In this document: positions 1 through 64,000 of the stretch, piece after piece | How the letters are laid out: every line of letters starts with the position of its first letter | How positions within the stretch are numbered: position 1 is the stretch's first letter | Sequence record: KX130863 | Reading direction: 5' to 3' (one strand) | DNA length: 64,000 nucleotides | DNA from: Shigella phage SHSML-45 | Position numbers and translations under genes: made by a program | The notes under the pieces: model-generated | Told to the model about the DNA's origin: nothing | Database searches by the model: none | What the model saw: only the letters and a program-made list of their open reading frames with translations

Positions 1-231
1 TAAGCGGCCTAAATCGCATTCTAACGAGCAAAACGCTGTAGGGTAATATTAAAGTAAAGCCTTCACCAGTCGCCCTGGTGGCTCCGCCGTGTTTTGCTCT
101 TTACTATACCGCTGCGCAGTTAGCATAAAACTAGGCGTTAGGCAAGGAAAATAAAAAGGTAAAATAAACGTTGCCCCTAGAAAGAAAATACCTTTATCAT
201 TCTCCTACCGATTAACGAGGGAGGCCAACAA

Positions 232-1218
232 ATGAGGCTATATAAACCAGATAACGCAACCGTCTTAAAAGGTGCATTGCGCAACCTGCTGGACGGTAGC
301 AGAACAACCAGCATTAAACACTTTGTTAACAAGGCCGAAGATATTCACCAAAATTTTTTTGATGATTTCGATGCCTATGATATGAGTAGTTTTTTGCAAC
401 TGTATAAGCAGGGGGCAACGATTATCTTGTATAATCGGGATAATCACCTGCTTACTAGCAGGGGGCCGGATACCGATTTCATAATTGTAAAAGGTAGCAC
501 AGTAAAAGCCTATGATACTGGGGCGGGCTTAGAAGTTTTTTCAATAGAAAACTATGAAGCCAACCCCAATGATCTTTATGACGTTGAAAACTTTCTTGAT
601 TCATTTTGGCGTTATTTATCCGTTGGCTGGAATCGGTCAATTGGTGACGGGTATCGTCTGGCGGCTGTAATGGCTTTTGATGATAACGGTAATTTTTTGC
701 TACCGCCGGAATTATATGATCGTGTATATGAAGGCGATATTGTTGACGCCGGATTCTCTTTCGAAAGAGAAGAAAGTATTGGCAATATAGAAAAACATGC
801 TGTAAATTCTAACACTCAAAGCGTTAATACTCAAATCACTGAAAATAAAGGAAAAAACACCATGACCAAGATCGCTAATATTGTTGCCGCTAATAAATCC
901 GCTGTTGTAAACGCTGCAAAACTGGAAGCGGGTAAAATTGCACTGACTCAAATTACGAAAGTAGCGGCGAAAAAAGCACCGTTTATGATTAAAGGTTATA
1001 TTGATACACCTATCGGTCGAGTAGTGATTGCCAACCTGCTGAGCGTAGCGGTTGACCAGTACGCCCCAAGTAACCAAAAGGCGAAAGCGGTAGCAGGGGC
1101 AGCTATGGAAGCGGCAATGCTGGAAATGGTGCAAAGTTTTAACATCGCTGAAATGATTGATGAAATGGTGAAAGGTATTGATATTTCTACTTTTACCACT
1201 AGCACCGAAAGCGAGTAA
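232..1218 (+). CDS. hypothetical protein (328 aa)
   Basis: Long ORF with GAGGGAGG Shine-Dalgarno upstream of ATG; hairpin follows the stop. Confidence 0.7.
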   Translation: MRLYKPDNATVLKGALRNLLDGSRTTSIKHFVNKAEDIHQNFFDDFDAYDMSSFLQLYKQGATIILYNRDNHLLTSRGPDTDFIIVKGSTVKAYDTGAGLEVFSIENYEANPNDLYDVENFLDSFWRYLSVGWNRSIGDGYRLAAVMAFDDNGNFLLPPELYDRVYEGDIVDAGFSFEREESIGNIEKHAVNSNTQSVNTQITENKGKNTMTKIANIVAANKSAVVNAAKLEAGKIALTQITKVAAKKAPFMIKGYIDTPIGRVVIANLLSVAVDQYAPSNQKAKAVAGAAMEAAMLEMVQSFNIAEMIDEMVKGIDISTFTTSTESE

Positions 1219-1225
1219 TAATATT

Positions 1226-1256
1226 AAGCGGGGATTGTTACCCCGCTTTACTATTC
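1226..1256 (+). terminator. putative intrinsic terminator (weak T-tract)
   Basis: AAGCGGGG-loop-CCCCGCTT stem directly after stop of 232..1218. Confidence 0.4.
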
Positions 1257-1283
1257 CCTTGTTAACTAATAGGAGGCTAATAA

Positions 1284-1778
1284 ATGGCTGCGGAAAAATA
1301 TGGCTTCTCACTGGGAGAAGTGAGCACGGCAAAACATGATATGATCATTTTGGTCGATTGTCATACTGGCTATTGCGGAGAAGGCTGGACGGAGGAACAT
1401 TTTGTTCCCGCTGGCTGTGATCTGGACGCTTTCGCAAACGAACACGCATATGATAATGCTTCTCGTTTCGGTAGTGATGGGGAAGAAGATGAAGAAACAG
1501 GGGAATGGATTGAAAATGATAATGTATACGCGAGTCTTTATCATTATCAATTGAGTAAGTCCGGTACTTATGTAAATGGTGGCGATCCTATTAATACCGT
1601 TATGAAACTAATTATTAAACACGGTGGCGCGGAAATAATTGGTAACAAGGCGTTATTATATGCAAATCGATTAAAACAGCTTGTTTATATTCCTGATAAT
1701 TCCCGTTGGGATGAATATGCCGTTTTACAGAAAGAACTAAAACGCTGTTTCGGCGTGGAAACATTAGAAATAGTCTAA
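1284..1778 (+). CDS. hypothetical protein (164 aa)
   Basis: ORF with AGGAGG RBS; strong terminator downstream. Confidence 0.7.
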   Translation: MAAEKYGFSLGEVSTAKHDMIILVDCHTGYCGEGWTEEHFVPAGCDLDAFANEHAYDNASRFGSDGEEDEETGEWIENDNVYASLYHYQLSKSGTYVNGGDPINTVMKLIIKHGGAEIIGNKALLYANRLKQLVYIPDNSRWDEYAVLQKELKRCFGVETLEIV

Positions 1779-1793
1779 TGTAAAGTTTTGTAA

Positions 1794-1823
1794 AGGTCGC
1801 CTATTATGGCGGCCTTTTTTGTT
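1794..1823 (+). terminator. intrinsic terminator
   Basis: AGGTCGCC-TATTAT-GGCGGCCT stem followed by TTTTTTGTT. Confidence 0.7.
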
Positions 1824-1885
1824 ATAATGCCTTTACACCGAAACGGTGGACTGAAAATTTTCCCTGATTTCTAGGAGGCGTTAAA

Positions 1886-2035
1886 ATGGTTATTTTTCGA
1901 TCTATTCTGGCTAGTATCTTGGGCGCTATTTTATCACTGTTTGCAATAGCTTTCGGAGTTCACGTGGTTATTATTGGAGCAGGTATCGCGGGGTTTTCTT
2001 ACTTGTTAGGCTGTATGACTGGTAAAGGGGAATAA
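1886..2035 (+). CDS. small hydrophobic peptide (49 aa), below the 60-aa ORF track cutoff
   Basis: AGGAGG RBS 6 nt upstream of ATG; translation is one hydrophobic helix; stop abuts next start. Confidence 0.45.
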   Translation: MVIFRSILASILGAILSLFAIAFGVHVVIIGAGIAGFSYLLGCMTGKGE

Positions 2036-2037
2036 AA

Positions 2038-2250
2038 ATGTTAAAGAATGTTTCCCTTGCCCGTTCCAAAGGTTTTAAGCTGGTGGATGTTAACACGTTC
2101 GAGCGTCCAGATTGTAAAATCGAATATGTAGCACGCAACAAAAACGCTTTCCGTGTTACAGAAAAGAAATTTGACAAGCGCGGCAATTTGGTAGCCGAAA
2201 CGGTTAAACACTTTGCCACCTTTTACGCTGCATTTCGTGGGGTATTATGA
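2038..2250 (+). CDS. hypothetical protein (70 aa)
   Basis: ORF in co-directional tightly packed cluster. Confidence 0.5.
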   Translation: MLKNVSLARSKGFKLVDVNTFERPDCKIEYVARNKNAFRVTEKKFDKRGNLVAETVKHFATFYAAFRGVL

Positions 2251-2365
2251 TAGCGCAAATTAAAACAGCGTTTCGTTTCTGGGGAGTGATCCTCAGCGTA
2301 TGTTTTGGCATAGTTATTATTAGCCAGCTAATGATCATTGTTGCAATCGCAGGGGAAATGCTATC

Positions 2366-2710
2366 ATGGTAATTTATGAGGGCAATCGTTTTGTTACTAA
2401 TTGCCGTCCGGCATTATTAGCAAACTATTTAAACCAGCTTTCACCAGTTTATAAAGGCGTGGTTAATATCTATGAAGGCAAAGCACATTATAAAATTTCT
2501 GCCGTTGTCACCCGTGAACTAGCGTTTCAATTTTTAACTTTTGGGTCTTGTGACGTTCAGGTTATGGGGGAAGCGTTAATAGCAGAAAATGAAAATGAAT
2601 TTACTGACATTTTCCGCAAAGTATGTACGGAGCGCCTGATTATGAAAGGCGCATATATTCAATCCACTGCTGAAAGTATTGAAACAGCATTTCGAAAAAT
2701 TGCACAATGA
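2366..2710 (+). CDS. hypothetical protein (114 aa)
   Basis: ORF in co-directional cluster. Confidence 0.55.
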   Translation: MVIYEGNRFVTNCRPALLANYLNQLSPVYKGVVNIYEGKAHYKISAVVTRELAFQFLTFGSCDVQVMGEALIAENENEFTDIFRKVCTERLIMKGAYIQSTAESIETAFRKIAQ

Positions 2711-2837
2711 ATAGCTGGTGGCGAAAAACACAAAGCCATAAATCTAATAATACCGCTGGGAAGCATTCCCAGCGTTTACGATTTGGTAATGGCTTCACAA
2801 TGATATTGATAATCATTCTCATTCTAGGAGCAATGGC

Positions 2838-3077
2838 ATGGCTGTAAGAATTTTACGATATGTAGAACGTAAAGAAACCGATATTATGCAACATCATTTA
2901 ACTGATGGGCAATACGCGCAATTTTTAGAAATGCAGAAAAGCGGAGCTGATACAGCAACGCTAGGAGCGTGGATCAACTCAGTTTCAACGTGTACGCATT
3001 TTGATTCATACGGGTATACGCCAGCCGAAACCGTCCAGATCTTTGACGACTACGAGAAAGAATACATAACAGACTAA
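2838..3077 (+). CDS. hypothetical protein (79 aa)
   Basis: AGGAG RBS before ATG; terminator hairpin after stop. Confidence 0.55.
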   Translation: MAVRILRYVERKETDIMQHHLTDGQYAQFLEMQKSGADTATLGAWINSVSTCTHFDSYGYTPAETVQIFDDYEKEYITD

Positions 3078-3083
3078 TAATAA

Positions 3084-3113
3084 CGGGGCGCAACTATCGG
3101 CCCCGCTTTTTCT
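3084..3113 (+). terminator. intrinsic terminator
   Basis: CGGGGC-loop-GCCCCG stem followed by CTTTTTCT. Confidence 0.6.
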
Positions 3114-3250
3114 GGCCTTCCTCAAATTTCCCCTTATTAAAGTACCTCCTCCAAAATTAAAACGCTTAGAATGCGTTTGAGAGCGTTTTAGACCTATATT
3201 AGAGTTATTCACTACGTAGGAATACTGTATAAATATACAGTAGGATAACC

Positions 3251-3259
3251 TGTGGATAA
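3251..3259. promoter_or_regulatory. DnaA-box-like site TGTGGATAA
   Basis: Exact reverse complement of TTATCCACA; embedded in repeated AACCTGTGGATAA. Confidence 0.5.
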
Positions 3260-3323
3260 GTCTGTTGAAAACGCCTCAAAATCGCTAGGGTTTTGTCAAG
3301 TCAAATCGTGCTGTTAATAAACC

Positions 3324-3332
3324 TGTGGATAA
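3324..3332. promoter_or_regulatory. DnaA-box-like site TGTGGATAA (second copy)
   Basis: Same 13-bp context AACCTGTGGATAA, 73 bp from first copy. Confidence 0.5.
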
Positions 3333-3349
3333 CTTAAATAACAGTGTTT

Positions 3350-3510
3350 CTCACTTCCCTTTCTAAATGCGAATCATTCTCAGTATGTGACTCATTCGTA
3401 TTCAACTCTGTAAATGATAACCGTTCTCATTCCCCTTTCTAAACGCGAATCATTATCATTCGCATTCAACTTCTCAAATGCGAATCAATCTCATTATCAT
3501 TCGCATTCAG
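3350..3510. repeat. cluster of short palindromes and direct repeats
   Basis: TCCCTTTCTAAA(T/C)GCGAATCATT occurs twice; GCGAAT..ATTCGC inverted arms repeated. Confidence 0.5.
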
Positions 3511-3566
3511 GCGAGCAGGGCAATTGCCCTGCGCTTTTGTGCAAATCCGACATTTGCCCCCATGGA

Positions 3567-4106
3567 TTACGCGTGGGCGTGTATGTGCAAATCCGACCCA
3601 TTTTTGGTAGTGTGCAAATCCGACCCTAAAATTTCATCCCTCCATTTTACTAGAAATTCTAGATCATATGAACACTTAGACTGAGTACCATTACTAGTAG
3701 GAACATAAGCCCGGTAATAATCACCCTTTGAGGTAGTTCTAGCAACACGAATATATTTTGGAAGATTGGTTGTTTTACTGTTGGTATTTTTGCGATTTCT
3801 AGCATTTTTATAGTCTGGTATTTGTCTTAGATTCTCAGGAGAATTATTAGTGGGATCCTGATCTATATGATCTACCTGCAACTCGGGATCAATACTGCCG
3901 TTATGCAGGCAGAAAACAATCCGAGAAACTGCTAGGGTTCCCACCCCAGATACAAAGACCACATAAGACTTCCTACCTTTTCCGTCGTCCCTTAAAGTGC
4001 CTGTATGTTTTCTTTTAGGTAATCTACTCAGCCCACTGGGACTTGATGGGTCAATAAAAAATAAGTCTTTCATTTGTGCATATTCGATAGGTATATATCT
4101 TGACAT
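3567..4106 (-). CDS. HNH homing endonuclease (start moved to internal ATG with AGGAGG RBS)
   Basis: HNH-like motif DHIDQDPTNNSPENLR; nested in the repeat region. Confidence 0.75.
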   Translation of the reverse strand: MSRYIPIEYAQMKDLFFIDPSSPSGLSRLPKRKHTGTLRDDGKGRKSYVVFVSGVGTLAVSRIVFCLHNGSIDPELQVDHIDQDPTNNSPENLRQIPDYKNARNRKNTNSKTTNLPKYIRVARTTSKGDYYRAYVPTSNGTQSKCSYDLEFLVKWRDEILGSDLHTTKNGSDLHIHAHA

Positions 4107-4180
4107 AATAAAATTCCTCCTATGAAGTAATATTATAACAAAATTTTCGAAAGTGTGCAAGTGAAATTTTTATATTTGAA

Positions 4181-4208
4181 AATAACCGCCCTCCCTATAA
4201 CCGCCCTA
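4181..4208 (+). repeat. 28-bp direct repeat, copy A
   Basis: AAATAACCGCCCTCCCTATAACCGCCCT; second copy ~510 bp downstream with one mismatch. Confidence 0.6.
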
Positions 4209-4289
4209 TTCGAATCCTGTGGGATATGTGCAAATCCGACACGGTTTTTCTAGGATTAAGATGTGCGAATCCAATGAAATTTTTGTGAC

Positions 4290-4480
4290 TTCGATGAGAG
4301 GGTGTGTGATTGTGTGAGTTTGGGGAGAAGTTGAGAGAGCGAGAGAAATTTAGAGGCTAGAAGGATGTGGGCGCAGGATTGGTGCGGAGCACCTGATTTG
4401 CGGGGATTTTGGGGAAGAGTTGAGATAATTTGGGAAGATTTGAGATAGGTGCAGAAAAAGTAAAATTTTATTAGCAAAAT
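4290..4480 (+). repeat. purine-rich strand-asymmetric tract with degenerate GAAGAGTTGAGATA-like repeats
   Basis: Plus strand almost entirely G/A/T; the 92-aa minus-strand ORF here is low-complexity and likely spurious. Confidence 0.5.
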
Positions 4481-4693
4481 GGGGCAAAATAGCTTGACAA
4501 GTGGAAATTCTTGTGGATCTAAAAACTCAGGCAATCATGGGCCTTCGGCCCGAAATAATGCTGCTATTTTCGGGAGATTATATGTTCCTAAAAACTTAGG
4601 CATTTGTGCAAATCCGACCAGTTTTTAAACTCCTGTCAGTGTGCAAATCCGATAGCAATTTCCAGAAATGTGTTTTGGAAAAATGTCTTCTAG

Positions 4694-4721
4694 AAATAAC
4701 TGCCCTCCCTATAACCGCCCT
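4694..4721 (+). repeat. 28-bp direct repeat, copy B
   Basis: AAATAACTGCCCTCCCTATAACCGCCCT. Confidence 0.6.
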
Positions 4722-5234
4722 GTATAGAAAACCGGCCTAAGATATGTGACGTTGGTGAGAAACTGCCCTAGAATGCGTGCAAATCCGATGAATATTTTTG
4801 TGTGATCTCTAGAATTTGTGCTTATCAATTTCCTAGAAACTTAGGAGTCTAGAAGAAAGTGTTGTGCCATCCTAGCAGATGAGCGGCAACCGGTGTATCA
4901 TCTTGAACGTTAATTTATCTATTCAACAGTATTAGTTTTTATATAAGTATAAGATCCCCAGGGTTCTCATATAGAGCTTTGCCCCCACCAGAAGGTCTCG
5001 TGATGTTTCTAGTAATCTTTATTAAATTACCTGTTGACTTGTCCTGTCGCTCCGTAACCTACGCTACAAGTCAGTAATTTAAGATTCCTGAACCACCACA
5101 CCTTCTGTGTGGCAACTCTAAATGGTTAATTCTATTAACTCATAGAGTTATGATAACATACATTTAGCTATCTGTCAACGAGAGTTTGTATTTGAGTCTC
5201 GGTACAGGTATTGTGCACCGAGACATGCAGAGTA

Positions 5235-6119
5235 CTATAATAATTCTTGGTATGCTTTCTGATACGCCTCAGTATCTGTAGGTGTATCTTTTGCTAACGC
5301 AATTAGTTCATCCGTTATCTGAATATTCGTATTATAACGTTGGTGGAACTCGTCTGGAATTTCTAGATATCTATTTATGAATGCTGCAGCAAGCGGTGTA
5401 ACTAACCCAATTTCTAGAGATAACTTAACTTGTTTCTCATAAATTAAATATTGAGAATCAGACGGTATTGGTGGGGTTACATCAATTTTTTCTGGTTCTT
5501 TTTCTGGTAGCAATGGATTGTTATACAATGCTTCATCTGGAAGCACAGATTTACGCTCTTTAAATATATAAGTTTCTAGATCAGATGCTTTAGACCCTGA
5601 ATACACAGCAAAAACGCTAGCTTTACCTTGAGATGCCCTAACTGGTAAGTAACTAGTAGGGTAGCTCCTTAATGCATCGTGGAATGGACTTCCTGAGTAT
5701 TTGTATGTATCCCCATAGAGATCATCAATATTCATTCGTTCATCTTCAAAGATATGGAAAGAGCTAAATGATGGGATAGTAAAGTATTCCATCTGTAATC
5801 CATAAACTAAGAAACGATGTGCGTATGCACTGATTTTTAAGACTGTAAATGCTTTCTCACCTTCTTTATAGGAATTGCCTTTTGAAGTAACTTGGTAACG
5901 TTTACAAAACATCTCTACTAGACGTTTCTCATTAATACCAAGAGTGGAGTACAGTCGTCCATTTAATCCTATAAGTGCATCGAACATAAATGCTAGTTTA
6001 TCTTTTTCTTCTTGGGATAGTTCTGGAAATGGCAATACTTTGGCATTAGGAACACTATTGTTCTCTTTAGGTTTTGTTTTACCAGCATTTTGTCTTAGTT
6101 TATCTTTAAAGTTATACAT
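5235..6119 (-). CDS. hypothetical protein (294 aa)
   Basis: First long ORF of the minus-strand early block. Confidence 0.65.
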   Translation of the reverse strand: MYNFKDKLRQNAGKTKPKENNSVPNAKVLPFPELSQEEKDKLAFMFDALIGLNGRLYSTLGINEKRLVEMFCKRYQVTSKGNSYKEGEKAFTVLKISAYAHRFLVYGLQMEYFTIPSFSSFHIFEDERMNIDDLYGDTYKYSGSPFHDALRSYPTSYLPVRASQGKASVFAVYSGSKASDLETYIFKERKSVLPDEALYNNPLLPEKEPEKIDVTPPIPSDSQYLIYEKQVKLSLEIGLVTPLAAAFINRYLEIPDEFHQRYNTNIQITDELIALAKDTPTDTEAYQKAYQELL

Positions 6120-6198
6120 TATTATCTCCCGTTTTTAAGGTCTGGATGACCTTCTTTTTATTTTAGAGCCTCCGTAGAGGCTCATATATTAGGAATTA

Positions 6199-6810
6199 TT
6201 AATCCTTTTTACTCTCATTAATAACAGCCCCCAATGCTTCCATAATTGCATCTTCTAGACTTCCATGTTTATCAGGATTACTAAAATGAATAGTATAAAC
6301 AGAATTCCTAGAAACTCCAGCATCCGCAGGTGCTACGCTTCGCATATCAGATTCAAAAGCTTCTTGGGTATGTTGCAGCTGTACAGAAGGGCCGTAATCT
6401 TCACCAAACTTATATGACTGTGTGTTACTTACCACACCCCCACAAGGAACATTGTGCATATCCGACATTAATCTTTTATCAGAATTATTTAACATTGCAA
6501 TTGGCCCAGACTGCCATGGATCTCTAATAGTCACTGGAGTACTAGGGCGGTTCACCTCAGTCTTCACAAGTTTGTACCCTGCATCGATTAGTGCATTAAT
6601 CAGGTTATCCGCCGGGATGCGAGCCGTACCAAAAATCTTACGAGCATCTTCGAGCTTACCTTCAAGATCTTTACATGCTCTAAGGTCAGTGTGTGCAAAT
6701 GTTAGCTTCATAGATTTGAATTGTACAGTAGCAGTTAAATCTTTAAAGCTATAATCCCATGTGTTCAGTTCATGGTCTGGTACTACTTGAATAGGTTGTT
6801 GTGTAAACAT
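6199..6810 (-). CDS. hypothetical protein (203 aa)
   Basis: Long ORF, co-directional. Confidence 0.65.
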   Translation of the reverse strand: MFTQQPIQVVPDHELNTWDYSFKDLTATVQFKSMKLTFAHTDLRACKDLEGKLEDARKIFGTARIPADNLINALIDAGYKLVKTEVNRPSTPVTIRDPWQSGPIAMLNNSDKRLMSDMHNVPCGGVVSNTQSYKFGEDYGPSVQLQHTQEAFESDMRSVAPADAGVSRNSVYTIHFSNPDKHGSLEDAIMEALGAVINESKKD

Positions 6811-6995
6811 TATTTATTCTCCAGTTTGTCTAACAGTTTATGGGCTGCTAGGTTATATTGCTCAAGTTCACGATTAAGGATTTGGTTTTCACACTTTAGC
6901 TCTAGATTCTTATTATTAAGAATATTGCAGATCAGTAGAAGTGCTAATATAACTAGCAAGGAACCTACAAGTATTAAAAGAAAAAGAGTTTCCAT
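6810..6995 (-). CDS. small membrane protein (61 aa)
   Basis: Hydrophobic N-terminal helix; start/stop coupling with neighbours. Confidence 0.45.
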   Translation of the reverse strand: METLFLLILVGSLLVILALLLICNILNNKNLELKCENQILNRELEQYNLAAHKLLDKLENK

Positions 6996-7228
6996 TATTT
7001 AATTCCCATGTAACGTTTGAGATATATGACGAAGTCTTCTGCTGTATGCTCCACACTACCTTGAGCTACAAACAACTTTAAAGCCTCACGCTGTAATTTA
7101 AGAGCAGCTAACTCACCACGTAATTTTGTTATATCTTCCGCTAGTTCTCTAGCTCTGCGCATAATAGCAAATGATACAAATGTTACAATAAATAACATAA
7201 CTGCTAAAATAATTACTATGATCTCCAT
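6995..7228 (-). CDS. small membrane protein (77 aa)
   Basis: N-terminal TM helix then coiled-coil-like region. Confidence 0.45.
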   Translation of the reverse strand: MEIIVIILAVMLFIVTFVSFAIMRRARELAEDITKLRGELAALKLQREALKLFVAQGSVEHTAEDFVIYLKRYMGIK

Positions 7229-7506
7229 ATTAACATCCAGCTTTTATCATATATTTGGGCATGTTCTACTAATTCATTTATTGATGTAGAATTATCGTAG
7301 ATACCCTCTAGTAAACGTTTTCTGTCAAATTTATCAACCAAATACTCCGCGCCATTTATCACTACCATATACAGCTCTGGAACTAAGGGGTGTTTGTTTG
7401 GTATTGGACGACTACCTAAGTCTATTTCATTTTTACCCCACTCTGTTTTAAACAGTCTGTTACTAAGTGCTGCTAGTGGGTTTGACCATACAATATAGCT
7501 ACTCAC
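7216..7506 (-). CDS. hypothetical protein (96 aa)
   Basis: ORF overlapping neighbours by a few nt. Confidence 0.5.
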   Translation of the reverse strand: MSSYIVWSNPLAALSNRLFKTEWGKNEIDLGSRPIPNKHPLVPELYMVVINGAEYLVDKFDRKRLLEGIYDNSTSINELVEHAQIYDKSWMLIWRS

Positions 7507-8047
7507 TACTTATCTCCATTCTTAGCTTTGAAAACTTATTATACCAAACTATATGATTATCGTCAATTACAAATTTATGGTAACATGCTGGTACGGTATA
7601 AGTTCCATAATCCGTGACACGCTGCACAACCTTGTGTGCACACAGTCGACAACCATGCCCTTCTAAATGAGATCTAGCAGTTTGCCAGTAATAACCCTTA
7701 TGGTCTGGACAATAGATCTCGACTTGCTGTTGCATTGTTTTATAATTTACACGCTCATACCCAAAGAAAGCCCCGTGAGCTGCAATGGCTTTCTTGATAA
7801 ATATAAGGTTTAGCGCCTCTTGCTGAAAATCGGGATGTAGCTGTTTAATCTTAGTTCTATTAATAGATCCATCCGATTTGATGAACCTATTTATTGGAAA
7901 GTTGTTAGCTTCCTCGATTAATAGTTCATTTACTTTCTCTCTCATATTAGATACTCTCACAACTAAGATGGAAACATTCGTAAGCATCTCCAGTAAACTC
8001 TTTATCTTGTAGTATACACTTAGCCTGGTCTTCTGGTACTCCAACAT
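7499..8047 (-). CDS. hypothetical Cys/His-rich protein (true start probably internal, near 7945)
   Basis: 5-prime 100 nt overlap the upstream ORF in another frame. Confidence 0.5.
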   Translation of the reverse strand: MLEYQKTRLSVYYKIKSLLEMLTNVSILVVRVSNMREKVNELLIEEANNFPINRFIKSDGSINRTKIKQLHPDFQQEALNLIFIKKAIAAHGAFFGYERVNYKTMQQQVEIYCPDHKGYYWQTARSHLEGHGCRLCAHKVVQRVTDYGTYTVPACYHKFVIDDNHIVWYNKFSKLRMEISSE

Positions 8048-8225
8048 CTAATAATTGTTGTTTACTTGGCTTTTCAGCGAATACTTTTACAAAATACTCA
8101 CCATCCTGATTATACTCATTTATATCTCTAGTAAGGACATATACTTGCATTTGAAGTTCCTTGAAACATAAAAGGCCAGAACAATTAAGTCCTGGCCTCC
8201 TAAAATTAATGAAGTTGTTTACCAC
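7947..8225 (-). CDS. hypothetical protein (92 aa)
   Basis: ORF; terminator hairpin lies upstream of it. Confidence 0.45.
   Translation of the reverse strand: MVNNFINFRRPGLNCSGLLCFKELQMQVYVLTRDINEYNQDGEYFVKVFAEKPSKQQLLDVGVPEDQAKCILQDKEFTGDAYECFHLSCESI
8163..8198 (-). terminator. intrinsic terminator (minus strand)
   Basis: AGGCCAG-loop-CTGGCCT stem followed on the minus strand by TTTTATGTT. Confidence 0.55.
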
Positions 8226-8643
8226 TTCTTAACATAGTGGCCGTTTCCATAAGACCTAGCGTAGCATCACGCTTATTGATCTGTTTACCAAGTTCATCAG
8301 TACGTTTACTGATGTAAGCATTAATAGCCATATTCATAGCTGTAGCGAGATCTTCTTTGGTTATCTCTTCATCGTCTAAAGCTAATTTAGCCAAAGAATC
8401 AAATGTGCTAGAGAGTCCTATAAGATCTGAGGTTTCTCCCGCCAAAATAGGATTAATATTATCTACTGTTACTTCTAGCATGGAGTTGACAATATCTTCA
8501 CCGTCTATTAGACCAGTTTCAATATTACTCTCCCACTCCTTCATCTGCTCCAATAATGGATTTTTCTTTTCTGTCATGGTAGAGGTTTCCTGTGTCAGTC
8601 GGTAAGAAGGATGATTGAGCTTTAGGCGGATGTTGCTTAGCAA
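8206..8643 (-). CDS. hypothetical protein (start possibly internal, near 8577)
   Basis: ORF; N-terminal part overlaps upstream ORF. Confidence 0.5.
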   Translation of the reverse strand: MLSNIRLKLNHPSYRLTQETSTMTEKKNPLLEQMKEWESNIETGLIDGEDIVNSMLEVTVDNINPILAGETSDLIGLSSTFDSLAKLALDDEEITKEDLATAMNMAINAYISKRTDELGKQINKRDATLGLMETATMLRSGKQLH

Positions 8644-8986
8644 TCCAGTTAAGAATCAGCACGCGACTAGGAACAATATCGGTGTTATACCAAAAATCGT
8701 GAACCCATTGACGAGCATCTTCAAACTTACCAAATTTATATGCTTTCTTAAACAATTCAAATCCAAAACAATCTGGTGTAAAGTCTACTTCGCGATATTG
8801 AATTACTTTAGAACCAGTTAGGTCTTGGATCGCTGCATTAATTTCTGTATGCGAGAACTTTGTTTCATGAAACTTATTAAAGAATCGGTAGTTGAAGCGT
8901 CCGTTCGTTTCGACAAACAACTGGATGAAAAGATCGTTAAATTGGTTATCAAACCAGTAATTCTGTAGTTGTTGTAGTGCTGTCAT
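8525..8986 (-). CDS. hypothetical protein (153 aa)
   Basis: ORF. Confidence 0.55.
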   Translation of the reverse strand: MTALQQLQNYWFDNQFNDLFIQLFVETNGRFNYRFFNKFHETKFSHTEINAAIQDLTGSKVIQYREVDFTPDCFGFELFKKAYKFGKFEDARQWVHDFWYNTDIVPSRVLILNWIAKQHPPKAQSSFLPTDTGNLYHDRKEKSIIGADEGVGE

Positions 8987-9183
8987 TTACGAACTCCGTT
9001 AATTGCCGTGATAATGCCTTCATACATAAAAGGAAGTAACCAAGAAGTATAGAATATATTTTCCGTTATTCCTAGATGTCGAAAAAGTATATTAAATAAT
9101 GCTGTTAGAAATACAATCTGAGGCAGTAATACAAAATACTCAGTTACAATCTTTGGTGCCTGATAAACAAGACGTTTTATCAT
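8983..9183 (-). CDS. small membrane protein (66 aa)
   Basis: Hydrophobic; ATGA start/stop overlap with next gene. Confidence 0.4.
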   Translation of the reverse strand: MIKRLVYQAPKIVTEYFVLLPQIVFLTALFNILFRHLGITENIFYTSWLLPFMYEGIITAINGVRK

Positions 9184-9282
9184 TGTTTTTAAGTCTCCTT
9201 ATTACTTTGGCCTGCTCCACAATAATGAAAACTGCGAGCACTAATAGTGCTATTAGCCCCGCAGTAATTGGTACTAAATCAA

Positions 9283-9672
9283 TCATGGGAGACGCCATAC
9301 GTAATTAGCTGTCTGTAGAACTTCGGAAACATCATCATGTTGCATCACTACAGACGTTGGAGAGTAACTATTCGCCAGTTCTGTACGAACCATCTCACGT
9401 TCTTCTCCAGTTTCAATATTTTTAACAACCACCTTCATTTTGAGAGGTGTCAGTTCAGAGAGCGGTTTCCAAGAGTCCTCAATTGCAATTCCTACCTTTT
9501 TCTCGATTACCATGAGAACTTCTAGTGTGTCATCTGGAATACTAATATTATTATTTACAAACTGTAACAGCTCATGCAAAGTATTTAATTCGTTAAAATT
9601 AAGTTTCATCTTTAAGAATATCCTCAACCATATCACAGGACTGTTGCAATTCGTCAGCAATACGCTTAACAT
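9283..9672 (-). CDS. hypothetical protein (129 aa)
   Basis: ORF. Confidence 0.5.
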   Translation of the reverse strand: MLSVLLTNCNSPVIWLRIFLKMKLNFNELNTLHELLQFVNNNISIPDDTLEVLMVIEKKVGIAIEDSWKPLSELTPLKMKVVVKNIETGEEREMVRTELANSYSPTSVVMQHDDVSEVLQTANYVWRLP

Positions 9673-9844
9673 CGGTCTTCGTCACTTTACCAATTAACAT
9701 CACCAGTAGCATAGAAAGTATAATAAGTGGAACTGGAATAACAAATAATGCTACCTTAGCTATATTCTTCGGTGCCCATGTATGGTACTTAGTAACTAGA
9801 ACTCCTACCACGATTAGGTAAAATGCTAGAATAAACATCATCAT
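9599..9844 (-). CDS. small membrane protein (81 aa)
   Basis: Two predicted TM helices. Confidence 0.4.
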   Translation of the reverse strand: MMMFILAFYLIVVGVLVTKYHTWAPKNIAKVALFVIPVPLIILSMLLVMLIGKVTKTDVKRIADELQQSCDMVEDILKDET

Positions 9845-10116
9845 TTTTTAATCTCCGTGATTATCTGTGTGCGCATTACTTTAGCAGGTAATTTATTATT
9901 CCCAACTATTGCTTCTATATTATTTAATTTTTCCTTAAGAATATCCGAGCGTCTTTGGGCTATTTCAATATCTTGCTCTAGCAAACGGTGGTGTAGTCCA
10001 TCGTTAGTAATAAGCATATTTTCCATGCTTTTTCGTGCATTCACAATCCCAATAACTCCGCCAATCGCTACTAGCGTAGTAAGAATTAGTAACCCAATAA
10101 GAATTTCAATCAACAT
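9841..10116 (-). CDS. small membrane protein (91 aa)
   Basis: N-terminal TM helix. Confidence 0.45.
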   Translation of the reverse strand: MLIEILIGLLILTTLVAIGGVIGIVNARKSMENMLITNDGLHHRLLEQDIEIAQRRSDILKEKLNNIEAIVGNNKLPAKVMRTQIITEIKK

Positions 10117-10279
10117 TAAATATCCTTACATTTTTCATTGTTTGGAACTAGTTTACACAACTCCACATTTAACTCGTGGATAGAATTGTCTAGTTCTTCT
10201 AAACGTGTGTGAAGAGAAACTATACTATATATTAACACTCCTAAAAGGAATGACAGCATAAAAATGGATAGTCTTTCCA

Positions 10280-10576
10280 TTATTTCTTACCTTTCAGTTG
10301 TTTAACTTCACGCTCAAAGCTAGCTGCTCGGCGTTCTGCCACTGCTTGATGCTCCTTAGCAAAGCGTGCCTCTTGTTTTGCTAAGTTAAAGGCCATAGCG
10401 TTCTTGTTAAGAGAATCGTACATCTTTTTCATTGCTGGGATGGACATTTTCATCAGTTGCCCCTCAAATCCTTGCATGTCGAGGAGAATTGCTAATACAT
10501 TGGCCATTTCAGTCTTGGTAAGGTTAGAGGCGTCGAAGTCTTTAGTCATGTTTTCCATTAGAATTTCCTCTCTCAT
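10280..10576 (-). CDS. hypothetical protein (98 aa)
   Basis: Preceded by conserved promoter and leader. Confidence 0.55.
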   Translation of the reverse strand: MREEILMENMTKDFDASNLTKTEMANVLAILLDMQGFEGQLMKMSIPAMKKMYDSLNKNAMAFNLAKQEARFAKEHQAVAERRAASFEREVKQLKGKK

Positions 10577-10590
10577 TAATTTATGAACTT

Positions 10591-10619
10591 ATTATACAGA
10601 ATTTTAAGGCTTAAAGCAA
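10591..10619 (-). promoter_or_regulatory. sigma70-type early promoter (TTGCTT-N17-TATAAT)
   Basis: Reverse complement gives TTGCTT, 17-nt spacer, TATAAT, then conserved leader ending in GAGAGG. Confidence 0.55.
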
Positions 10620-10636
10620 CTGAATTTTTTAATTAC

Positions 10637-11068
10637 TTACCAATCGTTAACGAAACCTGAGAACTCAGAAGCAAAAACTTTTTCAAATTTTTCTGCAATT
10701 TCAGGATGATCTTTACAGATTAACTCAATACATGCTTCTGGAGCTATTCCTTCGTCTTCAGGATCACCGTAATATTTGTCCCAAAGATCATCAGGGATGA
10801 TGTGCTCTGCCAAATCTTGGAAAGAGATTAGCTGATAACGTTCTGCTTCCTCGGGGATAAGGATTTCACAAAGATCTTTATCTATATCACTACGGTAATC
10901 AGCAATTAGCAAGGCATTGCAAGCATGGCACTCCCAAACCATCAAGCGTTCAGAAATAGGATTAGACTTATCCTGAACGTAAGACTGAAACAGGGGTCGG
11001 AAAGTAGCTTTGACTTGTTCAAACTTATCTGCTGCTGCGAAAACTAGAGCCTTATCAACTTTGTTCAT
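10637..11068 (-). CDS. hypothetical protein (143 aa)
   Basis: ORF preceded by conserved promoter and leader. Confidence 0.55.
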   Translation of the reverse strand: MNKVDKALVFAAADKFEQVKATFRPLFQSYVQDKSNPISERLMVWECHACNALLIADYRSDIDKDLCEILIPEEAERYQLISFQDLAEHIIPDDLWDKYYGDPEDEGIAPEACIELICKDHPEIAEKFEKVFASEFSGFVNDW

Positions 11069-11098
11069 TTTATCTCCTTCTCATCAATTTATAGAGTA

Positions 11099-11127
11099 AT
11101 TATACAGAAACTTAGGCATTTTAGCAA
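11099..11127 (-). promoter_or_regulatory. sigma70-type early promoter (TTGCTA-N17-TATAAT)
   Basis: Consensus hexamers plus conserved leader ATAAATTGATGAGAAGGAG. Confidence 0.55.
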
Positions 11128-11235
11128 ATAAAACTTTTAATTAAAATGCCTAATCCTGTACTAATAGCAATACAAATGATTATAAGTATTGCTACTGCTT
11201 GTATGATTCGTTTAATAATAGCCTCAGCTATATAC

Positions 11236-11757
11236 TTAGACATTTAACATCCAGCTAATTTTATCGTGGGAAGTATACCTACCACTCATGATGTCTTCCA
11301 GTCGTACTGGTGATTTTGCATACTCTACACAAACGTTAATATAACGGGGATCTCCCATTAATTCAAAGTGAGTATGCCCATGTAAGTTCTTCTTACCCCT
11401 CAGCTCTCCTGGATGTACTGGAGCATGGGAAAGCCAGAAGTTTTTATATTTAACTAGTGATTGTACATTATCTACAACTCCTGCTAAGTCTTTGAAAGAT
11501 AATCCTTCTCGCTCTAAGTCGTGGTTCCCCAAAACCAGTGTAGTTCTAACATTGCTAAAGAGTTTTCCGAACTTCTCCAAACCATTTCTAGATACAAATG
11601 CATCTCCTAAAATATAAAATACTGTACGCTTATCTTTCATGGATGTAATAGTATCCATAATAAATTCATCATGCTCTTCCATAGTAGAGAAGATTGGCCT
11701 GAATTTAGTAATATTTGCATGTCCTAAATGGAGATCACTCCAAAAGCAAACTTTCAT
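11236..11757 (-). CDS. metallophosphoesterase (calcineurin-like)
   Basis: Motifs SDLHLGH, GDAF, GNHD, HGHTH. Confidence 0.65.
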   Translation of the reverse strand: MKVCFWSDLHLGHANITKFRPIFSTMEEHDEFIMDTITSMKDKRTVFYILGDAFVSRNGLEKFGKLFSNVRTTLVLGNHDLEREGLSFKDLAGVVDNVQSLVKYKNFWLSHAPVHPGELRGKKNLHGHTHFELMGDPRYINVCVEYAKSPVRLEDIMSGRYTSHDKISWMLNV

Positions 11758-12633
11758 TTAAAGAATCCTCTGTACACCACAGCTATTATTTTTGTCAGTG
11801 GTAAATGTTGTGATTTTGCCAGTTTCATCATTAACCTGCGCAACCGTCAACTGCCCGTTGAAAACACCGCCAGTATCAAGATAAACACGGTTCTGGTATA
11901 AAATCGGGTAAGGTACTCCAGTATGTCCGTGAAACACGAAATCTACTCCTTTAACTGGAGGTATTTCTACTGTGTATTTTTCTTTAAACCCAGAATAACG
12001 CTGGAAATAGGGGTGTTCCTCACCATTTTTAGACAAGTGGAAGCCTATCTCTTGGATTACATCTCGATCCCATAAGTATGGTTCAACATGGTATCCAGGA
12101 TGGTCATGTGGGTCTTCCTTAGCTGCTTCTACTTGTGCAATAAGGTTATCCCATACTGGGGTTTCTACCTCATTACCACATTCTTTATACGTGAATGGTA
12201 CACCACCATGAACAACACCATACTTCTTACCACGATGCAGCACAGTCAGGAATACTGGAAGTTTTTCAGCCATGTCTTCGGCAATATTTTTAATGATATC
12301 TGTATCTAGTTCATTCATAGCCCACATACCACCGTTATACATCCAGTTAGCCCAATCCCCTACAATCATAAACTGGTCATGATTTCCACGAACGCTACAG
12401 AAACGTGGATTATACAGGAATTTGGCTAAAACTTGTAGGTTTTGTGTGCCTCGGTCAATTAAGTCCCCTACACATACAACGCAATCTTTCTTGCCGTTAT
12501 AGCCAGCTAATTGTAGTGCATCTTCTAGTAAATCGTTGCATCCATGAATATCACCAACAAAGAATAAGTTAACATCATCAGGTACTACTAGTGTTTTATG
12601 CACATTAAATTCTTTTTTCATAATTATTCCCAA
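11758..12633 (-). CDS. Ser/Thr protein phosphatase (PPP family)
   Basis: Motifs GDIHG, GDLIDRG, GNHD. Confidence 0.75.
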   Translation of the reverse strand: MGIIMKKEFNVHKTLVVPDDVNLFFVGDIHGCNDLLEDALQLAGYNGKKDCVVCVGDLIDRGTQNLQVLAKFLYNPRFCSVRGNHDQFMIVGDWANWMYNGGMWAMNELDTDIIKNIAEDMAEKLPVFLTVLHRGKKYGVVHGGVPFTYKECGNEVETPVWDNLIAQVEAAKEDPHDHPGYHVEPYLWDRDVIQEIGFHLSKNGEEHPYFQRYSGFKEKYTVEIPPVKGVDFVFHGHTGVPYPILYQNRVYLDTGGVFNGQLTVAQVNDETGKITTFTTDKNNSCGVQRIL

Positions 12634-12869
12634 ATAACATTTAAAATAGTTGTACCATAGTTATTAGATAGTTTGAGAGTATAACCCTCTTTATAAATGG
12701 CTTTTATGGCCTCATAACTAATTTCATCACGGTTAAACTGCACATAAGAACCACCACATTCTACAGAAGATATAATCCGTCTTTTAACGTATCTATACGG
12801 TTTCTTTCTGCTCTTGAGAAGAGCAGCTCTATTAACTCTAGCTAAATGTTTTGCTTGCTCTGCTAACAT
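12624..12869 (-). CDS. hypothetical protein (81 aa)
   Basis: ORF. Confidence 0.45.
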   Translation of the reverse strand: MLAEQAKHLARVNRAALLKSRKKPYRYVKRRIISSVECGGSYVQFNRDEISYEAIKAIYKEGYTLKLSNNYGTTILNVIWE

Positions 12870-12873
12870 TTAA

Positions 12874-13251
12874 TTATCTCCAATGGTTAGTATGTTTTTC
12901 AGCCTCTTCATCATTAGGCTCAAATACTACGTGGCAATCTACAGCTTCCCAAAAGGCTTCACGGATTAAGGAGTTCTTAGCTGAAATATCTAACTCTTCC
13001 CACTCCTCTAAAGTCTCTAGGTCTGTATCAACTTCGGTATCACAGCCAACCAAACCCAGAGACACAACAAGAGTAAGACGATCTTCACGTTCTTCGGGAT
13101 AAACCTCAGCATACTCCCAAGCAGCTTCTTCAACATAATATTGTTGTTCCTTTTCTGGAAGTGACTTATACTTTTCCTCTGTAATACCCATCTCAACAGC
13201 GCGAGTACCACAAACTACGTTATTATTAATAATTAGATATGCATAGTTCAT
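12874..13251 (-). CDS. highly acidic hypothetical protein (125 aa)
   Basis: High Glu/Asp content; own promoter upstream. Confidence 0.55.
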   Translation of the reverse strand: MNYAYLIINNNVVCGTRAVEMGITEEKYKSLPEKEQQYYVEEAAWEYAEVYPEEREDRLTLVVSLGLVGCDTEVDTDLETLEEWEELDISAKNSLIREAFWEAVDCHVVFEPNDEEAEKHTNHWR

Positions 13252-13308
13252 TGGAATACTCCTATTTCTTGTAGTGCGTAGATAGCCTTCTCATCAATTT
13301 ATATAAGT

Positions 13309-13337
13309 ATTATACCAAAATTTTTAGCAAAAAGCAA
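13309..13337 (-). promoter_or_regulatory. sigma70-type early promoter (TTGCTT-N17-TATAAT)
   Basis: Consensus hexamers; conserved leader. Confidence 0.55.
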
Positions 13338-13338
13338 G

Positions 13339-13372
13339 TAAAATAAAAGCCTGATCCGCTAAGATCAGGCTT
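13339..13372 (-). terminator. intrinsic terminator (minus strand)
   Basis: AAGCCTGATC-loop-GATCAGGCTT stem followed on the minus strand by TTTATTTTAC. Confidence 0.65.
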
Positions 13373-13378
13373 GGTTTA

Positions 13379-13675
13379 TTAATCCTCTGGATTATCATCC
13401 AGGAAATTTTTAATAGCTTCGTGCATAGTTTCTTTACGAAGCTGACGTCCAATCAAAATATGGTTAGCTTCTACTCGACCATTAGGTAAGCGATCTGCCA
13501 GAACTACTACAGGAACTTGGCGTACACCAAATTTCTGCATTAATTCTGTATTATCAGTCTCTTTATGGACTTCCAAATTATATTCATTGACTACTTTATC
13601 AAACACAGGTTCGAAAAGAGCACAAGGACGACACGTGGAACCTTTTAATAAATAAATAACTTTGCTCATATACAC
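13379..13675 (-). CDS. thioredoxin/glutaredoxin-like protein
   Basis: 98-aa ORF with a Cys-x-x-Cys pair (CRPC). Confidence 0.55.
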   Translation of the reverse strand: MYMSKVIYLLKGSTCRPCALFEPVFDKVVNEYNLEVHKETDNTELMQKFGVRQVPVVVLADRLPNGRVEANHILIGRQLRKETMHEAIKNFLDDNPED

Positions 13676-13682
13676 TCCTATT

Positions 13683-14222
13683 TTACTTGTTAAGCTCTTC
13701 TAAATCTGGTATATATCCAAGAAACTCCTCAATTAAAGCGTACTCCCCAGCAATCTCCTGTCTAGACTTATTTGCTAAGTCTACTGCCAGAGCTAAGTCT
13801 TCATAATTGAAAGTTCCTTTCATACGTTTTCGGCCTGTTTCATCCGTAATTTGAACTCTCCATTTCTGCCTATCTTTAGCCCACATAACATTTGCATATC
13901 CAGATTTGGACTTTCTATGCTTCTTATTACGACAATTTTGTGGTTTAGATGCAGAACGTAAGTTTTTCCATCGGTTATTTTGTGGATTTCTATCTATGTG
14001 ATCCACAAATTCAGGTATATATCCTTCCATATATAGGAAGGCCCATCTATGGGCTCCCTGCCTCTCCCCTTCCACCATTATCATTATGTAATCATTGTTG
14101 TATAGAGTTCCAGCTTCCATTCCCCTCTTTACATACTGATTATTACCATCTATCTTCCAGGTAAATATCCCGGTTTCTGGGTTATATTCTAGTAATTCTT
14201 TTAGTCTTTCTTGAGTAATCAC
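13683..14222 (-). CDS. HNH homing endonuclease
   Basis: N-terminus MITQERLKELLEYNPETG and HNH motif DHIDRNPQNNRWKNLR shared with paralogs. Confidence 0.8.
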   Translation of the reverse strand: MITQERLKELLEYNPETGIFTWKIDGNNQYVKRGMEAGTLYNNDYIMIMVEGERQGAHRWAFLYMEGYIPEFVDHIDRNPQNNRWKNLRSASKPQNCRNKKHRKSKSGYANVMWAKDRQKWRVQITDETGRKRMKGTFNYEDLALAVDLANKSRQEIAGEYALIEEFLGYIPDLEELNK

Positions 14223-14623
14223 AATTTATTAATGGCCTCTAAGAAGTTTTTCATGCACTTAACAGTTGCGGTGCTCAGATCAAGATTTACACCCAAACAC
14301 TCGGTTAATGCTTCCTGATAAGGAGCCTTTAATCTGCCTTCTGGGACTTCTACCTTCTTATATTCTTTATTTTTGACCTTTTTAATCATAGTCTCTAGTA
14401 CAAGAAGCGGTAATTTAGCACCTTCAATATCAGTACCCAAAAGTTCAGTTAAAATTTTATTAAGATCAAGACGAGTTAACTTTTTGCCCTTAGACATAGT
14501 AGTTCCTGCCTTCTTCTCAAGTTTTTTACGCTCTGGTGAATCGAGGTCACGTAATGCGATGTTCAACTCATATGGAGCCATGTTATAATGTTCCGCCATT
14601 TGAGTGTAGAAACGATCAGACAT
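14219..14623 (-). CDS. hypothetical protein (134 aa)
   Basis: ORF. Confidence 0.55.
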   Translation of the reverse strand: MSDRFYTQMAEHYNMAPYELNIALRDLDSPERKKLEKKAGTTMSKGKKLTRLDLNKILTELLGTDIEGAKLPLLVLETMIKKVKNKEYKKVEVPEGRLKAPYQEALTECLGVNLDLSTATVKCMKNFLEAINKL

Positions 14624-14698
14624 AATATATACCTCTCTTAACTAATTTATGTATATATTATATAATAACTAGGGCTAAAAGTCAACTACTTTTTTATC

Positions 14699-15115
14699 TT
14701 AATCTACTACATGTATAAATCTTTTCCTAACTAGATACATAGTTATTGGGTAAATTGAGTACATAAGTATCGGGGAGAAAAGGGTGAAATACGCTGTAAC
14801 TCCCCCAGCTAACATCAAAGGTATTAATGCTAGAGTAAGGGCCATAAGAATCATACCGAATGAAACAGCCAAAGCTATGGATATAGGATTCTCTAGTTCC
14901 ATCCATAACCAACAATATTTCGTATCTCTATGGCAATTGCATTTACAAACGCCGAATGAACCCATAATTATATACTCTAGTCCGTGAATAACCTTTATTA
15001 ATAAGCTATTTCGGGTAGTTAATGCAAGGATAGTAAAGACTATCATTAAAACGAATACTACTAGACTTATTTTCCAGATACCTAGCAGCATCATAGTGAA
15101 TAGTTCTGCAAACAT
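14699..15115 (-). CDS. multi-pass membrane protein (138 aa)
   Basis: Several hydrophobic helices; downstream of endolysin. Confidence 0.5.
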   Translation of the reverse strand: MFAELFTMMLLGIWKISLVVFVLMIVFTILALTTRNSLLIKVIHGLEYIIMGSFGVCKCNCHRDTKYCWLWMELENPISIALAVSFGMILMALTLALIPLMLAGGVTAYFTLFSPILMYSIYPITMYLVRKRFIHVVD

Positions 15116-15155
15116 GGCTTTCTCCTATCTTCAAAAATTATTAAAGCCCCCTTTG

Positions 15156-15181
15156 CCTAAAAAGGCGGGAATACTCCCGCC
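15156..15181 (-). terminator. intrinsic terminator (minus strand)
   Basis: GGCGGGA-ATAC-TCCCGCC stem followed on the minus strand by TTTTTAGG. Confidence 0.6.
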
Positions 15182-15190
15182 GTATCTTAC

Positions 15191-15604
15191 TTAAATCAAT
15201 TCTATATGTGGGCCATCAAAAGTACCACGTTGGATTTCATCCTTATAACTTCCGTTCTGGTTCCAATCACCACCCCATCTAATCTTTACCCCTAGCTCTT
15301 CTGCTGCCTTAAAGAAGGCATCTGCCACTAATTTGAATGATTCTAAATCATTCCAATCAATCTTCCCATTTTTAAGAGGAGCAAAGTCAACGGCCAGCCC
15401 TTGTACGTGTTTTGACTTGCTCGGGTCTTTTAAAAACGAGGTTCCATTCTTAATATTTTGGGCGCTTTGTTCTAAGGAACGTAATCCTTCTGTAATCGTA
15501 AAATCATATGGGCTTAATTCTAAAGCTCTATGAGTTACTCTTACTAAATCTGGATGAACACCCTTTAATCTATCTAAACTTCTTTTACCAAATTTAAAAC
15601 TCAT
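15191..15604 (-). CDS. endolysin, L-alanyl-D-glutamate peptidase-like
   Basis: 137-aa ORF recognised as T5-endolysin-like; stop overlaps the upstream membrane-protein gene. Confidence 0.7.
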   Translation of the reverse strand: MSFKFGKRSLDRLKGVHPDLVRVTHRALELSPYDFTITEGLRSLEQSAQNIKNGTSFLKDPSKSKHVQGLAVDFAPLKNGKIDWNDLESFKLVADAFFKAAEELGVKIRWGGDWNQNGSYKDEIQRGTFDGPHIELI

Positions 15605-16257
15605 ATTGATCTACCTAAAGATCTCTGTTGTGGGGAACAGAGCTTTGTTAAATACTCGTTAAATTTCTCAGAATCGGCTGCATCTACAGGATTATCTTTC
15701 CAAGCAATACCAATATATCCAGCATAGATATTGTTTAGATTGAAATAGGGACAAGTGTATATGTAATTAAAAGTAACGTTCTTAAACGCAGGTATATTTA
15801 ACCCCATGTATTTATTTACTTTTACACTTAAATCCGATGCGTAGTTAAAGCCTTCCAAGTGACGTCTATATAGCTCAGACGTTTTATTTACCGCTTTATC
15901 GGCCAAGTCAGCCCTATCTAATTGCGCATTGCTTTCCCATGCAATAATGTTAGAATAATCATTAATGGCATCGGGTTTATACTTGACGACAAAAACAGCA
16001 TCCGCACCCGTTTGAGAAAAGAGTACCATGCTCTTTTCTCTAGCTACATTAGGAAAGTTATCTATCCTTTGAGTTTGAACATCCTGTAGAACCGCAGACG
16101 TGGAGAAAGTCTTTAAGAATGACATCACCTCGCTAGTATTACTAACAAATAAGAAAATAATGACAGCAACTAAGATAGTTAGCAGACGTTTAAGAAGCGA
16201 TGCTGGATCTTTCGCTTCTTGGAGCAGTACCGTTAATAATTGTAAGAACTTTTCCAA
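15601..16257 (-). CDS. putative holin / membrane protein
   Basis: N-terminal TM helix; immediately upstream of endolysin. Confidence 0.5.
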   Translation of the reverse strand: MEKFLQLLTVLLQEAKDPASLLKRLLTILVAVIIFLFVSNTSEVMSFLKTFSTSAVLQDVQTQRIDNFPNVAREKSMVLFSQTGADAVFVVKYKPDAINDYSNIIAWESNAQLDRADLADKAVNKTSELYRRHLEGFNYASDLSVKVNKYMGLNIPAFKNVTFNYIYTCPYFNLNNIYAGYIGIAWKDNPVDAADSEKFNEYLTKLCSPQQRSLGRSI

Positions 16258-16369
16258 TTGTAACCTCCTCTAACCAGTACCATTATACTAATTTTGGAGG
16301 AAAATTACAATGTGTTTTTAAAGATCACTTCTGGAGCACAAAATTATGTCGTTGTCAAGAAGAATTTTA

Positions 16370-16403
16370 GATAAAAGAAAAGCCAGGGTACTTAACCCTG
16401 GCT
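16370..16403 (-). terminator. intrinsic terminator (minus strand)
   Basis: AGCCAGGG-loop-CCCTGGCT stem followed on the minus strand by TTTCTTTTATC. Confidence 0.65.
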
Positions 16404-16412
16404 TAAAATTAC

Positions 16413-17012
16413 TTACTCTTCGTTGTGCTCCTCGGATTGAGGTAACTGAGCTTTATTATATTGCTCAGATCGATATTTTGCCAAGATTTCAGTACGCTTA
16501 TGAATTTCCTTGCTATCTAGATAGATATTTTTGTTGTCTTTTACCATCTCGTCGATTTCATCTATTGAGAAGAACGGATAGTAGACATCTAGCATCATAT
16601 CTTCTACAAACTTGTTGTAAGATTCATAGGCTTTCTTGATTTCTTGACCTTTCTCACAGAACCCGCCAGAGAACGTGTGCCCCATTAGCGTAGCATGTGG
16701 ATGTACTACCCATCCATGACAAGATAGGAAAATTGTGCAGTAAGCAGAAGCACTAGGACCAATCAGGTGTCCTATAACTGTTCCACGGCAATTAGCAATT
16801 AAGTTAGATAACTGTGCAGCAGTATCAACATAACCACCTGGACCATTAATCATCAGATTAATTTCGTCGTCCTCATTTGCCTGCATAAGTACCATTGATA
16901 AATCACGGTATTCATCCGGTGGGCCTAATTCTTCATCAAAGAAAAAGGTATACTCGTTAGATTGGCGAATGGAGTGAAACAGGTTAGTCTTTTCTTCTTT
17001 TTTATTAGTCAT
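16413..17012 (-). CDS. ClpP-like serine protease
   Basis: INGPGGYV..GPSASA segment resembles the ClpP active-site region. Confidence 0.55.
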   Translation of the reverse strand: MTNKKEEKTNLFHSIRQSNEYTFFFDEELGPPDEYRDLSMVLMQANEDDEINLMINGPGGYVDTAAQLSNLIANCRGTVIGHLIGPSASAYCTIFLSCHGWVVHPHATLMGHTFSGGFCEKGQEIKKAYESYNKFVEDMMLDVYYPFFSIDEIDEMVKDNKNIYLDSKEIHKRTEILAKYRSEQYNKAQLPQSEEHNEE

Positions 17013-17024
17013 AGCGATCCTTGA

Positions 17025-17777
17025 TTATCCAACTAGTGGTTCTAGCTCTAAGTCACAGAAGTTATAAACTTCTAGTTTAAGGTTATTGATACCATCGAAT
17101 TTATTAACTAATTCGTGAGTAATATATTTTGCAGGAATACCACTTTCAGATGGATGATCTGATTTAATAGTGAACTTCTGCTCAGCGGGTACTACATTTA
17201 CTATCAAAGAATCCATATCTAAATGGTTTGTTTCTCTGAGTAACTCTCCTTCATTGGGGAATCTAACATCTGTTATTACGGCGACATCTGGGTCGTCTTT
17301 AGCGATGGATTGCTCCAGAATTATGAGCCAAATGCGTTCATGCACCAGCTGCCTTCCTAGCTCTGTCCCTACGAGCTGTAACATTTTTCTCGGAGAAATA
17401 AATAAACTATAAAGACCATCTTCTTTACTCTCTGAGATAAGTTGTTGAGGATTAAGATATTTTTCCTCAAAAATAGGCCAAACGTACGAGAAGTCTTCAA
17501 ACTTATCGATACCATACTTAACCCACACATCTCTAGCTCGCTCCAACTGAGATTGTGTGACCGTAAACCATTGGTCAATTTCTTTTCCCCTGCGCTCTCC
17601 TAGAAACTCTGGAGTTACCCCGAGGATTACGGATGCAAGCTCATAAACTGGTTTAGCAAAACTGTAACGACGGGGTAAACACGTTGGATACGTGTCATTA
17701 CACCAATCGATAATTAATTTTGCAACGGTATCTTTTCCTGCACCTGCCTCGCCATGTAAACCTACTAATACTGACAT
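17025..17777 (-). CDS. deoxynucleoside monophosphate kinase-like P-loop protein
   Basis: Walker A GEAGAGKDT near N-terminus; 250 aa. Confidence 0.6.
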   Translation of the reverse strand: MSVLVGLHGEAGAGKDTVAKLIIDWCNDTYPTCLPRRYSFAKPVYELASVILGVTPEFLGERRGKEIDQWFTVTQSQLERARDVWVKYGIDKFEDFSYVWPIFEEKYLNPQQLISESKEDGLYSLFISPRKMLQLVGTELGRQLVHERIWLIILEQSIAKDDPDVAVITDVRFPNEGELLRETNHLDMDSLIVNVVPAEQKFTIKSDHPSESGIPAKYITHELVNKFDGINNLKLEVYNFCDLELEPLVG

Positions 17778-18130
17778 TAATCTTTCCTATTGTTAATGGG
17801 TGGATAGTAAATTAAGCAACGTTTTTCTTGTAAATCTTGGCGATAAAAGCAAACCATACTAGTCAATCGTGAGATATATGAATATTCTGCCTCGCGGCAT
17901 TTTGCCAACATATTCCAATCTTTATATGGTACGACTACTACTACGCCATCCTCCCCATTTGTAGCTAATTTCTTTTCGAATTTGAAATCAAAGCTACAAG
18001 GTTGAAGTCCTTTAGGCCAGTCCACATGAGCTGTTGGTAGTTCATGGGTAGGTTCTGGCTTTATTTCTTGTGCACAGCCTGTGATTGTGATTGCGGCTGC
18101 GAGCAGTATTCCAAGTTTTATTTTGTGCAT
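17777..18130 (-). CDS. lipoprotein (117 aa)
   Basis: Signal peptide with lipobox ITGC. Confidence 0.55.
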   Translation of the reverse strand: MHKIKLGILLAAAITITGCAQEIKPEPTHELPTAHVDWPKGLQPCSFDFKFEKKLATNGEDGVVVVVPYKDWNMLAKCREAEYSYISRLTSMVCFYRQDLQEKRCLIYYPPINNRKD

Positions 18131-18816
18131 CTACGCACCTCATAATGTGTTTCTATGTATTGTTCCACTTCTACTGGAGAAACATTGAAAAACTCTGTAC
18201 TTCCACTAAACCCCCCATAACTGCATCTTTTATTTTTATAGACACTATGTAGGTCAGCTTCGATCTTAGCTGTTTCTTCCTTAGAACCCTTGCCACAAAT
18301 ATAGTAAGATGATACTCTCAGATCTTTAAAACCACTACAAGACTTAACTTCTAGAAGTCTTTTCTGCACACTCTTACTTATACCTATTTTTATGCCTTTA
18401 TCTGAAACAAATATGTATAAAAATCCTTGTGTATCCCAAGCTGTTTTGGCACAATTTGGGCACCCACTATGGTGTAAAACGTGGTTAGTGGTTGTCTCCC
18501 ACTGATGGGAACATGTATTACATAAAAACTTTAGCTTAGAAGTAGAATTAGTATATTCACTTAGTAATACGATTTTTCTAGGACTGAGGAGTGAGTTAAT
18601 CCTGTCTTTGGTTAACTTTTCATTGCCTGCACATTTTGGGCATCCTCTACCTTTATTTCTGACATTTGTAGGGGCTGTTAACCATGTATTAGAGCATATA
18701 AGACACTTAAATTGTGTCTTTGTCTTATTATGTTCATATTCCCCTACTAATCTTACTGTCCTACCTTGAGCTTCTAAATCTTTATTAAAGATTTCTTTAT
18801 TTATTTTTACGCTCAT
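18118..18816 (-). CDS. zinc-ribbon repeat protein with C-terminal T5orf172/GIY-YIG-like domain
   Basis: Three CxxC..CPxC repeats then a C-terminal domain shared with the 44003..44866 paralog. Confidence 0.6.
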   Translation of the reverse strand: MSVKINKEIFNKDLEAQGRTVRLVGEYEHNKTKTQFKCLICSNTWLTAPTNVRNKGRGCPKCAGNEKLTKDRINSLLSPRKIVLLSEYTNSTSKLKFLCNTCSHQWETTTNHVLHHSGCPNCAKTAWDTQGFLYIFVSDKGIKIGISKSVQKRLLEVKSCSGFKDLRVSSYYICGKGSKEETAKIEADLHSVYKNKRCSYGGFSGSTEFFNVSPVEVEQYIETHYEVRRCTK

Positions 18817-19222
18817 CCCTACAGTACTCCAAGCTACCAGAAAGACATGCTAATCTTTCCTCGAATTCCTTACTCTGCTTTTTAGCAATTAATGTAACCA
18901 ATCCAGGCTTTGCAGCTATAATATCTTGACGACTAAGTGCTTTATCAAGCTGATTAATTTTCTTGTCTAGATCTGCTTGCGAAACATTATTCATTGTGAA
19001 ATACTGATTCATTCGAGTCTCACGAAGTTCACTCTCAGCCCTCACATTATTAAGGGAAGTTTCTAGAGAAGAGATCTTTTTAGTAGCTACTGCAAGATCA
19101 CCTGCTAGAGTCTCAACCTTATTAACTAAGTGATAAGCACCGAATCCGATGCCTATCGCCAAACCAGCTCCCAGGATATACCACTTACCTTGCCATAGAG
19201 AACTAATAAAGTTTTTTATCAT
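18797..19222 (-). CDS. membrane-anchored coiled-coil protein (141 aa)
   Basis: N-terminal TM helix. Confidence 0.5.
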   Translation of the reverse strand: MIKNFISSLWQGKWYILGAGLAIGIGFGAYHLVNKVETLAGDLAVATKKISSLETSLNNVRAESELRETRMNQYFTMNNVSQADLDKKINQLDKALSRQDIIAAKPGLVTLIAKKQSKEFEERLACLSGSLEYCRDERKNK

Positions 19223-19899
19223 CTTTTCATATTCCTGAATGACGTAACCGTATCAAATCCATGTGCTGCTAGGCGGTCTTTATCAGAAATGGTAATAATA
19301 TCTGGTTCTCCTGTTCCAAGTACGCCCCAGATATATTGTTCAATTCTCTGGTGTAATCGGTATAAGTTGCTTTCAACTTCCTGCCACGGAATACCTGATA
19401 GATGTAGGCGTGGGTTAGTTATAACCTTGAAATACTTATTACTATCTTTATCATTTGGAACTACTGAGTCTAGAACCGCTAAAGGTACTCTTAACTCAGC
19501 TAAGGCTTCTTCAGCTTTAGAGGTAACTTCTTCTTGCCAGGATAGAATAGATTCTTTTGGCTTTCCTCTATTTATATCTAGTAGAGAAAATCCCGTTGAC
19601 CATCCATTCTCTTTCAAAACTTCTAATGCTTTGTCTAGGTTGAAAGTTTTTACTTGAGTATCCAATACATCAATATGGTACATCCAGTAAATCTCTCCTG
19701 CTAGGAAAAACGGTAGAATTTTAAAGTAGCCTTTCTTTTCACCAACACGAGCAATCATACGTTCTTGCATAATCATGTAGTTGCCATCATCTGGAGCCTT
19801 TATTGTTAGCTCTTCAGTTTTACGCTCCCAAGCACGATCGGGGTCAAACAAGCTGTTCTGCAAATCGTATACATCTGCCCATTTACTAATAATTCTCAT
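19219..19899 (-). CDS. hypothetical protein (226 aa)
   Basis: ORF. Confidence 0.55.
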   Translation of the reverse strand: MRIISKWADVYDLQNSLFDPDRAWERKTEELTIKAPDDGNYMIMQERMIARVGEKKGYFKILPFFLAGEIYWMYHIDVLDTQVKTFNLDKALEVLKENGWSTGFSLLDINRGKPKESILSWQEEVTSKAEEALAELRVPLAVLDSVVPNDKDSNKYFKVITNPRLHLSGIPWQEVESNLYRLHQRIEQYIWGVLGTGEPDIITISDKDRLAAHGFDTVTSFRNMKR

Positions 19900-19902
19900 A
19901 GT

Positions 19903-20418
19903 TTATCCTCTAAATCCCTCGTAAATAGCAAATTCACCAAAATACTCGAATCTTAACTCATTAGCAGTTTCTACTGCTTCTTTAAGATCACTAAAGATTC
20001 CGCCATAGATTGTTTTTCTATCTTTAGTAACAGAAACTTGCCACTTATTAGCTCTTTTATTCCAACTTACATTTTTGTAACCTGAAGTATTATTAGAGTA
20101 CTTTGACTTATTGGCATTATTCTGTGATTCAGTAGACTCCCTCAAGTTATCCCAAACATTATTTGTTGGGTTAATATCTTTATGGTCTATGTTTTCTGGT
20201 ATATAACCTTTCTTATATAGAAAGGCTAACTGATGAGCATAGTAAGGTTTTCCATCAATTCTTATAGAAATATACCCATTGGATTTTCCACCAGCTAAAC
20301 ATCCAGCATGTCTGGCATTCCATGCATTATCTAACTCTTTTCTGAACTTCCACCTAAAATTTCCAATATGTTCATCATACTCCAGAATACTTTTTAGGTA
20401 TTCTTGTGTTAATTCCAT
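19903..20418 (-). CDS. HNH homing endonuclease
   Basis: AHQLAFLYKKGYIPENIDHKDINPTNN motif. Confidence 0.8.
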   Translation of the reverse strand: MELTQEYLKSILEYDEHIGNFRWKFRKELDNAWNARHAGCLAGGKSNGYISIRIDGKPYYAHQLAFLYKKGYIPENIDHKDINPTNNVWDNLRESTESQNNANKSKYSNNTSGYKNVSWNKRANKWQVSVTKDRKTIYGGIFSDLKEAVETANELRFEYFGEFAIYEGFRG

Positions 20419-20504
20419 AATATAATTGATCCTTTTGCCTCAATCTATAAACATATTATACAATACTTGTGGCATCTGAGCAACTGAAATTTTATTACAA
20501 AAAT

Positions 20505-20533
20505 AGCCCAGTCGCAAAATTGCAGGCTGGGCT
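20505..20533 (-). terminator. putative terminator hairpin (minus strand)
   Basis: AGCCCAG-loop-CTGGGCT stem followed on the minus strand by a T-rich tract. Confidence 0.45.
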
Positions 20534-20568
20534 TTGTCATTATTATTCTTGCTAGGAGGTGATTATCA

Positions 20569-20958
20569 TCACTCTTGTTTACTTAATTCTCTAGCACGAC
20601 GTAGCGATCCAGCGGTTCTCCATAGTTTAATGTCGTCAACAACTTCTTTGTAGGGAGCAATAGTAAGACCTAGCGGCCCCGCTACCAACAGTCCAAAGAA
20701 ACCAATTACACGCATGTAAAGCAAGCATTCTTTGGGAGTCATTGACTGGACAGCCTGTCTTTCCTCAGCACTGTCGAACTCGTGTTCTTGATAGTCTAAA
20801 CGTAGGTACTTAATAAACCATTCAGCAGAATATTCATCCAGATGACGAATAACTGCAATAGCATAGCCTAAACCAATAATAAACCATGCTGCTACAATGA
20901 ATAAAATAAAGCTCATGATATCTCCAGTTAAAGTTGAGGTCAGCGACCAACTCACCAC
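20569..20958 (-). CDS. membrane protein (129 aa)
   Basis: Two or three TM helices. Confidence 0.5.
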   Translation of the reverse strand: MVSWSLTSTLTGDIMSFILFIVAAWFIIGLGYAIAVIRHLDEYSAEWFIKYLRLDYQEHEFDSAEERQAVQSMTPKECLLYMRVIGFFGLLVAGPLGLTIAPYKEVVDDIKLWRTAGSLRRARELSKQE

Positions 20959-21032
20959 TTACCGCACTAAGGGGCACGACTCCCTTATCCGTAACAGTTG
21001 CAGGTGACGCAACTCGGTCCTACGCGAGTTCT

Positions 21033-21317
21033 TTACTTGCTCTGCATTTCAGCGCGAAACTTTTTCATCTTACGAGTTTTACGGAAGAAGAAGTAAGTAG
21101 CTACTGGCCCGAACAAGGTGTCCATGATAAGCATACCTGACATAATGAATTTGAACATCTTTTCATCGTCAAATTCTGCTAATTCTGGTGGACGATATTT
21201 GTTTATAACATAAAGAATAACATCTTTATTTTTAGAGATATACAGATCATCAATCAGGCTGTAAATCGCGACAACTGCACCAATAACAAACCACAAAGCA
21301 AATGGAGAGATAATCAT
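21033..21317 (-). CDS. small membrane protein (94 aa)
   Basis: Hydrophobic helices. Confidence 0.45.
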   Translation of the reverse strand: MIISPFALWFVIGAVVAIYSLIDDLYISKNKDVILYVINKYRPPELAEFDDEKMFKFIMSGMLIMDTLFGPVATYFFFRKTRKMKKFRAEMQSK

Positions 21318-21607
21318 TTAAGATCCTTTTCATCAATTAGAATAGTAACAAACAATGGTACACAACCTGGGCACAAATCTTTACCAAACTTTTCCATCAC
21401 ATCCCAAAGTGGTAAAGTAATCACACCATTCTTAACTCTAGGATCTGTATACTCAGCTATTCGTTTATTTGCAAAATCAGTAGCTAAATCTGAGTTATGC
21501 TCGTAGCTATAATCAGTCCAGAATTTAACATGATCCTTTCTAAGATATTCTAGTACAGCATCAGTTGCTGGAATCTGTACTAGACTGTTGAGATTTAGCT
21601 CTTTCAC
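21314..21607 (-). CDS. hypothetical protein (97 aa)
   Basis: ORF. Confidence 0.45.
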   Translation of the reverse strand: MKELNLNSLVQIPATDAVLEYLRKDHVKFWTDYSYEHNSDLATDFANKRIAEYTDPRVKNGVITLPLWDVMEKFGKDLCPGCVPLFVTILIDEKDLK

Positions 21608-22058
21608 GTTCTTCTCTCCGACGTTTGCGTTCTTTCATCATGTAAGCTGCTACAACTTCATGGTAGTAGTCGTTAATGTTACCTTCAGGCAAGAAATGCT
21701 TAATCGTTTCTAGCTGGCAGACAACACGGTAAAGATGTTTATTTGGTAAACATAATTTCATGCCCATAACAAATCCAGAGAAGCCTGGAACACTGAACAT
21801 GGGTTGGGCTTCTACGTTGCCCTCTGGATTGATACTAAGTTCAATCGAGATGCCCATTTTCATGCTATAAAGCTGACAGCCTTCACCATTGCCAAATCTT
21901 GACCAAACAGTGAAGTCCTCATCTATCTGATCTTGGATTTCTTCGACTGCATGTTTAATTCTAGGGTCTAAATTACTCATCTTCACCTTCAAAGCCGCAG
22001 TCATAACGGCAAGTAAAAGAATCAGAACTATTAGTACGTTGAGTAGTGATTTCACCAC
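21561..22058 (-). CDS. hypothetical protein (start uncertain)
   Basis: ORF overlapping both neighbours. Confidence 0.45.
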   Translation of the reverse strand: MVKSLLNVLIVLILLLAVMTAALKVKMSNLDPRIKHAVEEIQDQIDEDFTVWSRFGNGEGCQLYSMKMGISIELSINPEGNVEAQPMFSVPGFSGFVMGMKLCLPNKHLYRVVCQLETIKHFLPEGNINDYYHEVVAAYMMKERKRRREERERAKSQQSSTDSSN

Positions 22059-22275
22059 GTTTACTAACAGTAATAGCCGGAGTAGAGAAGTTTTTATTAG
22101 TATAGATTTCTACTTTGCCATTACGTTCTTTAACATCACGTACTTTACCATATTCGGTGGTAATGCCGTTCTGTTGTATCCTAACACTACCATTTTTCAT
22201 AGAAACTTTGGTAGATGCCAGAGAACCGAAACTAACTGCTGAGATTACTAGAGCAATAATAAACTTATTCATCTT
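21973..22275 (-). CDS. secreted protein with signal peptide (start set to internal Met)
   Basis: MKMNKFIIALVISAVSFGSLAST signal-like N-terminus. Confidence 0.45.
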   Translation of the reverse strand, partial: KMNKFIIALVISAVSFGSLASTKVSMKNGSVRIQQNGITTEYGKVRDVKERNGKVEIYTNKNFSTPAITVSKRGEITTQRTNSSDSFTCRYDCGFEGEDE

Positions 22276-22546
22276 CATCGTCCTCTTTACAGTCACGGCA
22301 TACATCATAATCATTGAAAGAATGTTCGTGAGCTTCACACCACCAAGAACAAGAATCGCACAAGAAAATTTCTGTTTTCTCTATTGACTGTCCAAGCAGT
22401 TCGTCTGCTTCATCTTCTGTGATTTTCAAACTACAAACATCAGCAACACGTTTAACAATCATTTTACCTGCTTCATGATAAGACATACAAGTCCCAACAA
22501 CATCATGCTCAAGTACATGAACAGCACAGTCTAAGTGAGTTTTCAT
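22265..22546 (-). CDS. Cys-rich acidic protein (93 aa)
   Basis: CDSCSWWC..CRDC motif; own promoter. Confidence 0.5.
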   Translation of the reverse strand: MKTHLDCAVHVLEHDVVGTCMSYHEAGKMIVKRVADVCSLKITEDEADELLGQSIEKTEIFLCDSCSWWCEAHEHSFNDYDVCRDCKEDDEDE

Positions 22547-22577
22547 TTCAAAGCCCTCTCTATCAATTTATATAAAT

Positions 22578-22606
22578 ATTATATCAATAAAGAGGCTCTT
22601 TAGCAA
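22578..22606 (-). promoter_or_regulatory. sigma70-type early promoter (TTGCTA-N17-TATAAT)
   Basis: Consensus hexamers and conserved leader. Confidence 0.55.
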
Positions 22607-22623
22607 ATGAATTATTTACGAAA

Positions 22624-22971
22624 TTAGTCGTAGCACCACCATAAACCACGCTTACGCATGTCATGGTCGCGATTATAATCATAATTTTCTGGATCTTTCA
22701 TCACGCGGTGGAGTTCTTGACGATTCCCTTGACGAACCATTTTATTAGAATGCCACTTAACATTCTTACTAATAGAATTCCAGTTATAACCATCCTTTTT
22801 CTCATTACGAATGGTTGCTTCCTTCATTTCTTTTTTGATGTCGTCCCAAGATTTGGCATAAGTAACACGAATGTAGTAGCCACTTGCTTTGAGGAAAGTA
22901 TATCCCTGGGTGTAATTAGCTTTAGACTTCCACCACTGATCACCAGTTTGTCTACGATAAGTACGGCTCAT
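22624..22971 (-). CDS. hypothetical basic protein (115 aa)
   Basis: ORF. Confidence 0.5.
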   Translation of the reverse strand: MSRTYRRQTGDQWWKSKANYTQGYTFLKASGYYIRVTYAKSWDDIKKEMKEATIRNEKKDGYNWNSISKNVKWHSNKMVRQGNRQELHRVMKDPENYDYNRDHDMRKRGLWWCYD

Positions 22972-23046
22972 ATTACCTCCATTAAGTCTTTTAAATTAAC
23001 CTAATGTGGATGAATTTTATTATACATAAACTATTTTCCTGTACAC

Positions 23047-23090
23047 AGAAAAACCCCAGACTACTTATTCAATAGCTGGGGTTTGTTATT
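23047..23090. terminator. bidirectional terminator hairpin
   Basis: CCCCAG-loop-CTGGGG stem flanked by A-run and T-run. Confidence 0.55.
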
Positions 23091-23092
23091 AA

Positions 23093-23407
23093 TTACAGAT
23101 CGGGGCGTTCATCTTCGAAACAGCCTGAGCTAATTCCTTCTCCGAATCCTACAAAGCCATCAAATTCGTCATTTGAGATGCCCATAATCATTGCTTCCAT
23201 TTTCCTAATCTCCGAGATTTTCATGCCTGCTTTACTATTCTTATAGTACTTGCGAGGGTTCCCACACATCCAACAAGAACAGATGCAAGGAGTAGTAGTG
23301 ATAATACCTAACCGTTTAGGGCTTTCTTCATGTGGGAAGACTGTCCAATACTTTTTGCGATTGTTCTTCACACGTTGCCGGTGATGGCGTCTCAATGCTC
23401 GATCCAC
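23093..23407 (-). CDS. hypothetical Cys-rich protein (104 aa)
   Basis: ORF. Confidence 0.45.
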   Translation of the reverse strand: MDRALRRHHRQRVKNNRKKYWTVFPHEESPKRLGIITTTPCICSCWMCGNPRKYYKNSKAGMKISEIRKMEAMIMGISNDEFDGFVGFGEGISSGCFEDERPDL

Positions 23408-23488
23408 ACATTTCTCCTAAAACTTGGGAGATAAATGGAGTTTGCTCGACTACCTTGCGTAGCTGGGAGAAATCGTATCCAAACCCCA

Positions 23489-23857
23489 TTACATCGCCTG
23501 AGTAAATGTACGACTAATAACGTCGTTCTGTTGTTCACGAGTCAGTGCGTTAAAACGTACAGCGTACCCTGAAACACGGATAGTTAATTGAGGGTATTTT
23601 TCAGGATGTTTCTGTGCATCCAAAAGCTGATCACGACTTAACACATTGACATTTAGGTGCTGACCTCCCTCGATTTGAGGAACTACTTCCACCTTGACTT
23701 CACGGAAGGATTCGGGGTCAAAATGTGGTGTGATACCTTCTAGATCCTCAACCAGAACTTTTTGTTTAAGTTCACCATCTTTAGAGTACAGTTGAATAAT
23801 CTGATTATCATGAACAAGATTAATTACGCCAGACTTAAGATTTTGATATGCTTTCAT
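23489..23857 (-). CDS. GrcA/YfiD-like autonomous glycyl radical protein
   Basis: C-terminal [17 protein letters not shown] glycyl-radical motif; start moved to Met26, which has an AGGAG RBS, because the GTG-extended ORF overlaps the adjacent tRNA. Confidence 0.8.
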
Positions 23858-23870
23858 TAGCTCTCCTGTT

Positions 23871-23946
23871 TGGTAGTTAGTAGTGGATTTGAACCACTGT
23901 AGTCGCTCCGTATGAAGGAGGTGCATAACCACTCTGCCAACTAACT
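23871..23946 (-). tRNA. tRNA-Met (anticodon CAT), CCA encoded
   Basis: Hand fold: 7-bp acceptor, T-arm AGTGG-TTCAAAT-CCACT, anticodon loop TTCATAC. Confidence 0.7.
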
Positions 23947-24042
23947 ATTATGTTTTACTAGGCTAAGTAAGTATTCTTTATACTCTTTAGACCAACTAGC
24001 TTTTTTAAACTTTCCTGGACGCATAGCCTTAATTCCTAGATT

Positions 24043-24119
24043 TGGTACTCCGGGAGGGATTTAAACCCCCGATCTCTCGGTTATCAGCCGAGTGCTTTAG
24101 ATCGCTAAGCTACCGAAGC
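24043..24119 (-). tRNA. tRNA-Ile (anticodon GAT), CCA encoded
   Basis: Hand fold: D-stem GCTT/AAGC, anticodon arm CTCGG-CTGATAA-CCGAG. Confidence 0.7.
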
Positions 24120-24134
24120 ATTAAAATATTTACA

Positions 24135-24425
24135 TCACACACTGTCTAAGTAAGAAGTATAGTGGAATTTAGTTTCTCCAGTATTATCTACTTCTACCTC
24201 AGTTCGTGGTACTTGACGAACCACACCATGAATCATCTTATATCGGATGCCTCTAGCTGGTTCATGATCTTTTGGAAATACTTGTTTAACCGTCACTACT
24301 TTATATTCTTCACGCGGTGTTAGCACTACTACTTGATCACCCTCTTTGATTTTCCAAGAAGATGGAAATTCATAGGTGTATCTTTGACCACCGGTAAGGA
24401 ATATAACAGAAAGATAACGTTTCAT
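24135..24425 (-). CDS. hypothetical protein (96 aa)
   Basis: ORF preceded by conserved promoter and leader. Confidence 0.55.
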   Translation of the reverse strand: MKRYLSVIFLTGGQRYTYEFPSSWKIKEGDQVVVLTPREEYKVVTVKQVFPKDHEPARGIRYKMIHGVVRQVPRTEVEVDNTGETKFHYTSYLDSV

Positions 24426-24455
24426 TTGGTTTCCCTCTCATTAATTTATATAAAT

Positions 24456-24484
24456 ATTATAGCAATAAATAAGAGAGAAAGCAA
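24456..24484 (-). promoter_or_regulatory. sigma70-type early promoter
   Basis: TTGCTT-N17-TATAAT on the minus strand; conserved leader. Confidence 0.55.
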
Positions 24485-24502
24485 ATGAGTTTTTCTTGAA
24501 AT

Positions 24503-24577
24503 TGGTAGCGGGTTCCAGTACTGCCCTGGACTTACTTAGCTTATGAGACTAAGAAGAACTCTATGCCTCCCACCCGC
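24503..24577 (-). tRNA. non-canonical tRNA-like gene, anticodon CAT
   Basis: Anticodon arm TTAGT-CTCATAA-GCTAA, perfect 5-bp T-stem with atypical loop GGCAGTA, CCA encoded; no U8, acceptor has a mismatch. Confidence 0.4.
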
Positions 24578-24831
24578 AATTGTTTGGTCATTCTAGGCAG
24601 GACTCGAACCTGCTATCACTTGTGCGGACTTACGAGAACCATTCTTTCACTCGAATCGAACGAGCTTCTGCCCTCGCCAAGTTGGTTTCCCCATCAACCA
24701 CGCTAGAATGTTAGATTGTTTTCAGTGCAAGAGTCCGAGTCTTGGACACGACCGCTTCGCAAGTACATAGGCAGCTTATCATGAGTCAGCACTTCCGAAT
24801 TGCTAGCTCCGTGTTCTGCACTGAAATTCTG

Positions 24832-25179
24832 TTAGTTTAATCGTAAAGTATTATCTACTTCACCATTAATTGTTCGGCATTCCTCTGGGATTGCCGGGGT
24901 GGCCTTGTATTCCCACCACTCAGCACCATCATATTCCCCACGTTCTAGCCAAGTTCCATCGGCAAACCATACATTACCATAAAGTAATTGTCCACCGTAT
25001 CCAGAATCATATTCAAAGTCTAGGTTATTAAGAAAATCCTCAATGTATTCTTCTGTATAACCTAAAGGTAATACCCAAACTTTTTTATCCCCATAATACC
25101 CGAATTCTATTTTAATACACTTAACTTTAGAATTGGTATTTTTTAAGGCGAGTAACAGCTCTTCTTTAGCATTACGCAT
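24832..25179 (-). CDS. hypothetical protein (115 aa)
   Basis: ORF. Confidence 0.5.
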   Translation of the reverse strand: MRNAKEELLLALKNTNSKVKCIKIEFGYYGDKKVWVLPLGYTEEYIEDFLNNLDFEYDSGYGGQLLYGNVWFADGTWLERGEYDGAEWWEYKATPAIPEECRTINGEVDNTLRLN

Positions 25180-25204
25180 AGTATATTCTCATACTGAATT
25201 ATTT

Positions 25205-25281
25205 TGGCGCGACCGATGGGATTTGAACCCACATTCCCTCCCGTGACAGGGGAGTACCATTACCAAGCCAGCCCCGGTCGC
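25205..25281 (-). tRNA. tRNA-Asp (anticodon GTC), CCA encoded
   Basis: Anticodon arm CTCCC-CTGTCAC-GGGAG; T-loop TTCAAAT. Confidence 0.7.
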
Positions 25282-25290
25282 ATAATTTAT

Positions 25291-25476
25291 TTACTCAGCT
25301 TTGAGTTTTTCAATAGCTGCATTAAGTTCTTTAAGAAACTCTTTTCGTACATTAAGACGATTGAGACTTACTAGTATATCATGTTTAAGTTCTTCGATGT
25401 ATTTCTTCTCAACTTCAATATTGTTGATAGTGCTATCACGATGAACTTCTAGCTGCGCAATCACATTCTTGGACAT
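25291..25476 (-). CDS. hypothetical coiled-coil protein (61 aa)
   Basis: Short ORF between tRNAs. Confidence 0.35.
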   Translation of the reverse strand: MSKNVIAQLEVHRDSTINNIEVEKKYIEELKHDILVSLNRLNVRKEFLKELNAAIEKLKAE

Positions 25477-25503
25477 GCTTGTTTCCTCAGTTATTAATGA
25501 AAA

Positions 25504-25576
25504 TGGTATCTGTGGCTGAATTCGATGTCAGCAATGATAGCTGGTTGGCTACCGGTTTACTTAACTCTACACAGAA
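25504..25576 (-). tRNA. tRNA-like element (anticodon unresolved)
   Basis: Encoded CCA, 7-bp acceptor with one mismatch, GCTGA/TCAGC stem, but anticodon loop of 6 or 8 nt. Confidence 0.3.
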
Positions 25577-25578
25577 TT

Positions 25579-25661
25579 TGGCGGGCCGTGTAGGATTCGA
25601 ACCTACGTTGTCTTTCGACACGGATTAACAATCCGCCGCCAAACCGCTTGGCTAACGACCC
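25579..25661 (-). tRNA. tRNA with anticodon GTT (Asn) and a 13-nt extra arm
   Basis: Acceptor GGGTCGT/ACGGCCC, D-arm GCCA-AGCGGTT-TGGC, T-arm GTAGG-TTCGAAT-CCTAC, variable hairpin TGTC-GAAA-GACA. Confidence 0.55.
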
Positions 25662-25813
25662 TAAATTTATATTGCTGACTAGGATTTTCACCTAGACGGA
25701 GTTAGCACCGTAGCGTGTAGCGGCATACCTCTCCAAACCGTGCCTCATCTTTCAATTACGGAGACAGTGTTCCTACGCGTGCCTGAATTGATTTAACAAT
25801 TCTTTCAGCAAAT

Positions 25814-25889
25814 TGGACGACCGCATGAGATTTGAACTCACATAAAAAGGATTTGCAATCCTTCGCCTAAGCCATTCAGCCAACGGTCG
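25814..25889 (-). tRNA. tRNA-Cys (anticodon GCA), CCA encoded
   Basis: Anticodon arm AAGGA-TTGCAAA-TCCTT; T-loop TTCAAAT. Confidence 0.7.
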
Positions 25890-26067
25890 ATCTATCTTGT
25901 TTTTCGAGATCTTCAAATTCTAGATCATTGAAGTTCCCTAGAGTACGGGTGTAGAACCTATCTCCTGAGTCATAGCCTGATTTACCACAATCATACATTT
26001 TAAATTCACGAAGAGGTGTGAAAATGTGTTCAGAACCACAACACTTAAATCTAACTAATCGTTTCAT
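25876..26067 (-). CDS. hypothetical protein (63 aa)
   Basis: Short ORF; 5-prime end overlaps tRNA-Cys, so start may be internal. Confidence 0.35.
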   Translation of the reverse strand: MKRLVRFKCCGSEHIFTPLREFKMYDCGKSGYDSGDRFYTRTLGNFNDLEFEDLEKQDRSTVG

Positions 26068-26116
26068 TAGCTTCTCCAGTTCAATTTATGTAATTATTAT
26101 ATAGAACTTTTGGAAA

Positions 26117-26395
26117 CTAAGCGACTACATTTTTTAAGAATTTGATGCCTTTCTTTTTCTTCTTATATTTCCACGTTAATGGATTTTGTCGATTATGAGC
26201 GCTTGAGATCTTTGTCTCGTCAAAGTTCTTCAATATCATGTAATCACAGGATAATTGTTCTAGTGGAATGTGATCACCGTCAAAAGCGTATACATAAGGC
26301 TGTTGACTAGCACGATAATGATAGACTTTGTTAATTCTACGTTTCAGCGACTTATCCGCGCAGTAAATAAAGAAGTTTTCAGGATGCATCAGCAT
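26117..26395 (-). CDS. hypothetical protein (92 aa)
   Basis: ORF. Confidence 0.5.
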   Translation of the reverse strand: MLMHPENFFIYCADKSLKRRINKVYHYRASQQPYVYAFDGDHIPLEQLSCDYMILKNFDETKISSAHNRQNPLTWKYKKKKKGIKFLKNVVA

Positions 26396-26405
26396 CTACT
26401 TCAAT

Positions 26406-26489
26406 TTGGTGCATCGTGATGGATTTGAACCACCAACCCCGAAGGGCACGGATTTACAGACCGCTGCAATAGACATTCTGCCAACGATG
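26406..26489 (-). tRNA. tRNA-Tyr (anticodon GTA), long variable arm, CCA encoded
   Basis: 84 nt; variable-arm hairpin CCC-TTCG-GGG; anticodon loop CTGTAAA. Confidence 0.7.
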
Positions 26490-26570
26490 CACATTTAAAA
26501 GTATTCAAATACTAGTTTAAACACTTTTAAATATGTTTCCAAATTAGATAACTATTATACCAAGTTTTAA

Positions 26571-26612
26571 GGCACTGAGCAAGTCAAATTTCGAAGAACT
26601 TGCTCAGTGCTG
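26571..26612. other. perfect 13-bp inverted repeat hairpin
   Basis: GCACTGAGCAAGT-N16-ACTTGCTCAGTGC between a CDS and the tRNA-Tyr promoter region. Confidence 0.6.
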
Positions 26613-26618
26613 TATTAG

Positions 26619-26894
26619 TTAGTCGAACTTAGGAGTGACAGTTAAGGAGAACGGAAGTTCAAAAACTTCTTCCCCCTCATTACTAACTGTAACTACACGA
26701 CCTTTAAGTTCAGACATTAAAATATCAATATCAGCTTTTGCATCTGGAGCCATGCCAGCTTCAACACATTTAGCTTTAACTTCCGGAAGGAGTTCTACAT
26801 CGTAGAAATAAAGCCATTCAATCTCACCTTCCCAGCCTTCCCAGGATTTACAGATTGCACTTTCAATACCAGTTGCTATAACACGATTTTGCAT
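26619..26894 (-). CDS. hypothetical protein (91 aa)
   Basis: ORF preceded by promoter and leader. Confidence 0.5.
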   Translation of the reverse strand: MQNRVIATGIESAICKSWEGWEGEIEWLYFYDVELLPEVKAKCVEAGMAPDAKADIDILMSELKGRVVTVSNEGEEVFELPFSLTVTPKFD

Positions 26895-26924
26895 TCGTTA
26901 ACTCCTTCATCAATTTATATAACT

Positions 26925-26954
26925 ATTATATCAGAAATTTAAAGTAAAAGGCAA
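26925..26954 (-). promoter_or_regulatory. sigma70-type early promoter
   Basis: TTGCCT-N18-TATAAT on the minus strand; conserved leader. Confidence 0.5.
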
Positions 26955-26984
26955 GTACATTTTTAAAAATTCTATTCGGAGGAG

Positions 26985-27191
26985 CTAAACTCCAGATTCT
27001 TCGGCCAAGTCTAGACTAATAAGAGTTATAGCCATAATTGCCGCACCATGTTCTTTTTCCCCGGTGTTTTTAGCAGAGTCTATAATATCCTTAATCTGTT
27101 CGTAATAACTTTTTACTTCTTGTTCAATACCTGCCTCGGCTATCATGCCTTTAGTCATGATTCGTTGCATAGTAATTTCACGGTTAGCCAT
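26985..27191 (-). CDS. hypothetical protein (68 aa)
   Basis: ORF. Confidence 0.45.
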   Translation of the reverse strand: MANREITMQRIMTKGMIAEAGIEQEVKSYYEQIKDIIDSAKNTGEKEHGAAIMAITLISLDLAEESGV

Positions 27192-27365
27192 GATGTTTCT
27201 CCAGCTTCATTTTTAATAGTTTACAAATGAAGTCAACGTCTTCATCTGTGCCTAGATCTCTATCTTCAAGAGTTGCCTTGAAGTTTTTCGTTAGTTCCAT
27301 AAGAACTACTTCTCTAGAACGACGTGTTGGCGGGGGTGGATGTCTATACATCTTATTTCCTTAAT

Positions 27366-27440
27366 TTGGTGGGTCGGAGGAGAATCTAACTCCTACTCGT
27401 TAGCTTATGAGGCCACCGCTTTAACTTTAAGCTACCGACC
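27366..27440 (-). tRNA. tRNA-Met (anticodon CAT; fMet or Ile2 not excluded), CCA encoded
   Basis: Acceptor GGGTCGG/CCGACCC, D-arm GCTT-AAAGTTA-AAGC, anticodon loop CTCATAA, T-arm AGGAG-TTAGATT-CTCCT. Confidence 0.65.
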
Positions 27441-27446
27441 CTATGT

Positions 27447-27535
27447 TTGGCGGAAGAAGGGGGAATCGAACCCACAAGGCTATATTTCAAACCGACAGAT
27501 TAGCAATCTGCTGCAATACCGTTATGCTATTCTTC
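27447..27535 (-). tRNA. tRNA-Ser (anticodon GCT), class II, CCA encoded
   Basis: 89 nt; anticodon arm GCAGA-TTGCTAA-TCTGT; long variable arm. Confidence 0.7.
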
Positions 27536-27557
27536 CGAATTTATAAGATATATTATA

Positions 27558-28076
27558 TTAGAAATTTAGCTTCATGGCAAGAAAATTTTTCAAGTTTTCG
27601 GTAGACATCTCATCCACATCTATAGGAGAAACAAACCCATTTAATTGTCTAGCAAACTTTTCGCCAGCAGGATCATTATCCCCAACAGCTACCAATTTAA
27701 AAGGTAGTAATTTCAATTGCTTTAATAGCGGTTTTCCTGGAGAAGAACCCAACATTGCTAGAGCAGGATACCCAGCATTATGTAATGCTACAGCCTTAAA
27801 TACAGATTCAGCAATTAATACTACTTTTTCATCCCCATTGAGAGTTTCTAGTCCCCATACACACTGTGTAGTAGAATAAGTAAAATATCTAGCTTCAAAG
27901 GGGCACTTACCATGACCTTTTGGAGCAGAAGGATTATAAGTCTGATAGCCTCTCAACATTCCAGAGAAGTCATACAATGGGACTGTTAGCCATCCTTCTG
28001 GGCTTAACCAGCAGTGATATTTATCTGTATCAAACCCTCTAGATAAGAGATGTTCTGTTAGTTCATCAATAGTCAT
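27558..28076 (-). CDS. hypothetical protein with Toprim-like motif (start at internal Met behind the conserved leader)
   Basis: VVLIAESVF..AVGDNDPAG resembles Toprim acidic motifs; leader ATAAATTTGAGAGAGG precedes the ATG. Confidence 0.5.
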   Translation of the reverse strand: MTIDELTEHLLSRGFDTDKYHCWLSPEGWLTVPLYDFSGMLRGYQTYNPSAPKGHGKCPFEARYFTYSTTQCVWGLETLNGDEKVVLIAESVFKAVALHNAGYPALAMLGSSPGKPLLKQLKLLPFKLVAVGDNDPAGEKFARQLNGFVSPIDVDEMSTENLKNFLAMKLNF

Positions 28077-28297
28077 ACTAGATTCCTCTCTCAAATTTAT
28101 AAATATATTATGCAGAGAATTTAGCATTCAAGCAATTGAATTTTTTAACTTTTTAGAGGAAAATCACAGGATGCTTAAGGGTAGCAGGTAAGTGGGTAGA
28201 CCCCAAAATTGTTATCCCCACTTGATTTTCAATGTGATATAGTGTAAAGTATTTGTCATAGCTGAGTGACCAAAGAGACACACTTATCCTCTACCTT

Positions 28298-28337
28298 AAA
28301 ACAGAAAAGCCCTGCGCTCTCCAGGGAACACAGGGCT
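28298..28337 (-). terminator. intrinsic terminator (minus strand)
   Basis: AGCCCTG-loop-CAGGGCT stem followed on the minus strand by TTTTCTGTTTT. Confidence 0.6.
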
Positions 28338-28361
28338 TACTTCGAATATTACGTGTGGGAA

Positions 28362-29309
28362 TTACTTGTTACGCATATCCATAATCATCTGGCCATCGTA
28401 ACCAGTGCCAACTACTGTTTGAGGTACACCGCCTTGATATTTCTGAGCACGAATCATTTCAACTTCTAGTTGTTTCCAGCGAATCATCTCAGGAGTAATA
28501 GTACGTTGCAGAGCGGCGTTAGCTTCGGCTTCCTTCTTAGCTGCGTACAGTTTAGCATCTGCATCACGTTCGTTTGCAATAGCTTGGTTGTTACGAGCTT
28601 CACGATCTGCTTCTGCTTGTTTAACCTTCTGCTGTGCTTCTTGTTCAACACGAGCCAACTCAGCTTTCGCAGCATTAACTTGTTCCTCACGAACTTTGGT
28701 ATTCTGTACCTGTTCCACGATTACAGGCGGCAAAGTAATATCCTGAAGGAACACTTGCTTAACTGTGTAACCATAAGGGCGTGCATACTCTTCAACTTCC
28801 TGTTGAATTGCGGTTTGTAATTGAGCCTGGATTTTAGCATCAAACAAATCTTGTGCTTTAGGAACAGACTTACCGAACTCACGAATAGTGGACAGTAATT
28901 TTTCAGTTACATATTTGTCTAATGCTTGATCCTGGGTACCTGCGTTAATACGGTTAATCGGTGCCTTAGAACCATCAAACTGCAACATAACAGTCAGGTC
29001 AACAGTGGATTTAAACTTATCCTGACTAGGAACCTGAAGTTTATCTAATTTTACAGCAATGTCTTTTGTACTAAAAGTATCGAAAGATGCAAATGGGTTT
29101 ACAAGATGAAAACCAGGTAATACAGGATTAGGGTCTACTTTACCCAGAAATGTTTGGGTTTTAACCGTACCATCAGAAACAATAGTATATGAATTAAAAG
29201 CTAGGATTAAACCTGCTAAACCAACTACAGCACCAATACCCCAACGTTTAATAGTGCGAATTACTTTTTGCTCAGAAGTCAGTTCTTTCATATTTTTAGT
29301 ATTAAACAT
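28362..29309 (-). CDS. SPFH/band-7 (HflK/C-like) membrane protein
   Basis: N-terminal TM helix, SPFH-like core, long Ala/Glu/Gln-rich coiled-coil C-terminus. Confidence 0.65.
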   Translation of the reverse strand: MFNTKNMKELTSEQKVIRTIKRWGIGAVVGLAGLILAFNSYTIVSDGTVKTQTFLGKVDPNPVLPGFHLVNPFASFDTFSTKDIAVKLDKLQVPSQDKFKSTVDLTVMLQFDGSKAPINRINAGTQDQALDKYVTEKLLSTIREFGKSVPKAQDLFDAKIQAQLQTAIQQEVEEYARPYGYTVKQVFLQDITLPPVIVEQVQNTKVREEQVNAAKAELARVEQEAQQKVKQAEADREARNNQAIANERDADAKLYAAKKEAEANAALQRTITPEMIRWKQLEVEMIRAQKYQGGVPQTVVGTGYDGQMIMDMRNK

Positions 29310-29320
29310 ATATTTCCTTA

Positions 29321-29521
29321 TTATTTAGAAGAGTTAGCTACTACAGTTACTTTAGTTGCAGAAATAAACAGGCTAGCATCCACAGCAAATTCAGGAGCTT
29401 TGATATCTCCATTATGAAATATGACTATACCGGAGACTACTTCAAATGCTAGTGCTGTAACATCGGTGGTATTTACTTGTGAATGTTCACCTACTACTTT
29501 TACTATATATCGTGTTTTCAC
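29321..29521 (-). CDS. hypothetical protein (66 aa)
   Basis: ORF. Confidence 0.4.
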   Translation of the reverse strand: MKTRYIVKVVGEHSQVNTTDVTALAFEVVSGIVIFHNGDIKAPEFAVDASLFISATKVTVVANSSK

Positions 29522-29547
29522 TTTATTTTCCTAGCAGTTAATAAAAT

Positions 29548-29622
29548 TGGCCGAGGTGACAGGATTCGAACCTGCATAAAGGAATTTAGAAGACTCCTGC
29601 CTCTCCCTTAGACTACACCCCG
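29548..29622 (-). tRNA. tRNA-Arg (anticodon TCT), CCA encoded
   Basis: Acceptor CGGGGTG/CACCTCG, anticodon arm GGAGT-CTTCTAA-ATTCC, T-arm GCAGG-TTCGAAT-CCTGT. Confidence 0.7.
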
Positions 29623-30123
29623 TTTAAGTATTTTTAAGAACTCTCGTAAAAACTCTTAAAAATACAGACGATACCGGGAGAGTCATAAGTCTCACTCATT
29701 AAGTATTTCAAGACAAAATACAGTAACGTCTATTATTTTCCAGTTTAAGTCAAGGTGACTTAGTGGTTATGTCCTGCGGTATACTGAGGACTCGGTTAGG
29801 TTAGGGTCATGACTCCCCACCTTTTGCTGCTACTCAACAGGAGTTATCGCGAATTACCTGTGCTATTGTGCACCATTAGTGACATCTCTCATGTCAGCAT
29901 TTCCCACTTTGTGGATAGCTTGAAAAACTACTCCGATATGGAGAAAGAACTTCACTATCCTAGAATACCTTCTAAAGTTCTTCTTTAGCCTGGACATAGT
30001 TAAATCGTAATAAAACTATTCAGCAGACTGGTTGGTTAGTCTGGAACCAACTACCGCGTGGTTTAGGCAGTGCGCAACTAACCTCGGAAGCTTTTACGTT
30101 AAAAGCACCAGTTATCCAGTTCT

Positions 30124-30195
30124 TACCGACCGTAGGATTCGAACCTACATCTTCCACCAGTTACGGCTTGATAATACCGTTTATACTAGATCGGC
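30124..30195 (-). tRNA. tRNA-like element (anticodon arm unresolved, CCA not encoded)
   Basis: Canonical T-arm GTAGG-TTCGAAT-CCTAC and acceptor GCCGATC/GGTCGGT with two G-U pairs; no standard anticodon stem found. Confidence 0.35.
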
Positions 30196-30308
30196 AGTGT
30201 TACTACATAAGTGATTTCCACACCCCACTATTTATAAATTAGAGAAGAATTACTCTCTAATTTATGAATATATTATACAGAATTTATAAGCATTTAGCAA
30301 ATGAATTT

Positions 30309-30743
30309 TTAGAAAAACTCGCTAGCAATCAAGGCGGCTGTTTTACCATCATAACGCCCCGGAAACTCTGCCTTAATAGTTTTCATTAGGAGAGCTTTGG
30401 TAATACCTGGGTTTAGCTTAACCAATTCTGCAAAATATTTACGAATTTCAGTTTCAGTTAGCTGTTGTAGTGCATAATCATGCTCTAAACGCGCTAAAAG
30501 ATCTAAGTATTCAGCATCAGGAGTATAGTCAACATTCGATTTTTCAGCGGCAATCCGTGTATTCTCAATTGCTTTGAGTTGTGATTTCAACCAGTTAGTA
30601 AACTCCAGCTCAGTTACGCAATCTTTATCAATACGTTGCAGGTCTCCTAGAACCGTACTTAGATGCTTAACTGATACAGCGTCACCACTTTTGCGAGCAG
30701 CTTCAATCAACTCTCGCAGTACATAAAGCATGTTCATGCCCAT
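30309..30743 (-). CDS. hypothetical protein (144 aa)
   Basis: ORF. Confidence 0.55.
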   Translation of the reverse strand: MGMNMLYVLRELIEAARKSGDAVSVKHLSTVLGDLQRIDKDCVTELEFTNWLKSQLKAIENTRIAAEKSNVDYTPDAEYLDLLARLEHDYALQQLTETEIRKYFAELVKLNPGITKALLMKTIKAEFPGRYDGKTAALIASEFF

Positions 30744-30913
30744 TATTTCATCCCCAATGCTTGGTTAAAAGATTGTTCTGTCATAACTACTGAGACTTTG
30801 GCGAAATCAAACTTTTTAGGGTTCGTAGTGATCTCAGCAACGTTGGAAGTTTTAACAGTTTTCGTAGTACGAATACCGCGAGTGCTAACACCAATGACGA
30901 TCAAGTTTTTCAT
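30743..30913 (-). CDS. small hypothetical protein (56 aa), below the ORF track cutoff
   Basis: ATG preceded by GAGG and the conserved promoter-leader; stop overlaps next start (ATAATG). Confidence 0.4.
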   Translation of the reverse strand: MKNLIVIGVSTRGIRTTKTVKTSNVAEITTNPKKFDFAKVSVVMTEQSFNQALGMK

Positions 30914-30944
30914 ATTTCGCTTCCTCTCATTAATTTATGAAAGT

Positions 30945-30973
30945 ATTATACAGAAGTTTAAGTATTTAAGCAA
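30945..30973 (-). promoter_or_regulatory. sigma70-type early promoter (TTGCTT-N17-TATAAT)
   Basis: Consensus hexamers; leader ACTTTCATAAATTAATGAGAGG. Confidence 0.6.
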
Positions 30974-30981
30974 ATAAATTT

Positions 30982-31431
30982 TTAAGTTTTAGTGACAGCA
31001 GGCTTATAAAATGTATGTCCCTTAATCTTAGTTGTTTTCTTAAACTTCTTTGTCCAGTATGGTTTATCTTTACCACTATGGAAGTATAAAGCTCCATGTG
31101 TAGGATCTTGTGGTAAATCAACGTAGTATATCACTCTAGCTAAATTCTTGGCAGTTTGCCAAGCCTCATCGGTTTTATCAACTTTTGGTCTCTTAGATAC
31201 CCAAGAGAACTGGTTAGACTGATATACTACTTTACAGTAGGAATCTGGAAATTTGCCGGAGTTTACACGGTTTTTAGTAACCTGTGCAACCGCCATCATT
31301 CCCTTTATGCCCTCACCACGACTCTCGAAATAGATATTTTTAGCAATGCAATCTATTTCTTTTGCATCGTGCGATGCTTGACTACTAAAGCTGAAGGTAA
31401 GGGCAGCTACTAAAAGCAAAGCTGCCTTCAT
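30982..31431 (-). CDS. cell-wall hydrolase (SleB/Hydrolase_2-like) with signal peptide
   Basis: Signal peptide plus NIYFESRGE..VTKNRV motif. Confidence 0.6.
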   Translation of the reverse strand: MKAALLLVAALTFSFSSQASHDAKEIDCIAKNIYFESRGEGIKGMMAVAQVTKNRVNSGKFPDSYCKVVYQSNQFSWVSKRPKVDKTDEAWQTAKNLARVIYYVDLPQDPTHGALYFHSGKDKPYWTKKFKKTTKIKGHTFYKPAVTKT

Positions 31432-31443
31432 TCTTTTTACTCC

Positions 31444-32265
31444 TTAAAATAGATCATATTCTAATCTATTGGGATTTTCTCGGTATCCATAAGACGTAAG
31501 AGTACCCCTCATATACTCTGCGTCAACAGGATTAGATGTTACTAGAACCACTTTTAGTGGTCTTTGACCTAAAAATAGTATATGATCTAATAAGTCTTTT
31601 CCTTGTACCTCTGGATCTCCTAAATCTGAGTCCATAAATAAATAGGATCCTGTGAAACTAAATATATCTGATAGCTCCAGCGCACCTATAACTGTACGAC
31701 AAATAATGGACATTTCAGGTAGATCTCTAACATCGTCTATTAGAATATTGGTCTGCTTCCCAATTTCTGCATTACATAAACCATTTACTAGTTTTTCTCT
31801 TTCCCCTTTAGCTTGTTCGAAAGTGGTGAAGCCAGGAGATACGAAAAACTTTCCACCTAATGTAATGCTATACACAAAACCCTCGGGGAGGAGTTCTACA
31901 CCTACGGTTTTATTAGTATTAATCCTATTTAACTTAAAATTTGTCTCTCTTAGATTAATAATTCTGTTATCCCACGGTATAGTATTTATATGGTCGATCA
32001 TATCAGGCGGCTCTTCACCATAATGGAGCAACCACGCTATTCGGTGTCCATAAATAATTGTGGGTTTATTATCTAAGAGCAAACTAACTCTGATGTACCC
32101 ATCAGAGTTCTTACTACATATTTCTCTCCCAGCATATAGGGTGTGCCAAGTTTTATTCTTGTATTTATTAGGCCTATAAAATAATTTACCGGTATAAGGA
32201 TTATACTCTATAATTTCTCGAATATAATCTATATATGGTAGTATTTGTTTTTGTAATTTACCCAT
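31444..32265 (-). CDS. HNH homing endonuclease (273 aa)
   Basis: HRIAWLLHYGEEPPDMIDHINTIPWDNRIINLRE motif in N-terminal half. Confidence 0.7.
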   Translation of the reverse strand: MGKLQKQILPYIDYIREIIEYNPYTGKLFYRPNKYKNKTWHTLYAGREICSKNSDGYIRVSLLLDNKPTIIYGHRIAWLLHYGEEPPDMIDHINTIPWDNRIINLRETNFKLNRINTNKTVGVELLPEGFVYSITLGGKFFVSPGFTTFEQAKGEREKLVNGLCNAEIGKQTNILIDDVRDLPEMSIICRTVIGALELSDIFSFTGSYLFMDSDLGDPEVQGKDLLDHILFLGQRPLKVVLVTSNPVDAEYMRGTLTSYGYRENPNRLEYDLF

Positions 32266-32707
32266 AATAGCCTCGTTTCATCAATTTAAAAATATATTAT
32301 ACAGATAACTTAATAAATTAGCAAATACATTTTTAAATTGTGAAACTAGTAAACCGATAAACAGCCTAGAGGCGCCACAGGCCATATCTTATGAGCCATG
32401 TACCTTTGATCTAGGGTTTGAATCATCAACGAATACTTTGCATCTTTTAGCTTTAGAAGTTTAGAAGTTTGAGTTCTTTAAACTTTTCAGCTTTCATACT
32501 TAAATGTTGATCTTTGAAGTTGTGTCGGTAATATCAACGACGCTTTGTTCTTACGTGTCAGCTTAAAAGGCTGGTGTAATAAACATAATCTCCAATAGAT
32601 TATACTTTATAGTATGGTCAGCGGTCTTATTTAACCTCGTATTTCAACCGCTGCTGCGAGGTAAGATGCTTGGGCTTTCGTCTACCGATTTACTAGCTTT
32701 TAAATTA

Positions 32708-33346
32708 TTACTCTACTTCAATGAAGGTAGAGGCGTTAGACTCGGACAGAACAAAGTCAACATTTGTTGCAAAGTCCTGGTATTCCTCGTCATGCTGCTT
32801 AATCAGCTTCTCCAGTTCCAGCGGATCAATCAAGAATGGAGTATTCTTGAGTTCCAGCAGGTTGAGCTGCATTTTAACTTCATCTTCGGAAGTTTTCTTA
32901 TCGCGGGTAGCCATGCTATCCTGCAAACGCTCATATTTAGCATCAAACTGTGCTTTCTGCGTATTAAACTTAACTGTAGCGGCATGGAACTGCTTACGCA
33001 TATTAGCCAGCAACTGAGCTTTAAGCTCCATAGAACGCTTAGCTTCAATTGCTTCTGCAACAGTCATTCTACGAGAACCGATCTCAACGATCGTTTCTGC
33101 GTTGCTCTTAATCAGGGCAGCTTTGATACGATCACGCTGGGACATCATATCCAGCAGAGACTGGAAATCAGTCTTAATACGAGTAGACAGGTCATCTACT
33201 TCGATTGCAGCGCCAACTACAACCTGGTTTTTATCCTTACCTTCACCAACAGCGATCAAAAGCTGTTGTTCAGTAGCTTTACGGATTTTAGCTTCCAGAG
33301 ATTTGATGGTTGCCAGAGCACGAGTTTTAGAAATACGAGTGGTCAT
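32708..33346 (-). CDS. hypothetical coiled-coil protein (212 aa)
   Basis: Preferred over the antisense plus-strand ORF on context and composition. Confidence 0.55.
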   Translation of the reverse strand: MTTRISKTRALATIKSLEAKIRKATEQQLLIAVGEGKDKNQVVVGAAIEVDDLSTRIKTDFQSLLDMMSQRDRIKAALIKSNAETIVEIGSRRMTVAEAIEAKRSMELKAQLLANMRKQFHAATVKFNTQKAQFDAKYERLQDSMATRDKKTSEDEVKMQLNLLELKNTPFLIDPLELEKLIKQHDEEYQDFATNVDFVLSESNASTFIEVE

Positions 33347-33398
33347 TGTTTCTTCCTTATATGAAGTTTAAGATTTGAATTTGTTTAAAGTTGGTCTA

Positions 33399-33581
33399 TT
33401 ACAGACCAATTGCCAGCAGAGTGCGTAGAACAGTATCGTTACTGTTATCAATTTTAGGGTTAGCACGATTTAGCAGATCAAAGATTTTCTGGATGCCGGA
33501 CTGACGTTCAGCCATACGACGCAGACCCAGGTTACGTTTTGCTACTTTACCATTTTTACGGACGTTTTTAGATACTGGCAT
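33399..33581 (-). CDS. small basic protein (60 aa)
   Basis: Own promoter and RBS. Confidence 0.45.
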   Translation of the reverse strand: MPVSKNVRKNGKVAKRNLGLRRMAERQSGIQKIFDLLNRANPKIDNSNDTVLRTLLAIGL

Positions 33582-33651
33582 AATTATTTTCCTTTTGTTG
33601 TTTTCTCAAATTTATGAATATATTATACAGAATTTTGGAGCCGGAAGCAAA

Positions 33652-34353
33652 TCAAATTTTCATTTTTTCGATCATAGCTGCAACACAATAGCTCTCAACT
33701 AAGGCATCGAATGCTGGGTCATGTTTAACTGGGTAGATTCCATAACGAATGGTATCCATCTTCTCCATCTTAGCTTTTGCCCAGCTAATCCCCTCTGCTT
33801 CTAGGTCTTTGTAACTATAACCAGCCTGCATCCAGAGATTGCGGAGAGATCGAACATTACCCAAATTCCAGAATTTCCACGGAACTATTTCTTCATTGGT
33901 TCCAGCATGGAAAGTGTTTGCAGAGTAGATAGTCATATCAAACTCTGGGCCGTTGCCATAATACAAAGCATTCTCTCCTAGAGCCAACTCCATAATATTT
34001 TGAGCCATAGAGAAGGCAGCATAGTTTGAGCCTAATTTATTAGTGCAATGATGTTTACCATTTTGGAAGGCAATCAGTTTTGGATTACGTTCCTTCATAG
34101 CTTCCATAATGTGGATAGCAGACGGGCTATTTTTAGCTTGATCCATCCAGAATGCTAGAGTAGATGCTGTAACTTTGGCACCAGAATTAAGCTGATCCTG
34201 CACATCCAAAGTAACAAATACTAGATCAGGGTCTTTATCAACCCCATGCATAGCCACAAAAGCGAAAGAAGGCATTACGATATGAGTAGTACCACAATCT
34301 CCTGGAGTTCCTAGAGATTCAATATCTAGCATACCAAATGGTTTTACTTTCAT
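33652..34353 (-). CDS. putative DnaQ-like 3-prime to 5-prime exonuclease (DEDDh)
   Basis: LDIESLG (Exo I-like) and HDPAFDA (Exo III-like) motifs. Confidence 0.55.
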   Translation of the reverse strand: MKVKPFGMLDIESLGTPGDCGTTHIVMPSFAFVAMHGVDKDPDLVFVTLDVQDQLNSGAKVTASTLAFWMDQAKNSPSAIHIMEAMKERNPKLIAFQNGKHHCTNKLGSNYAAFSMAQNIMELALGENALYYGNGPEFDMTIYSANTFHAGTNEEIVPWKFWNLGNVRSLRNLWMQAGYSYKDLEAEGISWAKAKMEKMDTIRYGIYPVKHDPAFDALVESYCVAAMIEKMKI

Positions 34354-34381
34354 AACTTATCCTTTATTGTGTAGAAAACTA

Positions 34382-34618
34382 TTAAAGAGCTGTCTCTTTA
34401 ATAGACTCCCACTTCTTGGGGTCTTTAAAACCAGGAAGCATATCCTCACTAACATCCCAGTTCTCTTCCATAGAGAAGTCAGGCCATTCATTCCAGCTAC
34501 CTTCCAGCTCTTCATAACAGGTATTCATTACCTCATGACTAGAAAGTCGTGTATAATCTCTAGCGGATTTATGGGTGCTAGCACGGTTAAAATCATTCTT
34601 TGCTACAAAATTACGCAT
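34382..34618 (-). CDS. hypothetical protein (78 aa)
   Basis: ORF. Confidence 0.45.
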   Translation of the reverse strand: MRNFVAKNDFNRASTHKSARDYTRLSSHEVMNTCYEELEGSWNEWPDFSMEENWDVSEDMLPGFKDPKKWESIKETAL

Positions 34619-34661
34619 AGTTTCTCCAAAATATGAGGGGCTTTCGCCCCCTATTTATCTA

Positions 34662-35177
34662 TTACTTCGCTTTACGCTTGCGAGCTGGTTTAGCAGATTT
34701 ACGAGCAGAATCGCCTGTGAATTTAATTCCTACACCGTAACACAGAGCACGAACGTTATCTTTGCTATATTCTACGCCAAAGATATTTGGTTTAACAGAA
34801 CCAAACTGGCCACGAGTGTCACGAAGCACATCTGCCGTTGGTTTACGCTTCTGGTTAACTGCTTTCTCATAGTCTTTCATGGCCATGCCATTACGAGAGA
34901 ACAATTCTGCTCCAGCATTGAAACTCAGTGCTACTGGAACAGATTTGTGACCATAACCCTGTACATAGGTCACAAGGCGGGCTACAGAACGAGTAGCATT
35001 CTTAGCCTTCGGCTTTTGACGAATCGTAGCCGGACGATTCAGTGCCTGTGCAGCTTGAGCATCAGTAGGATGCTTGCGCAGGTGGCGTTCCAGACGAGCT
35101 TTGCGGTTAGCCTCAGTCTGCGGGAAAGTTTTAACTGTAGTAGCTGCTTGAGTTTTTGCGTTTTTCTGCTTAGCCAT
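34662..35177 (-). CDS. basic hypothetical protein (171 aa)
   Basis: Lys/Arg-rich N and C termini; own promoter. Confidence 0.55.
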   Translation of the reverse strand: MAKQKNAKTQAATTVKTFPQTEANRKARLERHLRKHPTDAQAAQALNRPATIRQKPKAKNATRSVARLVTYVQGYGHKSVPVALSFNAGAELFSRNGMAMKDYEKAVNQKRKPTADVLRDTRGQFGSVKPNIFGVEYSKDNVRALCYGVGIKFTGDSARKSAKPARKRKAK

Positions 35178-35260
35178 TATTTGTTTTCCTTTTTGTTTAT
35201 TAATTTATGAAGTATATTATACGAGAATTTGAAGCGTTTAGCAAATGAATTTTTTAAAAA

Positions 35261-35539
35261 TTATCTACCAACCATCTTGGCTTGTTCTGCATCGGAAACA
35301 TATTGATACGCTCCTTTATTATATGCTGGAGCAGTACACATTTTCTTACGCTCAATCTCTTCTTGAGCTTTTCTTTCGCGTTCAGCTAATTCTTTATCCA
35401 AATAAACTAAACGTTGTTCTGGAGGAGGTGGAAGACGTGTTTCTGGCTCACCAATATTAGCCTCTCTTATTTGACGAGGTGATTGCGCACGTTTTCTCAA
35501 TGGTTTAAATCCTAATGAATTTGAGTTATAAATTCGCAT
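35261..35539 (-). CDS. hypothetical protein (92 aa)
   Basis: ORF with promoter upstream. Confidence 0.5.
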   Translation of the reverse strand: MRIYNSNSLGFKPLRKRAQSPRQIREANIGEPETRLPPPPEQRLVYLDKELAERERKAQEEIERKKMCTAPAYNKGAYQYVSDAEQAKMVGR

Positions 35540-35614
35540 AAAGCCCCTTAACTTTCAATACGAATATTATACTAAATTAGTGGGCTTTAAGCAAGAAAAT
35601 TTTTAATTTATTTA

Positions 35615-36103
35615 TCACATCTCGGCAAGTTCTTGCTCAGTAATAACAGTATTACATAATGCGTCAACTTCTTCATTACCTCTAATACCTGAGTGCCCTT
35701 TAACCTTAATAAAGGTAGGGTTAGTATTATGAAAATTAATATACTGTTGGGTTAGTTTAAATGCTTCTTGCCATAGTTCTAAATTGAGAGGAGCTTCACC
35801 ATCTCCCTTCTTCCAGCCTTTCTTCTGCCAAGACCACATCCAGCTTTCCATACCATTTTTACAGTATGCAGAGTCAGTGTAGATTATAACTGGACGTTTA
35901 TCATTCTTAGTAGCCCAGCGCAGAACTTCAACAATAGCTGTGAGTTCCATTTCATTGTTTGTGGTTTTTGGACTGAAACCCGACTTAGAACCCAAACGTT
36001 CGTCATTAGGATCATAAACTACGAAACCCCAAGCACCTAAACCAGGATTACCCTTACAAGCGCCATCTGTATAAACATGGAAAACTGACATTATTTGCTC
36101 CAA
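35615..36103 (-). CDS. ribonuclease H
   Basis: VYTDGACKGNPGLGAWG N-terminal motif typical of RNase HI. Confidence 0.75.
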   Translation of the reverse strand: MEQIMSVFHVYTDGACKGNPGLGAWGFVVYDPNDERLGSKSGFSPKTTNNEMELTAIVEVLRWATKNDKRPVIIYTDSAYCKNGMESWMWSWQKKGWKKGDGEAPLNLELWQEAFKLTQQYINFHNTNPTFIKVKGHSGIRGNEEVDALCNTVITEQELAEM

Positions 36104-36224
36104 TTAATAGTTACCCAATAGCTTTCACGTTGATTATGATCAAGTAAAATATATTATATTTGAGATTATACCTAATAAGCAAGTACAATTTCAAATATAA
36201 TAGCCCCCGAAAGGGCTATTTGAG

Positions 36225-37064
36225 TTAAGAAGACATCTTAGCTTTAAGAGCTGGGTGAGGATCGTACCCCTCTAAATGGAATGACCAAGCTGCCGTATTA
36301 TTATCCAGTAAATCGTAGAGATCTACAAATTCTGGCATTACTAGAGTTGGCAAAGGACGTGGTTTGCGTTTCATTTGCTCCTCTACTTGCTCTATATGAT
36401 CATTATAGATATGAGTATCACCGCCACTAAAGATAAGATAACGAGGTTTTAATCCTGTCAGTTTTGCTAATATGTGCGTTAATAAAGCATAACTAGCAAT
36501 ATTGAAAGGTAGGCCTAGAAAACAGTCTACAGAACGTTGTGTCCATTTAAGATCTAAGTATCCATCATTACTTACGTAACACTGAAAACCATAATGACAT
36601 GGTGGTAGTGCCATCTTATCCAGTTCAGCAACGTTCCATGCGGATACTAGGTGTCTACGACCATGTGGATTATTCTTGAGTCCCTCAATGAGTTCTAAAA
36701 TCTGATCTCGTCCGCCAAAGTTGCGCCATTGTTTACCATATACTGGTCCTAGATTACCATTGTCATAACCCATGCTTATAGCTTGGTCTTCATAATTTGG
36801 GGTCCAGATAGTCCACTGTCCTTCGTCACGCCCAAATGTGAATACACGCAGATCATGGAGATTTGTAGACCCAGATAGGAACCATAAGAGTTCTCCAACT
36901 ACCGATTTCCAAGCTAGACGTTTAGTGGTTACGGCAGGGAATCCCTCACGTAGATCGAACTTAGCATAGGAATCAAAAATTGAAACTGTGCCTGTTCCTG
37001 TACGGTCATTACGGGGTTCACCTAGTAAAATTACATCTGTCAAAATTTTTAAGTATTGTTGCAT
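36225..37064 (-). CDS. thyA: thymidylate synthase
   Basis: NDRTGTGT and LPPCH active-site motifs; 279 aa. Confidence 0.85.
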   Translation of the reverse strand: MQQYLKILTDVILLGEPRNDRTGTGTVSIFDSYAKFDLREGFPAVTTKRLAWKSVVGELLWFLSGSTNLHDLRVFTFGRDEGQWTIWTPNYEDQAISMGYDNGNLGPVYGKQWRNFGGRDQILELIEGLKNNPHGRRHLVSAWNVAELDKMALPPCHYGFQCYVSNDGYLDLKWTQRSVDCFLGLPFNIASYALLTHILAKLTGLKPRYLIFSGGDTHIYNDHIEQVEEQMKRKPRPLPTLVMPEFVDLYDLLDNNTAAWSFHLEGYDPHPALKAKMSS

Positions 37065-37597
37065 TAATAAGTAACCAATTCCTGTACAAATCGCAGGCTG
37101 TTATCACTGTTTGCGCCAACTGCATAGACTAATCGAGTGGATTCATAGTTATAATCCAGTATCATACTATCTAGGTGTGTATCTGCCTCTAGCTTCTGCT
37201 CGCTAAAAATTGTAGATACAAAAGCACTTTCAATATGTCCATGTTGGTACATTTCTAGAAGAAGATTAGCTCCACCTAGAACTAATGTTTGCTGATCTTT
37301 TAGGAAAGTAGGTAATGTATCACCTATCATTGATATGGGAGTGTAAATATCGTGTGTAATATCATCTGGCAGTGGACGATCAGCACGAATAAATAGGTCA
37401 GAAGCTCCAATCATACGTTCTCTAACGGCGTATGGAAGAGCTAAATAAGTACCAGCACCAATGATGATGTTATCTGGATTCAACACGTCCAGTTGAGAAT
37501 AGAAAGCATCTAGTTCTTCTTTGAAGGAACCCCAGGGAAGTTTACCTCGGAGGCCGAACTCCCCATTCGGCCCAACTGCATACATTGCTGTAATCAT
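37064..37597 (-). CDS. dihydrofolate reductase
   Basis: DHFR-like N-terminus and size; overlaps thyA start and nrdB stop. Confidence 0.7.
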   Translation of the reverse strand: MITAMYAVGPNGEFGLRGKLPWGSFKEELDAFYSQLDVLNPDNIIIGAGTYLALPYAVRERMIGASDLFIRADRPLPDDITHDIYTPISMIGDTLPTFLKDQQTLVLGGANLLLEMYQHGHIESAFVSTIFSEQKLEADTHLDSMILDYNYESTRLVYAVGANSDNSLRFVQELVTY

Positions 37598-38739
37598 AAG
37601 AAATCTCCAAATTCATTACCCAGATCTTTCAGAGTATCAGTAGAGGTTTCGGTGACTTGACCTACACGATATGCTGCACCAATCTGGATTTCTTGTGGAG
37701 CAGGCTGTAAAGAAGTGGTATCCAGCCAGTTCATGATCCACGGAATGGGGTTCTTGGTGATTACTGGTAAATGACTAGGCCATTCTACACCGATGTGCAT
37801 AAATGCATTACGCCCCACAAAGTACAGATATTCTTCTAGAAGTTCTGCGTTCAAGCCAATCAGACTACGACCTTTGAAAATGAAATGACCCCATTCAATT
37901 TCAGTTTTCAGAGTTTTCAGGAGCTGTGCTGGTGCTTTAGCCACTGCTTCATCCACCAGATCTTTGTCAAACTGCTGGAACATAATCTGGATGATTGCTT
38001 TAGACATCTGAGTGTGCAGAGCTTCATCTTTAGCGATTAATTGCAGATTTTTAGCAATACCTTGCAGAATATCGTTCTCTGCTAACGCAAAGGTACATGC
38101 AAAGGATGCATAGAACTGCATTGCTTCCAGACCGTAGATTGCAAAATAAGCGTCTAATAACTTAGCCTGGGTTTCACGTTTAACTTCAGGAAACTCTGTT
38201 TCTGGGTAAGTATTATCACCACGATGATCGCGTACTGCGATGAAATACTGACCTAACTGGTATAGTTCATCGAACAGTTCAACAGAATCAGCGATACGTG
38301 CAAATGCTTCTTGGTTTTTAGTTACAGAATCAATAAATTCTGCTGGATCAGTCAGCACATTACGAATAATATTACTATATGCACGGCTATGCAGATCTTC
38401 GAAGTAGCTCCACTGCTTGAGCATACCTTCCAATTCTGGACGACTTACAAGTGGCATAATAGCTGCTTCAGGCGCTCGACTGATAAAGGAATCAGTTTGA
38501 GTCTGCCATGCTAAATTCAGAAGTGTAATTTCCTGAATTTCACGTGGGAGATTAGGCCATTGTTTCTTATCTGCTTCCAGACTGATTTCAGTTTCAGTCC
38601 AAAATTGAGAGCGAGCTAATAACGCCAGCCTTTCTAGCTCTGGATGGGCTACCCTTACATAGTCTGCAATACCAAGTGAATCACCCAGGAAAAGATCTGG
38701 ATTAGTATGATCCCATTTTAAATTAAGTAAAGTTGTCAT
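37594..38739 (-). CDS. nrdB: ribonucleotide reductase class Ia small subunit
   Basis: 381 aa, adjacent to nrdA, Glu/His-containing helices typical of R2. Confidence 0.75.
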   Translation of the reverse strand: MTTLLNLKWDHTNPDLFLGDSLGIADYVRVAHPELERLALLARSQFWTETEISLEADKKQWPNLPREIQEITLLNLAWQTQTDSFISRAPEAAIMPLVSRPELEGMLKQWSYFEDLHSRAYSNIIRNVLTDPAEFIDSVTKNQEAFARIADSVELFDELYQLGQYFIAVRDHRGDNTYPETEFPEVKRETQAKLLDAYFAIYGLEAMQFYASFACTFALAENDILQGIAKNLQLIAKDEALHTQMSKAIIQIMFQQFDKDLVDEAVAKAPAQLLKTLKTEIEWGHFIFKGRSLIGLNAELLEEYLYFVGRNAFMHIGVEWPSHLPVITKNPIPWIMNWLDTTSLQPAPQEIQIGAAYRVGQVTETSTDTLKDLGNEFGDFL

Positions 38740-39263
38740 TAGTTCTCCTGTTTATCTGTGTTTCTAAGTAGTGTTGGGTCTTTGGTTATAGAGAGAATTA
38801 AAGAATCTCGATACTCTATCGCCTCTTCTAGAGTTGGGAGAGTTTTCACATATTCTTTTCCGTTAATGTATTTTCTAACTTGAAATCCAGACCCTTTCTT
38901 CCGAATATTCTTAGTACCCAATATATTGTTTTTACTGGTTTTTCTATTTTGACTATTTAACTGCCAGTCTGCTTCTCTTAGATTAGTCCACTTATAGTTT
39001 AGTGAATCTCCATCTATATGGTCAACCATAATTTTAGGTAAGTTTCCTGTCATGTACAGGAAAGCAATATTTTGTGCGGGATACTTCTTACCCTTGATTT
39101 GTATTACTAAGTCTTTTCGGTTAGGATCTACTGAGTGTGGTTTTAAACAGCCAGCAGGTAGTCCTCTTACTTTATTATGTACTTCCTGGTTATTTAACCA
39201 AGTAAATGTTCCTTCATCTGGATTATACTCCAGAATCCTTTTTAATTCATCTTGTGTTATCAA
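38739..39263 (-). CDS. HNH homing endonuclease between nrdA and nrdB
   Basis: Conserved MITQ..LEYNP N-terminus; IAFLYMTGNLPKIMVDHIDGDSLN motif. Confidence 0.8.
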   Translation of the reverse strand: MITQDELKRILEYNPDEGTFTWLNNQEVHNKVRGLPAGCLKPHSVDPNRKDLVIQIKGKKYPAQNIAFLYMTGNLPKIMVDHIDGDSLNYKWTNLREADWQLNSQNRKTSKNNILGTKNIRKKGSGFQVRKYINGKEYVKTLPTLEEAIEYRDSLILSITKDPTLLRNTDKQEN

Positions 39264-39328
39264 AATTAATCTCCTTAACTAATGGAGATATTATAGCAAA
39301 TCAGGTAGCGATTAGCAAGTAAAATTTC

Positions 39329-39366
39329 AAAGAAAAAAGGAGACCCGAAGATCTCCTTGTTTTTAT
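39329..39366. terminator. bidirectional terminator hairpin
   Basis: AGGAGA-loop-TCTCCT stem flanked by A6 and T5 runs. Confidence 0.55.
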
Positions 39367-42300
39367 TATAACTGACAGCCTCCTGATGCACAGCCTACTG
39401 CTTCTTCACCAGCTCCACCACCATTTTCAGTATTAAAATTAGCATAATACCAAGTTTTTATACCATACTTAACAGCGATCATGAAGTCACGAACTACTAC
39501 TGGGCCTGGAATGATTTCATTCTCGAATTTAGAGTAGTCATAATACGACTGGAAGCTTGAAGACTGATTCAGGAACTTCTGGTAAACAGCATTCCACTTA
39601 ATATACTCTACCCTATCAATGTCATAAGCCAGTTTATAGCTCATTAATGTATCCCAATCAGTTGCACCTGGAGCAATTGCAATTACTTTATTCACTGCAC
39701 TACCCTTGATAGATACGATCTTACGGGGCGGTTCGATAGAGTTAGTAACACCTAGCAGTACAGAGGAACTTTCACCTGGCATCTGAGCAGTCAGAACAGA
39801 GTTGCGCATACCATATTTCAGAATATCTGCACGCAGAGATTCCCAATCCATTTCTAGACCTACAGTTACCAGTTCATCAACAGTTTTCTTGTACGTGTCG
39901 ATTACCAGAGTTCCTTGCGAAGGCTTAGTACGATTAAACCAGTCACATGCACCTTGTTCTTTAGCCAGACGTACAGAGGCTTTATGTAGGAAGTAGGACA
40001 GCTTTTCAGCTTCACGGTGAATCCAGTTACGGGCTTCAACACCTTCGTAAGCCAAACCTTCTGCTGCCATTGCACCTGCTGCGTTCATCAGACCAATACC
40101 AACGTTACGACGTTTCTTAGCCGTGTACTCCATAGTTGGGAATGGGTAATCCTGAATCTCGATGATTGTATCAACGAATTTCAGAAGAATGTAGCAAGTT
40201 TTCTCCCATTCAGCCAGAGATTCCATACGACCTAGTACAACACCACCTAAGTTACACAGAGATACTTCACCAATATCTTCTGGACGCATATCGTCTAACT
40301 GATCTTGGGTCTTATACAGCTCCATAATGTGATGGAATGGACGGGTTGGCTGAGTAATTTCAACACAAAGGTTGGTCATACGAATCGGGTCAAGGAAGTT
40401 ACCATGACGGTTAGATTCACCAATGTGATGAGCATACATACGCCCTGTTTCCATACGGATACGTAACCAAGTATCTAGGATTTCTTTTGCAGAGATTCTA
40501 GGAGCTGCTGGAATTGTTTTTCCTTCGTGGTCGATCTTTGTAAGAGAAGCCACACGTTTCTCCGCTGCCACGTAGATTTCTTCAAACTTAGCCTCATCTT
40601 CGCCATAAAACGCTTCATGAACTTCTGGTGCGTAGAAGTATGACATTAGCGTAATATCTTCATTTTTCAGATAACGTTTTAACAAAAGATTGTTGAAGCT
40701 CAGAGAATAATCCATCTTATCGATTTTATTCTCGTCTGTAGCACGTTGTTGCTTAACCTGCATCAACTGGATGATTTCAGGGTCAAAGTAAGGATAGGAT
40801 ACAGTAGCAGAACCACCACGGCTATTACCACAGACTATGGTATGCCCGTTACGGCGCACTACTAACTTATTGGTGGGTACTTCCACACAATAAACTTTAC
40901 CAATATACTCAACTTCAGTTTCCTTGATACCCTCTGCTGTCATATCTAGTTGGTCAAAATAGACATAGCAACGGTCTTTAGTGCTTGTATTTGAGCGTAA
41001 TCCAGCAATTGCTGCTAGAGCCTGCACCACATGTTGTTGCCCTGCGTGGCTTGAGTATTCTCCAACATTTTCGGATTTCCAGTACCCATCCCACTCCATG
41101 ATTTCTTTCAATGCTTCTTTCGCAGCATTAGATGTTAAATCCTTCTCTAGCAGGAAAGATAAGTCTTTCGAATAGTATAGCTGCCCATGCCCAATATGAA
41201 TGGTAGTTACACCTTGTTCATTTAGCTTCTTAGAATATTTAAGACCTAAATCATCTAGGATATGTACTAAACGATCTACCTTGCGTTGCTTTTTAAATCC
41301 GAAACGATACGCTCTACCTGTATTTGTTTCTACGATTGAACCATCAGCCTGCAATGCAATACGGAAGCGGTCTAGCATGGTGATAGTATCAGTACCATTT
41401 GTTTTCTGCGCTGAACCAAAATCTAGTGCATGGGTTCTTTTTGGTTGCCAATCTTCTGCTAGGATTTTCTGATACCCAGGTTTACGTTGGATATTCTTAT
41501 TATTATACGATACTTGACGGTATACCATAGTATGGTTAGGGGTTACTAGAAGATCTACCCCTCTTTTCTCGAAACGTAACATTGTACCTTCGTAATCATA
41601 CTCGAACACATTAAGAGGTAATACCCATTCTAACCCCCTACTATCAGTAATCTGAGCGACTAACTCATCTCCAGTAAGTTCTGAGAATAACTTCCAACCA
41701 TTCTTAGTTAAGACTTCAGTATCCTCGGAGTAGCACTGTTGGGTATTTGCCTTTACTGAGCGGTCAATGTGTCGATAATATGGCAGTTTTCCGGAATGCG
41801 GGAATGCCCCATTTCGCACCGGATCAGCAATTGATCGGCTTTCAAGATGATACCCGATTCCCGCTCTGGCTGCGACCATTTTGAAGACGATGTGCTCGGC
41901 TGTGTCGATTGAATCCAACGTGTCAGTGGAATCCACGAGGCAGCAACTAGCAAATCCACGGTCACTAGAACGCAAACCAACCAGTGGCGGCGTAGGAACG
42001 TTGATTTTGTGGAGCGACATTGCATTGTAGAGATCGATTGCATCTAGAATTGTCCAGTTGGGTTGAGATAACATCGCCATTGCCATGCCCATATAGGCAA
42101 ATTGCGGGGTTTCGTAAATTTCACCAGTGGCTATATTACGACGGGAATATTTATCAAAGAACTGTTTCAGTCCACCACTAGTAAAAAGACGGTCACGATC
42201 GTGGTCTATAACCTGATTCAGAGCTTCAAATTGCTCATCGGTAATCCATGCACTCATGTCTTCCCATGCACCTACACTAACCATATGATCGTGGAAGAAG

Positions 42301-42608
42301 CGTAGAGAAGGTGGTTCGAAGGAATCATAAAGGCGTTTACGCATCTGCGCAAGACGTAATTCCTTTGCTGGCACGTCGTATGCTGGATTATCTTTAATAA
42401 GACTTTCGGCAGCTTTAATTAACGCATCCATCAGAGTATCGGAATCTACAACCCCTTTAGGCAGAGTTTTTTGAGCAGCCATAGTAATGGCTGACCAACT
42501 TACATCAACTGTTTTGCAGCCATACTCTGCCCAACCATTGAGTTTTTCAGGAGCAAAGTCTTCTACAGTACCGTCACGTTTAATTACTTTTTCAATGCGA
42601 TGGCTCAT
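39366..42608 (-). CDS. nrdA: ribonucleotide reductase class Ia large subunit, intein-containing precursor
   Basis: ATP-cone N-terminus, NLCVEI active-site motif, C-terminal Cys pair; ~300-aa insertion with intein blocks; start set to second Met (RBS AAAGGAAAA) rather than track start 42668. Confidence 0.85.
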   Translation of the reverse strand: MSHRIEKVIKRDGTVEDFAPEKLNGWAEYGCKTVDVSWSAITMAAQKTLPKGVVDSDTLMDALIKAAESLIKDNPAYDVPAKELRLAQMRKRLYDSFEPPSLRFFHDHMVSVGAWEDMSAWITDEQFEALNQVIDHDRDRLFTSGGLKQFFDKYSRRNIATGEIYETPQFAYMGMAMAMLSQPNWTILDAIDLYNAMSLHKINVPTPPLVGLRSSDRGFASCCLVDSTDTLDSIDTAEHIVFKMVAARAGIGYHLESRSIADPVRNGAFPHSGKLPYYRHIDRSVKANTQQCYSEDTEVLTKNGWKLFSELTGDELVAQITDSRGLEWVLPLNVFEYDYEGTMLRFEKRGVDLLVTPNHTMVYRQVSYNNKNIQRKPGYQKILAEDWQPKRTHALDFGSAQKTNGTDTITMLDRFRIALQADGSIVETNTGRAYRFGFKKQRKVDRLVHILDDLGLKYSKKLNEQGVTTIHIGHGQLYYSKDLSFLLEKDLTSNAAKEALKEIMEWDGYWKSENVGEYSSHAGQQHVVQALAAIAGLRSNTSTKDRCYVYFDQLDMTAEGIKETEVEYIGKVYCVEVPTNKLVVRRNGHTIVCGNSRGGSATVSYPYFDPEIIQLMQVKQQRATDENKIDKMDYSLSFNNLLLKRYLKNEDITLMSYFYAPEVHEAFYGEDEAKFEEIYVAAEKRVASLTKIDHEGKTIPAAPRISAKEILDTWLRIRMETGRMYAHHIGESNRHGNFLDPIRMTNLCVEITQPTRPFHHIMELYKTQDQLDDMRPEDIGEVSLCNLGGVVLGRMESLAEWEKTCYILLKFVDTIIEIQDYPFPTMEYTAKKRRNVGIGLMNAAGAMAAEGLAYEGVEARNWIHREAEKLSYFLHKASVRLAKEQGACDWFNRTKPSQGTLVIDTYKKTVDELVTVGLEMDWESLRADILKYGMRNSVLTAQMPGESSSVLLGVTNSIEPPRKIVSIKGSAVNKVIAIAPGATDWDTLMSYKLAYDIDRVEYIKWNAVYQKFLNQSSSFQSYYDYSKFENEIIPGPVVVRDFMIAVKYGIKTWYYANFNTENGGGAGEEAVGCASGGCQL
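40824..41735 (-). mobile_element. intein (304 aa) with LAGLIDADG-type homing endonuclease domain inside nrdA
   Basis: Starts CYSEDTEVLTKNG (block A), TPNH (block B), LAGLIDADG-like ALQADGS, ends ..GN followed by Ser; flanks rejoin to conserved R1 sequence. Confidence 0.65.
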
Positions 42609-42950
42609 TTGGTTTTCCTTTTTATAGTTATCAGGATTTAGGAAATAGTTTACTTTATTCTCAGTCATTTGGCAAATAAAATTTCTGATAGAAAAGGCCC
42701 GAGTATTTTCATACCCAGGCCTCCTGTGTTGTCAGTCTAGTTTTTGGCCACTTAAGTTCTCAGCAGAATATCTATTGAGGTACTTAGTTCATTATAATTG
42801 AAGGGCCGATTTGGATTTGAGGTTACAATTTTCCACGCTAGGGTAGTCTTAGGACTTTCTTCCCCTTCCTTACGTGTAATCATATTAGCAGCACTCAGTG
42901 AAGTACGATGTATTTTAGTTTTACGGTGTAGATGTACGACGTTTCCCATA

Positions 42951-43712
42951 TTACACCTTCCCCATGTCTTTAAAAATATCGTAGAATGCTTTAGACTCAG
43001 CAGAACGAACGTTATCAATCAATTCGATCATAGAGAAAGGAGAGTTTTCATACTTCTCATAGACTTCCATAAGAAGTGCTAGACCTGAGTCACCTTTAAT
43101 GTCTTTCTGAGCTATATCCCCGCAGATAATTAAACGGCAGTCTTGTCCTACACGAGTTAGGAGACAAACCATTGCCTCAACGGAAATATTCTGAGCTTCA
43201 TCGACAATTACATAGGAGTTGTTGAAAGTTCTGCCACGAGCATGTTCTATAGCCAAAAATTTAATTTTCTGACGTTCGACATATCCCTTATAGGCATGAT
43301 CACCGATGGCCCATTTCATACCATCAGCTATTGGCTCTAACCAAGGCTCTAGCTTTTCTGCTAGATCACCAGGAAGCATACCAAGAGACTTACCTAGAGG
43401 TTCATTAGGACGTACGAGGATCACTTGCTCAATATCTGAGTGAATGTCTACGAGTTCCTGAGCTGCAAGAACAGACGGGATAAAGGTTTTACCAGTACCC
43501 GGCTCACCGATACCCACAGTCACTGTGTTGTTCTTGATCATATTAATATATGATTTTTGCTCTCGGTTTTTACCTACTAGGGATTTAGCAACTGGGTTAG
43601 CGTAATCATTAGAAAAATCAGCCTGAATTACGTTACTCCCATATTTGTTGCCACGCTTTCTTGAACCATTGCGGTTCTCTCTTTTTTGACGTGCTTTTCC
43701 CATAAATAACAC
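42951..43712 (-). CDS. phoH: PhoH-like ATPase
   Basis: Walker A GEPGTGKT and PhoH-like organisation. Confidence 0.75.
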   Translation of the reverse strand: MLFMGKARQKRENRNGSRKRGNKYGSNVIQADFSNDYANPVAKSLVGKNREQKSYINMIKNNTVTVGIGEPGTGKTFIPSVLAAQELVDIHSDIEQVILVRPNEPLGKSLGMLPGDLAEKLEPWLEPIADGMKWAIGDHAYKGYVERQKIKFLAIEHARGRTFNNSYVIVDEAQNISVEAMVCLLTRVGQDCRLIICGDIAQKDIKGDSGLALLMEVYEKYENSPFSMIELIDNVRSAESKAFYDIFKDMGKV

Positions 43713-43789
43713 TCCTATAGTGTACTTCGCTTCTAACAGAGGATCAACAAAGAGATCTTGTTTATCAACTTACAAATATATTATAACAA

Positions 43790-43818
43790 GGTTTACAGCA
43801 AAAAGCAAGTATAATTTT
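43790..43818 (-). promoter_or_regulatory. sigma70-type early promoter for the minus-strand operon
   Basis: TTGCTT-N17-TATAAT on the minus strand in the divergent intergenic region. Confidence 0.55.
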
Positions 43819-43945
43819 AAATAAACCTATGATATTGCTTTTAAGTAAAAAATTTACTTGCTTATAAAGGTAGAAATATGATACTAGATAATCATTTATT
43901 TATATGCGAAATATTACAGTATTAGATGGCGAAAGAAAATTTTAA

Positions 43946-43974
43946 TTGACATAGTGGATAATGTTTAGTATAAT
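43946..43974 (+). promoter_or_regulatory. sigma70-type promoter (TTGACA-N17-TATAAT) for the plus-strand block
   Basis: Perfect consensus hexamers with 17-nt spacer. Confidence 0.65.
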
Positions 43975-44002
43975 AGGTGTAAAAATTCTGTGGAGAAGTG
44001 GA

Positions 44003-44866
44003 ATGCCGAAAAAATTAACTCAAGAAGAAGTAGATAAATGCCTAGCCGAGCGTGGTTTTACTATGGTGGATAAGCCATATCAAAATTCTAGGTATAGGCA
44101 TACGTATCAGTGTGAATACGGTCACCAATGGACAGCTAAATTTGACGCTATTAGGAATGGAAAGACCAATTGTCCTACTTGCTCTATTAGTAGCCGTAAA
44201 CTAGATATTGATAAAATTAATACTATATTACAGGACAGAGGTATTACATTGTTGAACGGCTATAAAAATAGTGCCGATATAAATACTAAATTTAGGTGTG
44301 TTTGTGGTCATGAGTGGGCTACTACACTTAATAGTATAATTAATAGAGGTAGTGGCTGCCCATCTTGTGCTGCTAATAAACAGAAACTTAGTGTTAATAC
44401 TATAAATGATCGTCTTGCTGCCAGAAATATCAGAATAGTGGGTGAGTATAGTAATGCGAATACTAAGACCGCCTTTCTTTGTGGTGCAGGGCATAGGTGG
44501 GAAGCTACTCCAGGGTCTGTATTAAGGGGGAACGGTTGTCCTTACTGTAGTTATAGAGATTTAGAAAGTACTAGGATATATGTTATGTATAGCCCCTCAC
44601 ATGGGGTTAAAATAGGTAGGTCTAACAATCCAGAGCGTAGACTTCTACATATTAGATCTAGTAGCCACCTTATTGATTTGGAAATAATTAAAGTATTTGA
44701 AATTGGGGAATATAGTAGTGCAGTTCGAATAGAAAAATTAGCCCATAACTACTTTAAAGAGCAGAATTGCCAGTACAAAGATTTTGACGGCGCTACGGAA
44801 TTCTTCAATATTGAACCAAAAGTAGCTATAAAGTTTATCGAGGAAATAATCAATGACAGAGAATGA
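44003..44866 (+). CDS. zinc-ribbon repeat protein with C-terminal T5orf172/GIY-YIG-like domain
   Basis: Four C-x2-C..CP-x-C repeats then IYVMYSPSHGVKIGRSNNPERR-type domain; start at Met with GGAGAAG RBS. Confidence 0.6.
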   Translation: MPKKLTQEEVDKCLAERGFTMVDKPYQNSRYRHTYQCEYGHQWTAKFDAIRNGKTNCPTCSISSRKLDIDKINTILQDRGITLLNGYKNSADINTKFRCVCGHEWATTLNSIINRGSGCPSCAANKQKLSVNTINDRLAARNIRIVGEYSNANTKTAFLCGAGHRWEATPGSVLRGNGCPYCSYRDLESTRIYVMYSPSHGVKIGRSNNPERRLLHIRSSSHLIDLEIIKVFEIGEYSSAVRIEKLAHNYFKEQNCQYKDFDGATEFFNIEPKVAIKFIEEIINDRE

Positions 44867-46679
44867 ATTAATTGAGAATTGCAAAGGTCTGCTCACTCTA
44901 ACTGCGGATAAGGACTTACAGCATAATAATGCTAATAAGCCTAGTGAGATGTTCCATACTCAAAGAGACTTATTGGCCGGAGAAATCAACAAATATTTAG
45001 TATCGCAGGAATTACCCAAACATCTATTAGACGCCCATAATCTAGGTAAGATACACATTCATGATATGGATTACAGGGCGCAGGGGTACACTAACTGTTG
45101 CTTAGTAGACCTTGGTGGCATGCTGAAGAATGGTACTAAAATTGGTAATGCAAATATTGAAACTCCTAAATCCATAACTACTGCATGTGCAATCACTGCT
45201 CAGATTATTGCCCAAGTATCTGGTGCTCAGTATGGTGGCACCTCTATTGATCGTATCGACGAGGTTCTAGCCCCGTATGTCAGAAAGTCTTACAATAAAC
45301 ATCTGGGTCGTGGGCTACGTTGGCTCAAGGATGAAAGAAAAGCTGCTGTGTATGCTACTGAGCTTACTGAAAAAGAGTGTTATGATGCATTCCAAGCTCT
45401 AGAGTATGAAACTAATTCATTATTTAACTCTAATGGGCAGACCCCTTTTGTTACGCATGGCTTTGGATTAGGTCAGGAGTGGGAGGAAAGGATGATTCAG
45501 AAAGCCATCCTCCAAAATCGTATTAAAGGTTTAGGTGCTGCTGAGTCAACCCCTATCTTCCCTAAACTAGTATTCTCAGTTAAAGAAGGGTTAAATAAAA
45601 ATCCAGGCGATCCTAACTACGATATAAAACAGCTAGCACTTGAGTGTTCTGCTACCCGTATGTACCCAGACTATTTAAGCTATGAGAAAGTTGTAGCTGT
45701 TACTGGTGATTTTAAAGCCCCTATGGGTTGTCGTAGCTTTTTATCTGCTATCCCCTCCGGAGAAATTGCAGGGCGCAATAATTTAGGTGTAGTGTCTATT
45801 AATCTACCTATGGTTGCTGCTGAGGCAGATGGGGTTTTTGAAGATTTCTGGGATATTCTGGACAAATATGTGGATGAGGCTTTTGAAGCTCATGATTTTT
45901 TCTTGGATAGACTTAAGAAAGTGAAGGCTAAACAAGCCCCTATTCTTTATATGCACGGTGGTTTTGGTGTGCGTTTAGATGGGGAAGAGTATGTATGGCC
46001 TATTTTTGAGGGTAGATCTTCTGTATCTCTTGGATACATTGGGGTCTATGAGATGTGCCAAATAATGTTTAGTCTACCACAAACCCATAGGGATTGTATT
46101 GAATTTACAGAAGAAGTTCTTACTCACCTAAAAAATCGTTGCGAAGTTAAAGCTAATGAGACTAATCTTGGATTTAGCTTATACGCTACCCCTAGTGAGT
46201 CTCTATGTAATCGTTTTAATAAATTACTAGAACGTAGATTCCCAGAGTATTCTTGGTTAACAGACAAAGGCTATCTTACTAATAGTCACCATTTGGACGT
46301 AAGAGAGAAGGTAGCCCCAGATACTAAATTTGAGTACGAAGCTCATTTTACCAAAATAGCTAATGGTGGTAATATATCGTTTGTGGAATTACCACAAATG
46401 AAAAAATTCCATAAAGCTCTTGAATACGTAGTAGATAAGGGACTAGAGTGTAGCCATTATATCGGTGTTAATATACCGATTGACGAGTGTTTCAACTGTG
46501 GATATATGGGTGAATCTATTGCCTCTGAGCGTGGGTTTGTATGTCCAAGTTGTGGGTCTGAAGAAATAGAGGTTACACGTAGGGTTTGCGGGTACCTGGG
46601 ATCCCCGGGCAGTAGGCCTTTCAATTCTGGGAAACAAAAAGAAGTGCTTGGTAGAGTAAAACACTTAAATCTTAAGTAA
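44853..46679 (+). CDS. nrdD: anaerobic ribonucleoside-triphosphate reductase (class III)
   Basis: C-terminal zinc ribbon CFNCG..CPSCG and glycyl-radical motif RVCGYLG; 608 aa. Confidence 0.85.
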   Translation: MTENELIENCKGLLTLTADKDLQHNNANKPSEMFHTQRDLLAGEINKYLVSQELPKHLLDAHNLGKIHIHDMDYRAQGYTNCCLVDLGGMLKNGTKIGNANIETPKSITTACAITAQIIAQVSGAQYGGTSIDRIDEVLAPYVRKSYNKHLGRGLRWLKDERKAAVYATELTEKECYDAFQALEYETNSLFNSNGQTPFVTHGFGLGQEWEERMIQKAILQNRIKGLGAAESTPIFPKLVFSVKEGLNKNPGDPNYDIKQLALECSATRMYPDYLSYEKVVAVTGDFKAPMGCRSFLSAIPSGEIAGRNNLGVVSINLPMVAAEADGVFEDFWDILDKYVDEAFEAHDFFLDRLKKVKAKQAPILYMHGGFGVRLDGEEYVWPIFEGRSSVSLGYIGVYEMCQIMFSLPQTHRDCIEFTEEVLTHLKNRCEVKANETNLGFSLYATPSESLCNRFNKLLERRFPEYSWLTDKGYLTNSHHLDVREKVAPDTKFEYEAHFTKIANGGNISFVELPQMKKFHKALEYVVDKGLECSHYIGVNIPIDECFNCGYMGESIASERGFVCPSCGSEEIEVTRRVCGYLGSPGSRPFNSGKQKEVLGRVKHLNLK

Positions 46680-46686
46680 GCTAATC

Positions 46687-46720
46687 AGCCAGGTTGCTAG
46701 TCGACCTGGCTTTTATTTTA
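46687..46720 (+). terminator. intrinsic terminator after nrdD
   Basis: AGCCAGGT-loop-ACCTGGCT stem followed by TTTTATTTTATTT. Confidence 0.7.
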
Positions 46721-46721
46721 T

Positions 46722-46750
46722 TTGCTTTCAGCTAAAAATATATGTATAAT
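46722..46750 (+). promoter_or_regulatory. sigma70-type early promoter (TTGCTT-N17-TATAAT)
   Basis: Consensus hexamers; leader AGATTTATAAATTTGAGAGGAG before ATG at 46779. Confidence 0.6.
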
Positions 46751-46778
46751 AGATTTATAAATTTGAGAGGAGAAAGCT

Positions 46779-47060
46779 ATGAGAGAGTTGCTTCCTAAAG
46801 TAGATGTCTCCCATCTTGGAGAGCCTAGTGAAGAACGTAAGGCTCTAGATTGGTTGGGTGGATTTGATTATCGTCGTGTTGTTGCAACATGGAATGATAA
46901 GAAAGTTAAGAAGTTTCGGGTACATTATGTAGGTAAAGACAAGTGGCTCTGGATTGATTATGAAGAATCGAAGGGGTCTACTAAGGCTGTGAAAATTTAT
47001 TGTATGTATGGGTATTATTATGCTCACTGTGACAAGAATGAATTTACAGTACAGAACTAA
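46779..47060 (+). CDS. hypothetical protein (93 aa)
   Basis: ORF behind promoter and leader. Confidence 0.55.
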   Translation: MRELLPKVDVSHLGEPSEERKALDWLGGFDYRRVVATWNDKKVKKFRVHYVGKDKWLWIDYEESKGSTKAVKIYCMYGYYYAHCDKNEFTVQN

Positions 47061-47069
47061 GGAACAAGA

Positions 47070-47273
47070 ATGAAAAACGTAAAACACCTTAAATATCGCT
47101 TAATTTACAACGGACGTATGGAAACAGAAGACCTAGCTCAATTAGCTATTAATTCTAATGAGGTCACGGTACGTGCGTTAGCTATTGAAAAGTTGCGGGC
47201 TTCTTATGAAAGTCGTATTATGGAACTAGAGGAGAAACTTTATGGCATTCTCGAAGCCGATGCTACCAGATAA
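47070..47273 (+). CDS. hypothetical protein (67 aa)
   Basis: ORF. Confidence 0.45.
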   Translation: MKNVKHLKYRLIYNGRMETEDLAQLAINSNEVTVRALAIEKLRASYESRIMELEEKLYGILEADATR

Positions 47274-47631
47274 GGGTTTAAACGCCGCTTTGGAAAACGC
47301 ATTAATGCAGCACTGGTTCTCTGTCAGGAATGAGATGGAGAACGTTCAGATTATGACCGGATTAGATCTTATCGATCGTTTTCTTGGTACAACGGATTTT
47401 ACTGGTGGTGGGCTATCTAGGGGTAATTCTGTTCTTCGCTTCGTTGAAAAGCATAAGCTCAAACATTGGTGTGTGCTGGATGATGCTGGTGCTATGATGT
47501 ATCAGTACCCAACGGTTATAGTCAACGGTAGAACTGGAATAAATCTTCAAGATTTAAGAGCTGTTAGCTATATGCTAGAATTTAGCCCAGATCTTGAAAT
47601 GTGTAAATCCTTACAACAATTTAAGGTGTAA
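47242..47631 (+). CDS. hypothetical protein (129 aa)
   Basis: ORF. Confidence 0.5.
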   Translation: MAFSKPMLPDKGLNAALENALMQHWFSVRNEMENVQIMTGLDLIDRFLGTTDFTGGGLSRGNSVLRFVEKHKLKHWCVLDDAGAMMYQYPTVIVNGRTGINLQDLRAVSYMLEFSPDLEMCKSLQQFKV

Positions 47632-47633
47632 AT

Positions 47634-48062
47634 ATGTTCAATAATGTATTCTCTAAAGAAGCTAACCCAATTTTGGTTAACTTTTGGCGTACTCTCCCGG
47701 CTAGCCTGTATAATGAGGCTATTAATGCTCTGAAAATATGGTGTGAAAATAATGAAATCTCCTTTGCTTTTAAAGATGATATTGATGAGGCCCCCTGTAT
47801 TGGTTTAGTTGTGCAGGTAGAGGATGGTCTTGAAGAGATTGTGGGCTGGAAAGAGTTGGATGAAATGGGGTTGGTTTTTGCATTAAACTATAAGCTATTT
47901 ATGCCCAATAAACACCGTATTGTTGTTAATTATAAAACCAGTGAATCTCCTGGTTTTCAAGTTAATGAACACTACGGTTGGTCTTACTCACCGGAAGAAG
48001 TAAATGATGGTATCCAAAAACTTCGTCGTTTTGGTTATCAAATTCCCGGTTTAACTGCCTAA
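47634..48062 (+). CDS. hypothetical protein, tandem paralog 1
   Basis: Shares ..PC(I/V)..MGL(V/I)(F/V)ALN(Y/F)(K/S)LF(M/H)P..IPGL.. with the next ORF. Confidence 0.55.
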   Translation: MFNNVFSKEANPILVNFWRTLPASLYNEAINALKIWCENNEISFAFKDDIDEAPCIGLVVQVEDGLEEIVGWKELDEMGLVFALNYKLFMPNKHRIVVNYKTSESPGFQVNEHYGWSYSPEEVNDGIQKLRRFGYQIPGLTA

Positions 48063-48071
48063 GGGGACACA

Positions 48072-48464
48072 ATGGAACAAGTATATTGGCGTCAGATTGA
48101 TCCTAGTTTGGTGAATCGTGCGGAGAAGCTGCTACAACGTTGGTTGGGGGTAAGACAAGCCTCCTTCACTTTTCCAGAGCAGCAAATAGATGATCCCTGT
48201 GTTGATGTTTTCCTATCAGGCTACGCTAGGGAATGGGAATTGGATTGGAATGAGTTGTCTGCTATGGGTTTAATTGTTGCCCTAAATTTCTCTTTGTTCC
48301 ATCCACGTGGTTTGGCCATATGTCGTGTGCCTGATGACGGTTGTTCGCCCCATCTTTTACAGGTGGAAGATGATATTTGGGAGTACACTCCAGATATTCT
48401 CAAAGAAGCCAAAGAACAATTAAACCGTGTTGGAATTTATATTCCAGGCCTGAATGATGAATGA
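48072..48464 (+). CDS. hypothetical protein, tandem paralog 2
   Basis: Paralog of 47634..48062. Confidence 0.55.
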   Translation: MEQVYWRQIDPSLVNRAEKLLQRWLGVRQASFTFPEQQIDDPCVDVFLSGYAREWELDWNELSAMGLIVALNFSLFHPRGLAICRVPDDGCSPHLLQVEDDIWEYTPDILKEAKEQLNRVGIYIPGLNDE

Positions 48465-48603
48465 TTTTTATTAGCTGAAATTTGTAATCCGGGCTATTAG
48501 TGCTCGGATTATTACATAATCTTTCCAGTCGATTGACAGTCAAAATAAAATGTCGTTGACAATTTGGATGGATTATGTAATAATATATGTATTGGAGGTG
48601 AGG

Positions 48604-49056
48604 ATGTCATTCACACAGCAAGAACTTTTAGATAACTTCCGATATGAAGATGGTAAGTTATTTAGAACTACAGGAAGAAATGCAGGGAAAGAATGTTGTG
48701 TTTCTACGGGTAACGGATATTATCGTATATCTCTAGGGAATAGGACTATGCTTCGGCATAGAGCAATATTTTTAATGCATCATGGATACTTACCTGATTT
48801 AGTAGATCATGTGAATACTATAAAAGGTGATGATCGTATTGAAAATCTTAGAGAGCAGACAGTGTCCGGTAATCTAAGAAATATCAAATATAAGAAAGGA
48901 ATGCATGTTTACCCTTCTGGTAGTAAGAACTGGCAAGTAGTATTTACTATTAACCGTAAACGTATAGTTAAAGGAACATATGACAACTATGAGGTTGCAT
49001 GTTCTATGGCCAAGATGTTTAGAGGTCAATTATACGGTAGGGAATCAATCCAGTAA
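48604..49056 (+). CDS. HNH homing endonuclease (start at Met with GGAGGTGAGG RBS)
   Basis: HRAIFLMHHGYLPDLVDHVNTIKGDDRIENLRE motif. Confidence 0.75.
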   Translation: MSFTQQELLDNFRYEDGKLFRTTGRNAGKECCVSTGNGYYRISLGNRTMLRHRAIFLMHHGYLPDLVDHVNTIKGDDRIENLREQTVSGNLRNIKYKKGMHVYPSGSKNWQVVFTINRKRIVKGTYDNYEVACSMAKMFRGQLYGRESIQ

Positions 49057-49064
49057 AATTTCAT

Positions 49065-49094
49065 TTGCAAGGGAGTATTATTTTATAGTATAAT
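49065..49094 (+). promoter_or_regulatory. promoter plus leader unit, copy 1
   Basis: TTGCAA-N18-TATAAT followed by the 40-nt leader TGAGAGACATTAGTAAAAATTGATTTTGCTAATTTTTCT. Confidence 0.5.
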
Positions 49095-49186
49095 ATTCCC
49101 ATAAATGAGAGACATTAGTAAAAATTGATTTTGCTAATTTTTCTCTATGTTCAAAGACACTGGTAGCAGCCCCGGGAAAAATTTAC

Positions 49187-49215
49187 TTGCATGATGCCCA
49201 AAATCTTGATATAAT
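49187..49215 (+). promoter_or_regulatory. promoter plus leader unit, copy 2
   Basis: TTGCAT-N17-TATAAT followed by the identical 40-nt leader. Confidence 0.5.
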
Positions 49216-49712
49216 ATTTATATTGAATTGAGAGACATTAGTAAAAATTGATTTTGCTAATTTTTCTTGTTTACAATCCGCGATACGGAACAGTTAGGCT
49301 GCCCCATTAAGGGTTGTTTTAACTATTACTAGTGTTTATATTGCATTAGTTAATCTTCAATTAAGTGATCTGTGTACCCTGAATTCGGAAAGGTAAATCC
49401 AAACCGTGCATGTTTAGCTCGTTATATAGGCAGAGCTTTATATGGGGGTGCGAACGAAAAGAGCAGCGAATGGCGGCACGTACAGTAGTCACCTACCAAT
49501 AGGATAGTGAGGACAAATAGAATCGGCTTAGCGGCCAATGACCTAGGTTCTATTCTGTATAAGAGCGAAGAGAGCACAGCACTGAGATATGATAACTTAT
49601 TCATATTGTTTGATGATAATTGATGTTTACGTAAATAGTAGTAATAGTTGTTCTATTCTTTCTGAATAGTCCTAAAGAAAACTTATTTCATTTCCAACAC
49701 AGGAGTATTGTT

Positions 49713-52502
49713 GTGTTTTCAATCCTACAAGGTCATGCAGGATTTCATCGCGATTTAGCCACAGGCAATTGGCGAGAAATCAAAGCGGAAGATTATACCT
49801 TTGCCAAGCGATTCTCGAAAGAGCATCCAGAAGGTAAACCAGCTTCTATGCCCTTCAAATTTGATGTAATAGAAGAGCACGACCCACAAAGCCTGGCCGA
49901 AATGTTACCCCTTATGAGACGTTTAACGTCTGACCCTCATATCGTTGCGGTACGAGGTCGATGTCTTGCACCTAAAAATAATGTGCGGCGTAAGAAAGGT
50001 AACTTTAATGTATCTAATCCTAGTAATATTATTGCTATGGACGTGGATGGTATCCTAGATACCGGTGGGTACGACAAATTTAATCTTGTTGGTATGGCCC
50101 GCCACATTATTAAGATGTTGAATAGTATTAGTGAGGATATGTTTCCTCTTAATGCAGGCTTTATAGCTCATGCATCGTCTTCGGCTGGGCTAAAACCAGG
50201 TATCCGAATGCACTTAATGCTAGAATCTAACGTCAAGGTAACTCAGGGTCAGCTAAAGTTCTTATTTACATCTATCAACGATAGTAGTAAGCAAAAATTT
50301 GGTTTTGATATTGCCGACCTAGCTTATTATTCATCTGTCCAGCTCCACTATTTTGCCGACCCCTTATTTAGCGATGGTATTGTTGATCCGTTTAAAGCGG
50401 AGAGTAAGCCACGTCTGGTGTATGTTAAAGGTTCGAAAGTAAATTTGCCCAATAATCTGGTTGACTATGAAACAACTAGAGGGGAGTTTAAGGAAGAGTT
50501 TTATTCTTTACTTGATCAAATTAAAGGCAAAAAGATTGCTTCTGATAAAGTAGAAGAAACCATCAGCGAGTTAGAAGAAGCTGATGATGGAGTGTATTTG
50601 CGTATTATCCCCAAACTATACCATAGGGCATTAGAGGATGGTGTTGATTTTGCATGGCTAGAACGTGAGATTAAACCAGCTTTATCTGAATATATTGCAA
50701 CTAAAGATAACAGTCGTAACATTCAAGATTACTTTAATAACGGTCGTAAGCAGGCTCTCAAAGCGTTTGTTAATAATTCTAAACGTGAGATTCCATTAAA
50801 TCTGAAAGGTGTTCCACTTAAGAAATTAGAAGTGGATTCTCCACCAGAAGTTCCATACCTGAAGATTAACATTGTGCCACCAAAAGGCCATATAACATTT
50901 GTTAAGGCAAGTCTTGGTACTGGTAAAACTACGGCAGTAACTAAATGGCTGGACGCAGGTGTTCTTCCGGGCAACTTTTTAGCAGTTACAAATACTAGAG
51001 CACTGGTATCTTCAAATGCCAAGAAATTTAGTGCAGGACAATACGATAAGTCTGTAGATATGCTCAACTTTAAACGTGGAGCTATTGATCGTATGTCCAC
51101 AACTATTCACTCTTTGCATAAGTTCAAAAGTTTTATTGGTCAAATAGACACCATTTTTATTGACGAATGTGACGCTGTAATGAATGATCTATTATTCGCC
51201 CCTGTTGTTAAACAACGCCGCGAGTGTATTCAAGTTCTACGTGACATCCTCATGACAGCTAAGACTGTAATTTTATCCGATGGTGATATTAGTGCTGAGA
51301 CGATTGAAGCATATGGTTCTCTAATTGATTTTGATAAACCAGTAGCATTTTATAATCATCACCGTAAAATGCTGTCAAAAGCTCATGCTTATGAATTCCC
51401 TGACGAATCCAGTATTTGGGTTGCACTTCAGACTTCTCTAGAGATGGGTGAGAAATCTATTCTAGTATCTGATTGTGGCCCAGATGAGCTGAATGAGAAA
51501 GGTATGGCATTACGTCGTAATACTGGTGCGTTAGTTAAAGAAATCCATTCAAACTCCACTTCAGATGTGGATATTCGACGTATTCTGGATTACACGACTA
51601 ATGAGCTAATTGATCAACAAATTGATTGCTTATTATGTAGTCCATCCGTAACGAGTGGTGTTGACTTCAATTACTTTGATAACGTATTTGTTATTACTAG
51701 AACTAGTAATCAAGCGCCAAACATGCGTTTTCAAGCAATCAGGCGCGACCGTGGTGCTCAGAATATCTATTATTTTATTGATAAATCCACTAGTGGGTTC
51801 TCCGCAGGTTCTGAACAATATAATATTGATGAAGGTTGGCTGGAGTTAGCACAGCAATTATATGCACGTCGTAGGGAATTAGAATCTAGGAACTATACTA
51901 GTACCTTACGTTATTACTTGCTTGATCAGGGTGCAACTATTGATATTTTCAGTGAAAGCTGGGGAACTATTGAAGGTGCTGGTAAAGAGTACACAGAAGA
52001 GCGAATAAAAGCTATTCTGCACTCAACTCCTGATTATTGTGCTCCACGTCATGCGGATGCGTATGAAGCTAAACTACTTCTTGTTCGCTATTATCATCTT
52101 GAGTCTATTAAAGATGTAACAGTTGAGCATGTTGAACAATATATCAAAGATAAACCGAATGATCGAGCTGCATTCTTCCATAAGATGCACGAGATGTTCT
52201 GGGAAGATATTAAGAAGTGTTCAAACGTCACTATCAAACCATTCATAGAAGCTCTGAAAGGTAAGAAGAAAGATTTCTTCCTTAAAACAGGTCAGAGTGC
52301 TAATCCAAAATATGCTAGAATGTATCTTGGTATGATGGGTATTGGTAAGGATATGAACACTGAAAATATCGTAGACTGGTATAGAACCTACTGCAAAATC
52401 GAATGTATGCCGATTCCTTATAAGTTTATGACTGATGAGGAGAAACATATGCATGATGAAGCAATGTCAGAGCTAGGTGCTAGAAATGACAGTGAAGAAT
52501 AA
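49713..52502 (+). CDS. large P-loop NTPase / helicase-like replication protein (possible origin-binding or primase-helicase)
   Basis: GTG start with AGGAG RBS; Walker A SLGTGKTT, Walker B IFIDECD; N-terminal IAMDVDG segment. Confidence 0.65.
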   Translation: MFSILQGHAGFHRDLATGNWREIKAEDYTFAKRFSKEHPEGKPASMPFKFDVIEEHDPQSLAEMLPLMRRLTSDPHIVAVRGRCLAPKNNVRRKKGNFNVSNPSNIIAMDVDGILDTGGYDKFNLVGMARHIIKMLNSISEDMFPLNAGFIAHASSSAGLKPGIRMHLMLESNVKVTQGQLKFLFTSINDSSKQKFGFDIADLAYYSSVQLHYFADPLFSDGIVDPFKAESKPRLVYVKGSKVNLPNNLVDYETTRGEFKEEFYSLLDQIKGKKIASDKVEETISELEEADDGVYLRIIPKLYHRALEDGVDFAWLEREIKPALSEYIATKDNSRNIQDYFNNGRKQALKAFVNNSKREIPLNLKGVPLKKLEVDSPPEVPYLKINIVPPKGHITFVKASLGTGKTTAVTKWLDAGVLPGNFLAVTNTRALVSSNAKKFSAGQYDKSVDMLNFKRGAIDRMSTTIHSLHKFKSFIGQIDTIFIDECDAVMNDLLFAPVVKQRRECIQVLRDILMTAKTVILSDGDISAETIEAYGSLIDFDKPVAFYNHHRKMLSKAHAYEFPDESSIWVALQTSLEMGEKSILVSDCGPDELNEKGMALRRNTGALVKEIHSNSTSDVDIRRILDYTTNELIDQQIDCLLCSPSVTSGVDFNYFDNVFVITRTSNQAPNMRFQAIRRDRGAQNIYYFIDKSTSGFSAGSEQYNIDEGWLELAQQLYARRRELESRNYTSTLRYYLLDQGATIDIFSESWGTIEGAGKEYTEERIKAILHSTPDYCAPRHADAYEAKLLLVRYYHLESIKDVTVEHVEQYIKDKPNDRAAFFHKMHEMFWEDIKKCSNVTIKPFIEALKGKKKDFFLKTGQSANPKYARMYLGMMGIGKDMNTENIVDWYRTYCKIECMPIPYKFMTDEEKHMHDEAMSELGARNDSEE

Positions 52503-52719
52503 AAAATGGGAAACAAGGAAGTTTCCAGTAAAAGAACGTAAAGTTCCTGTTTATGATACTTCGGAAAAGCTATGTAGGGTGGTTCCTGCTAGACTAGCTG
52601 GTATCCCTAACATATCCGAGTGGTTACTTAAACAACGGAGGACTAACGTATCCCTTCGCATAGGGTTTGAGTTAGATAAAGTATATGCTGAGCTTTCTTC
52701 TTTGCTCAAAGAATCATAA
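52477..52719 (+). CDS. hypothetical protein (80 aa)
   Basis: ORF overlapping the upstream stop. Confidence 0.4.
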   Translation: MLEMTVKNKKWETRKFPVKERKVPVYDTSEKLCRVVPARLAGIPNISEWLLKQRRTNVSLRIGFELDKVYAELSSLLKES

Positions 52720-52728
52720 AAAATTTAT

Positions 52729-52757
52729 TTGCTTTCAGGAAAAATTTTCTGTATAAT
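52729..52757 (+). promoter_or_regulatory. sigma70-type early promoter (TTGCTT-N17-TATAAT)
   Basis: Consensus hexamers; leader AGATTCATAAATTTGAGAGAGGAG. Confidence 0.6.
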
Positions 52758-52788
52758 AGATTCATAAATTTGAGAGAGGAGTTTAAAT

Positions 52789-53493
52789 ATGGCTGGTTCT
52801 CGCAGAAAGAAACATATCCATGAAATCCCGGATGAAGTCTTTAAAAAAGTTATAGAGCATCTGGAAAACGGTGGTACTAAGAAAGCAGCATGCGAAATGC
52901 TCGGCGTATCATCCAACCCAACTATGGAAAGGATGATAGAAGAGTGGCAAGACCGTCAGATCCAAGTTGCCGAGATGAAGAAAAAGAAACGTGGTACACT
53001 CATTGAAGGTATTGAGTTGGCCAACGTTATTGAACAGTATCTATCTGGTGATTCTTTTGAAGAGATTGCCGATCGTAATTACCGCTCCGTAGCAATGGTT
53101 AAATCTGTTCTGGAACGCTATGGTGCTCTGCTTCGTTTGAACGATATTGTAGATCCATTGAATCCACCAATTATTCCTGATGATGCTGTAGCAGAAGAAT
53201 TTGAGGTAGGTGAGCTTGTTTGGGTTCCTGGATACCAGTGTATCGGTGAAATCAAAAAAGCAATGGATAACCCTGTTGGTTGTTACCGTGTATGGCTTCT
53301 ATCGGAAGGCAAACAACAGAACGTTCATTATATGAATTATGAGTTGGCTTCTGTTAAACACCTGGAAAAGTTAGGGGTAGACGTAAAATCTCTGGGGTAC
53401 AAGTGGACTCGTGAAGAAGTTATTACGTTGATTAACGAAGCTGTTAAGGCTGCCCTGAAACTTGATAAAGAAAAAGGAAAACGCCGTGAGTAG
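52789..53493 (+). CDS. helix-turn-helix DNA-binding protein
   Basis: N-terminal HTH-like segment TKKAACEMLGVSSNPTMERMI. Confidence 0.55.
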   Translation: MAGSRRKKHIHEIPDEVFKKVIEHLENGGTKKAACEMLGVSSNPTMERMIEEWQDRQIQVAEMKKKKRGTLIEGIELANVIEQYLSGDSFEEIADRNYRSVAMVKSVLERYGALLRLNDIVDPLNPPIIPDDAVAEEFEVGELVWVPGYQCIGEIKKAMDNPVGCYRVWLLSEGKQQNVHYMNYELASVKHLEKLGVDVKSLGYKWTREEVITLINEAVKAALKLDKEKGKRRE

Positions 53494-53722
53494 ACTAACT
53501 GATTTACTTAAAGATGGAGATGTAAAATATCTCCAGCGGGATAGCTGGGAAAATAATAAAGAGTATACTGTATTATTGAAATTTGACGTATACAGCAATA
53601 CTGTACGCCAATACGTGTGGATGCCTTCAGATACTACGCTGCTGCCTAGTGATGAAGAGGTTGAATTAACACTAGACGAAGCTCTAGCGGATGATTGGGA
53701 GATTGTTGAGCTAGATGTGTAG
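53462..53722 (+). CDS. hypothetical protein (start uncertain)
   Basis: ORF overlapping the upstream gene end. Confidence 0.4.
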   Translation: MIKKKENAVSRLTDLLKDGDVKYLQRDSWENNKEYTVLLKFDVYSNTVRQYVWMPSDTTLLPSDEEVELTLDEALADDWEIVELDV

Positions 53723-53742
53723 CAATTACCGAAAAATTTCAG

Positions 53743-53771
53743 TTGCTTAATCCTACAATTCTTGATATAAT
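53743..53771 (+). promoter_or_regulatory. sigma70-type early promoter (TTGCTT-N17-TATAAT)
   Basis: Consensus hexamers. Confidence 0.55.
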
Positions 53772-53828
53772 ATTCTCATAGTTTGAAAGAACTATTCTGT
53801 TTAATTCTTAATTAAGGAAATATAAAAT

Positions 53829-54239
53829 ATGACTACTCCAACTCAGTGGACTGATGAACTGTTCGAAAAAATGTCTTCCGAATACGTTGCTCGTATGGAG
53901 CAATTCCCAGAGGATGAACGTCCGGGTGTTAGCATGGAAATTGTTAGCGAAATTGCCCAGGAAAATGGTGTAACTCCGAACGGTTTTCGTATGAAGCTGA
54001 CTAAAGCAGGTTTGTATATCAAGAAAGCTGCTGGCTCTGCTTCTAAATCTAGCGCATCTACTGGAGAAAAAGCTTCTGGTGGTTCTCGTACTTCCAAAGC
54101 CCAAGCTCATGCCGATCTTCGTTCAGCATTCTCTGATGCTGGCCTAGCACCAGATTTTCTGGATGATGCAATTATCGACAAACTGACCGGTAAAGCAGCT
54201 GCTCATCTGGCAGAAGCAATCCGAGCTATCACTAAGTAA
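53829..54239 (+). CDS. hypothetical protein (136 aa)
   Basis: ORF with AAGGAAA RBS. Confidence 0.6.
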   Translation: MTTPTQWTDELFEKMSSEYVARMEQFPEDERPGVSMEIVSEIAQENGVTPNGFRMKLTKAGLYIKKAAGSASKSSASTGEKASGGSRTSKAQAHADLRSAFSDAGLAPDFLDDAIIDKLTGKAAAHLAEAIRAITK

Positions 54240-54275
54240 TTCTTAGATAAATCCACCAACACAAGGAATACAGTT

Positions 54276-54572
54276 ATGACCAAAGCTGAAATTATCGCAC
54301 AATGTGAAAAATTTGGTGAGTTTTATCTTCATTACGAGAAACTTCGTCAGAAAGGAACCACGTACCTTCAGGGTACAATGGAATTTGATCCAGCCCAAGA
54401 TAAATATCTGGCTGAGCGTATTAAACGTGAACGTATTCGTAAAGCGAAAGATGATGAAATCCTTGTCTTCTCTCGTACTAATGATAGCTTCCGTTTCATT
54501 CCTGTTGCGAAAGTTCGCCGTGTGACGAGCCTCCAGTCAGAGTTAGATCGTGCTTCTCCAGTAGGCCGATAA
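54276..54572 (+). CDS. hypothetical protein (98 aa)
   Basis: ORF. Confidence 0.55.
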   Translation: MTKAEIIAQCEKFGEFYLHYEKLRQKGTTYLQGTMEFDPAQDKYLAERIKRERIRKAKDDEILVFSRTNDSFRFIPVAKVRRVTSLQSELDRASPVGR

Positions 54573-54622
54573 GAAACCAATTAGCCCCTATATGGGGCTT
54601 TTTGTGTATTTGGGATATGTAA

Positions 54623-54931
54623 ATGAGCGATCAGGTAAATCAAAACTATGAAGGACACGTTGACGACCAGTCCATCATGCTTTGGGAGAAGGAGGGAGAA
54701 CAAGTAAGACTAACCGTATCTGAATTTCGTGGGAATCTATACATGGGAATTCGTTACTGGCTCCAAGATATTACTGGAGAGTGGTTTCCAACGAAATCCG
54801 GCTTCTCTTTTCCTTATACCCTAGAAACTACGTCACAGCTATTCTACGCTTTTACGCAAATCCTCAGTGAATCCGAGGTCTTGCATGAAGTACAGAAACG
54901 AGCTGAAGAACTCAAAGCCAAGAATGCCTAG
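54623..54931 (+). CDS. hypothetical protein (102 aa)
   Basis: ORF. Confidence 0.55.
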   Translation: MSDQVNQNYEGHVDDQSIMLWEKEGEQVRLTVSEFRGNLYMGIRYWLQDITGEWFPTKSGFSFPYTLETTSQLFYAFTQILSESEVLHEVQKRAEELKAKNA

Positions 54932-54958
54932 TTCTTGGCTTTTTCTTTATAAATGTAC

Positions 54959-54987
54959 TTGCTTTCGACTCAGTTTTCATATATAAT
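54959..54987 (+). promoter_or_regulatory. sigma70-type early promoter (TTGCTT-N17-TATAAT)
   Basis: Consensus hexamers; leader TATTTATATAAATTGATGAGAG. Confidence 0.6.
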
Positions 54988-55018
54988 ATTTATATAAATT
55001 GATGAGAGATATAAATAA

Positions 55019-55990
55019 ATGACTAATGTAAAAGAATTTATTAAACGCTGTCAAGAAGCATATTATCAGGGTATGTCTTTAATCTCTGATGAGGAGTATG
55101 ATTGCCTGGTAAAACGCTTCCCGTTAGAAGAAGAGATCGGGCCTAAGGGTGATATTCCACACCTATATCGTATGTATTCTTTACAGAAAGTTTATTATAA
55201 CCGTGGGGATAAATCACCATTTAATCCTTTAGGTCAGGTAGAAACTGATAAGTTAGATGGTTGTGCAATTTCTCTGCTATATATTAACGGTGAATTTGTT
55301 CAAGCATTAACCCGTGGTAATGGTATTCTGGGAAATGATGTCACAAGCAACGTAAGATTGCTGAACATCCCTAAAAAGATTTCCCAAAAAGTACCTACTC
55401 AAATCACTGGTGAAGTTCTAATTACAAAAGAAGTAGAAAATAAACGTAACTTTGCCTCTGGTGCTATTAACCTCAAAGATAGTGATGCTTTCATACAACG
55501 CATTGGAGAAGGCGGTTTAATCTTTGTTGCTTATGGTATCCAATGTTCTGCTGAAGCTGTAGGTATTACAGAAGCATACTTAAAAGATATGCTTTGGCTA
55601 GAGAATGAGAACTTCTTAACAGTTGTTAATGTGCGTTCCTTCTTTAAATGGATTCCGACGGACGGTAAAGTTGTTCGTATTAATGACAACAACAAATTCT
55701 TCCGTGAGGGCTGGACAAATAAATTCCCTCGTGGAGCATTCGCCATTAAAGAGGATGAAGAAGGCGAGATTACAACTCTTACTAAAGTTGAATGGCAGGT
55801 AGGGGCTTCTGGTAAAGTAACTCCAGTTGGTTATTTCGAACCGGTAATTATTGATGATGCTACGATTGTTAAAGCGACTCTTAATAACGTTGATTATATT
55901 AACTCTCTCGATCTAGAGATCGGTTGCCAGATTCGAGTGATTCGTGCCGGTGGTGTAATCCCGTGCATAGTAGAGCGAGTATACGATTAA
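55019..55990 (+). CDS. NAD-dependent DNA ligase, N-terminal adenylation/OB fragment
   Basis: LigA-like N-terminus (EEYDCLV) and KxDG adenylation motif (KLDG). Confidence 0.75.
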   Translation: MTNVKEFIKRCQEAYYQGMSLISDEEYDCLVKRFPLEEEIGPKGDIPHLYRMYSLQKVYYNRGDKSPFNPLGQVETDKLDGCAISLLYINGEFVQALTRGNGILGNDVTSNVRLLNIPKKISQKVPTQITGEVLITKEVENKRNFASGAINLKDSDAFIQRIGEGGLIFVAYGIQCSAEAVGITEAYLKDMLWLENENFLTVVNVRSFFKWIPTDGKVVRINDNNKFFREGWTNKFPRGAFAIKEDEEGEITTLTKVEWQVGASGKVTPVGYFEPVIIDDATIVKATLNNVDYINSLDLEIGCQIRVIRAGGVIPCIVERVYD

Positions 55991-56040
55991 TACATAACCC
56001 TTTGCTACCCATCTACCATATCGGAATTATAAAGTGGTTA

Positions 56041-56069
56041 TTGACATTTTCGCCGCTTAGGTATATACT
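56041..56069 (+). promoter_or_regulatory. sigma70-type promoter (TTGACA-N17-TATACT) in the ligase spacer
   Basis: Near-consensus hexamers. Confidence 0.55.
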
Positions 56070-56133
56070 ATTATCATTCAGTTGAGGGATAGAAAGTTAT
56101 GGCGAGGGTAAGCAAAGTTAGTTAAAATTGTAG

Positions 56134-56162
56134 TTGCTAAATGCTTAAATACTTGCTATAAT
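56134..56162 (+). promoter_or_regulatory. sigma70-type early promoter (TTGCTA-N17-TATAAT) in the ligase spacer
   Basis: Consensus hexamers plus leader ATTTATATAAATTGATAAGGAAG. Confidence 0.55.
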
Positions 56163-56192
56163 ATTTATATAAATTGATAAGGAAGAAATTTG

Positions 56193-56972
56193 ATGAAAAT
56201 CGAAATTCCAACACAATGTCCCTCTTGTGGTTCTAAGCTCGATCTTGTCAACGGACAATTATTCTGTCGTAATAAGTCCAACTGTCCAGCTCAATCAAGT
56301 AAGTTAATTGAGAACTTCTGTACAAAAATGAAGTTAAAGGGTTTTGGCCCGAAAACTATTGAGAAGCTGGAGCTGACGAAGATTTCAGAACTATTTTACC
56401 TAACCGAAGAAGATTTGGTTAGAGCCGTGGGTAGCAAGGTTGCCGCTAAGTTAATTAGCGAATTAAATACTAAAGTTCGCGGAGACATTGACTTTGGTTC
56501 AGTTCTCGGTTCTTTAGGAATCCCTCTAATTGGAGAGGTTGCAGCAAAGAAATTGTCCCAAAATTGCACCAGTTTTCAAGATGTGAGAGCTGATGGCAAA
56601 GCTGGAGAAAATTATAAAGCCTGGCTAAATTCCCCACAAGGCAAGGATGTTATCGAATTACCGTGGAAATTCACAACTGGTATTAAAGGTGCTAAAGCTG
56701 AGGTCATCATCACTGATGGTCTAGTAGCCCAACCAAACGGAATAACGGTATGTATTACCGGATCTTTGCAAGATTTTGCAAATAGAACGGATGCAACAAA
56801 CTATTTAGAAGGTCTAGGATATACGGTTAAGAAATCCGTTACCAAAGACGTCAAATACCTAATCTGTGAGGATGAATCGAAGCGTTCTTCCTCATCTTAT
56901 AAGAAAGCCGAAACGAATGGGATAGAAATCCTGTCGATTAAAGAACTATTGGAGAAAAATAATAATGTCTAA
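56193..56972 (+). CDS. NAD-dependent DNA ligase, C-terminal fragment (Zn finger, HhH, BRCT-like)
   Basis: CPSCGSKL..CRNKSNCPAQ zinc finger at N-terminus; start taken at ATG 3 nt inside the track ORF. Confidence 0.7.
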   Translation: MKIEIPTQCPSCGSKLDLVNGQLFCRNKSNCPAQSSKLIENFCTKMKLKGFGPKTIEKLELTKISELFYLTEEDLVRAVGSKVAAKLISELNTKVRGDIDFGSVLGSLGIPLIGEVAAKKLSQNCTSFQDVRADGKAGENYKAWLNSPQGKDVIELPWKFTTGIKGAKAEVIITDGLVAQPNGITVCITGSLQDFANRTDATNYLEGLGYTVKKSVTKDVKYLICEDESKRSSSSYKKAETNGIEILSIKELLEKNNNV

Positions 56973-57732
56973 ACTGAACTGGAACGTAGAAGGTGTAACC
57001 GAGTCTCTGAAAGCAAAAGCCACTGCTCTGGGTGTTGCTGTAATCTCTCAAGAACAAGTAGCTGCTATCGCTGCTGAACTAGCTGCTGAAACTGGCAAAG
57101 ACGTTACTGCTCGCTCTGTTGGCTCTAAGCTGCGTAAAGAAGGTTTCGAAGTACAGAAAGCTAACGAAGTACAGAAATCCCCGTGGACTCCTGAGCAGGA
57201 AGCTGAACTGGTTGATTTCCTGAACGCTCATGCTGGTCAGTATACCTATGCTGAAATCGCTGCTGCTGTAGCTGGTGGTCAGTTCGGTGCTAAACAGGTA
57301 CAGGGTAAGATCCTGAGTCTGGAAATGACCGCTTCTGTTAAGCCAACCGAAAAAGCTGCTGCTGTTCGTTCCTTCACTCCGGATGAAGAAACTGATTTTG
57401 TTAATCAGGTTGTTGCTGGTGCTACTATTGAAGCTATCGCTGCTCACTTCGGTCGCAATATTAAGCAGATCCGTGGTAAAGCTCTGAGTCTGCTTCGTGA
57501 AGGTCGTATTGCTGCTATGCCGGTACAGGAAACTTCAAGTGCTAAAACTCGTGAAGATCTGTTAGAAGGTCTGGATCTGGTTAACATGACTGTTGCTGAG
57601 ATCGCTGAGAAAACTGGTAAGTCTGAGCGTGGTGTTAAATCTATGCTGTCTCGTCGTGGTCTGGTTGCTAAGGACTATGATGGTGCCGCTAAGCGTGCTA
57701 AACTGGATGCAAAAGCTGCGGCTGCTGTATAA
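56965..57732 (+). CDS. Ala-rich DNA-binding-like protein with four tandem HTH-like repeats
   Basis: Four ~60-aa repeats each with an I-A-x-x-x-G..R-G-K/V..L-S segment. Confidence 0.55.
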   Translation: MSKLNWNVEGVTESLKAKATALGVAVISQEQVAAIAAELAAETGKDVTARSVGSKLRKEGFEVQKANEVQKSPWTPEQEAELVDFLNAHAGQYTYAEIAAAVAGGQFGAKQVQGKILSLEMTASVKPTEKAAAVRSFTPDEETDFVNQVVAGATIEAIAAHFGRNIKQIRGKALSLLREGRIAAMPVQETSSAKTREDLLEGLDLVNMTVAEIAEKTGKSERGVKSMLSRRGLVAKDYDGAAKRAKLDAKAAAAV

Positions 57733-57791
57733 TTAGAAGGCAGATAAGGAGAACTTCGGTTCTCCTTTCTTGTATATTAGAAGGCTACATA

Positions 57792-58373
57792 ATGGGGGAG
57801 ATTACCCAGCAGTATCTTAAAACATTATTAAGATATGAGCCTGATACTGGAAATTTTTACTGGCTACCTAGAGAAAATAATCCTGCGTTCAATGCTAAGC
57901 ACGCTAACAAACCTGCAGGCTATATGCATTCATCAGGCTATATTTATATAAAGATAACCTTAGAGTCAGGTATACAAAAATCTATGGGAGCACATAGGTG
58001 GGCCTTTCTATATATGGAAGGAGAAATCCCTGACAAGGTTGATCATAAAAATAGAATTAAAACTGATAATACTTGGAATAACTTACGTGAAGTTACTTCC
58101 TCTCAAAATTCCGCTAATAGCTTTATAGGTAACAAGCTAGGCATTCGTAACATAGAAGTAACAAAAAATAACACATTTAAAGTAACCATATCTAAAAACT
58201 CCAAAGTATTTAGAAAAACCCTAAAAACTCTAGGAGAAGCTCTGTGGTATAGAGATAAGCTGCTTTTAGCCTTGTACGGAGATTTCGCAGCCCTAGATGC
58301 TCTAGATATAGAGAGGGTTAAACCGCAGAATATAGTGGATAACTTTACAGAGGAGTTGCTAGATAATGTTTAA
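57792..58373 (+). CDS. HNH homing endonuclease
   Basis: AHRWAFLYMEGEIPDKVDHKNRIKTDNTWNNLRE motif. Confidence 0.8.
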   Translation: MGEITQQYLKTLLRYEPDTGNFYWLPRENNPAFNAKHANKPAGYMHSSGYIYIKITLESGIQKSMGAHRWAFLYMEGEIPDKVDHKNRIKTDNTWNNLREVTSSQNSANSFIGNKLGIRNIEVTKNNTFKVTISKNSKVFRKTLKTLGEALWYRDKLLLALYGDFAALDALDIERVKPQNIVDNFTEELLDNV

Positions 58374-59832
58374 CGTGCAAGCTGTAGTGTTGAAGATGCT
58401 TCTAGCTTCCGAACAGAAGCAAATAGCATTGGAAACATTCTCAAAACTGCATAAAGATCATTTTAATGACGCTTTCTCCTCAATTTACCAAGCCGTCCAG
58501 AATTATTATAAAAAATATAACACAATGCCGTCCATTGACGCACTGATGCTTGAGGCTAATAGGAACGCCCGCCTTTCTCAAGCTCTAGTCGTCTTAGCTA
58601 ACACTCAAATTCCAGAAGTGAGCATGGAACAGGCACTTGAAGTCCTAGAAGCCGAATATACACAGGATTTATTCCTGAAGCTTCTAGAAACAGACGTGCT
58701 TCAAGATTTAACAATGCTGGATCAGGGAGAAATTCTCAACCGAGTTGCCTCCCTTCACTTAAAATTAGAAGAGAAAGTAACGAATACTGGAAAAGTATTC
58801 AACGCAGACACAATGCGTATTTTCCAGAGAGAAGAAGATACCAAACTGAACTTGATCGCTCTTGGTATTTGTAATGAGTTCGACGCTCAAATTGGTTTAG
58901 CTCGCACAGAAACGTTACTGCTTGGTGGTTGGCGTGGTACTGGTAAATCCATTATCTGTTCAAACATACAGGTTCAGCAATATTTGAATGGAGATATTGC
59001 TCCATACTTCTCAATTGAGATGAAAGAACATGAAGTATTTAGACGTAATCTAGCCATGTTAGCTGGTGTATCAGCACTAGCAATGCGTAATAATACTCTA
59101 GAAGGTGCAGCTCTGTTGAGATTAGCCAGAACTAGAGCTAGGATGTTTAATGGTGGTGAAGAGCTTTTCGATAACTTCGTTAAACAGTACACAATGGCTA
59201 AGATGAGTGATTTCTACGATATGGAAAGTAAGCTAATAGAAGGGTATGAACTACATACTCCTATGATTATTGTTTATGATCCTGAGCTGTCTATTACAAC
59301 AGTTGACGTAGAATTAAATAAATTAGTTGCTAGATATGGGGATAAAGTTACAGTAGCTTTACTGGACTATATTAACCAAACCCGACTTCCAGACTCTAAA
59401 ACCATTGATATGTATGACTGGAAAGAACAGATGGTTGTTAGCTCGTCTTTCAAATCTATCTGCCAGAAACATAACGTGGCTGGTGTAGCTCCTTACCAGA
59501 TTGATCAAGATGGTAGAACACGTATGTCAAAAGGGATTCTTGATTCCGCAGACATGGCTGCTAATCTTAATGCTGCAAAAGCTGATAATGGTCAAGGTGC
59601 TATTATGTTTGACTTCGTTAAGACCCGTTCTTCTGATAGCGTGAAGTTTATGCCTAAAATGAACTGGGAAACCCTGCGGATGGATAACACTACCAACCTA
59701 GCAATGGAAGATATATCTCAAATGGAAGCTGAGTTCGTTATCCCTATTGAGAAGGATAAGCCAGCTCAATCTAAACGTGCTAAGAAAGACAAAGCTGAAA
59801 ATTCAACAGGTGAACAGGCCAGCGATATATGA
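58366..59832 (+). CDS. DnaB-like replicative DNA helicase
   Basis: Walker A GGWRGTGKS and RecA-like core; 488 aa. Confidence 0.65.
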   Translation: MFNVQAVVLKMLLASEQKQIALETFSKLHKDHFNDAFSSIYQAVQNYYKKYNTMPSIDALMLEANRNARLSQALVVLANTQIPEVSMEQALEVLEAEYTQDLFLKLLETDVLQDLTMLDQGEILNRVASLHLKLEEKVTNTGKVFNADTMRIFQREEDTKLNLIALGICNEFDAQIGLARTETLLLGGWRGTGKSIICSNIQVQQYLNGDIAPYFSIEMKEHEVFRRNLAMLAGVSALAMRNNTLEGAALLRLARTRARMFNGGEELFDNFVKQYTMAKMSDFYDMESKLIEGYELHTPMIIVYDPELSITTVDVELNKLVARYGDKVTVALLDYINQTRLPDSKTIDMYDWKEQMVVSSSFKSICQKHNVAGVAPYQIDQDGRTRMSKGILDSADMAANLNAAKADNGQGAIMFDFVKTRSSDSVKFMPKMNWETLRMDNTTNLAMEDISQMEAEFVIPIEKDKPAQSKRAKKDKAENSTGEQASDI

Positions 59833-60362
59833 TAACACAGGAACGACTAAAAGAACTGTTTGACTACTCCCCAGAGACTGGGGAGTTTATTAGAAAAGTA
59901 TCTAGAGGCAACCAGAAAGCCGGGAGTATAGTAACTAGAAAGGATTCAAACGGTTATATAATTATCGGTATAGATGGTAGGGATTATAAAGCCCATCGTA
60001 TGGCCTTCCTATTTATGGAAAACACGTTACCTGAAAAAGTAGACCATATAAACCGTATACGAAGTGATAATCGATGGTGTAATCTAAGAGACGCCACAGC
60101 CCAGGAAAATAGTAGAAATAAAACCGCATGTAGTAAGTCTGGATATTTGGGAGTTGCTTGGGATATAGAAAAACAAAGATGGAGAGTTCAAGTAAGAGAC
60201 TCTAATAGCACTCTTAAAAATGGTGGCAGATTTAAGTATGAAGAGCTAGAGCTAGCTGTAAATTCAGCAAATATATTAAGGACTAAGTTACATGGAGAAC
60301 GTGCTGTTATAGAATTTTTTGATACATCTAATTATCCTTCACTGGAGGAGTTAAATTCATGA
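59829..60362 (+). CDS. HNH homing endonuclease between helicase and primase
   Basis: MITQERLKELFDYSPETGEF N-terminus and AHRMAFLFMENTLPEKVDHINRIRSDNRWCNLRD motif. Confidence 0.8.
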   Translation: MITQERLKELFDYSPETGEFIRKVSRGNQKAGSIVTRKDSNGYIIIGIDGRDYKAHRMAFLFMENTLPEKVDHINRIRSDNRWCNLRDATAQENSRNKTACSKSGYLGVAWDIEKQRWRVQVRDSNSTLKNGGRFKYEELELAVNSANILRTKLHGERAVIEFFDTSNYPSLEELNS

Positions 60363-61249
60363 GTAGAATAACAGAGTTACTTGATCTAAAAGGAATTGAG
60401 TACAAGGATACAGGCGGGGATATTCTTATATGCTGCCTGAATCCTGAACACGAGGATAAACACCCAAGTTTGCGTATTGATCCTGAAACCGGGATTATGC
60501 ACTGCTTGAGTTGCGGTTTTGGCAAAGGTATACCTAGTATTTATCATTATTTTAATGAGACTCAATATAGACAATCTCCAAGACTATCCCAAGTACGTAA
60601 AAAAATTTCTGAGATTAGAAATGGATCTACGAATCTTGCAATCCCAGAATCTGCTTTTCTTTTTGAAGGTGATTTCCGAGGTATCAGTTCTAAGACCTTA
60701 AAGAAATATTTTGCTTTCCAACACCAAGAGGACTGGGAAGGCAGAATTGTATTCCCAATCACAGATGCTGTTGGACGCAATATCCTATTTTTGGGTCGTT
60801 CTATAAACAGTTCTGCCCCTCCTAAATACTTAGTAAAACCAAAACAAGTTTCACCACCAATTTTTCCTGTACGATATAATACTCCAGTTCTTATTCTAGT
60901 TGAAGGCATCTTTGATATGCTGAACCTAGAGGATAATGGTATAGACTATGCTTCTTGCTGCTTTGGTACACATCAGTTTACTTCGGATAACATTGCTGAT
61001 AAGTTCAGTCCTTACATTATTGCTGGAGTAAGAGTAGTTGTTATCTTGCTAGATAATGATGCCTCTGGTAATAAAGCTGCTCAAGCACTAGCGAAGCTAA
61101 TTCGTACAAAAACACGTTTAACACCTGTAGTTGGTAACTTCCTTCTTCCAGAAGGTAAAGACCCAGGTGATTTAAATAAAGAAGAGATCGATATGTTGGC
61201 TCAACGTATTGAAATTTTAGTTGCCGAATCGCTCAAAGATTTGGTATAA
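60359..61249 (+). CDS. DnaG-like DNA primase
   Basis: Zinc-binding CC..H..H-x19-C-x2-C near N-terminus; Toprim-like EGIFD and DNDASG motifs. Confidence 0.75.
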   Translation: MSRITELLDLKGIEYKDTGGDILICCLNPEHEDKHPSLRIDPETGIMHCLSCGFGKGIPSIYHYFNETQYRQSPRLSQVRKKISEIRNGSTNLAIPESAFLFEGDFRGISSKTLKKYFAFQHQEDWEGRIVFPITDAVGRNILFLGRSINSSAPPKYLVKPKQVSPPIFPVRYNTPVLILVEGIFDMLNLEDNGIDYASCCFGTHQFTSDNIADKFSPYIIAGVRVVVILLDNDASGNKAAQALAKLIRTKTRLTPVVGNFLLPEGKDPGDLNKEEIDMLAQRIEILVAESLKDLV

Positions 61250-61311
61250 TATATTGGTAAGTTAGAGAAGAAACACTGAAGTTATACTTACTTACCAAAA
61301 GGAGACTAAAT

Positions 61312-63879
61312 TTGAAAATTGCAGTAGTTGATAAAGCTCTAAATAACACTCGTTATGATAAACACTTCCAGCTTTATGGTGAGGAAGTTGATGTATTCCA
61401 TATGTGTAACGAGAAGTTATCTGGTCGTTTGCTGAAAAAGCATATTACAATCGGAACTCCAGATAACCCGTTCGATCCGAACGATTACGATTTTGTTGTG
61501 CTAGTTGGTGCTGAACCTTTCCTGTATTTCGCAGGTAAGAAAGGTATCGGTGATTATACTGGTAAACGTGTAGAGCATGGCGGCTATGCCAACTGGATTG
61601 CAAGTATTAGTCCAGCTCAGCTACACTTTAAACCTGAAATGAAACCAGTTTTCGATGCTACTGTTGAAAGTATTCACGACATTATTAATGGTCGTGAGAA
61701 GATTGCAAAAGCTGGTGATTATCGTCCTATTACTGATCCAGACGAAGCTGAAGAATACATCAAGATGGTGTATAACATGGTTATCGGACCTATCGCATTC
61801 GACTCCGAAACCTCAGCTCTGTATGCTCGTGATGGTTATCTTCTTGGTGTTTCTATGTCTCACCAAGAGTATCAGGGTGTATATATCGATTCTGACAGCA
61901 TCACCGAAGTAGCTGTACATTATCTCCAGAAAATTCTGGATAGCAAGAATCATCAGATCGTTTTTCATAACTTGAAGTTCGATATGCACTTTTATTCCTA
62001 TCATCTAGGACTTTCCTTTGAGAAAGCGCATAAAGAGCGTAGACTTCACGATACCATGTTGCAGCACTATGTTCTAGATGAACGTCGTGGTACTCATGGC
62101 TTGAAATCTCTAGCAATGAAGTATACCGATATGGGTGACTATGACTTCGAACTAGATAAGTTCAAGGATGATTATTGCAAGGCACATAAGATCAAAAAAG
62201 AGGATTTCAGCTATGATCTGATTCCTTTTGATATTATGTGGCCATATGCTGCAAAAGATACCGATGCTACTATACGTTTACATAACTTCTTCTTACCAAA
62301 AATTGAGAAGAACGAAAAACTTTGTAGTCTGTACTACGATGTTTTGATGCCTGGTTGCGTATTCTTGCAACGTGTTGAGGATCGTGGAGTACCTATCTCT
62401 ATTGATCGCTTGAAAGAAGCTCAGTATCAGTTGACACATCGATTAAATATGGCTCGTGAGAAGCTGTACACTTATCCAGAAGTCGTTCAGCTGGAGAAGG
62501 ATCAGAACGAAGCGTTTAACCCGAACTCTGTTAAGCAACTCCGTGTTCTTCTGTTTGATTATGTTGGTTTGACTCCAACTGGTAAACTGACGGATACAGG
62601 TGCAGATTCTACAAATGCAGAAGCTCTGAATGAACTGGCTACGCAGCATCCAATTGCTAAAACTCTGCTAGAGATTCGTAAGCTGACTAAGCTGATTTCT
62701 ACTTATGTTGAGAAGATTCTTCTGAGCATCGATGCAGATGGTTGCATTCGTACAGGTTTCCACGAACACATGACTACTTCTGGTCGTCTGAGTTCTTCTG
62801 GTAAGCTGAACCTGCAACAGTTACCACGTGATGAATCTATTATCAAGGGTTGTGTAGTTGCACCACCTGGATACCGTGTAATCGCGTGGGACTTAACAAC
62901 TGCGGAAGTTTATTATGCTGCTGTTCTATCTGGTGATAGAAATATGCAACAAGTATTTATCAACATGAGAAATGAACCTGATAAATACCCTGACTTCCAC
63001 TCTAACATCGCACACATGGTATTTAAATTGCAATGTGAACCCCGTGATGTTAAGAAGCTGTTCCCAGCTCTGCGTCAGGCTGCTAAGGCAATTACCTTTG
63101 GTATTTTGTATGGTTCTGGCCCAGCGAAAGTAGCTCATTCTGTTAACGAAGCTCTTCTGGAACAGGCTGCTAAGACAGGCGAACCGTTTGTTGAATGTAC
63201 CGTTGCAGATGCGAAGGACTATATCGAAACTTACTTCGGTCAGTTCCCTCAGCTTAAGCGTTGGATTGATAAGTGCCACGATCAGATCAAGAACTTTGGA
63301 TTCATCTATAGTCACTTTGGTCGTAAGCGTCGTCTGCACAACATCCATTCCGAAGATCGTGGTGTTCAGGGTGAAGAAATCCGTTCTGGATTTAACGCAA
63401 TCATTCAGTCTGCATCTTCTGATAGCCTGTTGTTAGGTGCTATTGATGCTGATGAAGAAATCCTGTCACTGGGTCTAGGAAAAGAGATGAAGATCGTCAT
63501 GTTGGTTCACGACTCCGTGGTTGCCATTGTACGTGAAGATCTGATCGATCAGTATAACGAGATTCTGATTCGTAACATCCAGAAGGATCGTGGTATTAGT
63601 ATCCCTGGCTGCCCAATCGGTATTGATTCTGATTCTGAGAAAGGTGGTTCTCGCGACTACTCTTGTGGTAAGATGAAGAAACAGCACCCATCAATCGCTT
63701 GTATTGATGATGATGAATATACTCGTTATGTTAAGGGTGTATTACTCGATGCAGATTTCGAGTATAAGAAGTTAGCTGCAATGGATAAAGAGCATCCAGA
63801 CCACAGCAAGTACAAGGATGATAAGTTTATTGCTGTATGTAAAGATTTGGATAATGTAAGAAGGATTCTCGGTGCTTAA
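61312..63879 (+). CDS. DNA polymerase, family A with 3-prime to 5-prime exonuclease
   Basis: 855 aa, TTG start with AAGGAG RBS; exo motif FDSETSAL; polymerase motifs KAITFGILYG and VHDS. Confidence 0.9.
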   Translation: MKIAVVDKALNNTRYDKHFQLYGEEVDVFHMCNEKLSGRLLKKHITIGTPDNPFDPNDYDFVVLVGAEPFLYFAGKKGIGDYTGKRVEHGGYANWIASISPAQLHFKPEMKPVFDATVESIHDIINGREKIAKAGDYRPITDPDEAEEYIKMVYNMVIGPIAFDSETSALYARDGYLLGVSMSHQEYQGVYIDSDSITEVAVHYLQKILDSKNHQIVFHNLKFDMHFYSYHLGLSFEKAHKERRLHDTMLQHYVLDERRGTHGLKSLAMKYTDMGDYDFELDKFKDDYCKAHKIKKEDFSYDLIPFDIMWPYAAKDTDATIRLHNFFLPKIEKNEKLCSLYYDVLMPGCVFLQRVEDRGVPISIDRLKEAQYQLTHRLNMAREKLYTYPEVVQLEKDQNEAFNPNSVKQLRVLLFDYVGLTPTGKLTDTGADSTNAEALNELATQHPIAKTLLEIRKLTKLISTYVEKILLSIDADGCIRTGFHEHMTTSGRLSSSGKLNLQQLPRDESIIKGCVVAPPGYRVIAWDLTTAEVYYAAVLSGDRNMQQVFINMRNEPDKYPDFHSNIAHMVFKLQCEPRDVKKLFPALRQAAKAITFGILYGSGPAKVAHSVNEALLEQAAKTGEPFVECTVADAKDYIETYFGQFPQLKRWIDKCHDQIKNFGFIYSHFGRKRRLHNIHSEDRGVQGEEIRSGFNAIIQSASSDSLLLGAIDADEEILSLGLGKEMKIVMLVHDSVVAIVREDLIDQYNEILIRNIQKDRGISIPGCPIGIDSDSEKGGSRDYSCGKMKKQHPSIACIDDDEYTRYVKGVLLDADFEYKKLAAMDKEHPDHSKYKDDKFIAVCKDLDNVRRILGA

Positions 63880-63888
63880 TTTCAAATT

Positions 63889-63917
63889 GCCCGTCTATGC
63901 GTTACGGGCGTTTGTAT
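63889..63917 (+). terminator. intrinsic terminator after the DNA polymerase gene
   Basis: GCCCGT-loop-ACGGGC stem followed by GTTTGTAT. Confidence 0.55.
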
Positions 63918-64000
63918 CAATTGAGCAAGAAGGTGATTATTCTGTAATTACAACAAGATATAATAAATATGTGCTAGATAACAGGAAGTTGCCTGGCACG

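What the first reader, a model, noticed from the sequence alone, without database searches (positions are those of the whole stretch)
28362..29309. Phage-encoded SPFH/band-7 (HflK/C-like) membrane protein
315-aa product with an N-terminal TM helix, an SPFH-like core and a long Ala/Glu/Gln-rich coiled-coil tail, transcribed with tRNAs from the early block. Host HflK/C modulate FtsH protease; a phage homolog could interfere with host membrane proteolysis or superinfection.
Basis: inference. Interest (0 to 1): 0.45.

Follow-up and report, generated by a model that had tools for sequence, protein, structure and literature searches.

The report
Phage T5-family SPFH membrane protein gene
This is a real, well-conserved gene of T5-like phages for a membrane-anchored SPFH (band 7) protein; the domain has been annotated since about 2004, the gene is dispensable in the laboratory, and its function is still unknown, so the finding is correct but not new.

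Summary
The window is Salmonella phage Shivani, a T5-like phage. The ORF at 28362..29309 (-), 315 aa, is gp161, the ortholog of T5 T5p078 / ORF075 / T5.080.

**Confirmed:**
- One N-terminal TM helix.
- A Pfam Band_7 domain (E 3.4e-17).
- A 76-residue Ala/Glu/Gln-rich helix.
- A predicted fold that matches full-length SPFH cage protomers (erlin, prohibitin, HflK/C, stomatin, QmcA).
- Co-transcription with tRNA-Arg from a promoter identical to T5 P16-17, ending at a conserved terminator.

**Not supported:**
- It is not an HflK or HflC ortholog. The curated models do not match, there is no paralog pair, and QmcA and prohibitin score better.
- It has no cysteine, so the database label 'lipoprotein' is wrong.

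**Context:**
- The gene is dispensable in the laboratory. It is deleted in T5 st0 and in BF23, and it scored 'Not Fit' in a T5 CRISPRi-ART screen.
- It is still kept in nearly all T5-like genomes and is under purifying selection.
- It also occurs in T4-like and 7-11-like phages and in some Gammaproteobacteria.
- It lies next to mapped anti-retron genes.

The most likely mechanism is a homo-oligomeric SPFH ring on the periplasmic face of the host inner membrane, giving a conditional benefit. That mechanism is inferred, not shown. The band 7 annotation dates from about 2004, so interest is low to moderate.

The parts
30272..30300 (-). Sigma-70-type promoter TTGCTA-17-TATAAT, the homolog of T5 early-region promoter P16-17. 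It starts the transcription unit.
   Evidence: Consensus scan, 10 of 12 matches. 74 of 74 nt identical to the annotated T5 P16-17 (T5 annotation).
29623..30271 (-). Leader region homologous to T5 'RNAX'. It contains a tRNA-like element (30123..30196) that ARAGORN calls tRNA-Ser(act) and one T5 record marks as a pseudo-tRNA.
   Evidence: Part of the 2.8-kb region that is 95-96% identical to T5.
29548..29622 (-). tRNA-Arg (anticodon TCT), co-transcribed upstream of the SPFH gene.
   Evidence: ARAGORN. Same position as tRNA-Arg in T5 and SP15.
29321..29521 (-). Shivani gp160, a 66-aa beta-rich ORF 11 nt upstream of the SPFH gene. It is lineage-specific and not an obligate partner.
   Evidence: Present in 193 T5-like records but not in T5 or SP15. 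No Pfam or PADLOC hit. The AF2 model was unusable at pLDDT 41.8.
29315..29319 (-). Ribosome-binding site AAGGA of the SPFH gene.
   Evidence: Sequence read. Annotated RBS in the Shivani record.
28362..29309 (-). SPFH/Band-7 protein gene (315 aa plus stop). It is Shivani gp161, T5 T5p078 / ORF075 / T5.080 and SP15 ORF078.
29187..29243 (-). Codons for the N-terminal transmembrane helix (about aa 23-41), preceded by a K/R-rich N-terminus (aa 1-22).
   Evidence: Hydropathy and flank charges. N-flank K/R exceeds C-flank K/R in 40 of 48 family members. AF2 helix 12-38.
28635..29156 (-). Codons for the SPFH/Band_7 domain (aa 52-225 by Pfam; alpha/beta core aa 41-192 in the model).
   Evidence: The invariant motif VPSQDKxK (aa 93-100) is conserved across 28 homologs.
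28440..28727 (-). Codons for the long helical region (aa 195-270 and 273-290). This corresponds to the wall and cap helices of solved SPFH cages.
   Evidence: Highly conserved in the family.
28365..28439 (-). Codons for the C-terminal segment (aa 291-315). Confidence is low in the monomer model, but the sequence is conserved (YxGGVPxTVVG...MDMR).
28297..28338 (-). Intrinsic terminator (13-bp stem, 6-nt loop, T-run) 24 nt after the stop codon. It is identical to T5, where one record annotates a terminator over this hairpin. The T5 major single-strand nick (32.6%) maps inside the hairpin, at about 28317/28318.
   Evidence: with T5 annotations.

Best explanation
The ORF is the Shivani ortholog of T5 gene T5.080 (T5p078 / ORF075). 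It is an early-transcribed accessory gene for a single-pass inner-membrane protein of the SPFH/Band-7 superfamily.

**Shown here:**
- The ORF, the TM helix, the Band_7 domain, the long conserved helix, and a predicted fold that aligns over its full length with solved SPFH cage protomers.
- Strong purifying selection.
- A transcription unit shared with tRNA-Arg.
- Spread across three families of virulent phages, with relatives in a few Gammaproteobacteria.
- Dispensability for laboratory growth.

**Inferred:**
- The K/R-rich N-terminus stays in the cytoplasm, so the SPFH domain faces the periplasm, as in HflK/C.
- The protein homo-oligomerises through its long helices and C-terminal segment into a ring or cage that fences off a patch of the host inner membrane.
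- By doing so it alters the access or behaviour of membrane proteins inside the patch. Candidates are a quality-control protease such as FtsH, or a membrane-acting host or phage factor.
- The benefit is conditional, appearing with certain hosts, defence systems or envelope stress. That would explain why the gene is lost without cost in laboratory stocks yet kept in nearly all natural isolates.

It is a separate small SPFH clade, not an HflK or HflC ortholog and not a lipoprotein.
For: **Identity and architecture:**
- Pfam Band_7, E 3.4e-17.
- AF2 model, pLDDT 78.5: TM helix, alpha/beta core, 76-residue helix.
- Foldseek full-length matches at E 1e-14 to 1e-10 to erlin1/2, PHB1/2, HflK/C, stomatin and QmcA cage protomers.

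**Topology:**
- 6 K/R before the TM and 1 in the 15 residues after it.
- The same bias in 40 of 48 family members.
- E. coli HflK/C face the periplasm and have no nfeD partner, whereas QmcA and YqiK face the cytoplasm and do have one (PMC10434171).

**Homo-oligomer:** there is no second SPFH gene in the 64-kb window.

**Constraint and retention:**
- 32 synonymous against 3 non-synonymous codon differences from T5.
- SPFH at >=80% identity in 437 phage records, against 443 records with DNA polymerase at >=80% identity.
- 57-78% identity to homologs in Straboviridae and Grimontviridae.

**Dispensability:**
- The T5 st0 genome joins T5p066 to T5p079, so T5p078 is absent.
- BF23 lost ORF071-075 (PMC10644984).
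- The CRISPRi-ART T5 screen scored T5.080 'Not Fit' with 7 guides (PMC11879866 supplement).

**Neighbourhood:**
- The adjacent Toprim gene is 98% identical to T5 Rad, an anti-retron protein (10.1101/2023.03.15.532788).
- tRNA-Tyr, which counters retron-Eco7, lies 1.9 kb away (PMC11555353).

**Early co-transcription with tRNA-Arg:**
Against: - Oligomerisation, membrane insertion, orientation and any client protein are all unverified. Orientation rests only on the positive-inside rule.
- The best sequence match in the PDB is QmcA, which faces the cytoplasm.
- No conserved gene partner was found in phages or bacteria that would point to a client.
- The published version of the T5 island paper reports few known anti-defence genes in the region. 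Only fragments F6 and F8 of nine rescued phage from retrons Eco2 and Eco7. If the SPFH gene was in one of the other fragments, it does not counter those retrons.
- PADLOC gave no hit.
- No phenotype of any kind has been reported for the gene.
Confidence: 0.6

Rival explanations
1. FtsH-modulator mimic. The phage SPFH ring replaces or competes with host HflK/C around FtsH. That would change degradation of membrane or regulatory substrates during infection. This is a specific version of the best explanation.
For: - Predicted periplasm-facing type II topology and no NfeD partner, as for HflK/C (PMC10434171).
- The fold aligns over its full length with HflK and HflC chains from FtsH complexes (7vhq, 7wi3, 9cz2).
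- Prohibitins, which also score well, partner with AAA proteases (established knowledge).
Against: - No match to the HflK or HflC equivalog models.
- HflK is absent and HflC marginal in sequence-profile searches.
- It is a single gene, not a pair.
- All carrier phages are virulent, so the classical lambda CII/lysogeny logic does not apply.
- No ftsH or other protease gene lies near the cellular homologs examined.
Confidence: 0.15
2. Counter-defence factor. The protein protects the infected cell's inner membrane or neutralises a membrane-associated or other host defence system, as its neighbours Rad and tRNA-Tyr do for retrons.
For: - The gene lies directly beside Rad and within the roughly 8-kb deletable region first named the 'Anti-Defense Island'.
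- BF23's loss of ORF071-075 was interpreted by its authors as loss of an anti-defence locus.
- T5n, which lacks the region, also plated worse on AVAST 2, and the determinant was not mapped.
- The gene is dispensable on defence-poor laboratory hosts but retained in nature.
- It is shared horizontally among unrelated virulent phages.
Against: - This is guilt by association only.
- The published paper renamed the region 'tRNA-rich region' and found few known anti-defence genes in it. Only fragments F6 and F8 were active against retrons Eco2 and Eco7.
- In T4-like and 7-11-like phages the gene sits in different contexts with no known anti-defence neighbours.
- Chromosomal homologs in Morganellaceae and methylotrophs sit in housekeeping contexts.
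Confidence: 0.2
3. Lysis-timing or superinfection-exclusion factor. The ring acts on holin/antiholin behaviour or on incoming phage DNA at the inner membrane.
For: - In Pseudotevenvirus-type T4-like phages the gene directly follows rI (lysis inhibition) and its accessory gene.
- In an Aeromonas T4-like phage, rI lies 3 kb away.
- In a Vi01-like phage, a different and shorter SPFH gene neighbours an annotated superinfection-exclusion gene (PMC3220722).
- In Shivani and T5, a secreted SleB-like hydrolase gene lies 1.7 kb upstream.
Against: - T4-like synteny is conserved, so the rI adjacency counts as roughly one observation.
- In T5-likes and 7-11-likes no lysis gene is adjacent.
- T5 lacking the gene shows no reported plaque or lysis defect.
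Confidence: 0.1
4. The protein is oriented like QmcA, with the SPFH domain in the cytoplasm, and works as a stomatin/flotillin-type scaffold, perhaps with gp160 as a minimal NfeD-like partner.
For: - QmcA is the best sequence match among solved structures (E 1.6e-6 and 2.3e-7).
- A small beta-rich ORF lies immediately upstream in Shivani.
Against: - The positive-inside bias points the other way, in the query and in 40 of 48 relatives.
- gp160 has no NfeD (or any other) Pfam hit.
- gp160 is absent from T5, SP15 and all non-T5-like carriers.
- No NfeD gene is annotated next to the gene in other phages, and none was found among the lineage-conserved neighbours of cellular homologs that were scanned.
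Confidence: 0.12
5. It is a lipoprotein, as RefSeq and PHROG 200 label it.
For: - PHROG 200 is named 'lipoprotein' and matches at E 5e-86. Many RefSeq records carry the label.
- Two distant family members have a lipobox-like IGSC motif.
Against: The protein has no cysteine at all, so it has no lipobox and cannot be lipid-modified by the Lgt/Lsp pathway. 37 of the 48 family members examined also have no cysteine.
Confidence: 0.01

Closest known systems
T5 gene T5p078 / ORF075 / T5.080 (AAU09419, AAX12012) and its orthologs in T5-like phages
   Same: - 99% identical protein (3 substitutions), same length.
- Same flanking tRNA-Arg, promoter and terminator.
- Already annotated with PF01145, COG0330 and IPR001107.
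   Different: - Shivani has an extra 66-aa ORF (gp160) between tRNA-Arg and the gene.
- Shivani lacks the three plus-strand genes that T5 has between Rad and the SPFH gene.
E. coli HflK/HflC (FtsH-associated SPFH cage)
   Same: - Single N-terminal TM with a predicted N-in, periplasm-facing SPFH domain.
- SPFH core, long wall helix and C-terminal segment.
- No NfeD partner.
   Different: - One gene rather than a K/C pair.
- No match to the HflK or HflC equivalog models.
- Only 16-18% identity in structure alignments.
- No evidence of an FtsH link.
E. coli QmcA (stomatin-like SPFH, QmcA-YbbJ complex, PDB 8z5g)
   Same: - Best sequence match among solved structures (E 2.3e-7 over about 240 residues).
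- Similar length, and QmcA is likewise a single SPFH gene.
   Different: - QmcA faces the cytoplasm and is paired with the NfeD protein YbbJ (PMC10434171).
- The phage protein is predicted to face the periplasm and has no detectable NfeD neighbour.
Prohibitin PHB1/PHB2 and erlin1/2 cages (eukaryotic organelles)
   Same: - Top structural matches (E 1.7e-14 to 1e-12) over nearly the whole length.
- N-terminal anchor followed by the SPFH core and a long helix.
- Some databases call relatives 'prohibitin family protein'.
   Different: - 16-19% identity.
- Prohibitin and erlin form hetero-oligomers of two paralogs in eukaryotic membranes.
- No AAA-protease partner is known for the phage protein.
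Other viral SPFH proteins (jumbo phages, Vibrio, Rhizobium and Streptomyces phages, giant viruses)
   Same: Same fold and overall architecture (BFVD matches at E 1e-18 to 1e-12). Function is likewise unknown (PMC7760394).
   Different: Only 14-22% identity, so these are separate acquisitions or lineages of the superfamily.
Chromosomal homologs in Morganella/Providencia (57-59% identity) and in methylotrophic and other Gammaproteobacteria (31-41%)
   Same: Same length, TM, motifs and C-terminal segment. They fall in the same small clade in the exhaustive search and the tree.
   Different: They are cellular single genes in housekeeping or variable chromosomal contexts. Their function is also uncharacterised.

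Membership tests
SPFH / Band 7 superfamily (Pfam PF01145) | Match to the Band_7 profile above the curated gathering score | tested here: met
   63.5 bits against a cutoff of 23.6, E 3.4e-17, aa 52-225. All close homologs carry PF01145.
SPFH / Band 7 superfamily (Pfam PF01145) | Alpha/beta SPFH fold followed by a long helix and a C-terminal segment, as in solved cage protomers | tested here: met
   AF2 model with pLDDT 78.5. Foldseek full-length alignments to erlin, prohibitin, HflK/C, stomatin, QmcA and flotillin, probability 1.00.
SPFH / Band 7 superfamily (Pfam PF01145) | N-terminal membrane anchor | tested here: met
   Single hydrophobic segment at aa 23-41, present in all 48 relatives examined. 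This is a prediction only.
SPFH / Band 7 superfamily (Pfam PF01145) | Assembly into a large ring or cage on a membrane | not testable with these tools
   No multimer prediction or experiment was available. Inferred from conservation of the wall helix and C-terminal segment.
HflK / HflC (FtsH modulators) | Match to the curated HflK/HflC equivalog models (hflC is TIGR01932 in the output) | tested here: not met
   No hit for the query at E<=1 or E<=10. Only 2 of 28 family members touch hflC, weakly. In the PDB profile search HflC scores E 0.012 and HflK is absent.
HflK / HflC (FtsH modulators) | Two adjacent paralogous genes forming a hetero-oligomer | tested here: not met
   Only one SPFH gene in the 64-kb window, by tblastn and by family HMM. 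Single genes in the other phages and bacteria examined.
HflK / HflC (FtsH modulators) | Type II topology with the SPFH domain in the periplasm | tested here: inconclusive
   The positive-inside rule favours it (6 against 1 K/R; 40 of 48 relatives). No dedicated predictor or experiment was available.
HflK / HflC (FtsH modulators) | Physical and functional association with FtsH | not testable with these tools
   No data. No ftsH gene near any homolog examined.
Stomatin / QmcA-type SPFH-NfeD pair | Adjacent nfeD-family gene | tested here: not met
   No NfeD Pfam hit in gp160 or the other seven neighbouring ORFs. gp160 is absent from T5 and SP15. The structural test of gp160 failed at pLDDT 41.8.
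Stomatin / QmcA-type SPFH-NfeD pair | Closest sequence similarity to stomatin-family members | tested here: inconclusive
   QmcA is the best PDB sequence hit but only at E 1e-6 to 1e-7. Prohibitins are close behind, and fold ranking puts erlin and prohibitin first.
Bacterial lipoprotein (database label; PHROG 200) | Signal peptide ending in a lipobox with an invariant cysteine | tested here: not met
   Zero cysteines in the 315-aa protein.
Known anti-phage defence proteins (PADLOC) | Match to a defence-system protein model | tested here: not met
   No PADLOC family at E<=0.1.

The most novel reading that the evidence does not exclude
A virulent phage builds its own SPFH cage in the host inner membrane as a takeover or counter-defence device. 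It might, for example, enclose FtsH or a membrane-acting abortive-infection effector, or shield the membrane during the long latent period. The device would be traded horizontally among T5-like, T4-like and 7-11-like phages and even captured by Morganellaceae chromosomes. This would be the first assigned function for any viral SPFH protein, and a new class of determinant in the T5 deletable tRNA/anti-defence region.
Probability: 0.2. Interest if true: 0.65.

Novelty: already known. Interest (0 to 1): 0.3.

Why it matters
SPFH proteins are now known to form closed cages that fence off membrane microdomains, and several of them partner with membrane proteases. No viral member has an assigned function.

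This gene combines four properties that usually mark a conditional host-interaction or counter-defence gene:
- It is kept in nearly all T5-like phages.
- It is shared with T4-like and 7-11-like phages.
- It is dispensable on laboratory hosts.
- It sits beside mapped anti-retron determinants.

That makes it a cheap, well-defined experimental target in a model phage. As a sequence finding it adds little, because the domain has been on record for about twenty years. The practical corrections are that the widely propagated 'lipoprotein' label is wrong for this protein, and that 'HflK/C-like' overstates what the sequence shows.

Tried and rejected
1. **Lipoprotein label.** Rejected, because the protein has no cysteine.
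2. **HflK/HflC orthology.** Rejected on the curated models, the profile-versus-PDB ranking, and the absence of a paralog.
3. **NfeD partner.**
   - Pfam found nothing in gp160 or the neighbours.
   - A single-sequence AF2 model of gp160 was unusable at pLDDT 41.8.
   - gp160 is restricted to a subset of T5-likes.
4. **Defence-system homology.** PADLOC gave no hit.
5. **Conserved gene neighbours as a clue to function.**
   - No neighbour family, apart from a group of ABC-exporter-type proteins at varying positions, was shared beyond a single lineage among 16 bacterial loci.
   - Methylophagaceae copies follow trpFBA-accD-folC, and Methylococcaceae copies precede an oxidoreductase, a YcxB-like protein and an ABC-F protein.
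   - Morganella and Providencia contexts differ from each other.
   - Phage contexts differ between families.
6. **Context of more distant metagenomic relatives.** Contigs were too short or consisted of ORFans.
7. **Literature.** Nine searches found no functional study of this gene or of any phage SPFH protein. They found only annotation-level mentions. A 'prohibitin' hit in the CRISPRi-ART paper was the word 'prohibiting'.
8. **Virion component.** SPFH proteins were detected at low counts in mass spectrometry of jumbo and Vi01-like phage preparations. Those are different SPFH proteins, and the counts are compatible with membrane carry-over, so I did not pursue this.
9. **Fragment coverage in the TRR experiments.** I could not verify from text which of the nine TRR fragments of Azam et al. 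carried SP15 ORF078. The map is in a figure.
Full report
**Where the window comes from.** A 2.8-kb stretch around the finding is 99.9% identical to Salmonella phage Shivani (KP143763 / NC_028754; Demerecviridae, Tequintavirus). It is about 95-96% identical to coliphage T5 over 91% of its length. The ORF at 28362..29309 on the minus strand (ATG start, 315 aa) is Shivani gp161, annotated 'lipoprotein, band 7 domain'. The T5 ortholog is 99% identical and has several names:
- T5p078, 'putative membrane protease; contains band 7 family protein PF01145; COG0330' in AY734508.
- The 'putative transmembrane protein, IPR001107 band 7' in AY587007. This is ORF075 in that record's numbering, since it lies between ORF073/kapc and ORF076.
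- T5.080 in the re-annotation used by the CRISPRi-ART study.
- ORF078 in phage SP15.

**Checking the observation.**
- *TM helix.* One hydrophobic segment lies at about aa 23-41. The 22 N-terminal residues carry 6 K/R. The 15 residues after the segment carry 1.
- *SPFH core.* Pfam Band_7 matches aa 52-225 at E 3.4e-17 (63.5 bits; gathering score 23.6).
- *Helical tail.* Residues 206-275 are 26% Ala, 16% Glu and 10% Gln.
- *Predicted structure.* An AlphaFold2 model built on 28 diverse homologs has mean pLDDT 78.5. It shows helix 12-38, an alpha/beta core at 41-192, a single helix at 195-270, a helix at 273-290, and a low-confidence C-terminus.
- *Fold comparison.* Foldseek against the PDB returns full-length alignments (about 270-305 columns, probability 1.00) to protomers of solved SPFH cages. 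The E-values are: erlin1/2 1.7e-14; prohibitin 1/2 3e-13; HflK/C 3e-12 to 1e-9; stomatin 5e-12; QmcA 1.5e-10. Flotillin and major vault protein follow. All are at 13-20% identity.
- *Coding constraint.* Shivani and T5 differ at 35 of 948 nt, 32 of them in third codon positions. That gives 32 synonymous and 3 non-synonymous codon changes.

**Transcription unit.**
- The promoter-like site TTGCTA-17-TATAAT at 30300..30272 is identical over 74 nt to the promoter annotated P16-17 in T5.
- Downstream of it lie a region homologous to T5 'RNAX', which contains a tRNA-like element, then tRNA-Arg (29548..29622), a 66-aa ORF (gp160), an AAGGA ribosome-binding site, and the SPFH gene.
- A 13-bp-stem hairpin with a T-run at 28338..28307 starts 24 nt after the stop codon. 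It is identical to the T5 sequence at that position. One T5 record annotates a terminator over this hairpin. Both T5 records place the major single-strand nick (32.6%) there.
- So the statement 'transcribed with tRNAs from the early block' holds, as far as homology to the annotated T5 features can show.

**Which SPFH family?** The 'HflK/C-like' label does not survive testing.
- NCBIfam's HflK and HflC equivalog models do not match the protein, even at E<=10. Only 2 of 28 family members touch hflC weakly.
- A family profile searched against all PDB sequences finds QmcA (2.3e-7) and prohibitins (1e-4 to 1e-3). HflC appears only at E 0.012, through its N-terminal stretch. HflK does not appear at all at E<=10.
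- HflK/C is a pair of paralogs. The 64-kb window has one SPFH gene only, and the relatives examined elsewhere are also single genes.
- What the protein does share with HflK/C is the generic cage-protomer architecture, the predicted orientation, and the lack of an NfeD partner. On orientation, the positive-inside bias is seen in the query and in 40 of 48 relatives. E. coli HflK/C face the periplasm and lack an nfeD neighbour, whereas QmcA and YqiK face the cytoplasm and have one (PMC10434171).
- No NfeD domain was found in the eight neighbouring ORFs.
- The upstream 66-aa ORF gp160 is present in only 193 T5-like records and is absent from T5 and SP15. Its single-sequence structure model was unusable at pLDDT 41.8.
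- The common RefSeq/PHROG label 'lipoprotein' (PHROG 200, E 5e-86) cannot apply, because the protein has no cysteine.

**Distribution.**
- tblastn finds the gene in 724 phage records. T5-like phages have it at 90-100% identity. T4-like Straboviridae of Klebsiella, Enterobacter and Cronobacter (and, Escherichia) have it at about 73-78% identity, and those of Aeromonas at about 60%. Examples are Pseudotevenvirus leE and Tulanevirus 60AhydR15PP. From the protein search and alignment, RB43 aligns at 74-80% and Morganella phage vB_Mm5 at about 57%.
- Grimontviridae (Moazamivirus SE131 and 7-11) have it at 72% identity.
- An exhaustive HMMER pass over 1.84 billion cluster representatives gives only 934 hits at E<=1e-3 and 35 at E<=1e-30. 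This is a small, divergent branch of a very large superfamily.
- Cellular members exist. Morganella and Providencia chromosomes carry a 57-59% identical single gene in non-prophage contexts. Methylococcaceae, Methylophagaceae and other, mostly gammaproteobacterial, MAGs carry copies at 31-41% identity.
- In a neighbour-joining tree the Morganellaceae copies sit beside the enterobacterial phage clade, and the methylotroph copies form a separate, deeper bacterial clade. The direction of transfer is not resolved.
- Apart from a group of ABC-exporter-type proteins at varying positions, no neighbour family is shared beyond a single lineage. In Methylophagaceae the gene simply follows trpF-trpB-trpA-accD-folC. 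In T4-like phages it follows tk, rI and the rI accessory gene. In SE131 it lies between an ATPase gene and small ORFs.
- A fold search of the viral structure library shows that SPFH proteins are scattered through many phages and giant viruses. None has an assigned function (PMC7760394).

**Dispensability and neighbourhood.** Three independent lines show the gene is not needed on laboratory hosts:
- The complete genome of the T5 st0 deletion mutant joins the remnants of T5p066 and T5p079, so T5p067-T5p078 are absent. The AY734508 record gives the deletion endpoints as 33667-33683 and 41882-41891 of the wild type, and the gene lies at 39794..40738.
- The resequenced BF23 stock lacks ORF071-075 (PMC10644984).
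- The transcriptome-wide CRISPRi-ART screen of T5 scored T5.080 'Not Fit' (7 guides, mean fitness -4.28, p 0.85) (PMC11879866 supplement).

The gene is nevertheless retained in nature. It is found at >=80% identity in 437 records, against 443 records that have the DNA polymerase at >=80% identity. The two sets were not matched record by record.

Its immediate neighbours are functionally mapped:
- The adjacent Toprim 'DNA primase' (window 27558..28076) is 98% identical to the T5 protein. The SP15 ortholog of that protein, ORF75, was named Rad and neutralises several retrons.
- tRNA-Tyr (26407..26490) counters the tRNA-Tyr-cleaving PtuAB effector of retron-Eco7.
- According to the preprint, two small ORFs between tRNA-Tyr and Rad neutralise retron Ec83 (10.1101/2023.03.15.532788; PMC11555353; SP15 map).

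The preprint called the roughly 8-kb deletable region an 'Anti-Defense Island'. It noted that T5n, which lacks the region, also plates worse on AVAST 2, and the determinant for that was not mapped. The published paper is more cautious. It uses the name 'tRNA-rich region', reports few known anti-defence genes there, and found that only fragments F6 and F8 of nine rescued phage from retrons Eco2 and Eco7. I could not establish from the text which fragment carried the SPFH gene.

**Most likely mechanism.**
- *Shown:* an early, accessory, strongly constrained gene for a TM-anchored SPFH protein whose predicted fold matches complete cage protomers.
- *Inferred, from what is established for solved SPFH assemblies (HflK/C, QmcA, prohibitin, erlin, stomatin, flotillin):* the protein homo-oligomerises through its long helix and conserved C-terminal segment into a ring or cage. 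The cage sits on the periplasmic face of the host inner membrane and encloses a membrane patch.
- *Client and benefit:* which host or phage membrane protein it encloses or excludes is unknown. The benefit must be conditional, given the contrast between loss in the laboratory and retention in nature.
- *Specific versions, in my order of likelihood:* a counter-defence or membrane-protection role (0.2; association only), interference with FtsH-type quality control (0.15), and lysis-timing or exclusion roles (0.1).

**Novelty and score.**
- The gene and its band 7 domain have been annotated in T5 records whose accession numbers date them to about 2004. T4-like phage SPFH ORFs were tabulated in 2006 (PMC1524935). 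Recent Tequintavirus papers still state that the function is unknown (PMC12752171). The finding is therefore 'already known' as a feature.
- What this check adds:
  - It rejects the 'lipoprotein' and 'HflK/C' labels.
  - It gives a predicted topology.
  - It defines a small clade shared by phages and Gammaproteobacteria.
  - It assembles three independent lines of evidence for dispensability.
  - It places the gene next to mapped anti-retron genes.
- A specialist would find this a reasonable experimental target but not a surprise. Interest: 0.3.

Noticed in passing
window 27558..28076 (-) (ORF extends to 28127 with an upstream ATG): The neighbouring Toprim 'DNA primase' gene is 98% identical to T5p074/T5.076. 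Its SP15 ortholog (ORF75) was named Rad and shown to neutralise retrons. It is not a primase. CRISPRi-ART lists it as 'anti-defense, Semi-Fit'.
   Followed up: partly
window 26407..26490 (-), 26619..26894 (-), 26985..27191 (-): tRNA-Tyr is the T5-family counter to the retron-Eco7 PtuAB tRNase. Two small ORFs match SP15 ORF071 and ORF072 in size and position. The preprint reports that a pair of small ORFs in this fragment neutralises retron Ec83.
   Followed up: partly
window about 28317/28318, inside the hairpin 28307..28338: The T5 major single-strand nick (32.6% site) maps inside the terminator hairpin just after the SPFH gene. The hairpin sequence, including GGAGAGCGC, is identical in Shivani.
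   Followed up: partly
window 28077..28361: Only 285 nt separate Rad and the SPFH gene in Shivani. T5 and SP15 carry two or three extra plus-strand genes here (T5.077-079), with their own promoter. This is an indel hotspot between two conserved genes.
   Followed up: partly
window 29321..29521 (-): The 66-aa beta-rich ORF gp160 lies 11 nt upstream of the SPFH gene. It is found in 193 T5-like records (93-99% identical) but not in T5 or SP15. It has no family hit, and its structure prediction failed (pLDDT 41.8).
   Followed up: partly
window 30123..30196 (-): ARAGORN calls a tRNA-Ser with the odd anticodon ACT. The region is homologous to T5 'RNAX', and one T5 record marks a pseudo-tRNA there.
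   Followed up: no
window 30982..31431 (-): A SleB-like cell wall hydrolase (Pfam Hydrolase_2, E 1.4e-26) with an N-terminal signal-peptide-like sequence lies 1.7 kb upstream of the SPFH gene. The Shivani record labels it 'endolysin'.
   Followed up: no
window 30743..30913 (-): A 56-aa ORF matches DUF7616 over its full length (E 1.6e-29). It is a conserved small protein of unknown function.
   Followed up: no
L023 6159..10316 and L020 6758..7493 (Morganella chromosomes): The chromosomal SPFH homolog of Morganella lies directly upstream of a small gene with a sequence that looks like a double-glycine leader (microcin-like). In M. morganii (L023), genes that look like an HlyD-type protein and an ABC exporter follow; the exporter groups by BLAST with a Pfam-confirmed ABC-transporter protein. 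Providencia homologs have a different context.
   Followed up: no
L005 3274..4939, L073 2218..3900, L006 3106..4963: In T4-like phages the SPFH gene sits in the tk-rI region. In Cronobacter and Klebsiella phages it lies directly after rI (lysis inhibition) and its accessory gene. In an Aeromonas phage it lies one small ORF after tk.
   Followed up: partly
PHROG 200 / RefSeq annotations of homologs: The label 'lipoprotein' is propagated to hundreds of phage SPFH proteins that contain no cysteine. Only two distant members (Morganella phage vB_Mm5 and one metagenomic sequence) have a lipobox-like IGSC motif.
   Followed up: yes

What the first reader, a model, noticed from the sequence alone, without database searches (positions are those of the whole stretch)
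38739..39263. Nine HNH endonuclease paralogs wedged into essential operons
HNH genes sharing a MITQ(D/E)(E/R)LKE(L/I)L(E/D)YNPE N-terminus and/or the (A/V)HR.AFLY..G..P..VDH(I/K)..(D/N)..N..NLR core occur at 3567-4106, 13683-14222, 19903-20418, 31444-32265, 38739-39263, 48604-49056, 57792-58373 and 59829-60362; the ninth (31444-32265) is longer. Several sit between conserved neighbours with 1-4 nt start/stop overlaps (nrdA/nrdB; helicase/primase), the signature of free-standing homing endonucleases.
Basis: partly seen in the sequence, partly recalled or inferred. Interest (0 to 1): 0.45.

Follow-up and report, generated by a model that had tools for sequence, protein, structure and literature searches.

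The report
Homing endonuclease genes in T5-like phage
The window is a T5-like Salmonella/E. coli phage genome carrying eight (not nine) selfish HNH "homing endonuclease" genes slotted between essential genes, a real but already published feature of this phage group.

Summary
Exactly eight ORFs at the listed coordinates match Pfam HNH_3 and PHROG 99, and a profile built from them finds no ninth copy in any frame. The window is a Tequintavirus, 98.6% identical to Salmonella phage Shivani, whose record already annotates all eight as HNH (homing) endonucleases.

Of 438-529 related phage records that match the flanks of each site, only 6-73 carry the same HNH. Most have an empty site, with clean 519-554 nt indels at four sites.

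At the focal nrdA/nrdB spacer the gene is the T5 hegH orthologue (98% aa). At least three other HNH lineages occupy the same spacer in other phages.

Columns that separate carrier from non-carrier alleles cluster just downstream of the insertion, in the nrdB 5' end and in primase codons 17-23. This is the expected co-conversion or target-immunity tract.

The published Shivani genome note already reports 18 HNH genes versus 8 in T5, so the finding is ordinary and known.

The one unreported detail is that the long copy (31444-32265) is an in-frame, selectively maintained fusion of an HNH to the resident cREC receiver-domain gene.

The parts
3567..4106 (-). HNH s1: I-HmuI-like HNH_3 gene near the inner end of the long terminal repeat, inserted in an array of GTGCAAATCCGAC repeats
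   Evidence: HNH_3 E 1.4e-12. Shivani gp017 is annotated 'HNH endonuclease'. Of 529 related records, 20 carry it. The repeat array is shown.
13683..14222 (-). HNH s2 (GTG start), between a hypothetical gene and the thioredoxin gene
   Evidence: HNH_3 E 1e-13. Of 438 related records, 11 carry it. There is a clean 554-nt indel against phage VEc33.
19903..20418 (-). HNH s3, upstream of the lysis/spanin cluster, with a sub-threshold AP2-like C-terminal region
   Evidence: HNH_3 E 9.6e-15; AP2 scores 20 bits, below its 33.3-bit cutoff. Of 444 related records, 6 carry it, and identity changes abruptly at the gene. There is a clean 524-nt indel.
31444..32265 (-). HNH s4: in-frame fusion of an HNH module (aa 1-172) to the resident cREC_REC gene (aa 173-273), using that gene's promoter, RBS and start position
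   Evidence: HNH_3 E 6e-11 plus cREC_REC E 1.8e-12. The standalone 105-aa cREC gene is present in HMD-P2 and BF23. The upstream region is identical. Of 440 related records, 25 carry the fusion. A 76%-identical fusion in contig L029 has pN 0.12-0.14 against pS 0.70-0.75.
38739..39263 (-). HNH s5 (focal; TTG start): orthologue of T5 hegH / P-TflVIII. It sits between the -10 box of the nrdB promoter and the nrdB RBS.
   Evidence: 98.3% aa identity to T5 hegH, at the same position in T5 and Shivani. Of 441 related records, 73 carry it. A 519-nt indel against chee24 places the gene downstream of TATAAT.
38614..38760 (-). HEG-linked tract covering the nrdB RBS and the first ~42 codons. Inferred to be the co-conversion or target-immunity region of s5.
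   Evidence: 28 of the 31 columns diagnostic for 4 carrier versus 4 non-carrier alleles fall in this tract. There are none in the remaining ~575 nt of nrdB examined. Between-group identity is 0.77-0.83 against 0.94-0.97 within groups.
48604..49056 (+). HNH s6, in the spacer upstream of the replication-origin-binding helicase gene
   Evidence: HNH_3 E 2.3e-11. Of 523 related records, 38 carry it. The site is empty in T5 and DT571/2.
57792..58373 (+). HNH s7, between the D5 gene and the replicative helicase (D6) gene
   Evidence: HNH_3 E 5.5e-14. Of 514 related records, 10 carry it. The site is empty in T5 and EPS7.
59829..60362 (+). HNH s8: orthologue of T5 hegJ / P-TflX, between helicase and primase with ATGA overlaps on both sides
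   Evidence: 96% aa identity to T5 hegJ. Of 443 related records, 70 carry it. An exact 530-nt indel regenerates the ATGA helicase-stop/primase-start overlap.
60405..60430 (+). Cluster of synonymous carrier-specific substitutions in primase codons ~17-23. Inferred to be the recognition or immunity site of s8.
   Evidence: The only 4 diagnostic columns in ~1,600 aligned positions are 60409, 60421, 60424 and 60427. Non-carriers are 97.8% identical to each other here, while carriers are 84% identical to non-carriers.

Best explanation
The eight ORFs are free-standing homing endonuclease genes (HEGs) of the I-HmuI-like HNH_3 class. They are resident in a Tequintavirus (T5-like) phage genome.

Each is a minimal selfish cassette: essentially one ORF, with no promoter of its own where this could be checked. 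It is inserted into a short spacer or start/stop overlap between conserved early or replication genes. It is therefore transcribed, and often translationally coupled, with its neighbours and does not disrupt them.

Inferred mechanism, by analogy with characterised relatives:
1. During co-infection with a related phage that lacks the gene, the enzyme nicks or cuts a specific sequence in the conserved gene next to the empty site.
2. The break is repaired by recombination using the HEG-bearing genome as template.
3. Repair copies in the HEG plus a short flanking tract (co-conversion).
4. The carrier's own copy of the target is protected by substitutions in that tract, which are mostly synonymous.

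Shown here: domain identity, intact catalytic motif, insertion geometry, presence/absence polymorphism, alternative occupants of one site, and HEG-linked flanking tracts.

Inferred only: cleavage activity, nick versus double-strand cut, and the exact target sequences.
For: Family:
- All eight pass HNH_3 and phrog_99.
- The eight-sequence profile hits only I-HmuI (1U3E) in the PDB (E 2.4e-9), aligning the DH, NLR and downstream Asn positions.
- D81, H82, N94-L95-R96, N103 and N106 are invariant in all eight.

Identity of the genome:
- The window is 98.6% identical to Shivani and about 92% to T5.
- Shivani annotates all eight as HNH (homing) endonucleases.
- s5 is 98% identical to T5 hegH and s8 is 96% identical to T5 hegJ.

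Polymorphism:
- Only 6-73 of 438-529 related records carry each gene.
- Clean indels of 554, 524, 519 and 530 nt separate carriers from empty alleles.
- Reciprocally, T5's hegI site is empty in the window.

Site re-use:
- SH9, bombadil and fuchur carry three other HNH lineages (31-42% aa identity to s5) at different points of the same ~100-nt nrdA-nrdB spacer.

Co-conversion or immunity tracts:
- For s5 they lie in the nrdB 5' end and for s8 in primase codons 17-23.
- Carrier and non-carrier sets each mix Tequintavirus and Epseptimavirus, so genus-level relatedness does not explain the pattern.

Parallel case:
- T4 MobE is a free-standing HNH between nrdA and nrdB. It nicks the 5' region of T2 nrdB and drives gene conversion there (PMC2790892).

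Literature:
- Shivani has 18 HNH genes versus 8 in T5 (PMC4342426).
- HEGs are the main source of differences among T5-like genomes (PMC10644984).
- nrdA-nrdB has been noted as an HEG hotspot (PMC3326045).
Against: No biochemical or genetic activity data exist for any of these eight alleles; T5 hegH and hegJ are themselves only 'putative' (P-Tfl) in the T5 record.

Presence/absence counts come from megablast coverage. They include duplicate GenBank/RefSeq records and contig fragments, so the fractions are approximate.

Insertion boundaries at s1, s6 and s7 are not clean; some spacer sequence is replaced as well.

The flanking-tract analysis used only 4 carrier and 4 non-carrier alleles, at two sites.

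The HNH-cREC fusion (s4) is under purifying selection across both halves. That is also compatible with a domesticated, non-selfish role for that copy.
Confidence: 0.9

Rival explanations
1. The HNH genes are domesticated phage functions rather than selfish elements. Possible roles include weapons against co-infecting competitor phages, or the nickases that produce the characteristic single-strand nicks of T5-type virion DNA.
For: The closest solved relative, I-HmuI, is an HNH homing endonuclease; from my own knowledge it is a nickase, which was not checked here. T5-like virion DNA carries site-specific nicks (PMC10644984). DT57C annotates the s5 orthologue as 'HNH nicking homing endonuclease F-TflVIII'. 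The s4 fusion shows strong purifying selection (pN 0.12-0.14 against pS 0.70-0.75).
Against: Every copy is absent from most otherwise syntenic, viable relatives, so none is a core function. All T5-like phages are reported to have nicks, yet no single HNH is shared by all. A competitive 'marker exclusion' effect is a consequence of homing, not an alternative to it.
Confidence: 0.07
2. The copies are inactive relics: formerly mobile HEGs now fixed and decaying in this lineage, carried passively.
For: Three points fit the later stages of the invasion-fixation-decay cycle. s5 has AQN where the others have AHR-like residues, and NY where most have NN. Several copies use weak start codons: TTG for s5 and GTG for s2. 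h1's C-terminus runs into a repeat array.
Against: All eight retain full-length ORFs and the invariant D-H...N-L-R...N...N catalytic positions. s5 and s8 are 96-98% identical in protein to T5 orthologues across phages whose flanks are about 92% identical in DNA. Sharp HEG-linked tracts argue for recent gene conversion.
Confidence: 0.03

Closest known systems
T5 hegH (P-TflVIII) and hegJ (P-TflX), putative H-N-H endonucleases of phage T5 (NC_005859)
   Same: s5 and s8 are their positional orthologues. They are 98.3% and 96.0% identical in protein, have the same length, occupy the same nrdA/nrdB and helicase/primase positions, and have the same overlaps.
   Different: There is no functional difference. 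The other six sites of the window are empty in T5 where checked (s6, s7). T5 has hegI at a site that is empty here.
Salmonella phage Shivani (KP143763 / NC_028754) HNH complement
   Same: All eight genes are at the same coordinates at 98.6-100% DNA identity, and are already annotated as HNH (homing) endonucleases. The publication states 18 HNH genes versus 8 in T5 and describes the NrdA intein.
   Different: The record calls the s4 fusion only 'hypothetical protein, HNH nuclease domain'. It does not note the fusion to the cREC gene.
F-TflI, F-TflII, F-TflIV (Akulenko et al. 2004), the experimentally shown site-specific HNH endonucleases of the T5 tRNA-gene region
   Same: They are in the same phage group and the same H-N-H class, and are free-standing (cited in PMC3326045 and PMC2330249).
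   Different: Those genes lie among the tRNA genes. The tRNA region of this window (23.8-30.2 kb) contains no member of the family. Sequence relatedness to them was not measured here.
T4 MobE, a free-standing HNH homing endonuclease between nrdA and nrdB
   Same: It has the same genomic niche (the nrdA-nrdB spacer). It depends on upstream transcription, nicks the 5' region of nrdB in the HEG-less phage, and has its recombination point in the nrdB 5' end (PMC2790892). The carrier-linked tract of s5 maps to the same part of nrdB.
   Different: It is in a different phage family (Straboviridae). Homology between MobE and s5 was not tested, and the shared niche may be convergent.
I-HmuI (PDB 1U3E), HNH homing endonuclease; from my own knowledge it is the intron-encoded nickase of Bacillus phage SPO1 (source, intron and nicking not checked here)
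   Same: It is the only solved structure matched by the eight-protein profile. The match aligns the beta-beta-alpha-metal core and the DH / NLR / N positions.
   Different: From my own knowledge (not checked here), I-HmuI is encoded inside a group I intron, whereas these genes are free-standing. Similarity is weak beyond the HNH core (E 2.4e-9, about 120 aligned residues).

Membership tests
HNH_3 / I-HmuI-like His-Me finger endonucleases | Sequence match to the family profile above the curated threshold | tested here: met
   All eight score 31.7-54.4 bits against the PF13392 cutoff of 24.8. All hit phrog_99 at E<=4.5e-26.
HNH_3 / I-HmuI-like His-Me finger endonucleases | Intact catalytic motif (Asp-His general base, structural Asn of NLR, downstream metal-ligand Asn) | tested here: met
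   D81, H82, N94, L95, R96, N103 and N106 (s5 numbering) are invariant in all eight. These positions align to VDHKD...NLR...N of 1U3E. Assignment of roles to the residues rests on my knowledge of the I-HmuI structure.
HNH_3 / I-HmuI-like His-Me finger endonucleases | C-terminal sequence-specific DNA-binding module | tested here: inconclusive
   Only s3 gives an AP2 hit, and it is below threshold (20 bits against a 33.3 cutoff). The C-terminal ~70 aa are alignable among copies. No structure was predicted.
HNH_3 / I-HmuI-like His-Me finger endonucleases | Site-specific nicking or cleavage activity | not testable with these tools
   This requires enzyme assays.
Free-standing homing endonuclease genes (phage 'intronless homing') | Located between genes, not inside an intron or intein | tested here: met
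   Each ORF lies in a spacer or start/stop overlap between annotated genes. The exception is s4, which is fused in frame to the downstream gene.
Free-standing homing endonuclease genes (phage 'intronless homing') | Presence/absence polymorphism with precise empty sites in otherwise syntenic relatives | tested here: met
   The gene is present in 6-73 of 438-529 related records per site. Exact indels occur at s2, s3, s5 and s8.
Free-standing homing endonuclease genes (phage 'intronless homing') | HEG-linked flanking sequence tract (co-conversion or target immunity) next to the insertion | tested here: met
   For s5, 28 of 31 diagnostic columns lie in 38614-38760. For s8, all 4 diagnostic columns lie in 60409-60427. 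Only two sites were tested, with 4 versus 4 alleles each.
Free-standing homing endonuclease genes (phage 'intronless homing') | Endonuclease-dependent super-Mendelian inheritance in mixed infection | not testable with these tools
   This requires phage crosses.

The most novel reading that the evidence does not exclude
The long copy (31444-32265) may not be just a homing endonuclease that lost its stop codon. It may be a stably maintained chimeric protein.

An HNH module has taken over the promoter, RBS and start codon of the resident cREC (cyclic-phosphate-processing receiver) gene, so that cREC is made only as the C-terminal part of a nuclease. The fusion persists at 76% aa identity in a diverged T5-like contig, with saturated synonymous and low non-synonymous change in both halves.

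Two readings follow. One is a new way for a free-standing HEG to make itself indispensable, because deleting it removes the host gene's expression signals. The other is a nuclease whose activity is coupled to a cyclic-nucleotide or RNA-end-sensing domain.
Probability: 0.25. Interest if true: 0.45.

Novelty: already known. Interest (0 to 1): 0.15.

Why it matters
The finding has little significance as a discovery. Multiple HNH homing endonuclease genes in T5-like phages, the nrdA-nrdB hotspot and the large number in phage Shivani are all published, and the genes are annotated in GenBank.

Practically, these elements explain most of the indel differences and local mosaicism among Tequintavirus and Epseptimavirus genomes. 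They should be masked in phylogenies.

The in-silico target predictions (the nrdB 5' end for hegH-type genes, primase codons 17-23 for hegJ-type genes) give directly testable substrates for enzymes that are still only 'putative'. The HNH-cREC fusion is a small unreported curiosity.

Tried and rejected
1. Ninth family member. An HMM of the eight copies was searched against all six-frame ORFs of 40 aa or more and found none. The other nuclease-like ORFs, 18118-18816 and 43961-44866, are T5orf172/MUG113 plus zinc-finger proteins, not HNH.

2. Recent intragenomic duplication. This is rejected: pairwise identity among copies is 27-49%, against 96-98% to the positional orthologues in T5.

3. Endonuclease domain in the NrdA intein. 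Only sub-threshold Hint (E 0.07) and LAGLIDADG_3 (E 0.17) hits were found, so this is left as a note.

4. Internal restart for the cREC half of the s4 fusion. There is no ATG/GTG/TTG with a convincing RBS at the junction.

5. Wider distribution of the HNH+cREC architecture. The large protein search returned only two clusters, both in T5-like context, so nothing was found beyond this phage group.

6. Failed calls. One paper search failed on a too-short term. One translation request was out of frame.

7. Structure prediction. It was not run because the sequence evidence was already decisive.

Full report
**What the window is**

Megablast of 36000-44000 finds 453 phage records, nearly all T5-like Salmonella/Escherichia phages. 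The best are vB_SLGBLB0002 (99.2%), Salmonella phage Shivani (98.6%, Tequintavirus shivani, Demerecviridae) and T5 itself (about 93% over 87%). The window is collinear with Shivani 6.6-70.6 kb. G+C is 38.7%.

**Checking the observation**

The eight coordinate pairs are genuine ORFs with the motifs quoted.
- All eight exceed the Pfam HNH_3 gathering score, and all hit PHROG 99 'HNH endonuclease'.
- A profile built from the eight, searched against every six-frame ORF of 40 aa or more, recovers those eight and nothing else. The count is eight, not nine.
- The eight share invariant D-H, N-L-R and two downstream Asn positions.
- As a profile they match only one solved structure, the HNH homing endonuclease I-HmuI (1U3E), across the catalytic core.

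**Testing the interpretation by synteny**

For each gene I searched the gene plus 700 nt of each flank against 50,697 phage records. A record with the same gene covers about 100% of the query. An empty site covers about 70% with a correspondingly shorter span. A different occupant covers about 70% with a full-length span.

| Site | Window coordinates | Records matching flanks | Records with the same HNH |
|---|---|---|---|
| s1 | 3567-4106 | 529 | 20 |
| s2 | 13683-14222 | 438 | 11 |
| s3 | 19903-20418 | 444 | 6 |
| s4 | 31444-32265 | 440 | 25 |
| s5 | 38739-39263 | 441 | 73 |
| s6 | 48604-49056 | 523 | 38 |
| s7 | 57792-58373 | 514 | 10 |
| s8 | 59829-60362 | 443 | 70 |

These counts include duplicate GenBank/RefSeq entries and contig fragments, so they are approximate.

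Reciprocally, T5's hegI, downstream of the origin-binding helicase gene, is absent from the window, where 52468 abuts 52482.

**Anatomy of the insertions**

Pairwise alignment with an empty allele gives clean indels of 554 nt (s2), 524 nt (s3), 519 nt (s5) and 530 nt (s8).

At s8 the empty allele has the helicase stop overlapping the primase start (ATGA). The occupied allele has ATGA at both ends of the HNH ORF. The insert is therefore exactly one ORF, and translational coupling is preserved.

At the focal s5 site the empty allele reads: nrdA stop, terminator hairpin, TTGCTA-N17-TATAAT promoter, RBS, nrdB. The HNH ORF sits between the -10 box and the nrdB RBS, bringing its own AAGGAG RBS and a TTG start, and it ends in TAATG on the nrdB start.

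In other T5-like phages the same ~100-nt spacer holds three other HNH lineages: SH9, bombadil and fuchur (31-42% aa identity to s5). They are inserted at different points; bombadil's is upstream of the promoter. In the 60-row sample, about 10 records had the hegH-type gene, about 34 were empty and about 14 had another occupant.

**Relationships of the copies**

The eight are 27-49% identical to one another. In contrast, s5 is 98.3% identical to T5 hegH (P-TflVIII) and s8 is 96.0% identical to T5 hegJ (P-TflX). They are old, separate lineages that each track a site, not recent duplicates. Fuchur's nrdA/nrdB occupant is closer to s7 (49%) than to s5 (42%), which hints at occasional site switching.

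**Signature of homing in the flanks**

For s8 I aligned four carriers (window, VEc33, JN-S202001, mar003J3) and four non-carriers (DT571/2, OSYSP, 100268_sal2, falkor). Each set mixes Tequintavirus and Epseptimavirus.
- Only four of about 1,600 columns separate the two sets, and all four lie at 60409-60427.
- They are synonymous third-position changes in primase codons ~17-23, 47-69 nt downstream of the insertion.
- Non-carriers are 97.8% identical to each other in that 100-nt bin, whereas carriers are 84% identical to non-carriers.

For s5 I compared window, T5, bobsandoy and NR01 against chee24, EC142, Stitch and S131.
- 28 of 31 diagnostic columns fall in 38614-38760, which covers the nrdB RBS and the first ~42 codons.
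- Three more abut the insertion on the nrdA side.
- None occurs in the remaining ~575 nt of nrdB or in ~780 nt of nrdA.

This one-sided, HEG-linked tract is what co-conversion and target-site immunity predict. It places the likely targets in the nrdB 5' end and the primase 5' end; that placement is an inference. It mirrors the experimentally characterised T4 MobE, a free-standing HNH between nrdA and nrdB that nicks the 5' region of T2 nrdB and whose recombination point maps there (PMC2790892).

At s3 one flank is about 99% identical to many Epseptimavirus genomes while the other is not found by megablast. The gene thus sits at a recombination boundary. This is the pattern indicated by the title of Barth et al., 'Nuclease genes occupy boundaries of genetic exchange between bacteriophages' (PMC10055350, listed; the paper itself was not read).

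**What is already known**

- The AKFV33 paper discusses the HNH gene between nrdA and nrdB as a counterpart of T5 P-TflVIII, and calls nrdA-nrdB an HEG hotspot (PMC3326045).
- The BF23 paper says HEGs such as the F-Tfl enzymes contribute most of the differences among T5-like genomes (PMC10644984).
- The BASEL study avoids 'regions infested with homing endonucleases' in phylogenies (PMC8594841).
- F-TflI, II and IV of the T5 tRNA region are cited as novel site-specific endonucleases of T5 (Akulenko et al. 2004, seen only as a citation).

The finding is therefore correct but not new.

**The one unreported detail**

The 273-aa ORF at 31444-32265 is an in-frame fusion. Residues 1-172 are the HNH module. 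Residues 173-273 are the cREC_REC domain, which in most T5-like phages is a standalone 105-aa gene at this position (HMD-P2, BF23; about 50% aa identity).
- The promoter, RBS and start position are those of the standalone gene. The HNH coding sequence is inserted right at the start codon and reads through into codon ~5 of cREC, with no convincing internal restart.
- The cREC part is 44-60% identical in DNA to the standalone allele, while the flanks are 85-99% identical.
- The large protein database holds only two clusters with this architecture, both in T5-like context.
- The 76%-identical one shows pN 0.12-0.14 against pS 0.70-0.75 in both halves, so the whole fusion is under purifying selection.
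- cRec domains are predicted cyclic-phosphate-processing enzymes of NAD+/RNA-repair conflict systems (PMC7824862).

Whether the fusion has a function beyond homing is open.

**Verdict**

Novelty is 'already known', and interest is low (0.15).

Noticed in passing
window 31444-32265 (- strand); L029 1158-1979: The HNH is fused in frame to the resident cREC_REC gene and uses that gene's promoter, RBS and start. The fusion is conserved at 76% aa identity in another T5-like contig, with pN 0.12-0.14 against pS 0.70-0.75 in both halves. The Shivani annotation does not mention it.
   Followed up: yes
window 18118-18816 (-) and 43961-44866 (+): Two paralogous ORFs combine CapR, a treble-clef zinc finger and a T5orf172/MUG113 (GIY-YIG-like) nuclease domain. 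One sits between the two spanin genes. The other sits directly upstream of nrdD, a position that is empty in T5. They are probably a second family of free-standing homing endonucleases.
   Followed up: partly
window 39366-42668 (-), roughly aa 300-600 of NrdA: NrdA is 1100 aa against 811 aa in T5 because of an intein of about 290 aa, published for Shivani as Cys292-Asn595. Only sub-threshold Hint and LAGLIDADG_3 matches were found, so it is unclear whether it still encodes an endonuclease.
   Followed up: partly
window 3539-4789 (and 6454): The 13-nt direct repeat GTGCAAATCCGAC occurs 7 times within 1.25 kb, against 0.62 expected in the whole window. The array surrounds HNH s1. Two copies lie inside the 3' end of that ORF and encode its repeated GSDLH tail. 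The repeats are also present in the HEG-less phage Seafire, and their function is unknown.
   Followed up: partly
window 19203-21118: Sequence relatedness changes abruptly at HNH s3. The 20420-21118 flank is about 99% identical to many Epseptimavirus genomes, while the 19203-19902 flank is not detected by megablast in the same records. This marks a recombination boundary at the endonuclease gene.
   Followed up: partly
window 52468-52482: This is the position where T5 carries hegI (519 nt, after the replication-origin-binding helicase gene). It is an empty site in this phage.
   Followed up: yes
window 55019-55990 and 56190-56972: The NAD-dependent DNA ligase is encoded as two separate ORFs (adenylation+OB, and HhH+BRCT) separated by about 200 nt. 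T5 has the same arrangement (ligA/ligB), with promoters annotated in the gap.
   Followed up: no
window 23871-30196: ARAGORN places all 10 tRNA genes on the - strand, co-oriented with the surrounding genes. The Shivani RefSeq record lists its tRNAs on the + strand, which is probably an annotation error in that record. One predicted tRNA-Ser has the unusual anticodon ACT.
   Followed up: no

What the first reader, a model, noticed from the sequence alone, without database searches (positions are those of the whole stretch)
40824..41735. In-frame intein with LAGLIDADG-like endonuclease splitting the RNR large subunit
The nrdA ORF is ~1080 aa, about 300 aa longer than a typical class Ia R1. The extra segment begins with Cys in a block-A-like CYSEDTEVLTKNG, has a block-B-like TPNH, a LAGLIDADG-like ALQADGS and a possible second motif AAIAGL, and ends ..VVRRNGHTIVCGN followed by Ser. 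The flanks (..VKANTQQ / SRGGSATVSYP..) rejoin to the conserved R1 region equivalent to E. coli VKSCSQGGVRGGAAT. The penultimate residue is Gly rather than the usual His, so the C-terminal junction is the least certain part.
Basis: partly seen in the sequence, partly recalled or inferred. Interest (0 to 1): 0.6.

Follow-up and report, generated by a model that had tools for sequence, protein, structure and literature searches.

The report
Known intein in phage RNR gene
The large-subunit ribonucleotide reductase gene of this T5-like Salmonella phage is interrupted in frame by a 304-residue self-splicing intein carrying a LAGLIDADG homing endonuclease, but this same intein, with the same boundaries, was already reported for phage Shivani in 2015.

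Summary
On the minus strand, window 40824-41735 encodes a 304-aa in-frame insert (Cys1...Asn304, then Ser) inside nrdA, the class Ia ribonucleotide reductase (RNR) large-subunit gene. About 436 T5-like phage records have the uninterrupted site (ANTQQ|TRGG). Only six records carry the insert (Shivani x2, SLGBLB0002, SG_WM_RUS_R2, SP3 x2).

An AlphaFold model (pLDDT 88.5) matches solved endonuclease-bearing inteins (TliVMA, PI-SceI, PI-PfuI). A family profile hits them by sequence, with E down to 3e-12. The insert lies in specificity loop 2, between the equivalents of E. coli G295 and G296.

- The second LAGLIDADG motif is KEIMEWDGY (Asp216), not AAIAGL.
- The penultimate Gly is the family norm (34 of 35 relatives). 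The mycobacteriophage Bethlehem RDF intein, a distant homologue, also has it and splices experimentally.

dN/dS of 0.08 against the SP3 allele points to a functional element.

It is already published. The 2015 Shivani genome announcement gives boundaries Cys292-Asn595, identical to these. Splicing and endonuclease activity of this particular intein have not been tested. One small open point is a conserved Cys at block F position 4, a class 3 hallmark, alongside Cys1. Interest is low.

The parts
39366..42668 (-). nrdA ORF (class Ia ribonucleotide reductase large subunit precursor). It is 1100 aa from the first ATG. The annotated start at 42608 gives 1080 aa, and the end coordinate includes the stop codon.
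   Evidence: ORF list. Pfam Ribonuc_red_lgC E=5e-110 in two stretches and TIGR02506 E=4e-168. Shivani annotation.
41736..42608 (-). N-extein, NrdA residues 1-291, ending ...VKANTQQ.
   Evidence: Alignment with intein-free EscoHU1 NrdA and coordinates.
40824..41735 (-). Intein, 304 aa, from Cys1 (NrdA Cys292) to Asn304 (NrdA Asn595).
   Evidence: Translation. Clean 304-codon gap in intein-free alleles. Codon numbering 292-595, equal to the published boundaries.
41451..41735 (-). N-terminal lobe of the Hint splicing domain (about residues 1-95), including block A CYSEDTEVLTKNG.
   Evidence: All-beta in the AF2 model. Foldseek and profile matches to the AceL NrdHF mini-intein and to the Hint part of VMA inteins. 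TIGR01445 intein_Nterm over residues 1-70, E=0.026.
41526..41555 (-). Block B, DLLVTPNHTM, with Thr65 (B:7) and His68 (B:10). Position B:12 is Met70, not Trp.
   Evidence: Thr65 in 41 of 42 and His68 in 42 of 42 family sequences.
41397..41438 (-). Low-confidence linker (residues 100-113) between the Hint lobe and the endonuclease domain.
   Evidence: pLDDT below 50 for residues 100-113.
40980..41384 (-). LAGLIDADG homing-endonuclease domain (about residues 118-252), a monomeric two-motif type. Its last predicted strand runs on to about residue 262.
   Evidence: The AF2 secondary structure shows the alpha-beta-beta-alpha-beta-beta(-alpha) unit twice. Foldseek hits to I-Tsp061I, I-SceI, I-DmoI and WhiA. 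The family profile hits PI-PkoII and I-Tsp061I. Pfam LAGLIDADG_3 matches 8 of 13 family members, but only E=0.15 for this sequence alone.
41340..41378 (-). First LAGLIDADG helix, MLDRFRIALQADG, with catalytic-position Asp131 followed by Gly132.
   Evidence: Helix 120-131 in the model. The position is Asp or Glu in 33 of 34 aligned relatives and Gly follows in 34 of 34.
41085..41132 (-). Second LAGLIDADG helix, SNAAKEALKEIMEWDG, with Asp216-Gly217. This is the true second motif.
   Evidence: Helix 202-216 in the model. Asp216 in 34 of 35 and Gly217 in 33 of 35 aligned relatives.
40998..41015 (-). It is part of a later helix (231-243) of the endonuclease domain, not a LAGLIDADG motif.
   Evidence: Model and family alignment.
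40824..40979 (-). C-terminal lobe of the Hint domain (residues 253-304; residues up to about 262 still belong to the endonuclease's last strand).
   Evidence: Beta strands 271-285, 291-295 and 298-302, and the family alignment.
40851..40898 (-). Block F, KVYCVEVPTNKLVVRR. Position F:4 is Cys283, where class 1 inteins commonly have Asp.
   Evidence: Cys in 33 of 37 aligned relatives. Block numbering follows PMC2807308.
40824..40844 (-). Block G, HTIVCGN: G:5 Cys302, G:6 Gly303 (penultimate), G:7 Asn304 (the cyclising residue).
   Evidence: Gly303 in 34 of 35 and Asn304 in 33 of 34 aligned relatives.
40821..40823 (-). +1 nucleophile, Ser (AGC). The six sampled intein-free alleles have Thr (ACC or ACT) here.
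   Evidence: Junction table.
39369..40823 (-). C-extein, SRGGSATVSYP... to the C-terminus. Ligation with the N-extein gives a 776-aa NrdA.
   Evidence: The spliced sequence aligns end to end with E. coli R1, E=1e-141.

Best explanation
This is a bifunctional class-1-type intein inserted in frame in nrdA of a Shivani-like T5-like phage (Tequintavirus).

Proposed mechanism. The gene is translated as a 1080-aa precursor. The two lobes of the Hint domain (residues 1-95 and about 253-304) fold together and remove the intein in four steps: Cys1 performs an N-to-S acyl shift; Ser+1 attacks the resulting thioester; Asn304 cyclises and releases the intein; an O-to-N shift then joins ...ANTQQ to SRGGSAT.... 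The product is a 776-aa NrdA with an intact specificity loop 2.

The nested two-motif LAGLIDADG domain (about residues 118-252, Asp131 and Asp216) is the element's mobility function. In a mixed infection it would cut an intein-free nrdA near the insertion point, and repair from the intein-bearing copy would then copy the intein in (homing).

Shown here: the in-frame insert, the precise empty site, the fold, the catalytic residues, the family relationship, the insertion position and purifying selection.

Inferred: that this copy actually splices and that its endonuclease is still active.
For: - Presence/absence. The 304-codon insert is precise: about 436 phage records have a contiguous site and 6 carry the insert.
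- Catalytic residues. Cys1, Thr65-x-x-His68, Asn304 and Ser+1 are all present and are conserved in the family.
- Fold. The AF2 model has pLDDT 88.5. Its best Foldseek matches are TliVMA, PhoVMA, PI-SceI and PI-PfuI inteins over the whole length, AceL NrdHF for the Hint part, and I-DmoI, I-SceI and I-Tsp061I for the endonuclease part.
- Sequence profile. The family profile hits PI-PkoII at 3e-12, TliVMA at 7e-11, AceL NrdHF at 1.5e-9 and PI-SceI at 4.5e-7.
- Mobility. Full-length homologues sit inside RNR alpha and beta subunits, DNA polymerase, PhoH, primase, ThyX/thymidylate synthase, DNA methylases and terminase. That distribution marks a mobile element.
- Insertion site. The same loop-2 site is occupied by diverged inteins in Staphylococcus phage Romulus NrdE (35% identity) and in an uncultivated virus NrdA (30% identity).
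- Experimental precedent. The Bethlehem RDF intein aligns end to end (E=1e-9) and has the same Cys at F:4 and the same Gly-Asn|Ser C-terminus. It splices completely, and its endonuclease was toxic in E. coli.
- Selection. dN/dS against the SP3 allele is 0.076 overall: 0.07 and 0.02 in the Hint lobes and 0.11 in the endonuclease domain.
- Need for removal. The insert splits loop 2 (E. coli residues 292-301) between the equivalents of G295 and G296, so the host enzyme needs it removed.
- Prior report. The published announcement and the GenBank note for Shivani describe the same intein.
Against: - No experiment on this intein was found in the library searched.
- The single sequence scores below the curated cut-offs of every Hint, intein and LAGLIDADG model: TIGR01445 15.5 vs 24.5 bits, PF14528 12.7 vs 22.5, PF01079 12.6 vs 29.7.
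- It lacks the penultimate His. It also lacks the block F His that 17 relatives have, carrying Asn289 instead.
- At 304 aa it is the shortest of the full-length relatives compared (318-373 aa). It lacks their K-x-I-P motif. These points raise doubt about endonuclease activity.
- It is rare among T5-like phages.
- All six sampled intein-free alleles differ from the intein-bearing flanks at four positions around the insertion point, so they may not be cleavable.
Confidence: 0.93

Rival explanations
1. The intein still splices, but its LAGLIDADG domain is no longer an active nuclease. It would then be a vertically inherited passenger in a small Shivani/SP3 lineage, late in the homing cycle.
For: - The endonuclease domain is unusually small (about 135-145 aa), and the whole intein is the shortest of the full-length relatives compared.
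- The LAGLIDADG_3 score is below threshold.
- The family's K-x-I-P motif is missing.
- Only 6 of about 442 T5-like records carry the intein.
- No intein-free record has the Shivani-type healed site.
Against: - Both catalytic-position aspartates (Asp131, Asp216) and their following glycines are retained.
- The full double alpha-beta-beta-alpha-beta-beta topology is predicted with high confidence.
- dN/dS in the endonuclease domain is 0.11, though this rests on only 14 substitutions.
- The endonuclease core is the most recently shared part between the Shivani and SP3 alleles (dS 0.12 against 0.8-2.4 in the Hint lobes). This fits recent exchange of an active module.
Confidence: 0.35
2. The intein does not use the plain class 1 route. 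Under this reading the conserved Cys283 at block F:4 takes part in the chemistry. It could act as a class-3-like branch nucleophile, or it could form a redox-sensitive disulfide with Cys1 that gates NrdA maturation.
For: - Cys at F:4 occurs in 33 of 37 relatives, and Cys or Ser at G:5 in 32 of 36. Cys F:4 and Thr G:5 are two-thirds of the class 3 WCT signature.
- The best single-sequence PDB hit is a class 3 intein, AceL NrdHF, but only weakly (E=0.19).
- Three inteins with the WCT triplet and an N-terminal Ser or Cys are on record.
Against: - Cys1 is present in 41 of 42 relatives.
- Position B:12 is Met, Leu, Ile or Val (His in two relatives), never Trp.
- The homologous Bethlehem RDF intein was analysed as a class 1 intein.
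- The allele at the same RNR site in an uncultivated virus has Ser at F:4, and two relatives have Asp.
- Grafting WCT onto a class 1 intein did not give class 3 splicing.
Confidence: 0.08
3. The insert is not removed. It would be a tolerated native domain of this NrdA, or an in-frame free-standing endonuclease gene or intron ORF rather than an intein.
For: No protein-level data exist for this phage. The single-sequence HMM scores are sub-threshold.
Against: - The insert has a complete Hint fold wrapped around the endonuclease domain, with intact splice-junction residues.
- It interrupts loop 2 between the residues that read effector and substrate.
- About 436 relatives and E. coli R1 lack it.
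- There are no stop codons or frame changes of the kind expected for an intron ORF.
Confidence: 0.02

Closest known systems
Salmonella phage Shivani NrdA intein (Genome Announc 2015, PMC4342426; GenBank KP143763, AJA73533.1, 'contains intein splice site')
   Same: The intein protein is 100% identical and sits in the same gene, at the same site, with the same boundaries (Cys292-Asn595). The alleles of SLGBLB0002 and SG_WM_RUS_R2 are also 100% identical, and the SP3 allele is 93% identical.
   Different: The window comes from a separate isolate, 98.7-98.9% identical to Shivani and SLGBLB0002 over 22 kb. Its nrdA has two synonymous differences from Shivani. The announcement gave boundaries only. 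It reported no domain analysis, insertion-site mapping or experiment.
Mycobacteriophage Bethlehem RDF (phosphoesterase) intein, characterised in Kelley et al. 2016 (PMC5050341)
   Same: It is a distant homologue over its full length (E=1e-9, 21% identity). It shares Cys1, T-x-N-H, two LAGLIDADG motifs, Cys at F:4 and the Gly-Asn|Ser C-terminus. It splices completely with the native penultimate Gly, and splices more slowly after G316H. Its endonuclease was toxic in E. coli.
   Different: The host protein and phage group are different, and G:5 is Thr rather than Cys. Its behaviour is a precedent, not a measurement on this intein.
Inteins at the same RNR loop-2 site in Staphylococcus phage Romulus/Remus NrdE (class Ib) and in IMG/VR UViG_3300026382_000017 NrdA
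   Same: The insertion position is the same: ISQG|STRRG and WNQK|SARVG against NTQQ|SRGG. They share the architecture, the +1 Ser and the ...GN C-terminus, with 35% and 30% identity.
   Different: They are highly diverged alleles in unrelated phages. Romulus has His where this intein has Asn289 and has Asp-Ala in its second motif. The uncultivated-virus allele has Ser at F:4.
Solved endonuclease-bearing inteins PI-SceI, TliVMA/PhoVMA, PI-PfuI and PI-PkoII
   Same: They share the two-domain architecture of a Hint domain with a nested two-motif LAGLIDADG nuclease. Foldseek E = 6e-12 to 1e-4 with TM 0.5-0.6 on the query, and profile E down to 3e-12.
   Different: Sequence identity is only 7-14%. 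Those inteins are 360-540 aa with extra DNA-recognition regions, whereas this one is compact at 304 aa. The host proteins also differ.
Class 3 inteins (MP-Be DnaB, MchDnaB1, AceL NrdHF)
   Same: Both have Cys at block F:4 and a small nucleophilic residue at G:5, and both are linked to phages.
   Different: Class 3 inteins lack an N-terminal nucleophile and have Trp at B:12. This intein has Cys1 and Met70.

Membership tests
Intein (Hint-domain protein-splicing element) | An in-frame insertion in a host protein that is absent from orthologues, with the flanks rejoining to the conserved host sequence. | tested here: met
   There is a clean 304-codon gap in EscoHU1, UTK0010, Stitch, EC100, T5 and chee24. 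About 436 records have a contiguous site. The spliced sequence aligns to E. coli R1 at E=1e-141.
Intein (Hint-domain protein-splicing element) | Splice-junction residues: Cys or Ser at position 1, block B Thr-x-x-His, C-terminal Asn, and Cys, Ser or Thr at +1. | tested here: met
   Cys1, Thr65/His68, Asn304 and Ser+1 are present and conserved in the family.
Intein (Hint-domain protein-splicing element) | Penultimate His (block G:6). | tested here: not met
   The residue is Gly303. This is not a strict requirement: Gly occurs in 34 of 35 relatives, and the homologous Bethlehem RDF intein splices with Gly.
Intein (Hint-domain protein-splicing element) | Hint fold. | tested here: met
   The AF2 model (pLDDT 88.5) gives Foldseek hits to VMA inteins, PI-SceI, PI-PfuI and AceL NrdHF. 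The family profile hits them by sequence. The single-sequence HMM scores are sub-threshold.
Intein (Hint-domain protein-splicing element) | Actual protein splicing: excised intein plus ligated exteins. | not testable with these tools
   Splicing is inferred from intact residues, dN/dS of 0.076, disruption of the essential loop 2 and the homologue that splices.
LAGLIDADG homing endonuclease (monomeric, two-motif) | Two LAGLIDADG helices, each ending in an acidic residue followed by Gly. | tested here: met
   Helix 120-131 ends in Asp131-Gly132 and helix 202-216 ends in Asp216-Gly217.
LAGLIDADG homing endonuclease (monomeric, two-motif) | Duplicated alpha-beta-beta-alpha-beta-beta-alpha fold. 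| tested here: met
   The secondary-structure order in the model fits. Foldseek hits I-Tsp061I, I-SceI, I-DmoI and WhiA.
LAGLIDADG homing endonuclease (monomeric, two-motif) | A match to the curated family model above its threshold. | tested here: inconclusive
   PF14528 gives E=0.15 and 12.7 bits against a 22.5-bit cut-off for this sequence, but 8 of 13 family members match at up to 1.6e-10.
LAGLIDADG homing endonuclease (monomeric, two-motif) | Site-specific cleavage of the intein-free allele, and homing. | not testable with these tools
   The evidence is only indirect: sporadic distribution, a junction-restricted flank signature, and the same site occupied in unrelated phages.
Class 3 intein | No Cys, Ser or Thr nucleophile at position 1. 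| tested here: not met
   Cys1 is present here and in 41 of 42 relatives.
Class 3 intein | The WCT triplet: Trp at B:12, Cys at F:4, Thr at G:5. | tested here: not met
   The triplet here is Met70, Cys283, Cys302. Only the F:4 Cys matches (definition).
Class Ia RNR alpha subunit (host protein NrdA) | Full-length similarity to NrdA, including the active-site cysteines and loop 2, after removal of the insert. | tested here: met
   TIGR02506 scores 560.8 bits against a 341-bit cut-off. The sequence aligns to E. coli R1 residues 7-760, including the C225 and C439 equivalents.

The most novel reading that the evidence does not exclude
This phage intein family carries Cys1 together with a conserved Cys at block F:4, Cys or Ser at G:5 and Gly at G:6. 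It could be a mechanistic intermediate between class 1 and class 3 inteins. Alternatively, it could be a redox-gated intein in which a Cys1-Cys283 disulfide holds back maturation of RNR. In either case the element would act as a conditional switch on deoxynucleotide supply rather than as a pure parasite.
Probability: 0.08. Interest if true: 0.5.

Novelty: already known. Interest (0 to 1): 0.15.

Why it matters
The finding matters little beyond correct annotation. The 1080-aa product should be annotated as an NrdA precursor that yields a 776-aa enzyme plus a 304-aa intein endonuclease. The analysis here adds some context to the published one-line description:
- The insertion point lies inside specificity loop 2 of RNR.
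- Unrelated phages carry diverged inteins at the same site.
- The true second LAGLIDADG motif is KEIMEWDGY.
- The penultimate Gly is a family trait with an experimental precedent.

A compact 304-aa intein with a noncanonical C-terminus, natural target sites in hundreds of sequenced T5-like phages, and a culturable phage-host pair would be a convenient system for studying intein homing in lytic phages.

Tried and rejected
- Plus-strand reading of the coordinates gives stops throughout, so the feature is on the minus strand.
- Single-sequence HMM searches (Pfam, NCBIfam) and a phmmer search of PDB gave only sub-threshold hits: 0.026 for intein_Nterm, 0.1 for Hint, 0.15 for LAGLIDADG_3 and 0.19 for 6zgq. 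The link to known inteins had to come from the family profile and the predicted structure.
- AAIAGL as the second LAGLIDADG motif was rejected.
- Class 3 membership was considered because of Cys at F:4. It was rejected because Cys1 is present and B:12 is not Trp.
- A search for a close donor found nothing closer than 35-41% identity outside the T5-like group in the phage collection, the protein database or IMG/VR. No relative was found in the bacterial and archaeal genome set using the peptide patterns derived from this sequence.
- A search for an intein-free allele with Shivani-type flanks found none. The best was 91.7% identical over 84 nt.
- Tori and Perler 2011 (PMC3133030) is not held in the library.
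- A search for papers on inteins in Tequintavirus RNR returned nothing.
- The Silviavirus papers found mention a DNA polymerase intein, not the RNR one.
- The distance between Cys1 and Cys283 could not be measured, because model coordinates are not exposed.
Full report
**What is there**

The finding's coordinates are exact, but the feature is on the minus strand. The plus-strand reading is full of stops. Window 40824-41735 (-) reads through as 304 codons, CYSEDTEVLTKNG...VVRRNGHTIVCGN, and the next codon is AGC, Ser. It lies inside a single ORF, 39366-42668 (-). That ORF is 1100 aa from the first ATG and 1080 aa from the start annotated in the closest GenBank record. Pfam and NCBIfam identify the ORF as a class Ia ribonucleotide reductase (RNR) alpha subunit, with the barrel domain matched in two stretches on either side of the insert (PF02867 E=5e-110; TIGR02506 560.8 bits against a 341-bit cut-off).

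**Source of the window**

The window comes from a Shivani-like T5-like phage (Tequintavirus).
- The nrdA gene is 99.9% identical to Salmonella phage Shivani, with two synonymous differences.
- A 22-kb stretch is 98.7-98.9% identical to Shivani and vB_SLGBLB0002, so this is a separate isolate of the same group.

**Presence/absence**

- Megablast of nrdA finds 445 T5-like phage records. Six cover the whole query: Shivani x2, SLGBLB0002, SG_WM_RUS_R2 and SP3 x2. The listed remainder match at 71-72% coverage in two pieces.
- tblastn with the insert alone finds the same six records at 93-100% identity and nothing else above 36%.
- An 84-nt 'healed' junction finds 436 records that cover at least 80% of it contiguously. 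These are intein-free alleles.
- A protein alignment with EscoHU1 NrdA shows ...VKANTQQ|TRGGSAT... with a clean 304-residue gap.
- At the DNA level, five intein-bearing and six intein-free alleles share identical insertion boundaries.

**Is it an intein?**

On its own the sequence scores below every curated threshold: TIGR01445 intein_Nterm E=0.026, Pfam Hint 0.1, LAGLIDADG_3 0.15, and PDB 6zgq 0.19. Several independent lines settle the question.

1. *Mobility.* PHROG families of intein-bearing RNR, thymidylate synthase and PhoH match the insert at 6e-33 to 9e-14. Homologues from the protein database and the phage collection sit inside ThyX, GTP cyclohydrolase I, peptidases, NrdD, methyltransferases, DNA polymerase, primase, the RNR beta subunit and terminase. 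The same module in unrelated host proteins is the signature of a mobile element.
2. *Family consensus.* A family alignment shows the canonical blocks: CY..TEVLT..GW (block A), DLLVTPNH (block B), two ...[DE]G LAGLIDADG motifs, VYCVEVP...VRRNG (block F) and [CS]GN followed by Ser, Cys or Thr (block G).
3. *Sequence profile.* A profile of 13 trimmed family members hits PI-PkoII (3e-12), TliVMA (7e-11), AceL NrdHF (1.5e-9), I-Tsp061I (1.9e-9) and PI-SceI (4.5e-7). Eight of the 13 members hit Pfam LAGLIDADG_3 and five hit Intein_splicing.
4. *Predicted structure.* An AlphaFold2 model built on a 42-sequence alignment is confident (pLDDT 88.5, pTM 0.86), apart from a linker at residues 100-113. Its best Foldseek matches in the PDB are:
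   - endonuclease-bearing inteins over the whole length (TliVMA 6e-12, PhoVMA, PI-SceI, PI-PfuI);
   - a mini-intein for the Hint part;
   - I-Tsp061I, I-SceI and I-DmoI for the middle domain.

**Anatomy (intein numbering)**

| Element | Residues | Notes |
|---|---|---|
| Hint N-lobe | 1-95 | Cys1; block B Thr65 and His68 |
| Linker | 100-113 | low model confidence |
| LAGLIDADG domain | about 118-252 | duplicated alpha-beta-beta-alpha-beta-beta topology; last strand runs to about 262 |
| First motif helix | 120-131 | RIALQADGS, Asp131-Gly132 |
| Second motif helix | 202-216 | KEIMEWDGY, Asp216-Gly217 |
| Hint C-lobe | 253-304 | block F KVYC283VEV; block G HTIVC302-G303-N304 |

The proposed second motif, AAIAGL (241-246), is a later helix of the endonuclease domain. 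The true second motif is the one ending in the family-conserved Asp216-Gly217.

**The penultimate Gly**

The junction is fixed by the empty-site alignment. Gly at this position is also the norm for the family, occurring in 34 of 35 aligned relatives.

Kelley et al. 2016 reported that mycobacteriophage class 1 inteins often replace the penultimate His by Gly, Lys or Ser. They showed that the Bethlehem RDF intein, with native Gly316, splices completely, and that the G316H mutant accumulates precursor. I retrieved that protein. Its 317-aa intein aligns end to end with the present one (E=1e-9). It shares Cys1, T-x-N-H, Cys at block F:4 and the Gly-Asn|Ser C-terminus. So there is an experimental precedent within the same broad family.

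**Insertion site**

The spliced 776-aa sequence aligns to E. coli R1 residues 7-760 (E=1e-141). By my count on that alignment, Gln290 corresponds to E. coli Gln294, Gln291 to Gly295, Ser+1 to Gly296, and the following Arg to Arg298. The intein therefore lies inside specificity loop 2 (E. coli residues 292-301), between the residues that read the effector and the substrate. The precursor cannot have a normal loop 2, so the host enzyme depends on excision.

The same position is occupied by two diverged inteins in unrelated phages:
- a 35%-identical intein in the class Ib NrdE of Staphylococcus phage Romulus and its relatives (ISQG|STRRG);
- a 30%-identical intein in the NrdA of an uncultivated virus (WNQK|SARVG).

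Loop 2 is thus a recurrent intein homing site in phage RNRs.

**Is it functional?**

Against the SP3 allele (93% amino-acid identity), dN/dS is 0.076 overall. It is 0.07 and 0.02 in the two Hint lobes and 0.11 in the endonuclease domain, though the endonuclease value rests on only 14 substitutions. All splicing residues and both catalytic-position aspartates are intact. That supports a splicing-competent element and is compatible with an active nuclease.

Several points argue for caution on the nuclease:
- The domain is small, and the intein is the shortest of the full-length relatives compared (304 against 318-373 aa).
- The family's K-x-I-P motif is missing.
- The intein is rare, in 6 of about 442 records.
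- All six sampled intein-free alleles differ from all five intein-bearing alleles at positions -13, -4, -1 and +2 around the insertion point. The +2 change turns Thr into Ser at the +1 residue.
- No intein-free record has the Shivani-type flanks.

This junction-restricted signature fits short co-conversion from the original donor, adaptation of the +1 nucleophile, or both. It also leaves open that circulating intein-free sites are poor substrates.

**Mechanistic class**

Cys283 occupies block F:4, where class 1 inteins commonly have Asp. Cys at F:4 is the nucleophile of class 3 inteins, which are defined by the absence of a position-1 nucleophile plus the Trp(B:12)-Cys(F:4)-Thr(G:5) triplet.

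In this intein and its relatives:
- Cys1 is present in 41 of 42 sequences.
- B:12 is Met, Leu, Ile or Val (His in two relatives), never Trp.
- F:4 is Cys in 33 of 37.
- G:5 is Cys or Ser in 32 of 36.

Two of the defining class 3 features are therefore not met, and I file the intein as class 1 by sequence. The homologous RDF intein was treated the same way. A role for Cys283, either as a redox partner of Cys1 or as an auxiliary nucleophile, is not excluded. It is weakened by the Ser at F:4 in the uncultivated-virus allele at the same RNR site.

**Novelty**

The GenBank record for Shivani annotates this CDS as 'contains intein splice site'. The 2015 genome announcement states that the RNR alpha subunit is interrupted by an intein with boundaries Cys292 and Asn595. 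These are the codons found here, and the intein protein is 100% identical.

The finding is therefore correct but already known. This analysis adds the domain map, the loop-2 location, the recurrent use of that site in other phages, the corrected second motif, the family context of the penultimate Gly, and the selection estimate.

Noticed in passing
L003:5293-6312 (Salmonella phage SP3 nrdA): SP3 NrdA (1422 aa) carries a second, unrelated 340-aa intein, CVAPETK...GILAGN|CVEITQP. It is inserted directly before the Cys equivalent to the E. coli thiyl-radical Cys439 and has a clear LAGLIDADG_3 match (E=2e-13). The window's nrdA lacks it.
   Followed up: partly
window 38739-39263 (-): A 174-aa HNH homing-endonuclease ORF (PF13392 E=1e-7; phrog_99 E=3e-45) sits between nrdA and nrdB. 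It is present in Shivani, SLGBLB0002 and SG_WM_RUS_R2. It is absent from EscoHU1, SP3, UTK0010, Stitch and EC100, where nrdB follows nrdA directly.
   Followed up: partly
window 43961-44866 (+): A 301-aa ORF between phoH and nrdD has three DUF4379 treble-clef zinc-finger repeats, a CapR homology domain and a C-terminal T5orf172/MUG113 domain. It is annotated 'endonuclease' in SP3 and SG_WM_RUS_R2 and is absent from EscoHU1. Together with the intein and the HNH gene, this gives three putative selfish elements within about 6 kb of the nucleotide-metabolism cluster.
   Followed up: partly
window 40824-41735 (-) compared with L003 (SP3): Divergence between the window and SP3 inteins is mosaic. The endonuclease core is nearly identical at the DNA level (dS 0.12, several 20-codon windows with 0 differences). 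The two Hint lobes are heavily diverged at synonymous sites (dS 0.78 and about 2.4). The 60 extein codons just upstream are almost identical. This suggests recombination within the intein.
   Followed up: partly
window 40821-40823 and 41736-41750 (-), the junction flanks: All five intein-bearing alleles, including the window, differ from all six sampled intein-free alleles at positions -13 (A/T), -4 (A/G), -1 (G/A) and +2 (G/C, Ser against Thr at +1). For EC100 and chee24, these four plus two neighbouring positions (-7 and +3) are the only differences within 120 nt, apart from one window-specific base at -25. No intein-free record in the phage collection has the Shivani-type flanks.
   Followed up: partly
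L004 (Staphylococcus phage Romulus, 2057-5969): The Romulus nrdE gene carries the loop-2 intein and is also broken downstream. The annotated CDS ends shortly after ...NSNLCKNLHL*, is followed by free-standing homing-endonuclease and HNH genes, and then by a 'similar to RNR alpha' segment. This fits intron-type interruptions near the thiyl-radical Cys.
   Followed up: no
L015:1108-3426 (IMG/VR UViG_3300029288_000819): A terminase large subunit carries a family member of this intein, NPEKIK|CYHPDTDIF...ISWCGN|STEW, which also has the Gly-Asn C-terminus.
   Followed up: no
window 42609-42668 (-): The nrdA ORF extends 20 codons upstream of the start annotated in Shivani (MTENKVNYFLNPDNYKKENQ-MSHRIEK). 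EscoHU1 is annotated from even further upstream, so start-codon annotation is inconsistent among T5-like phages.
   Followed up: no
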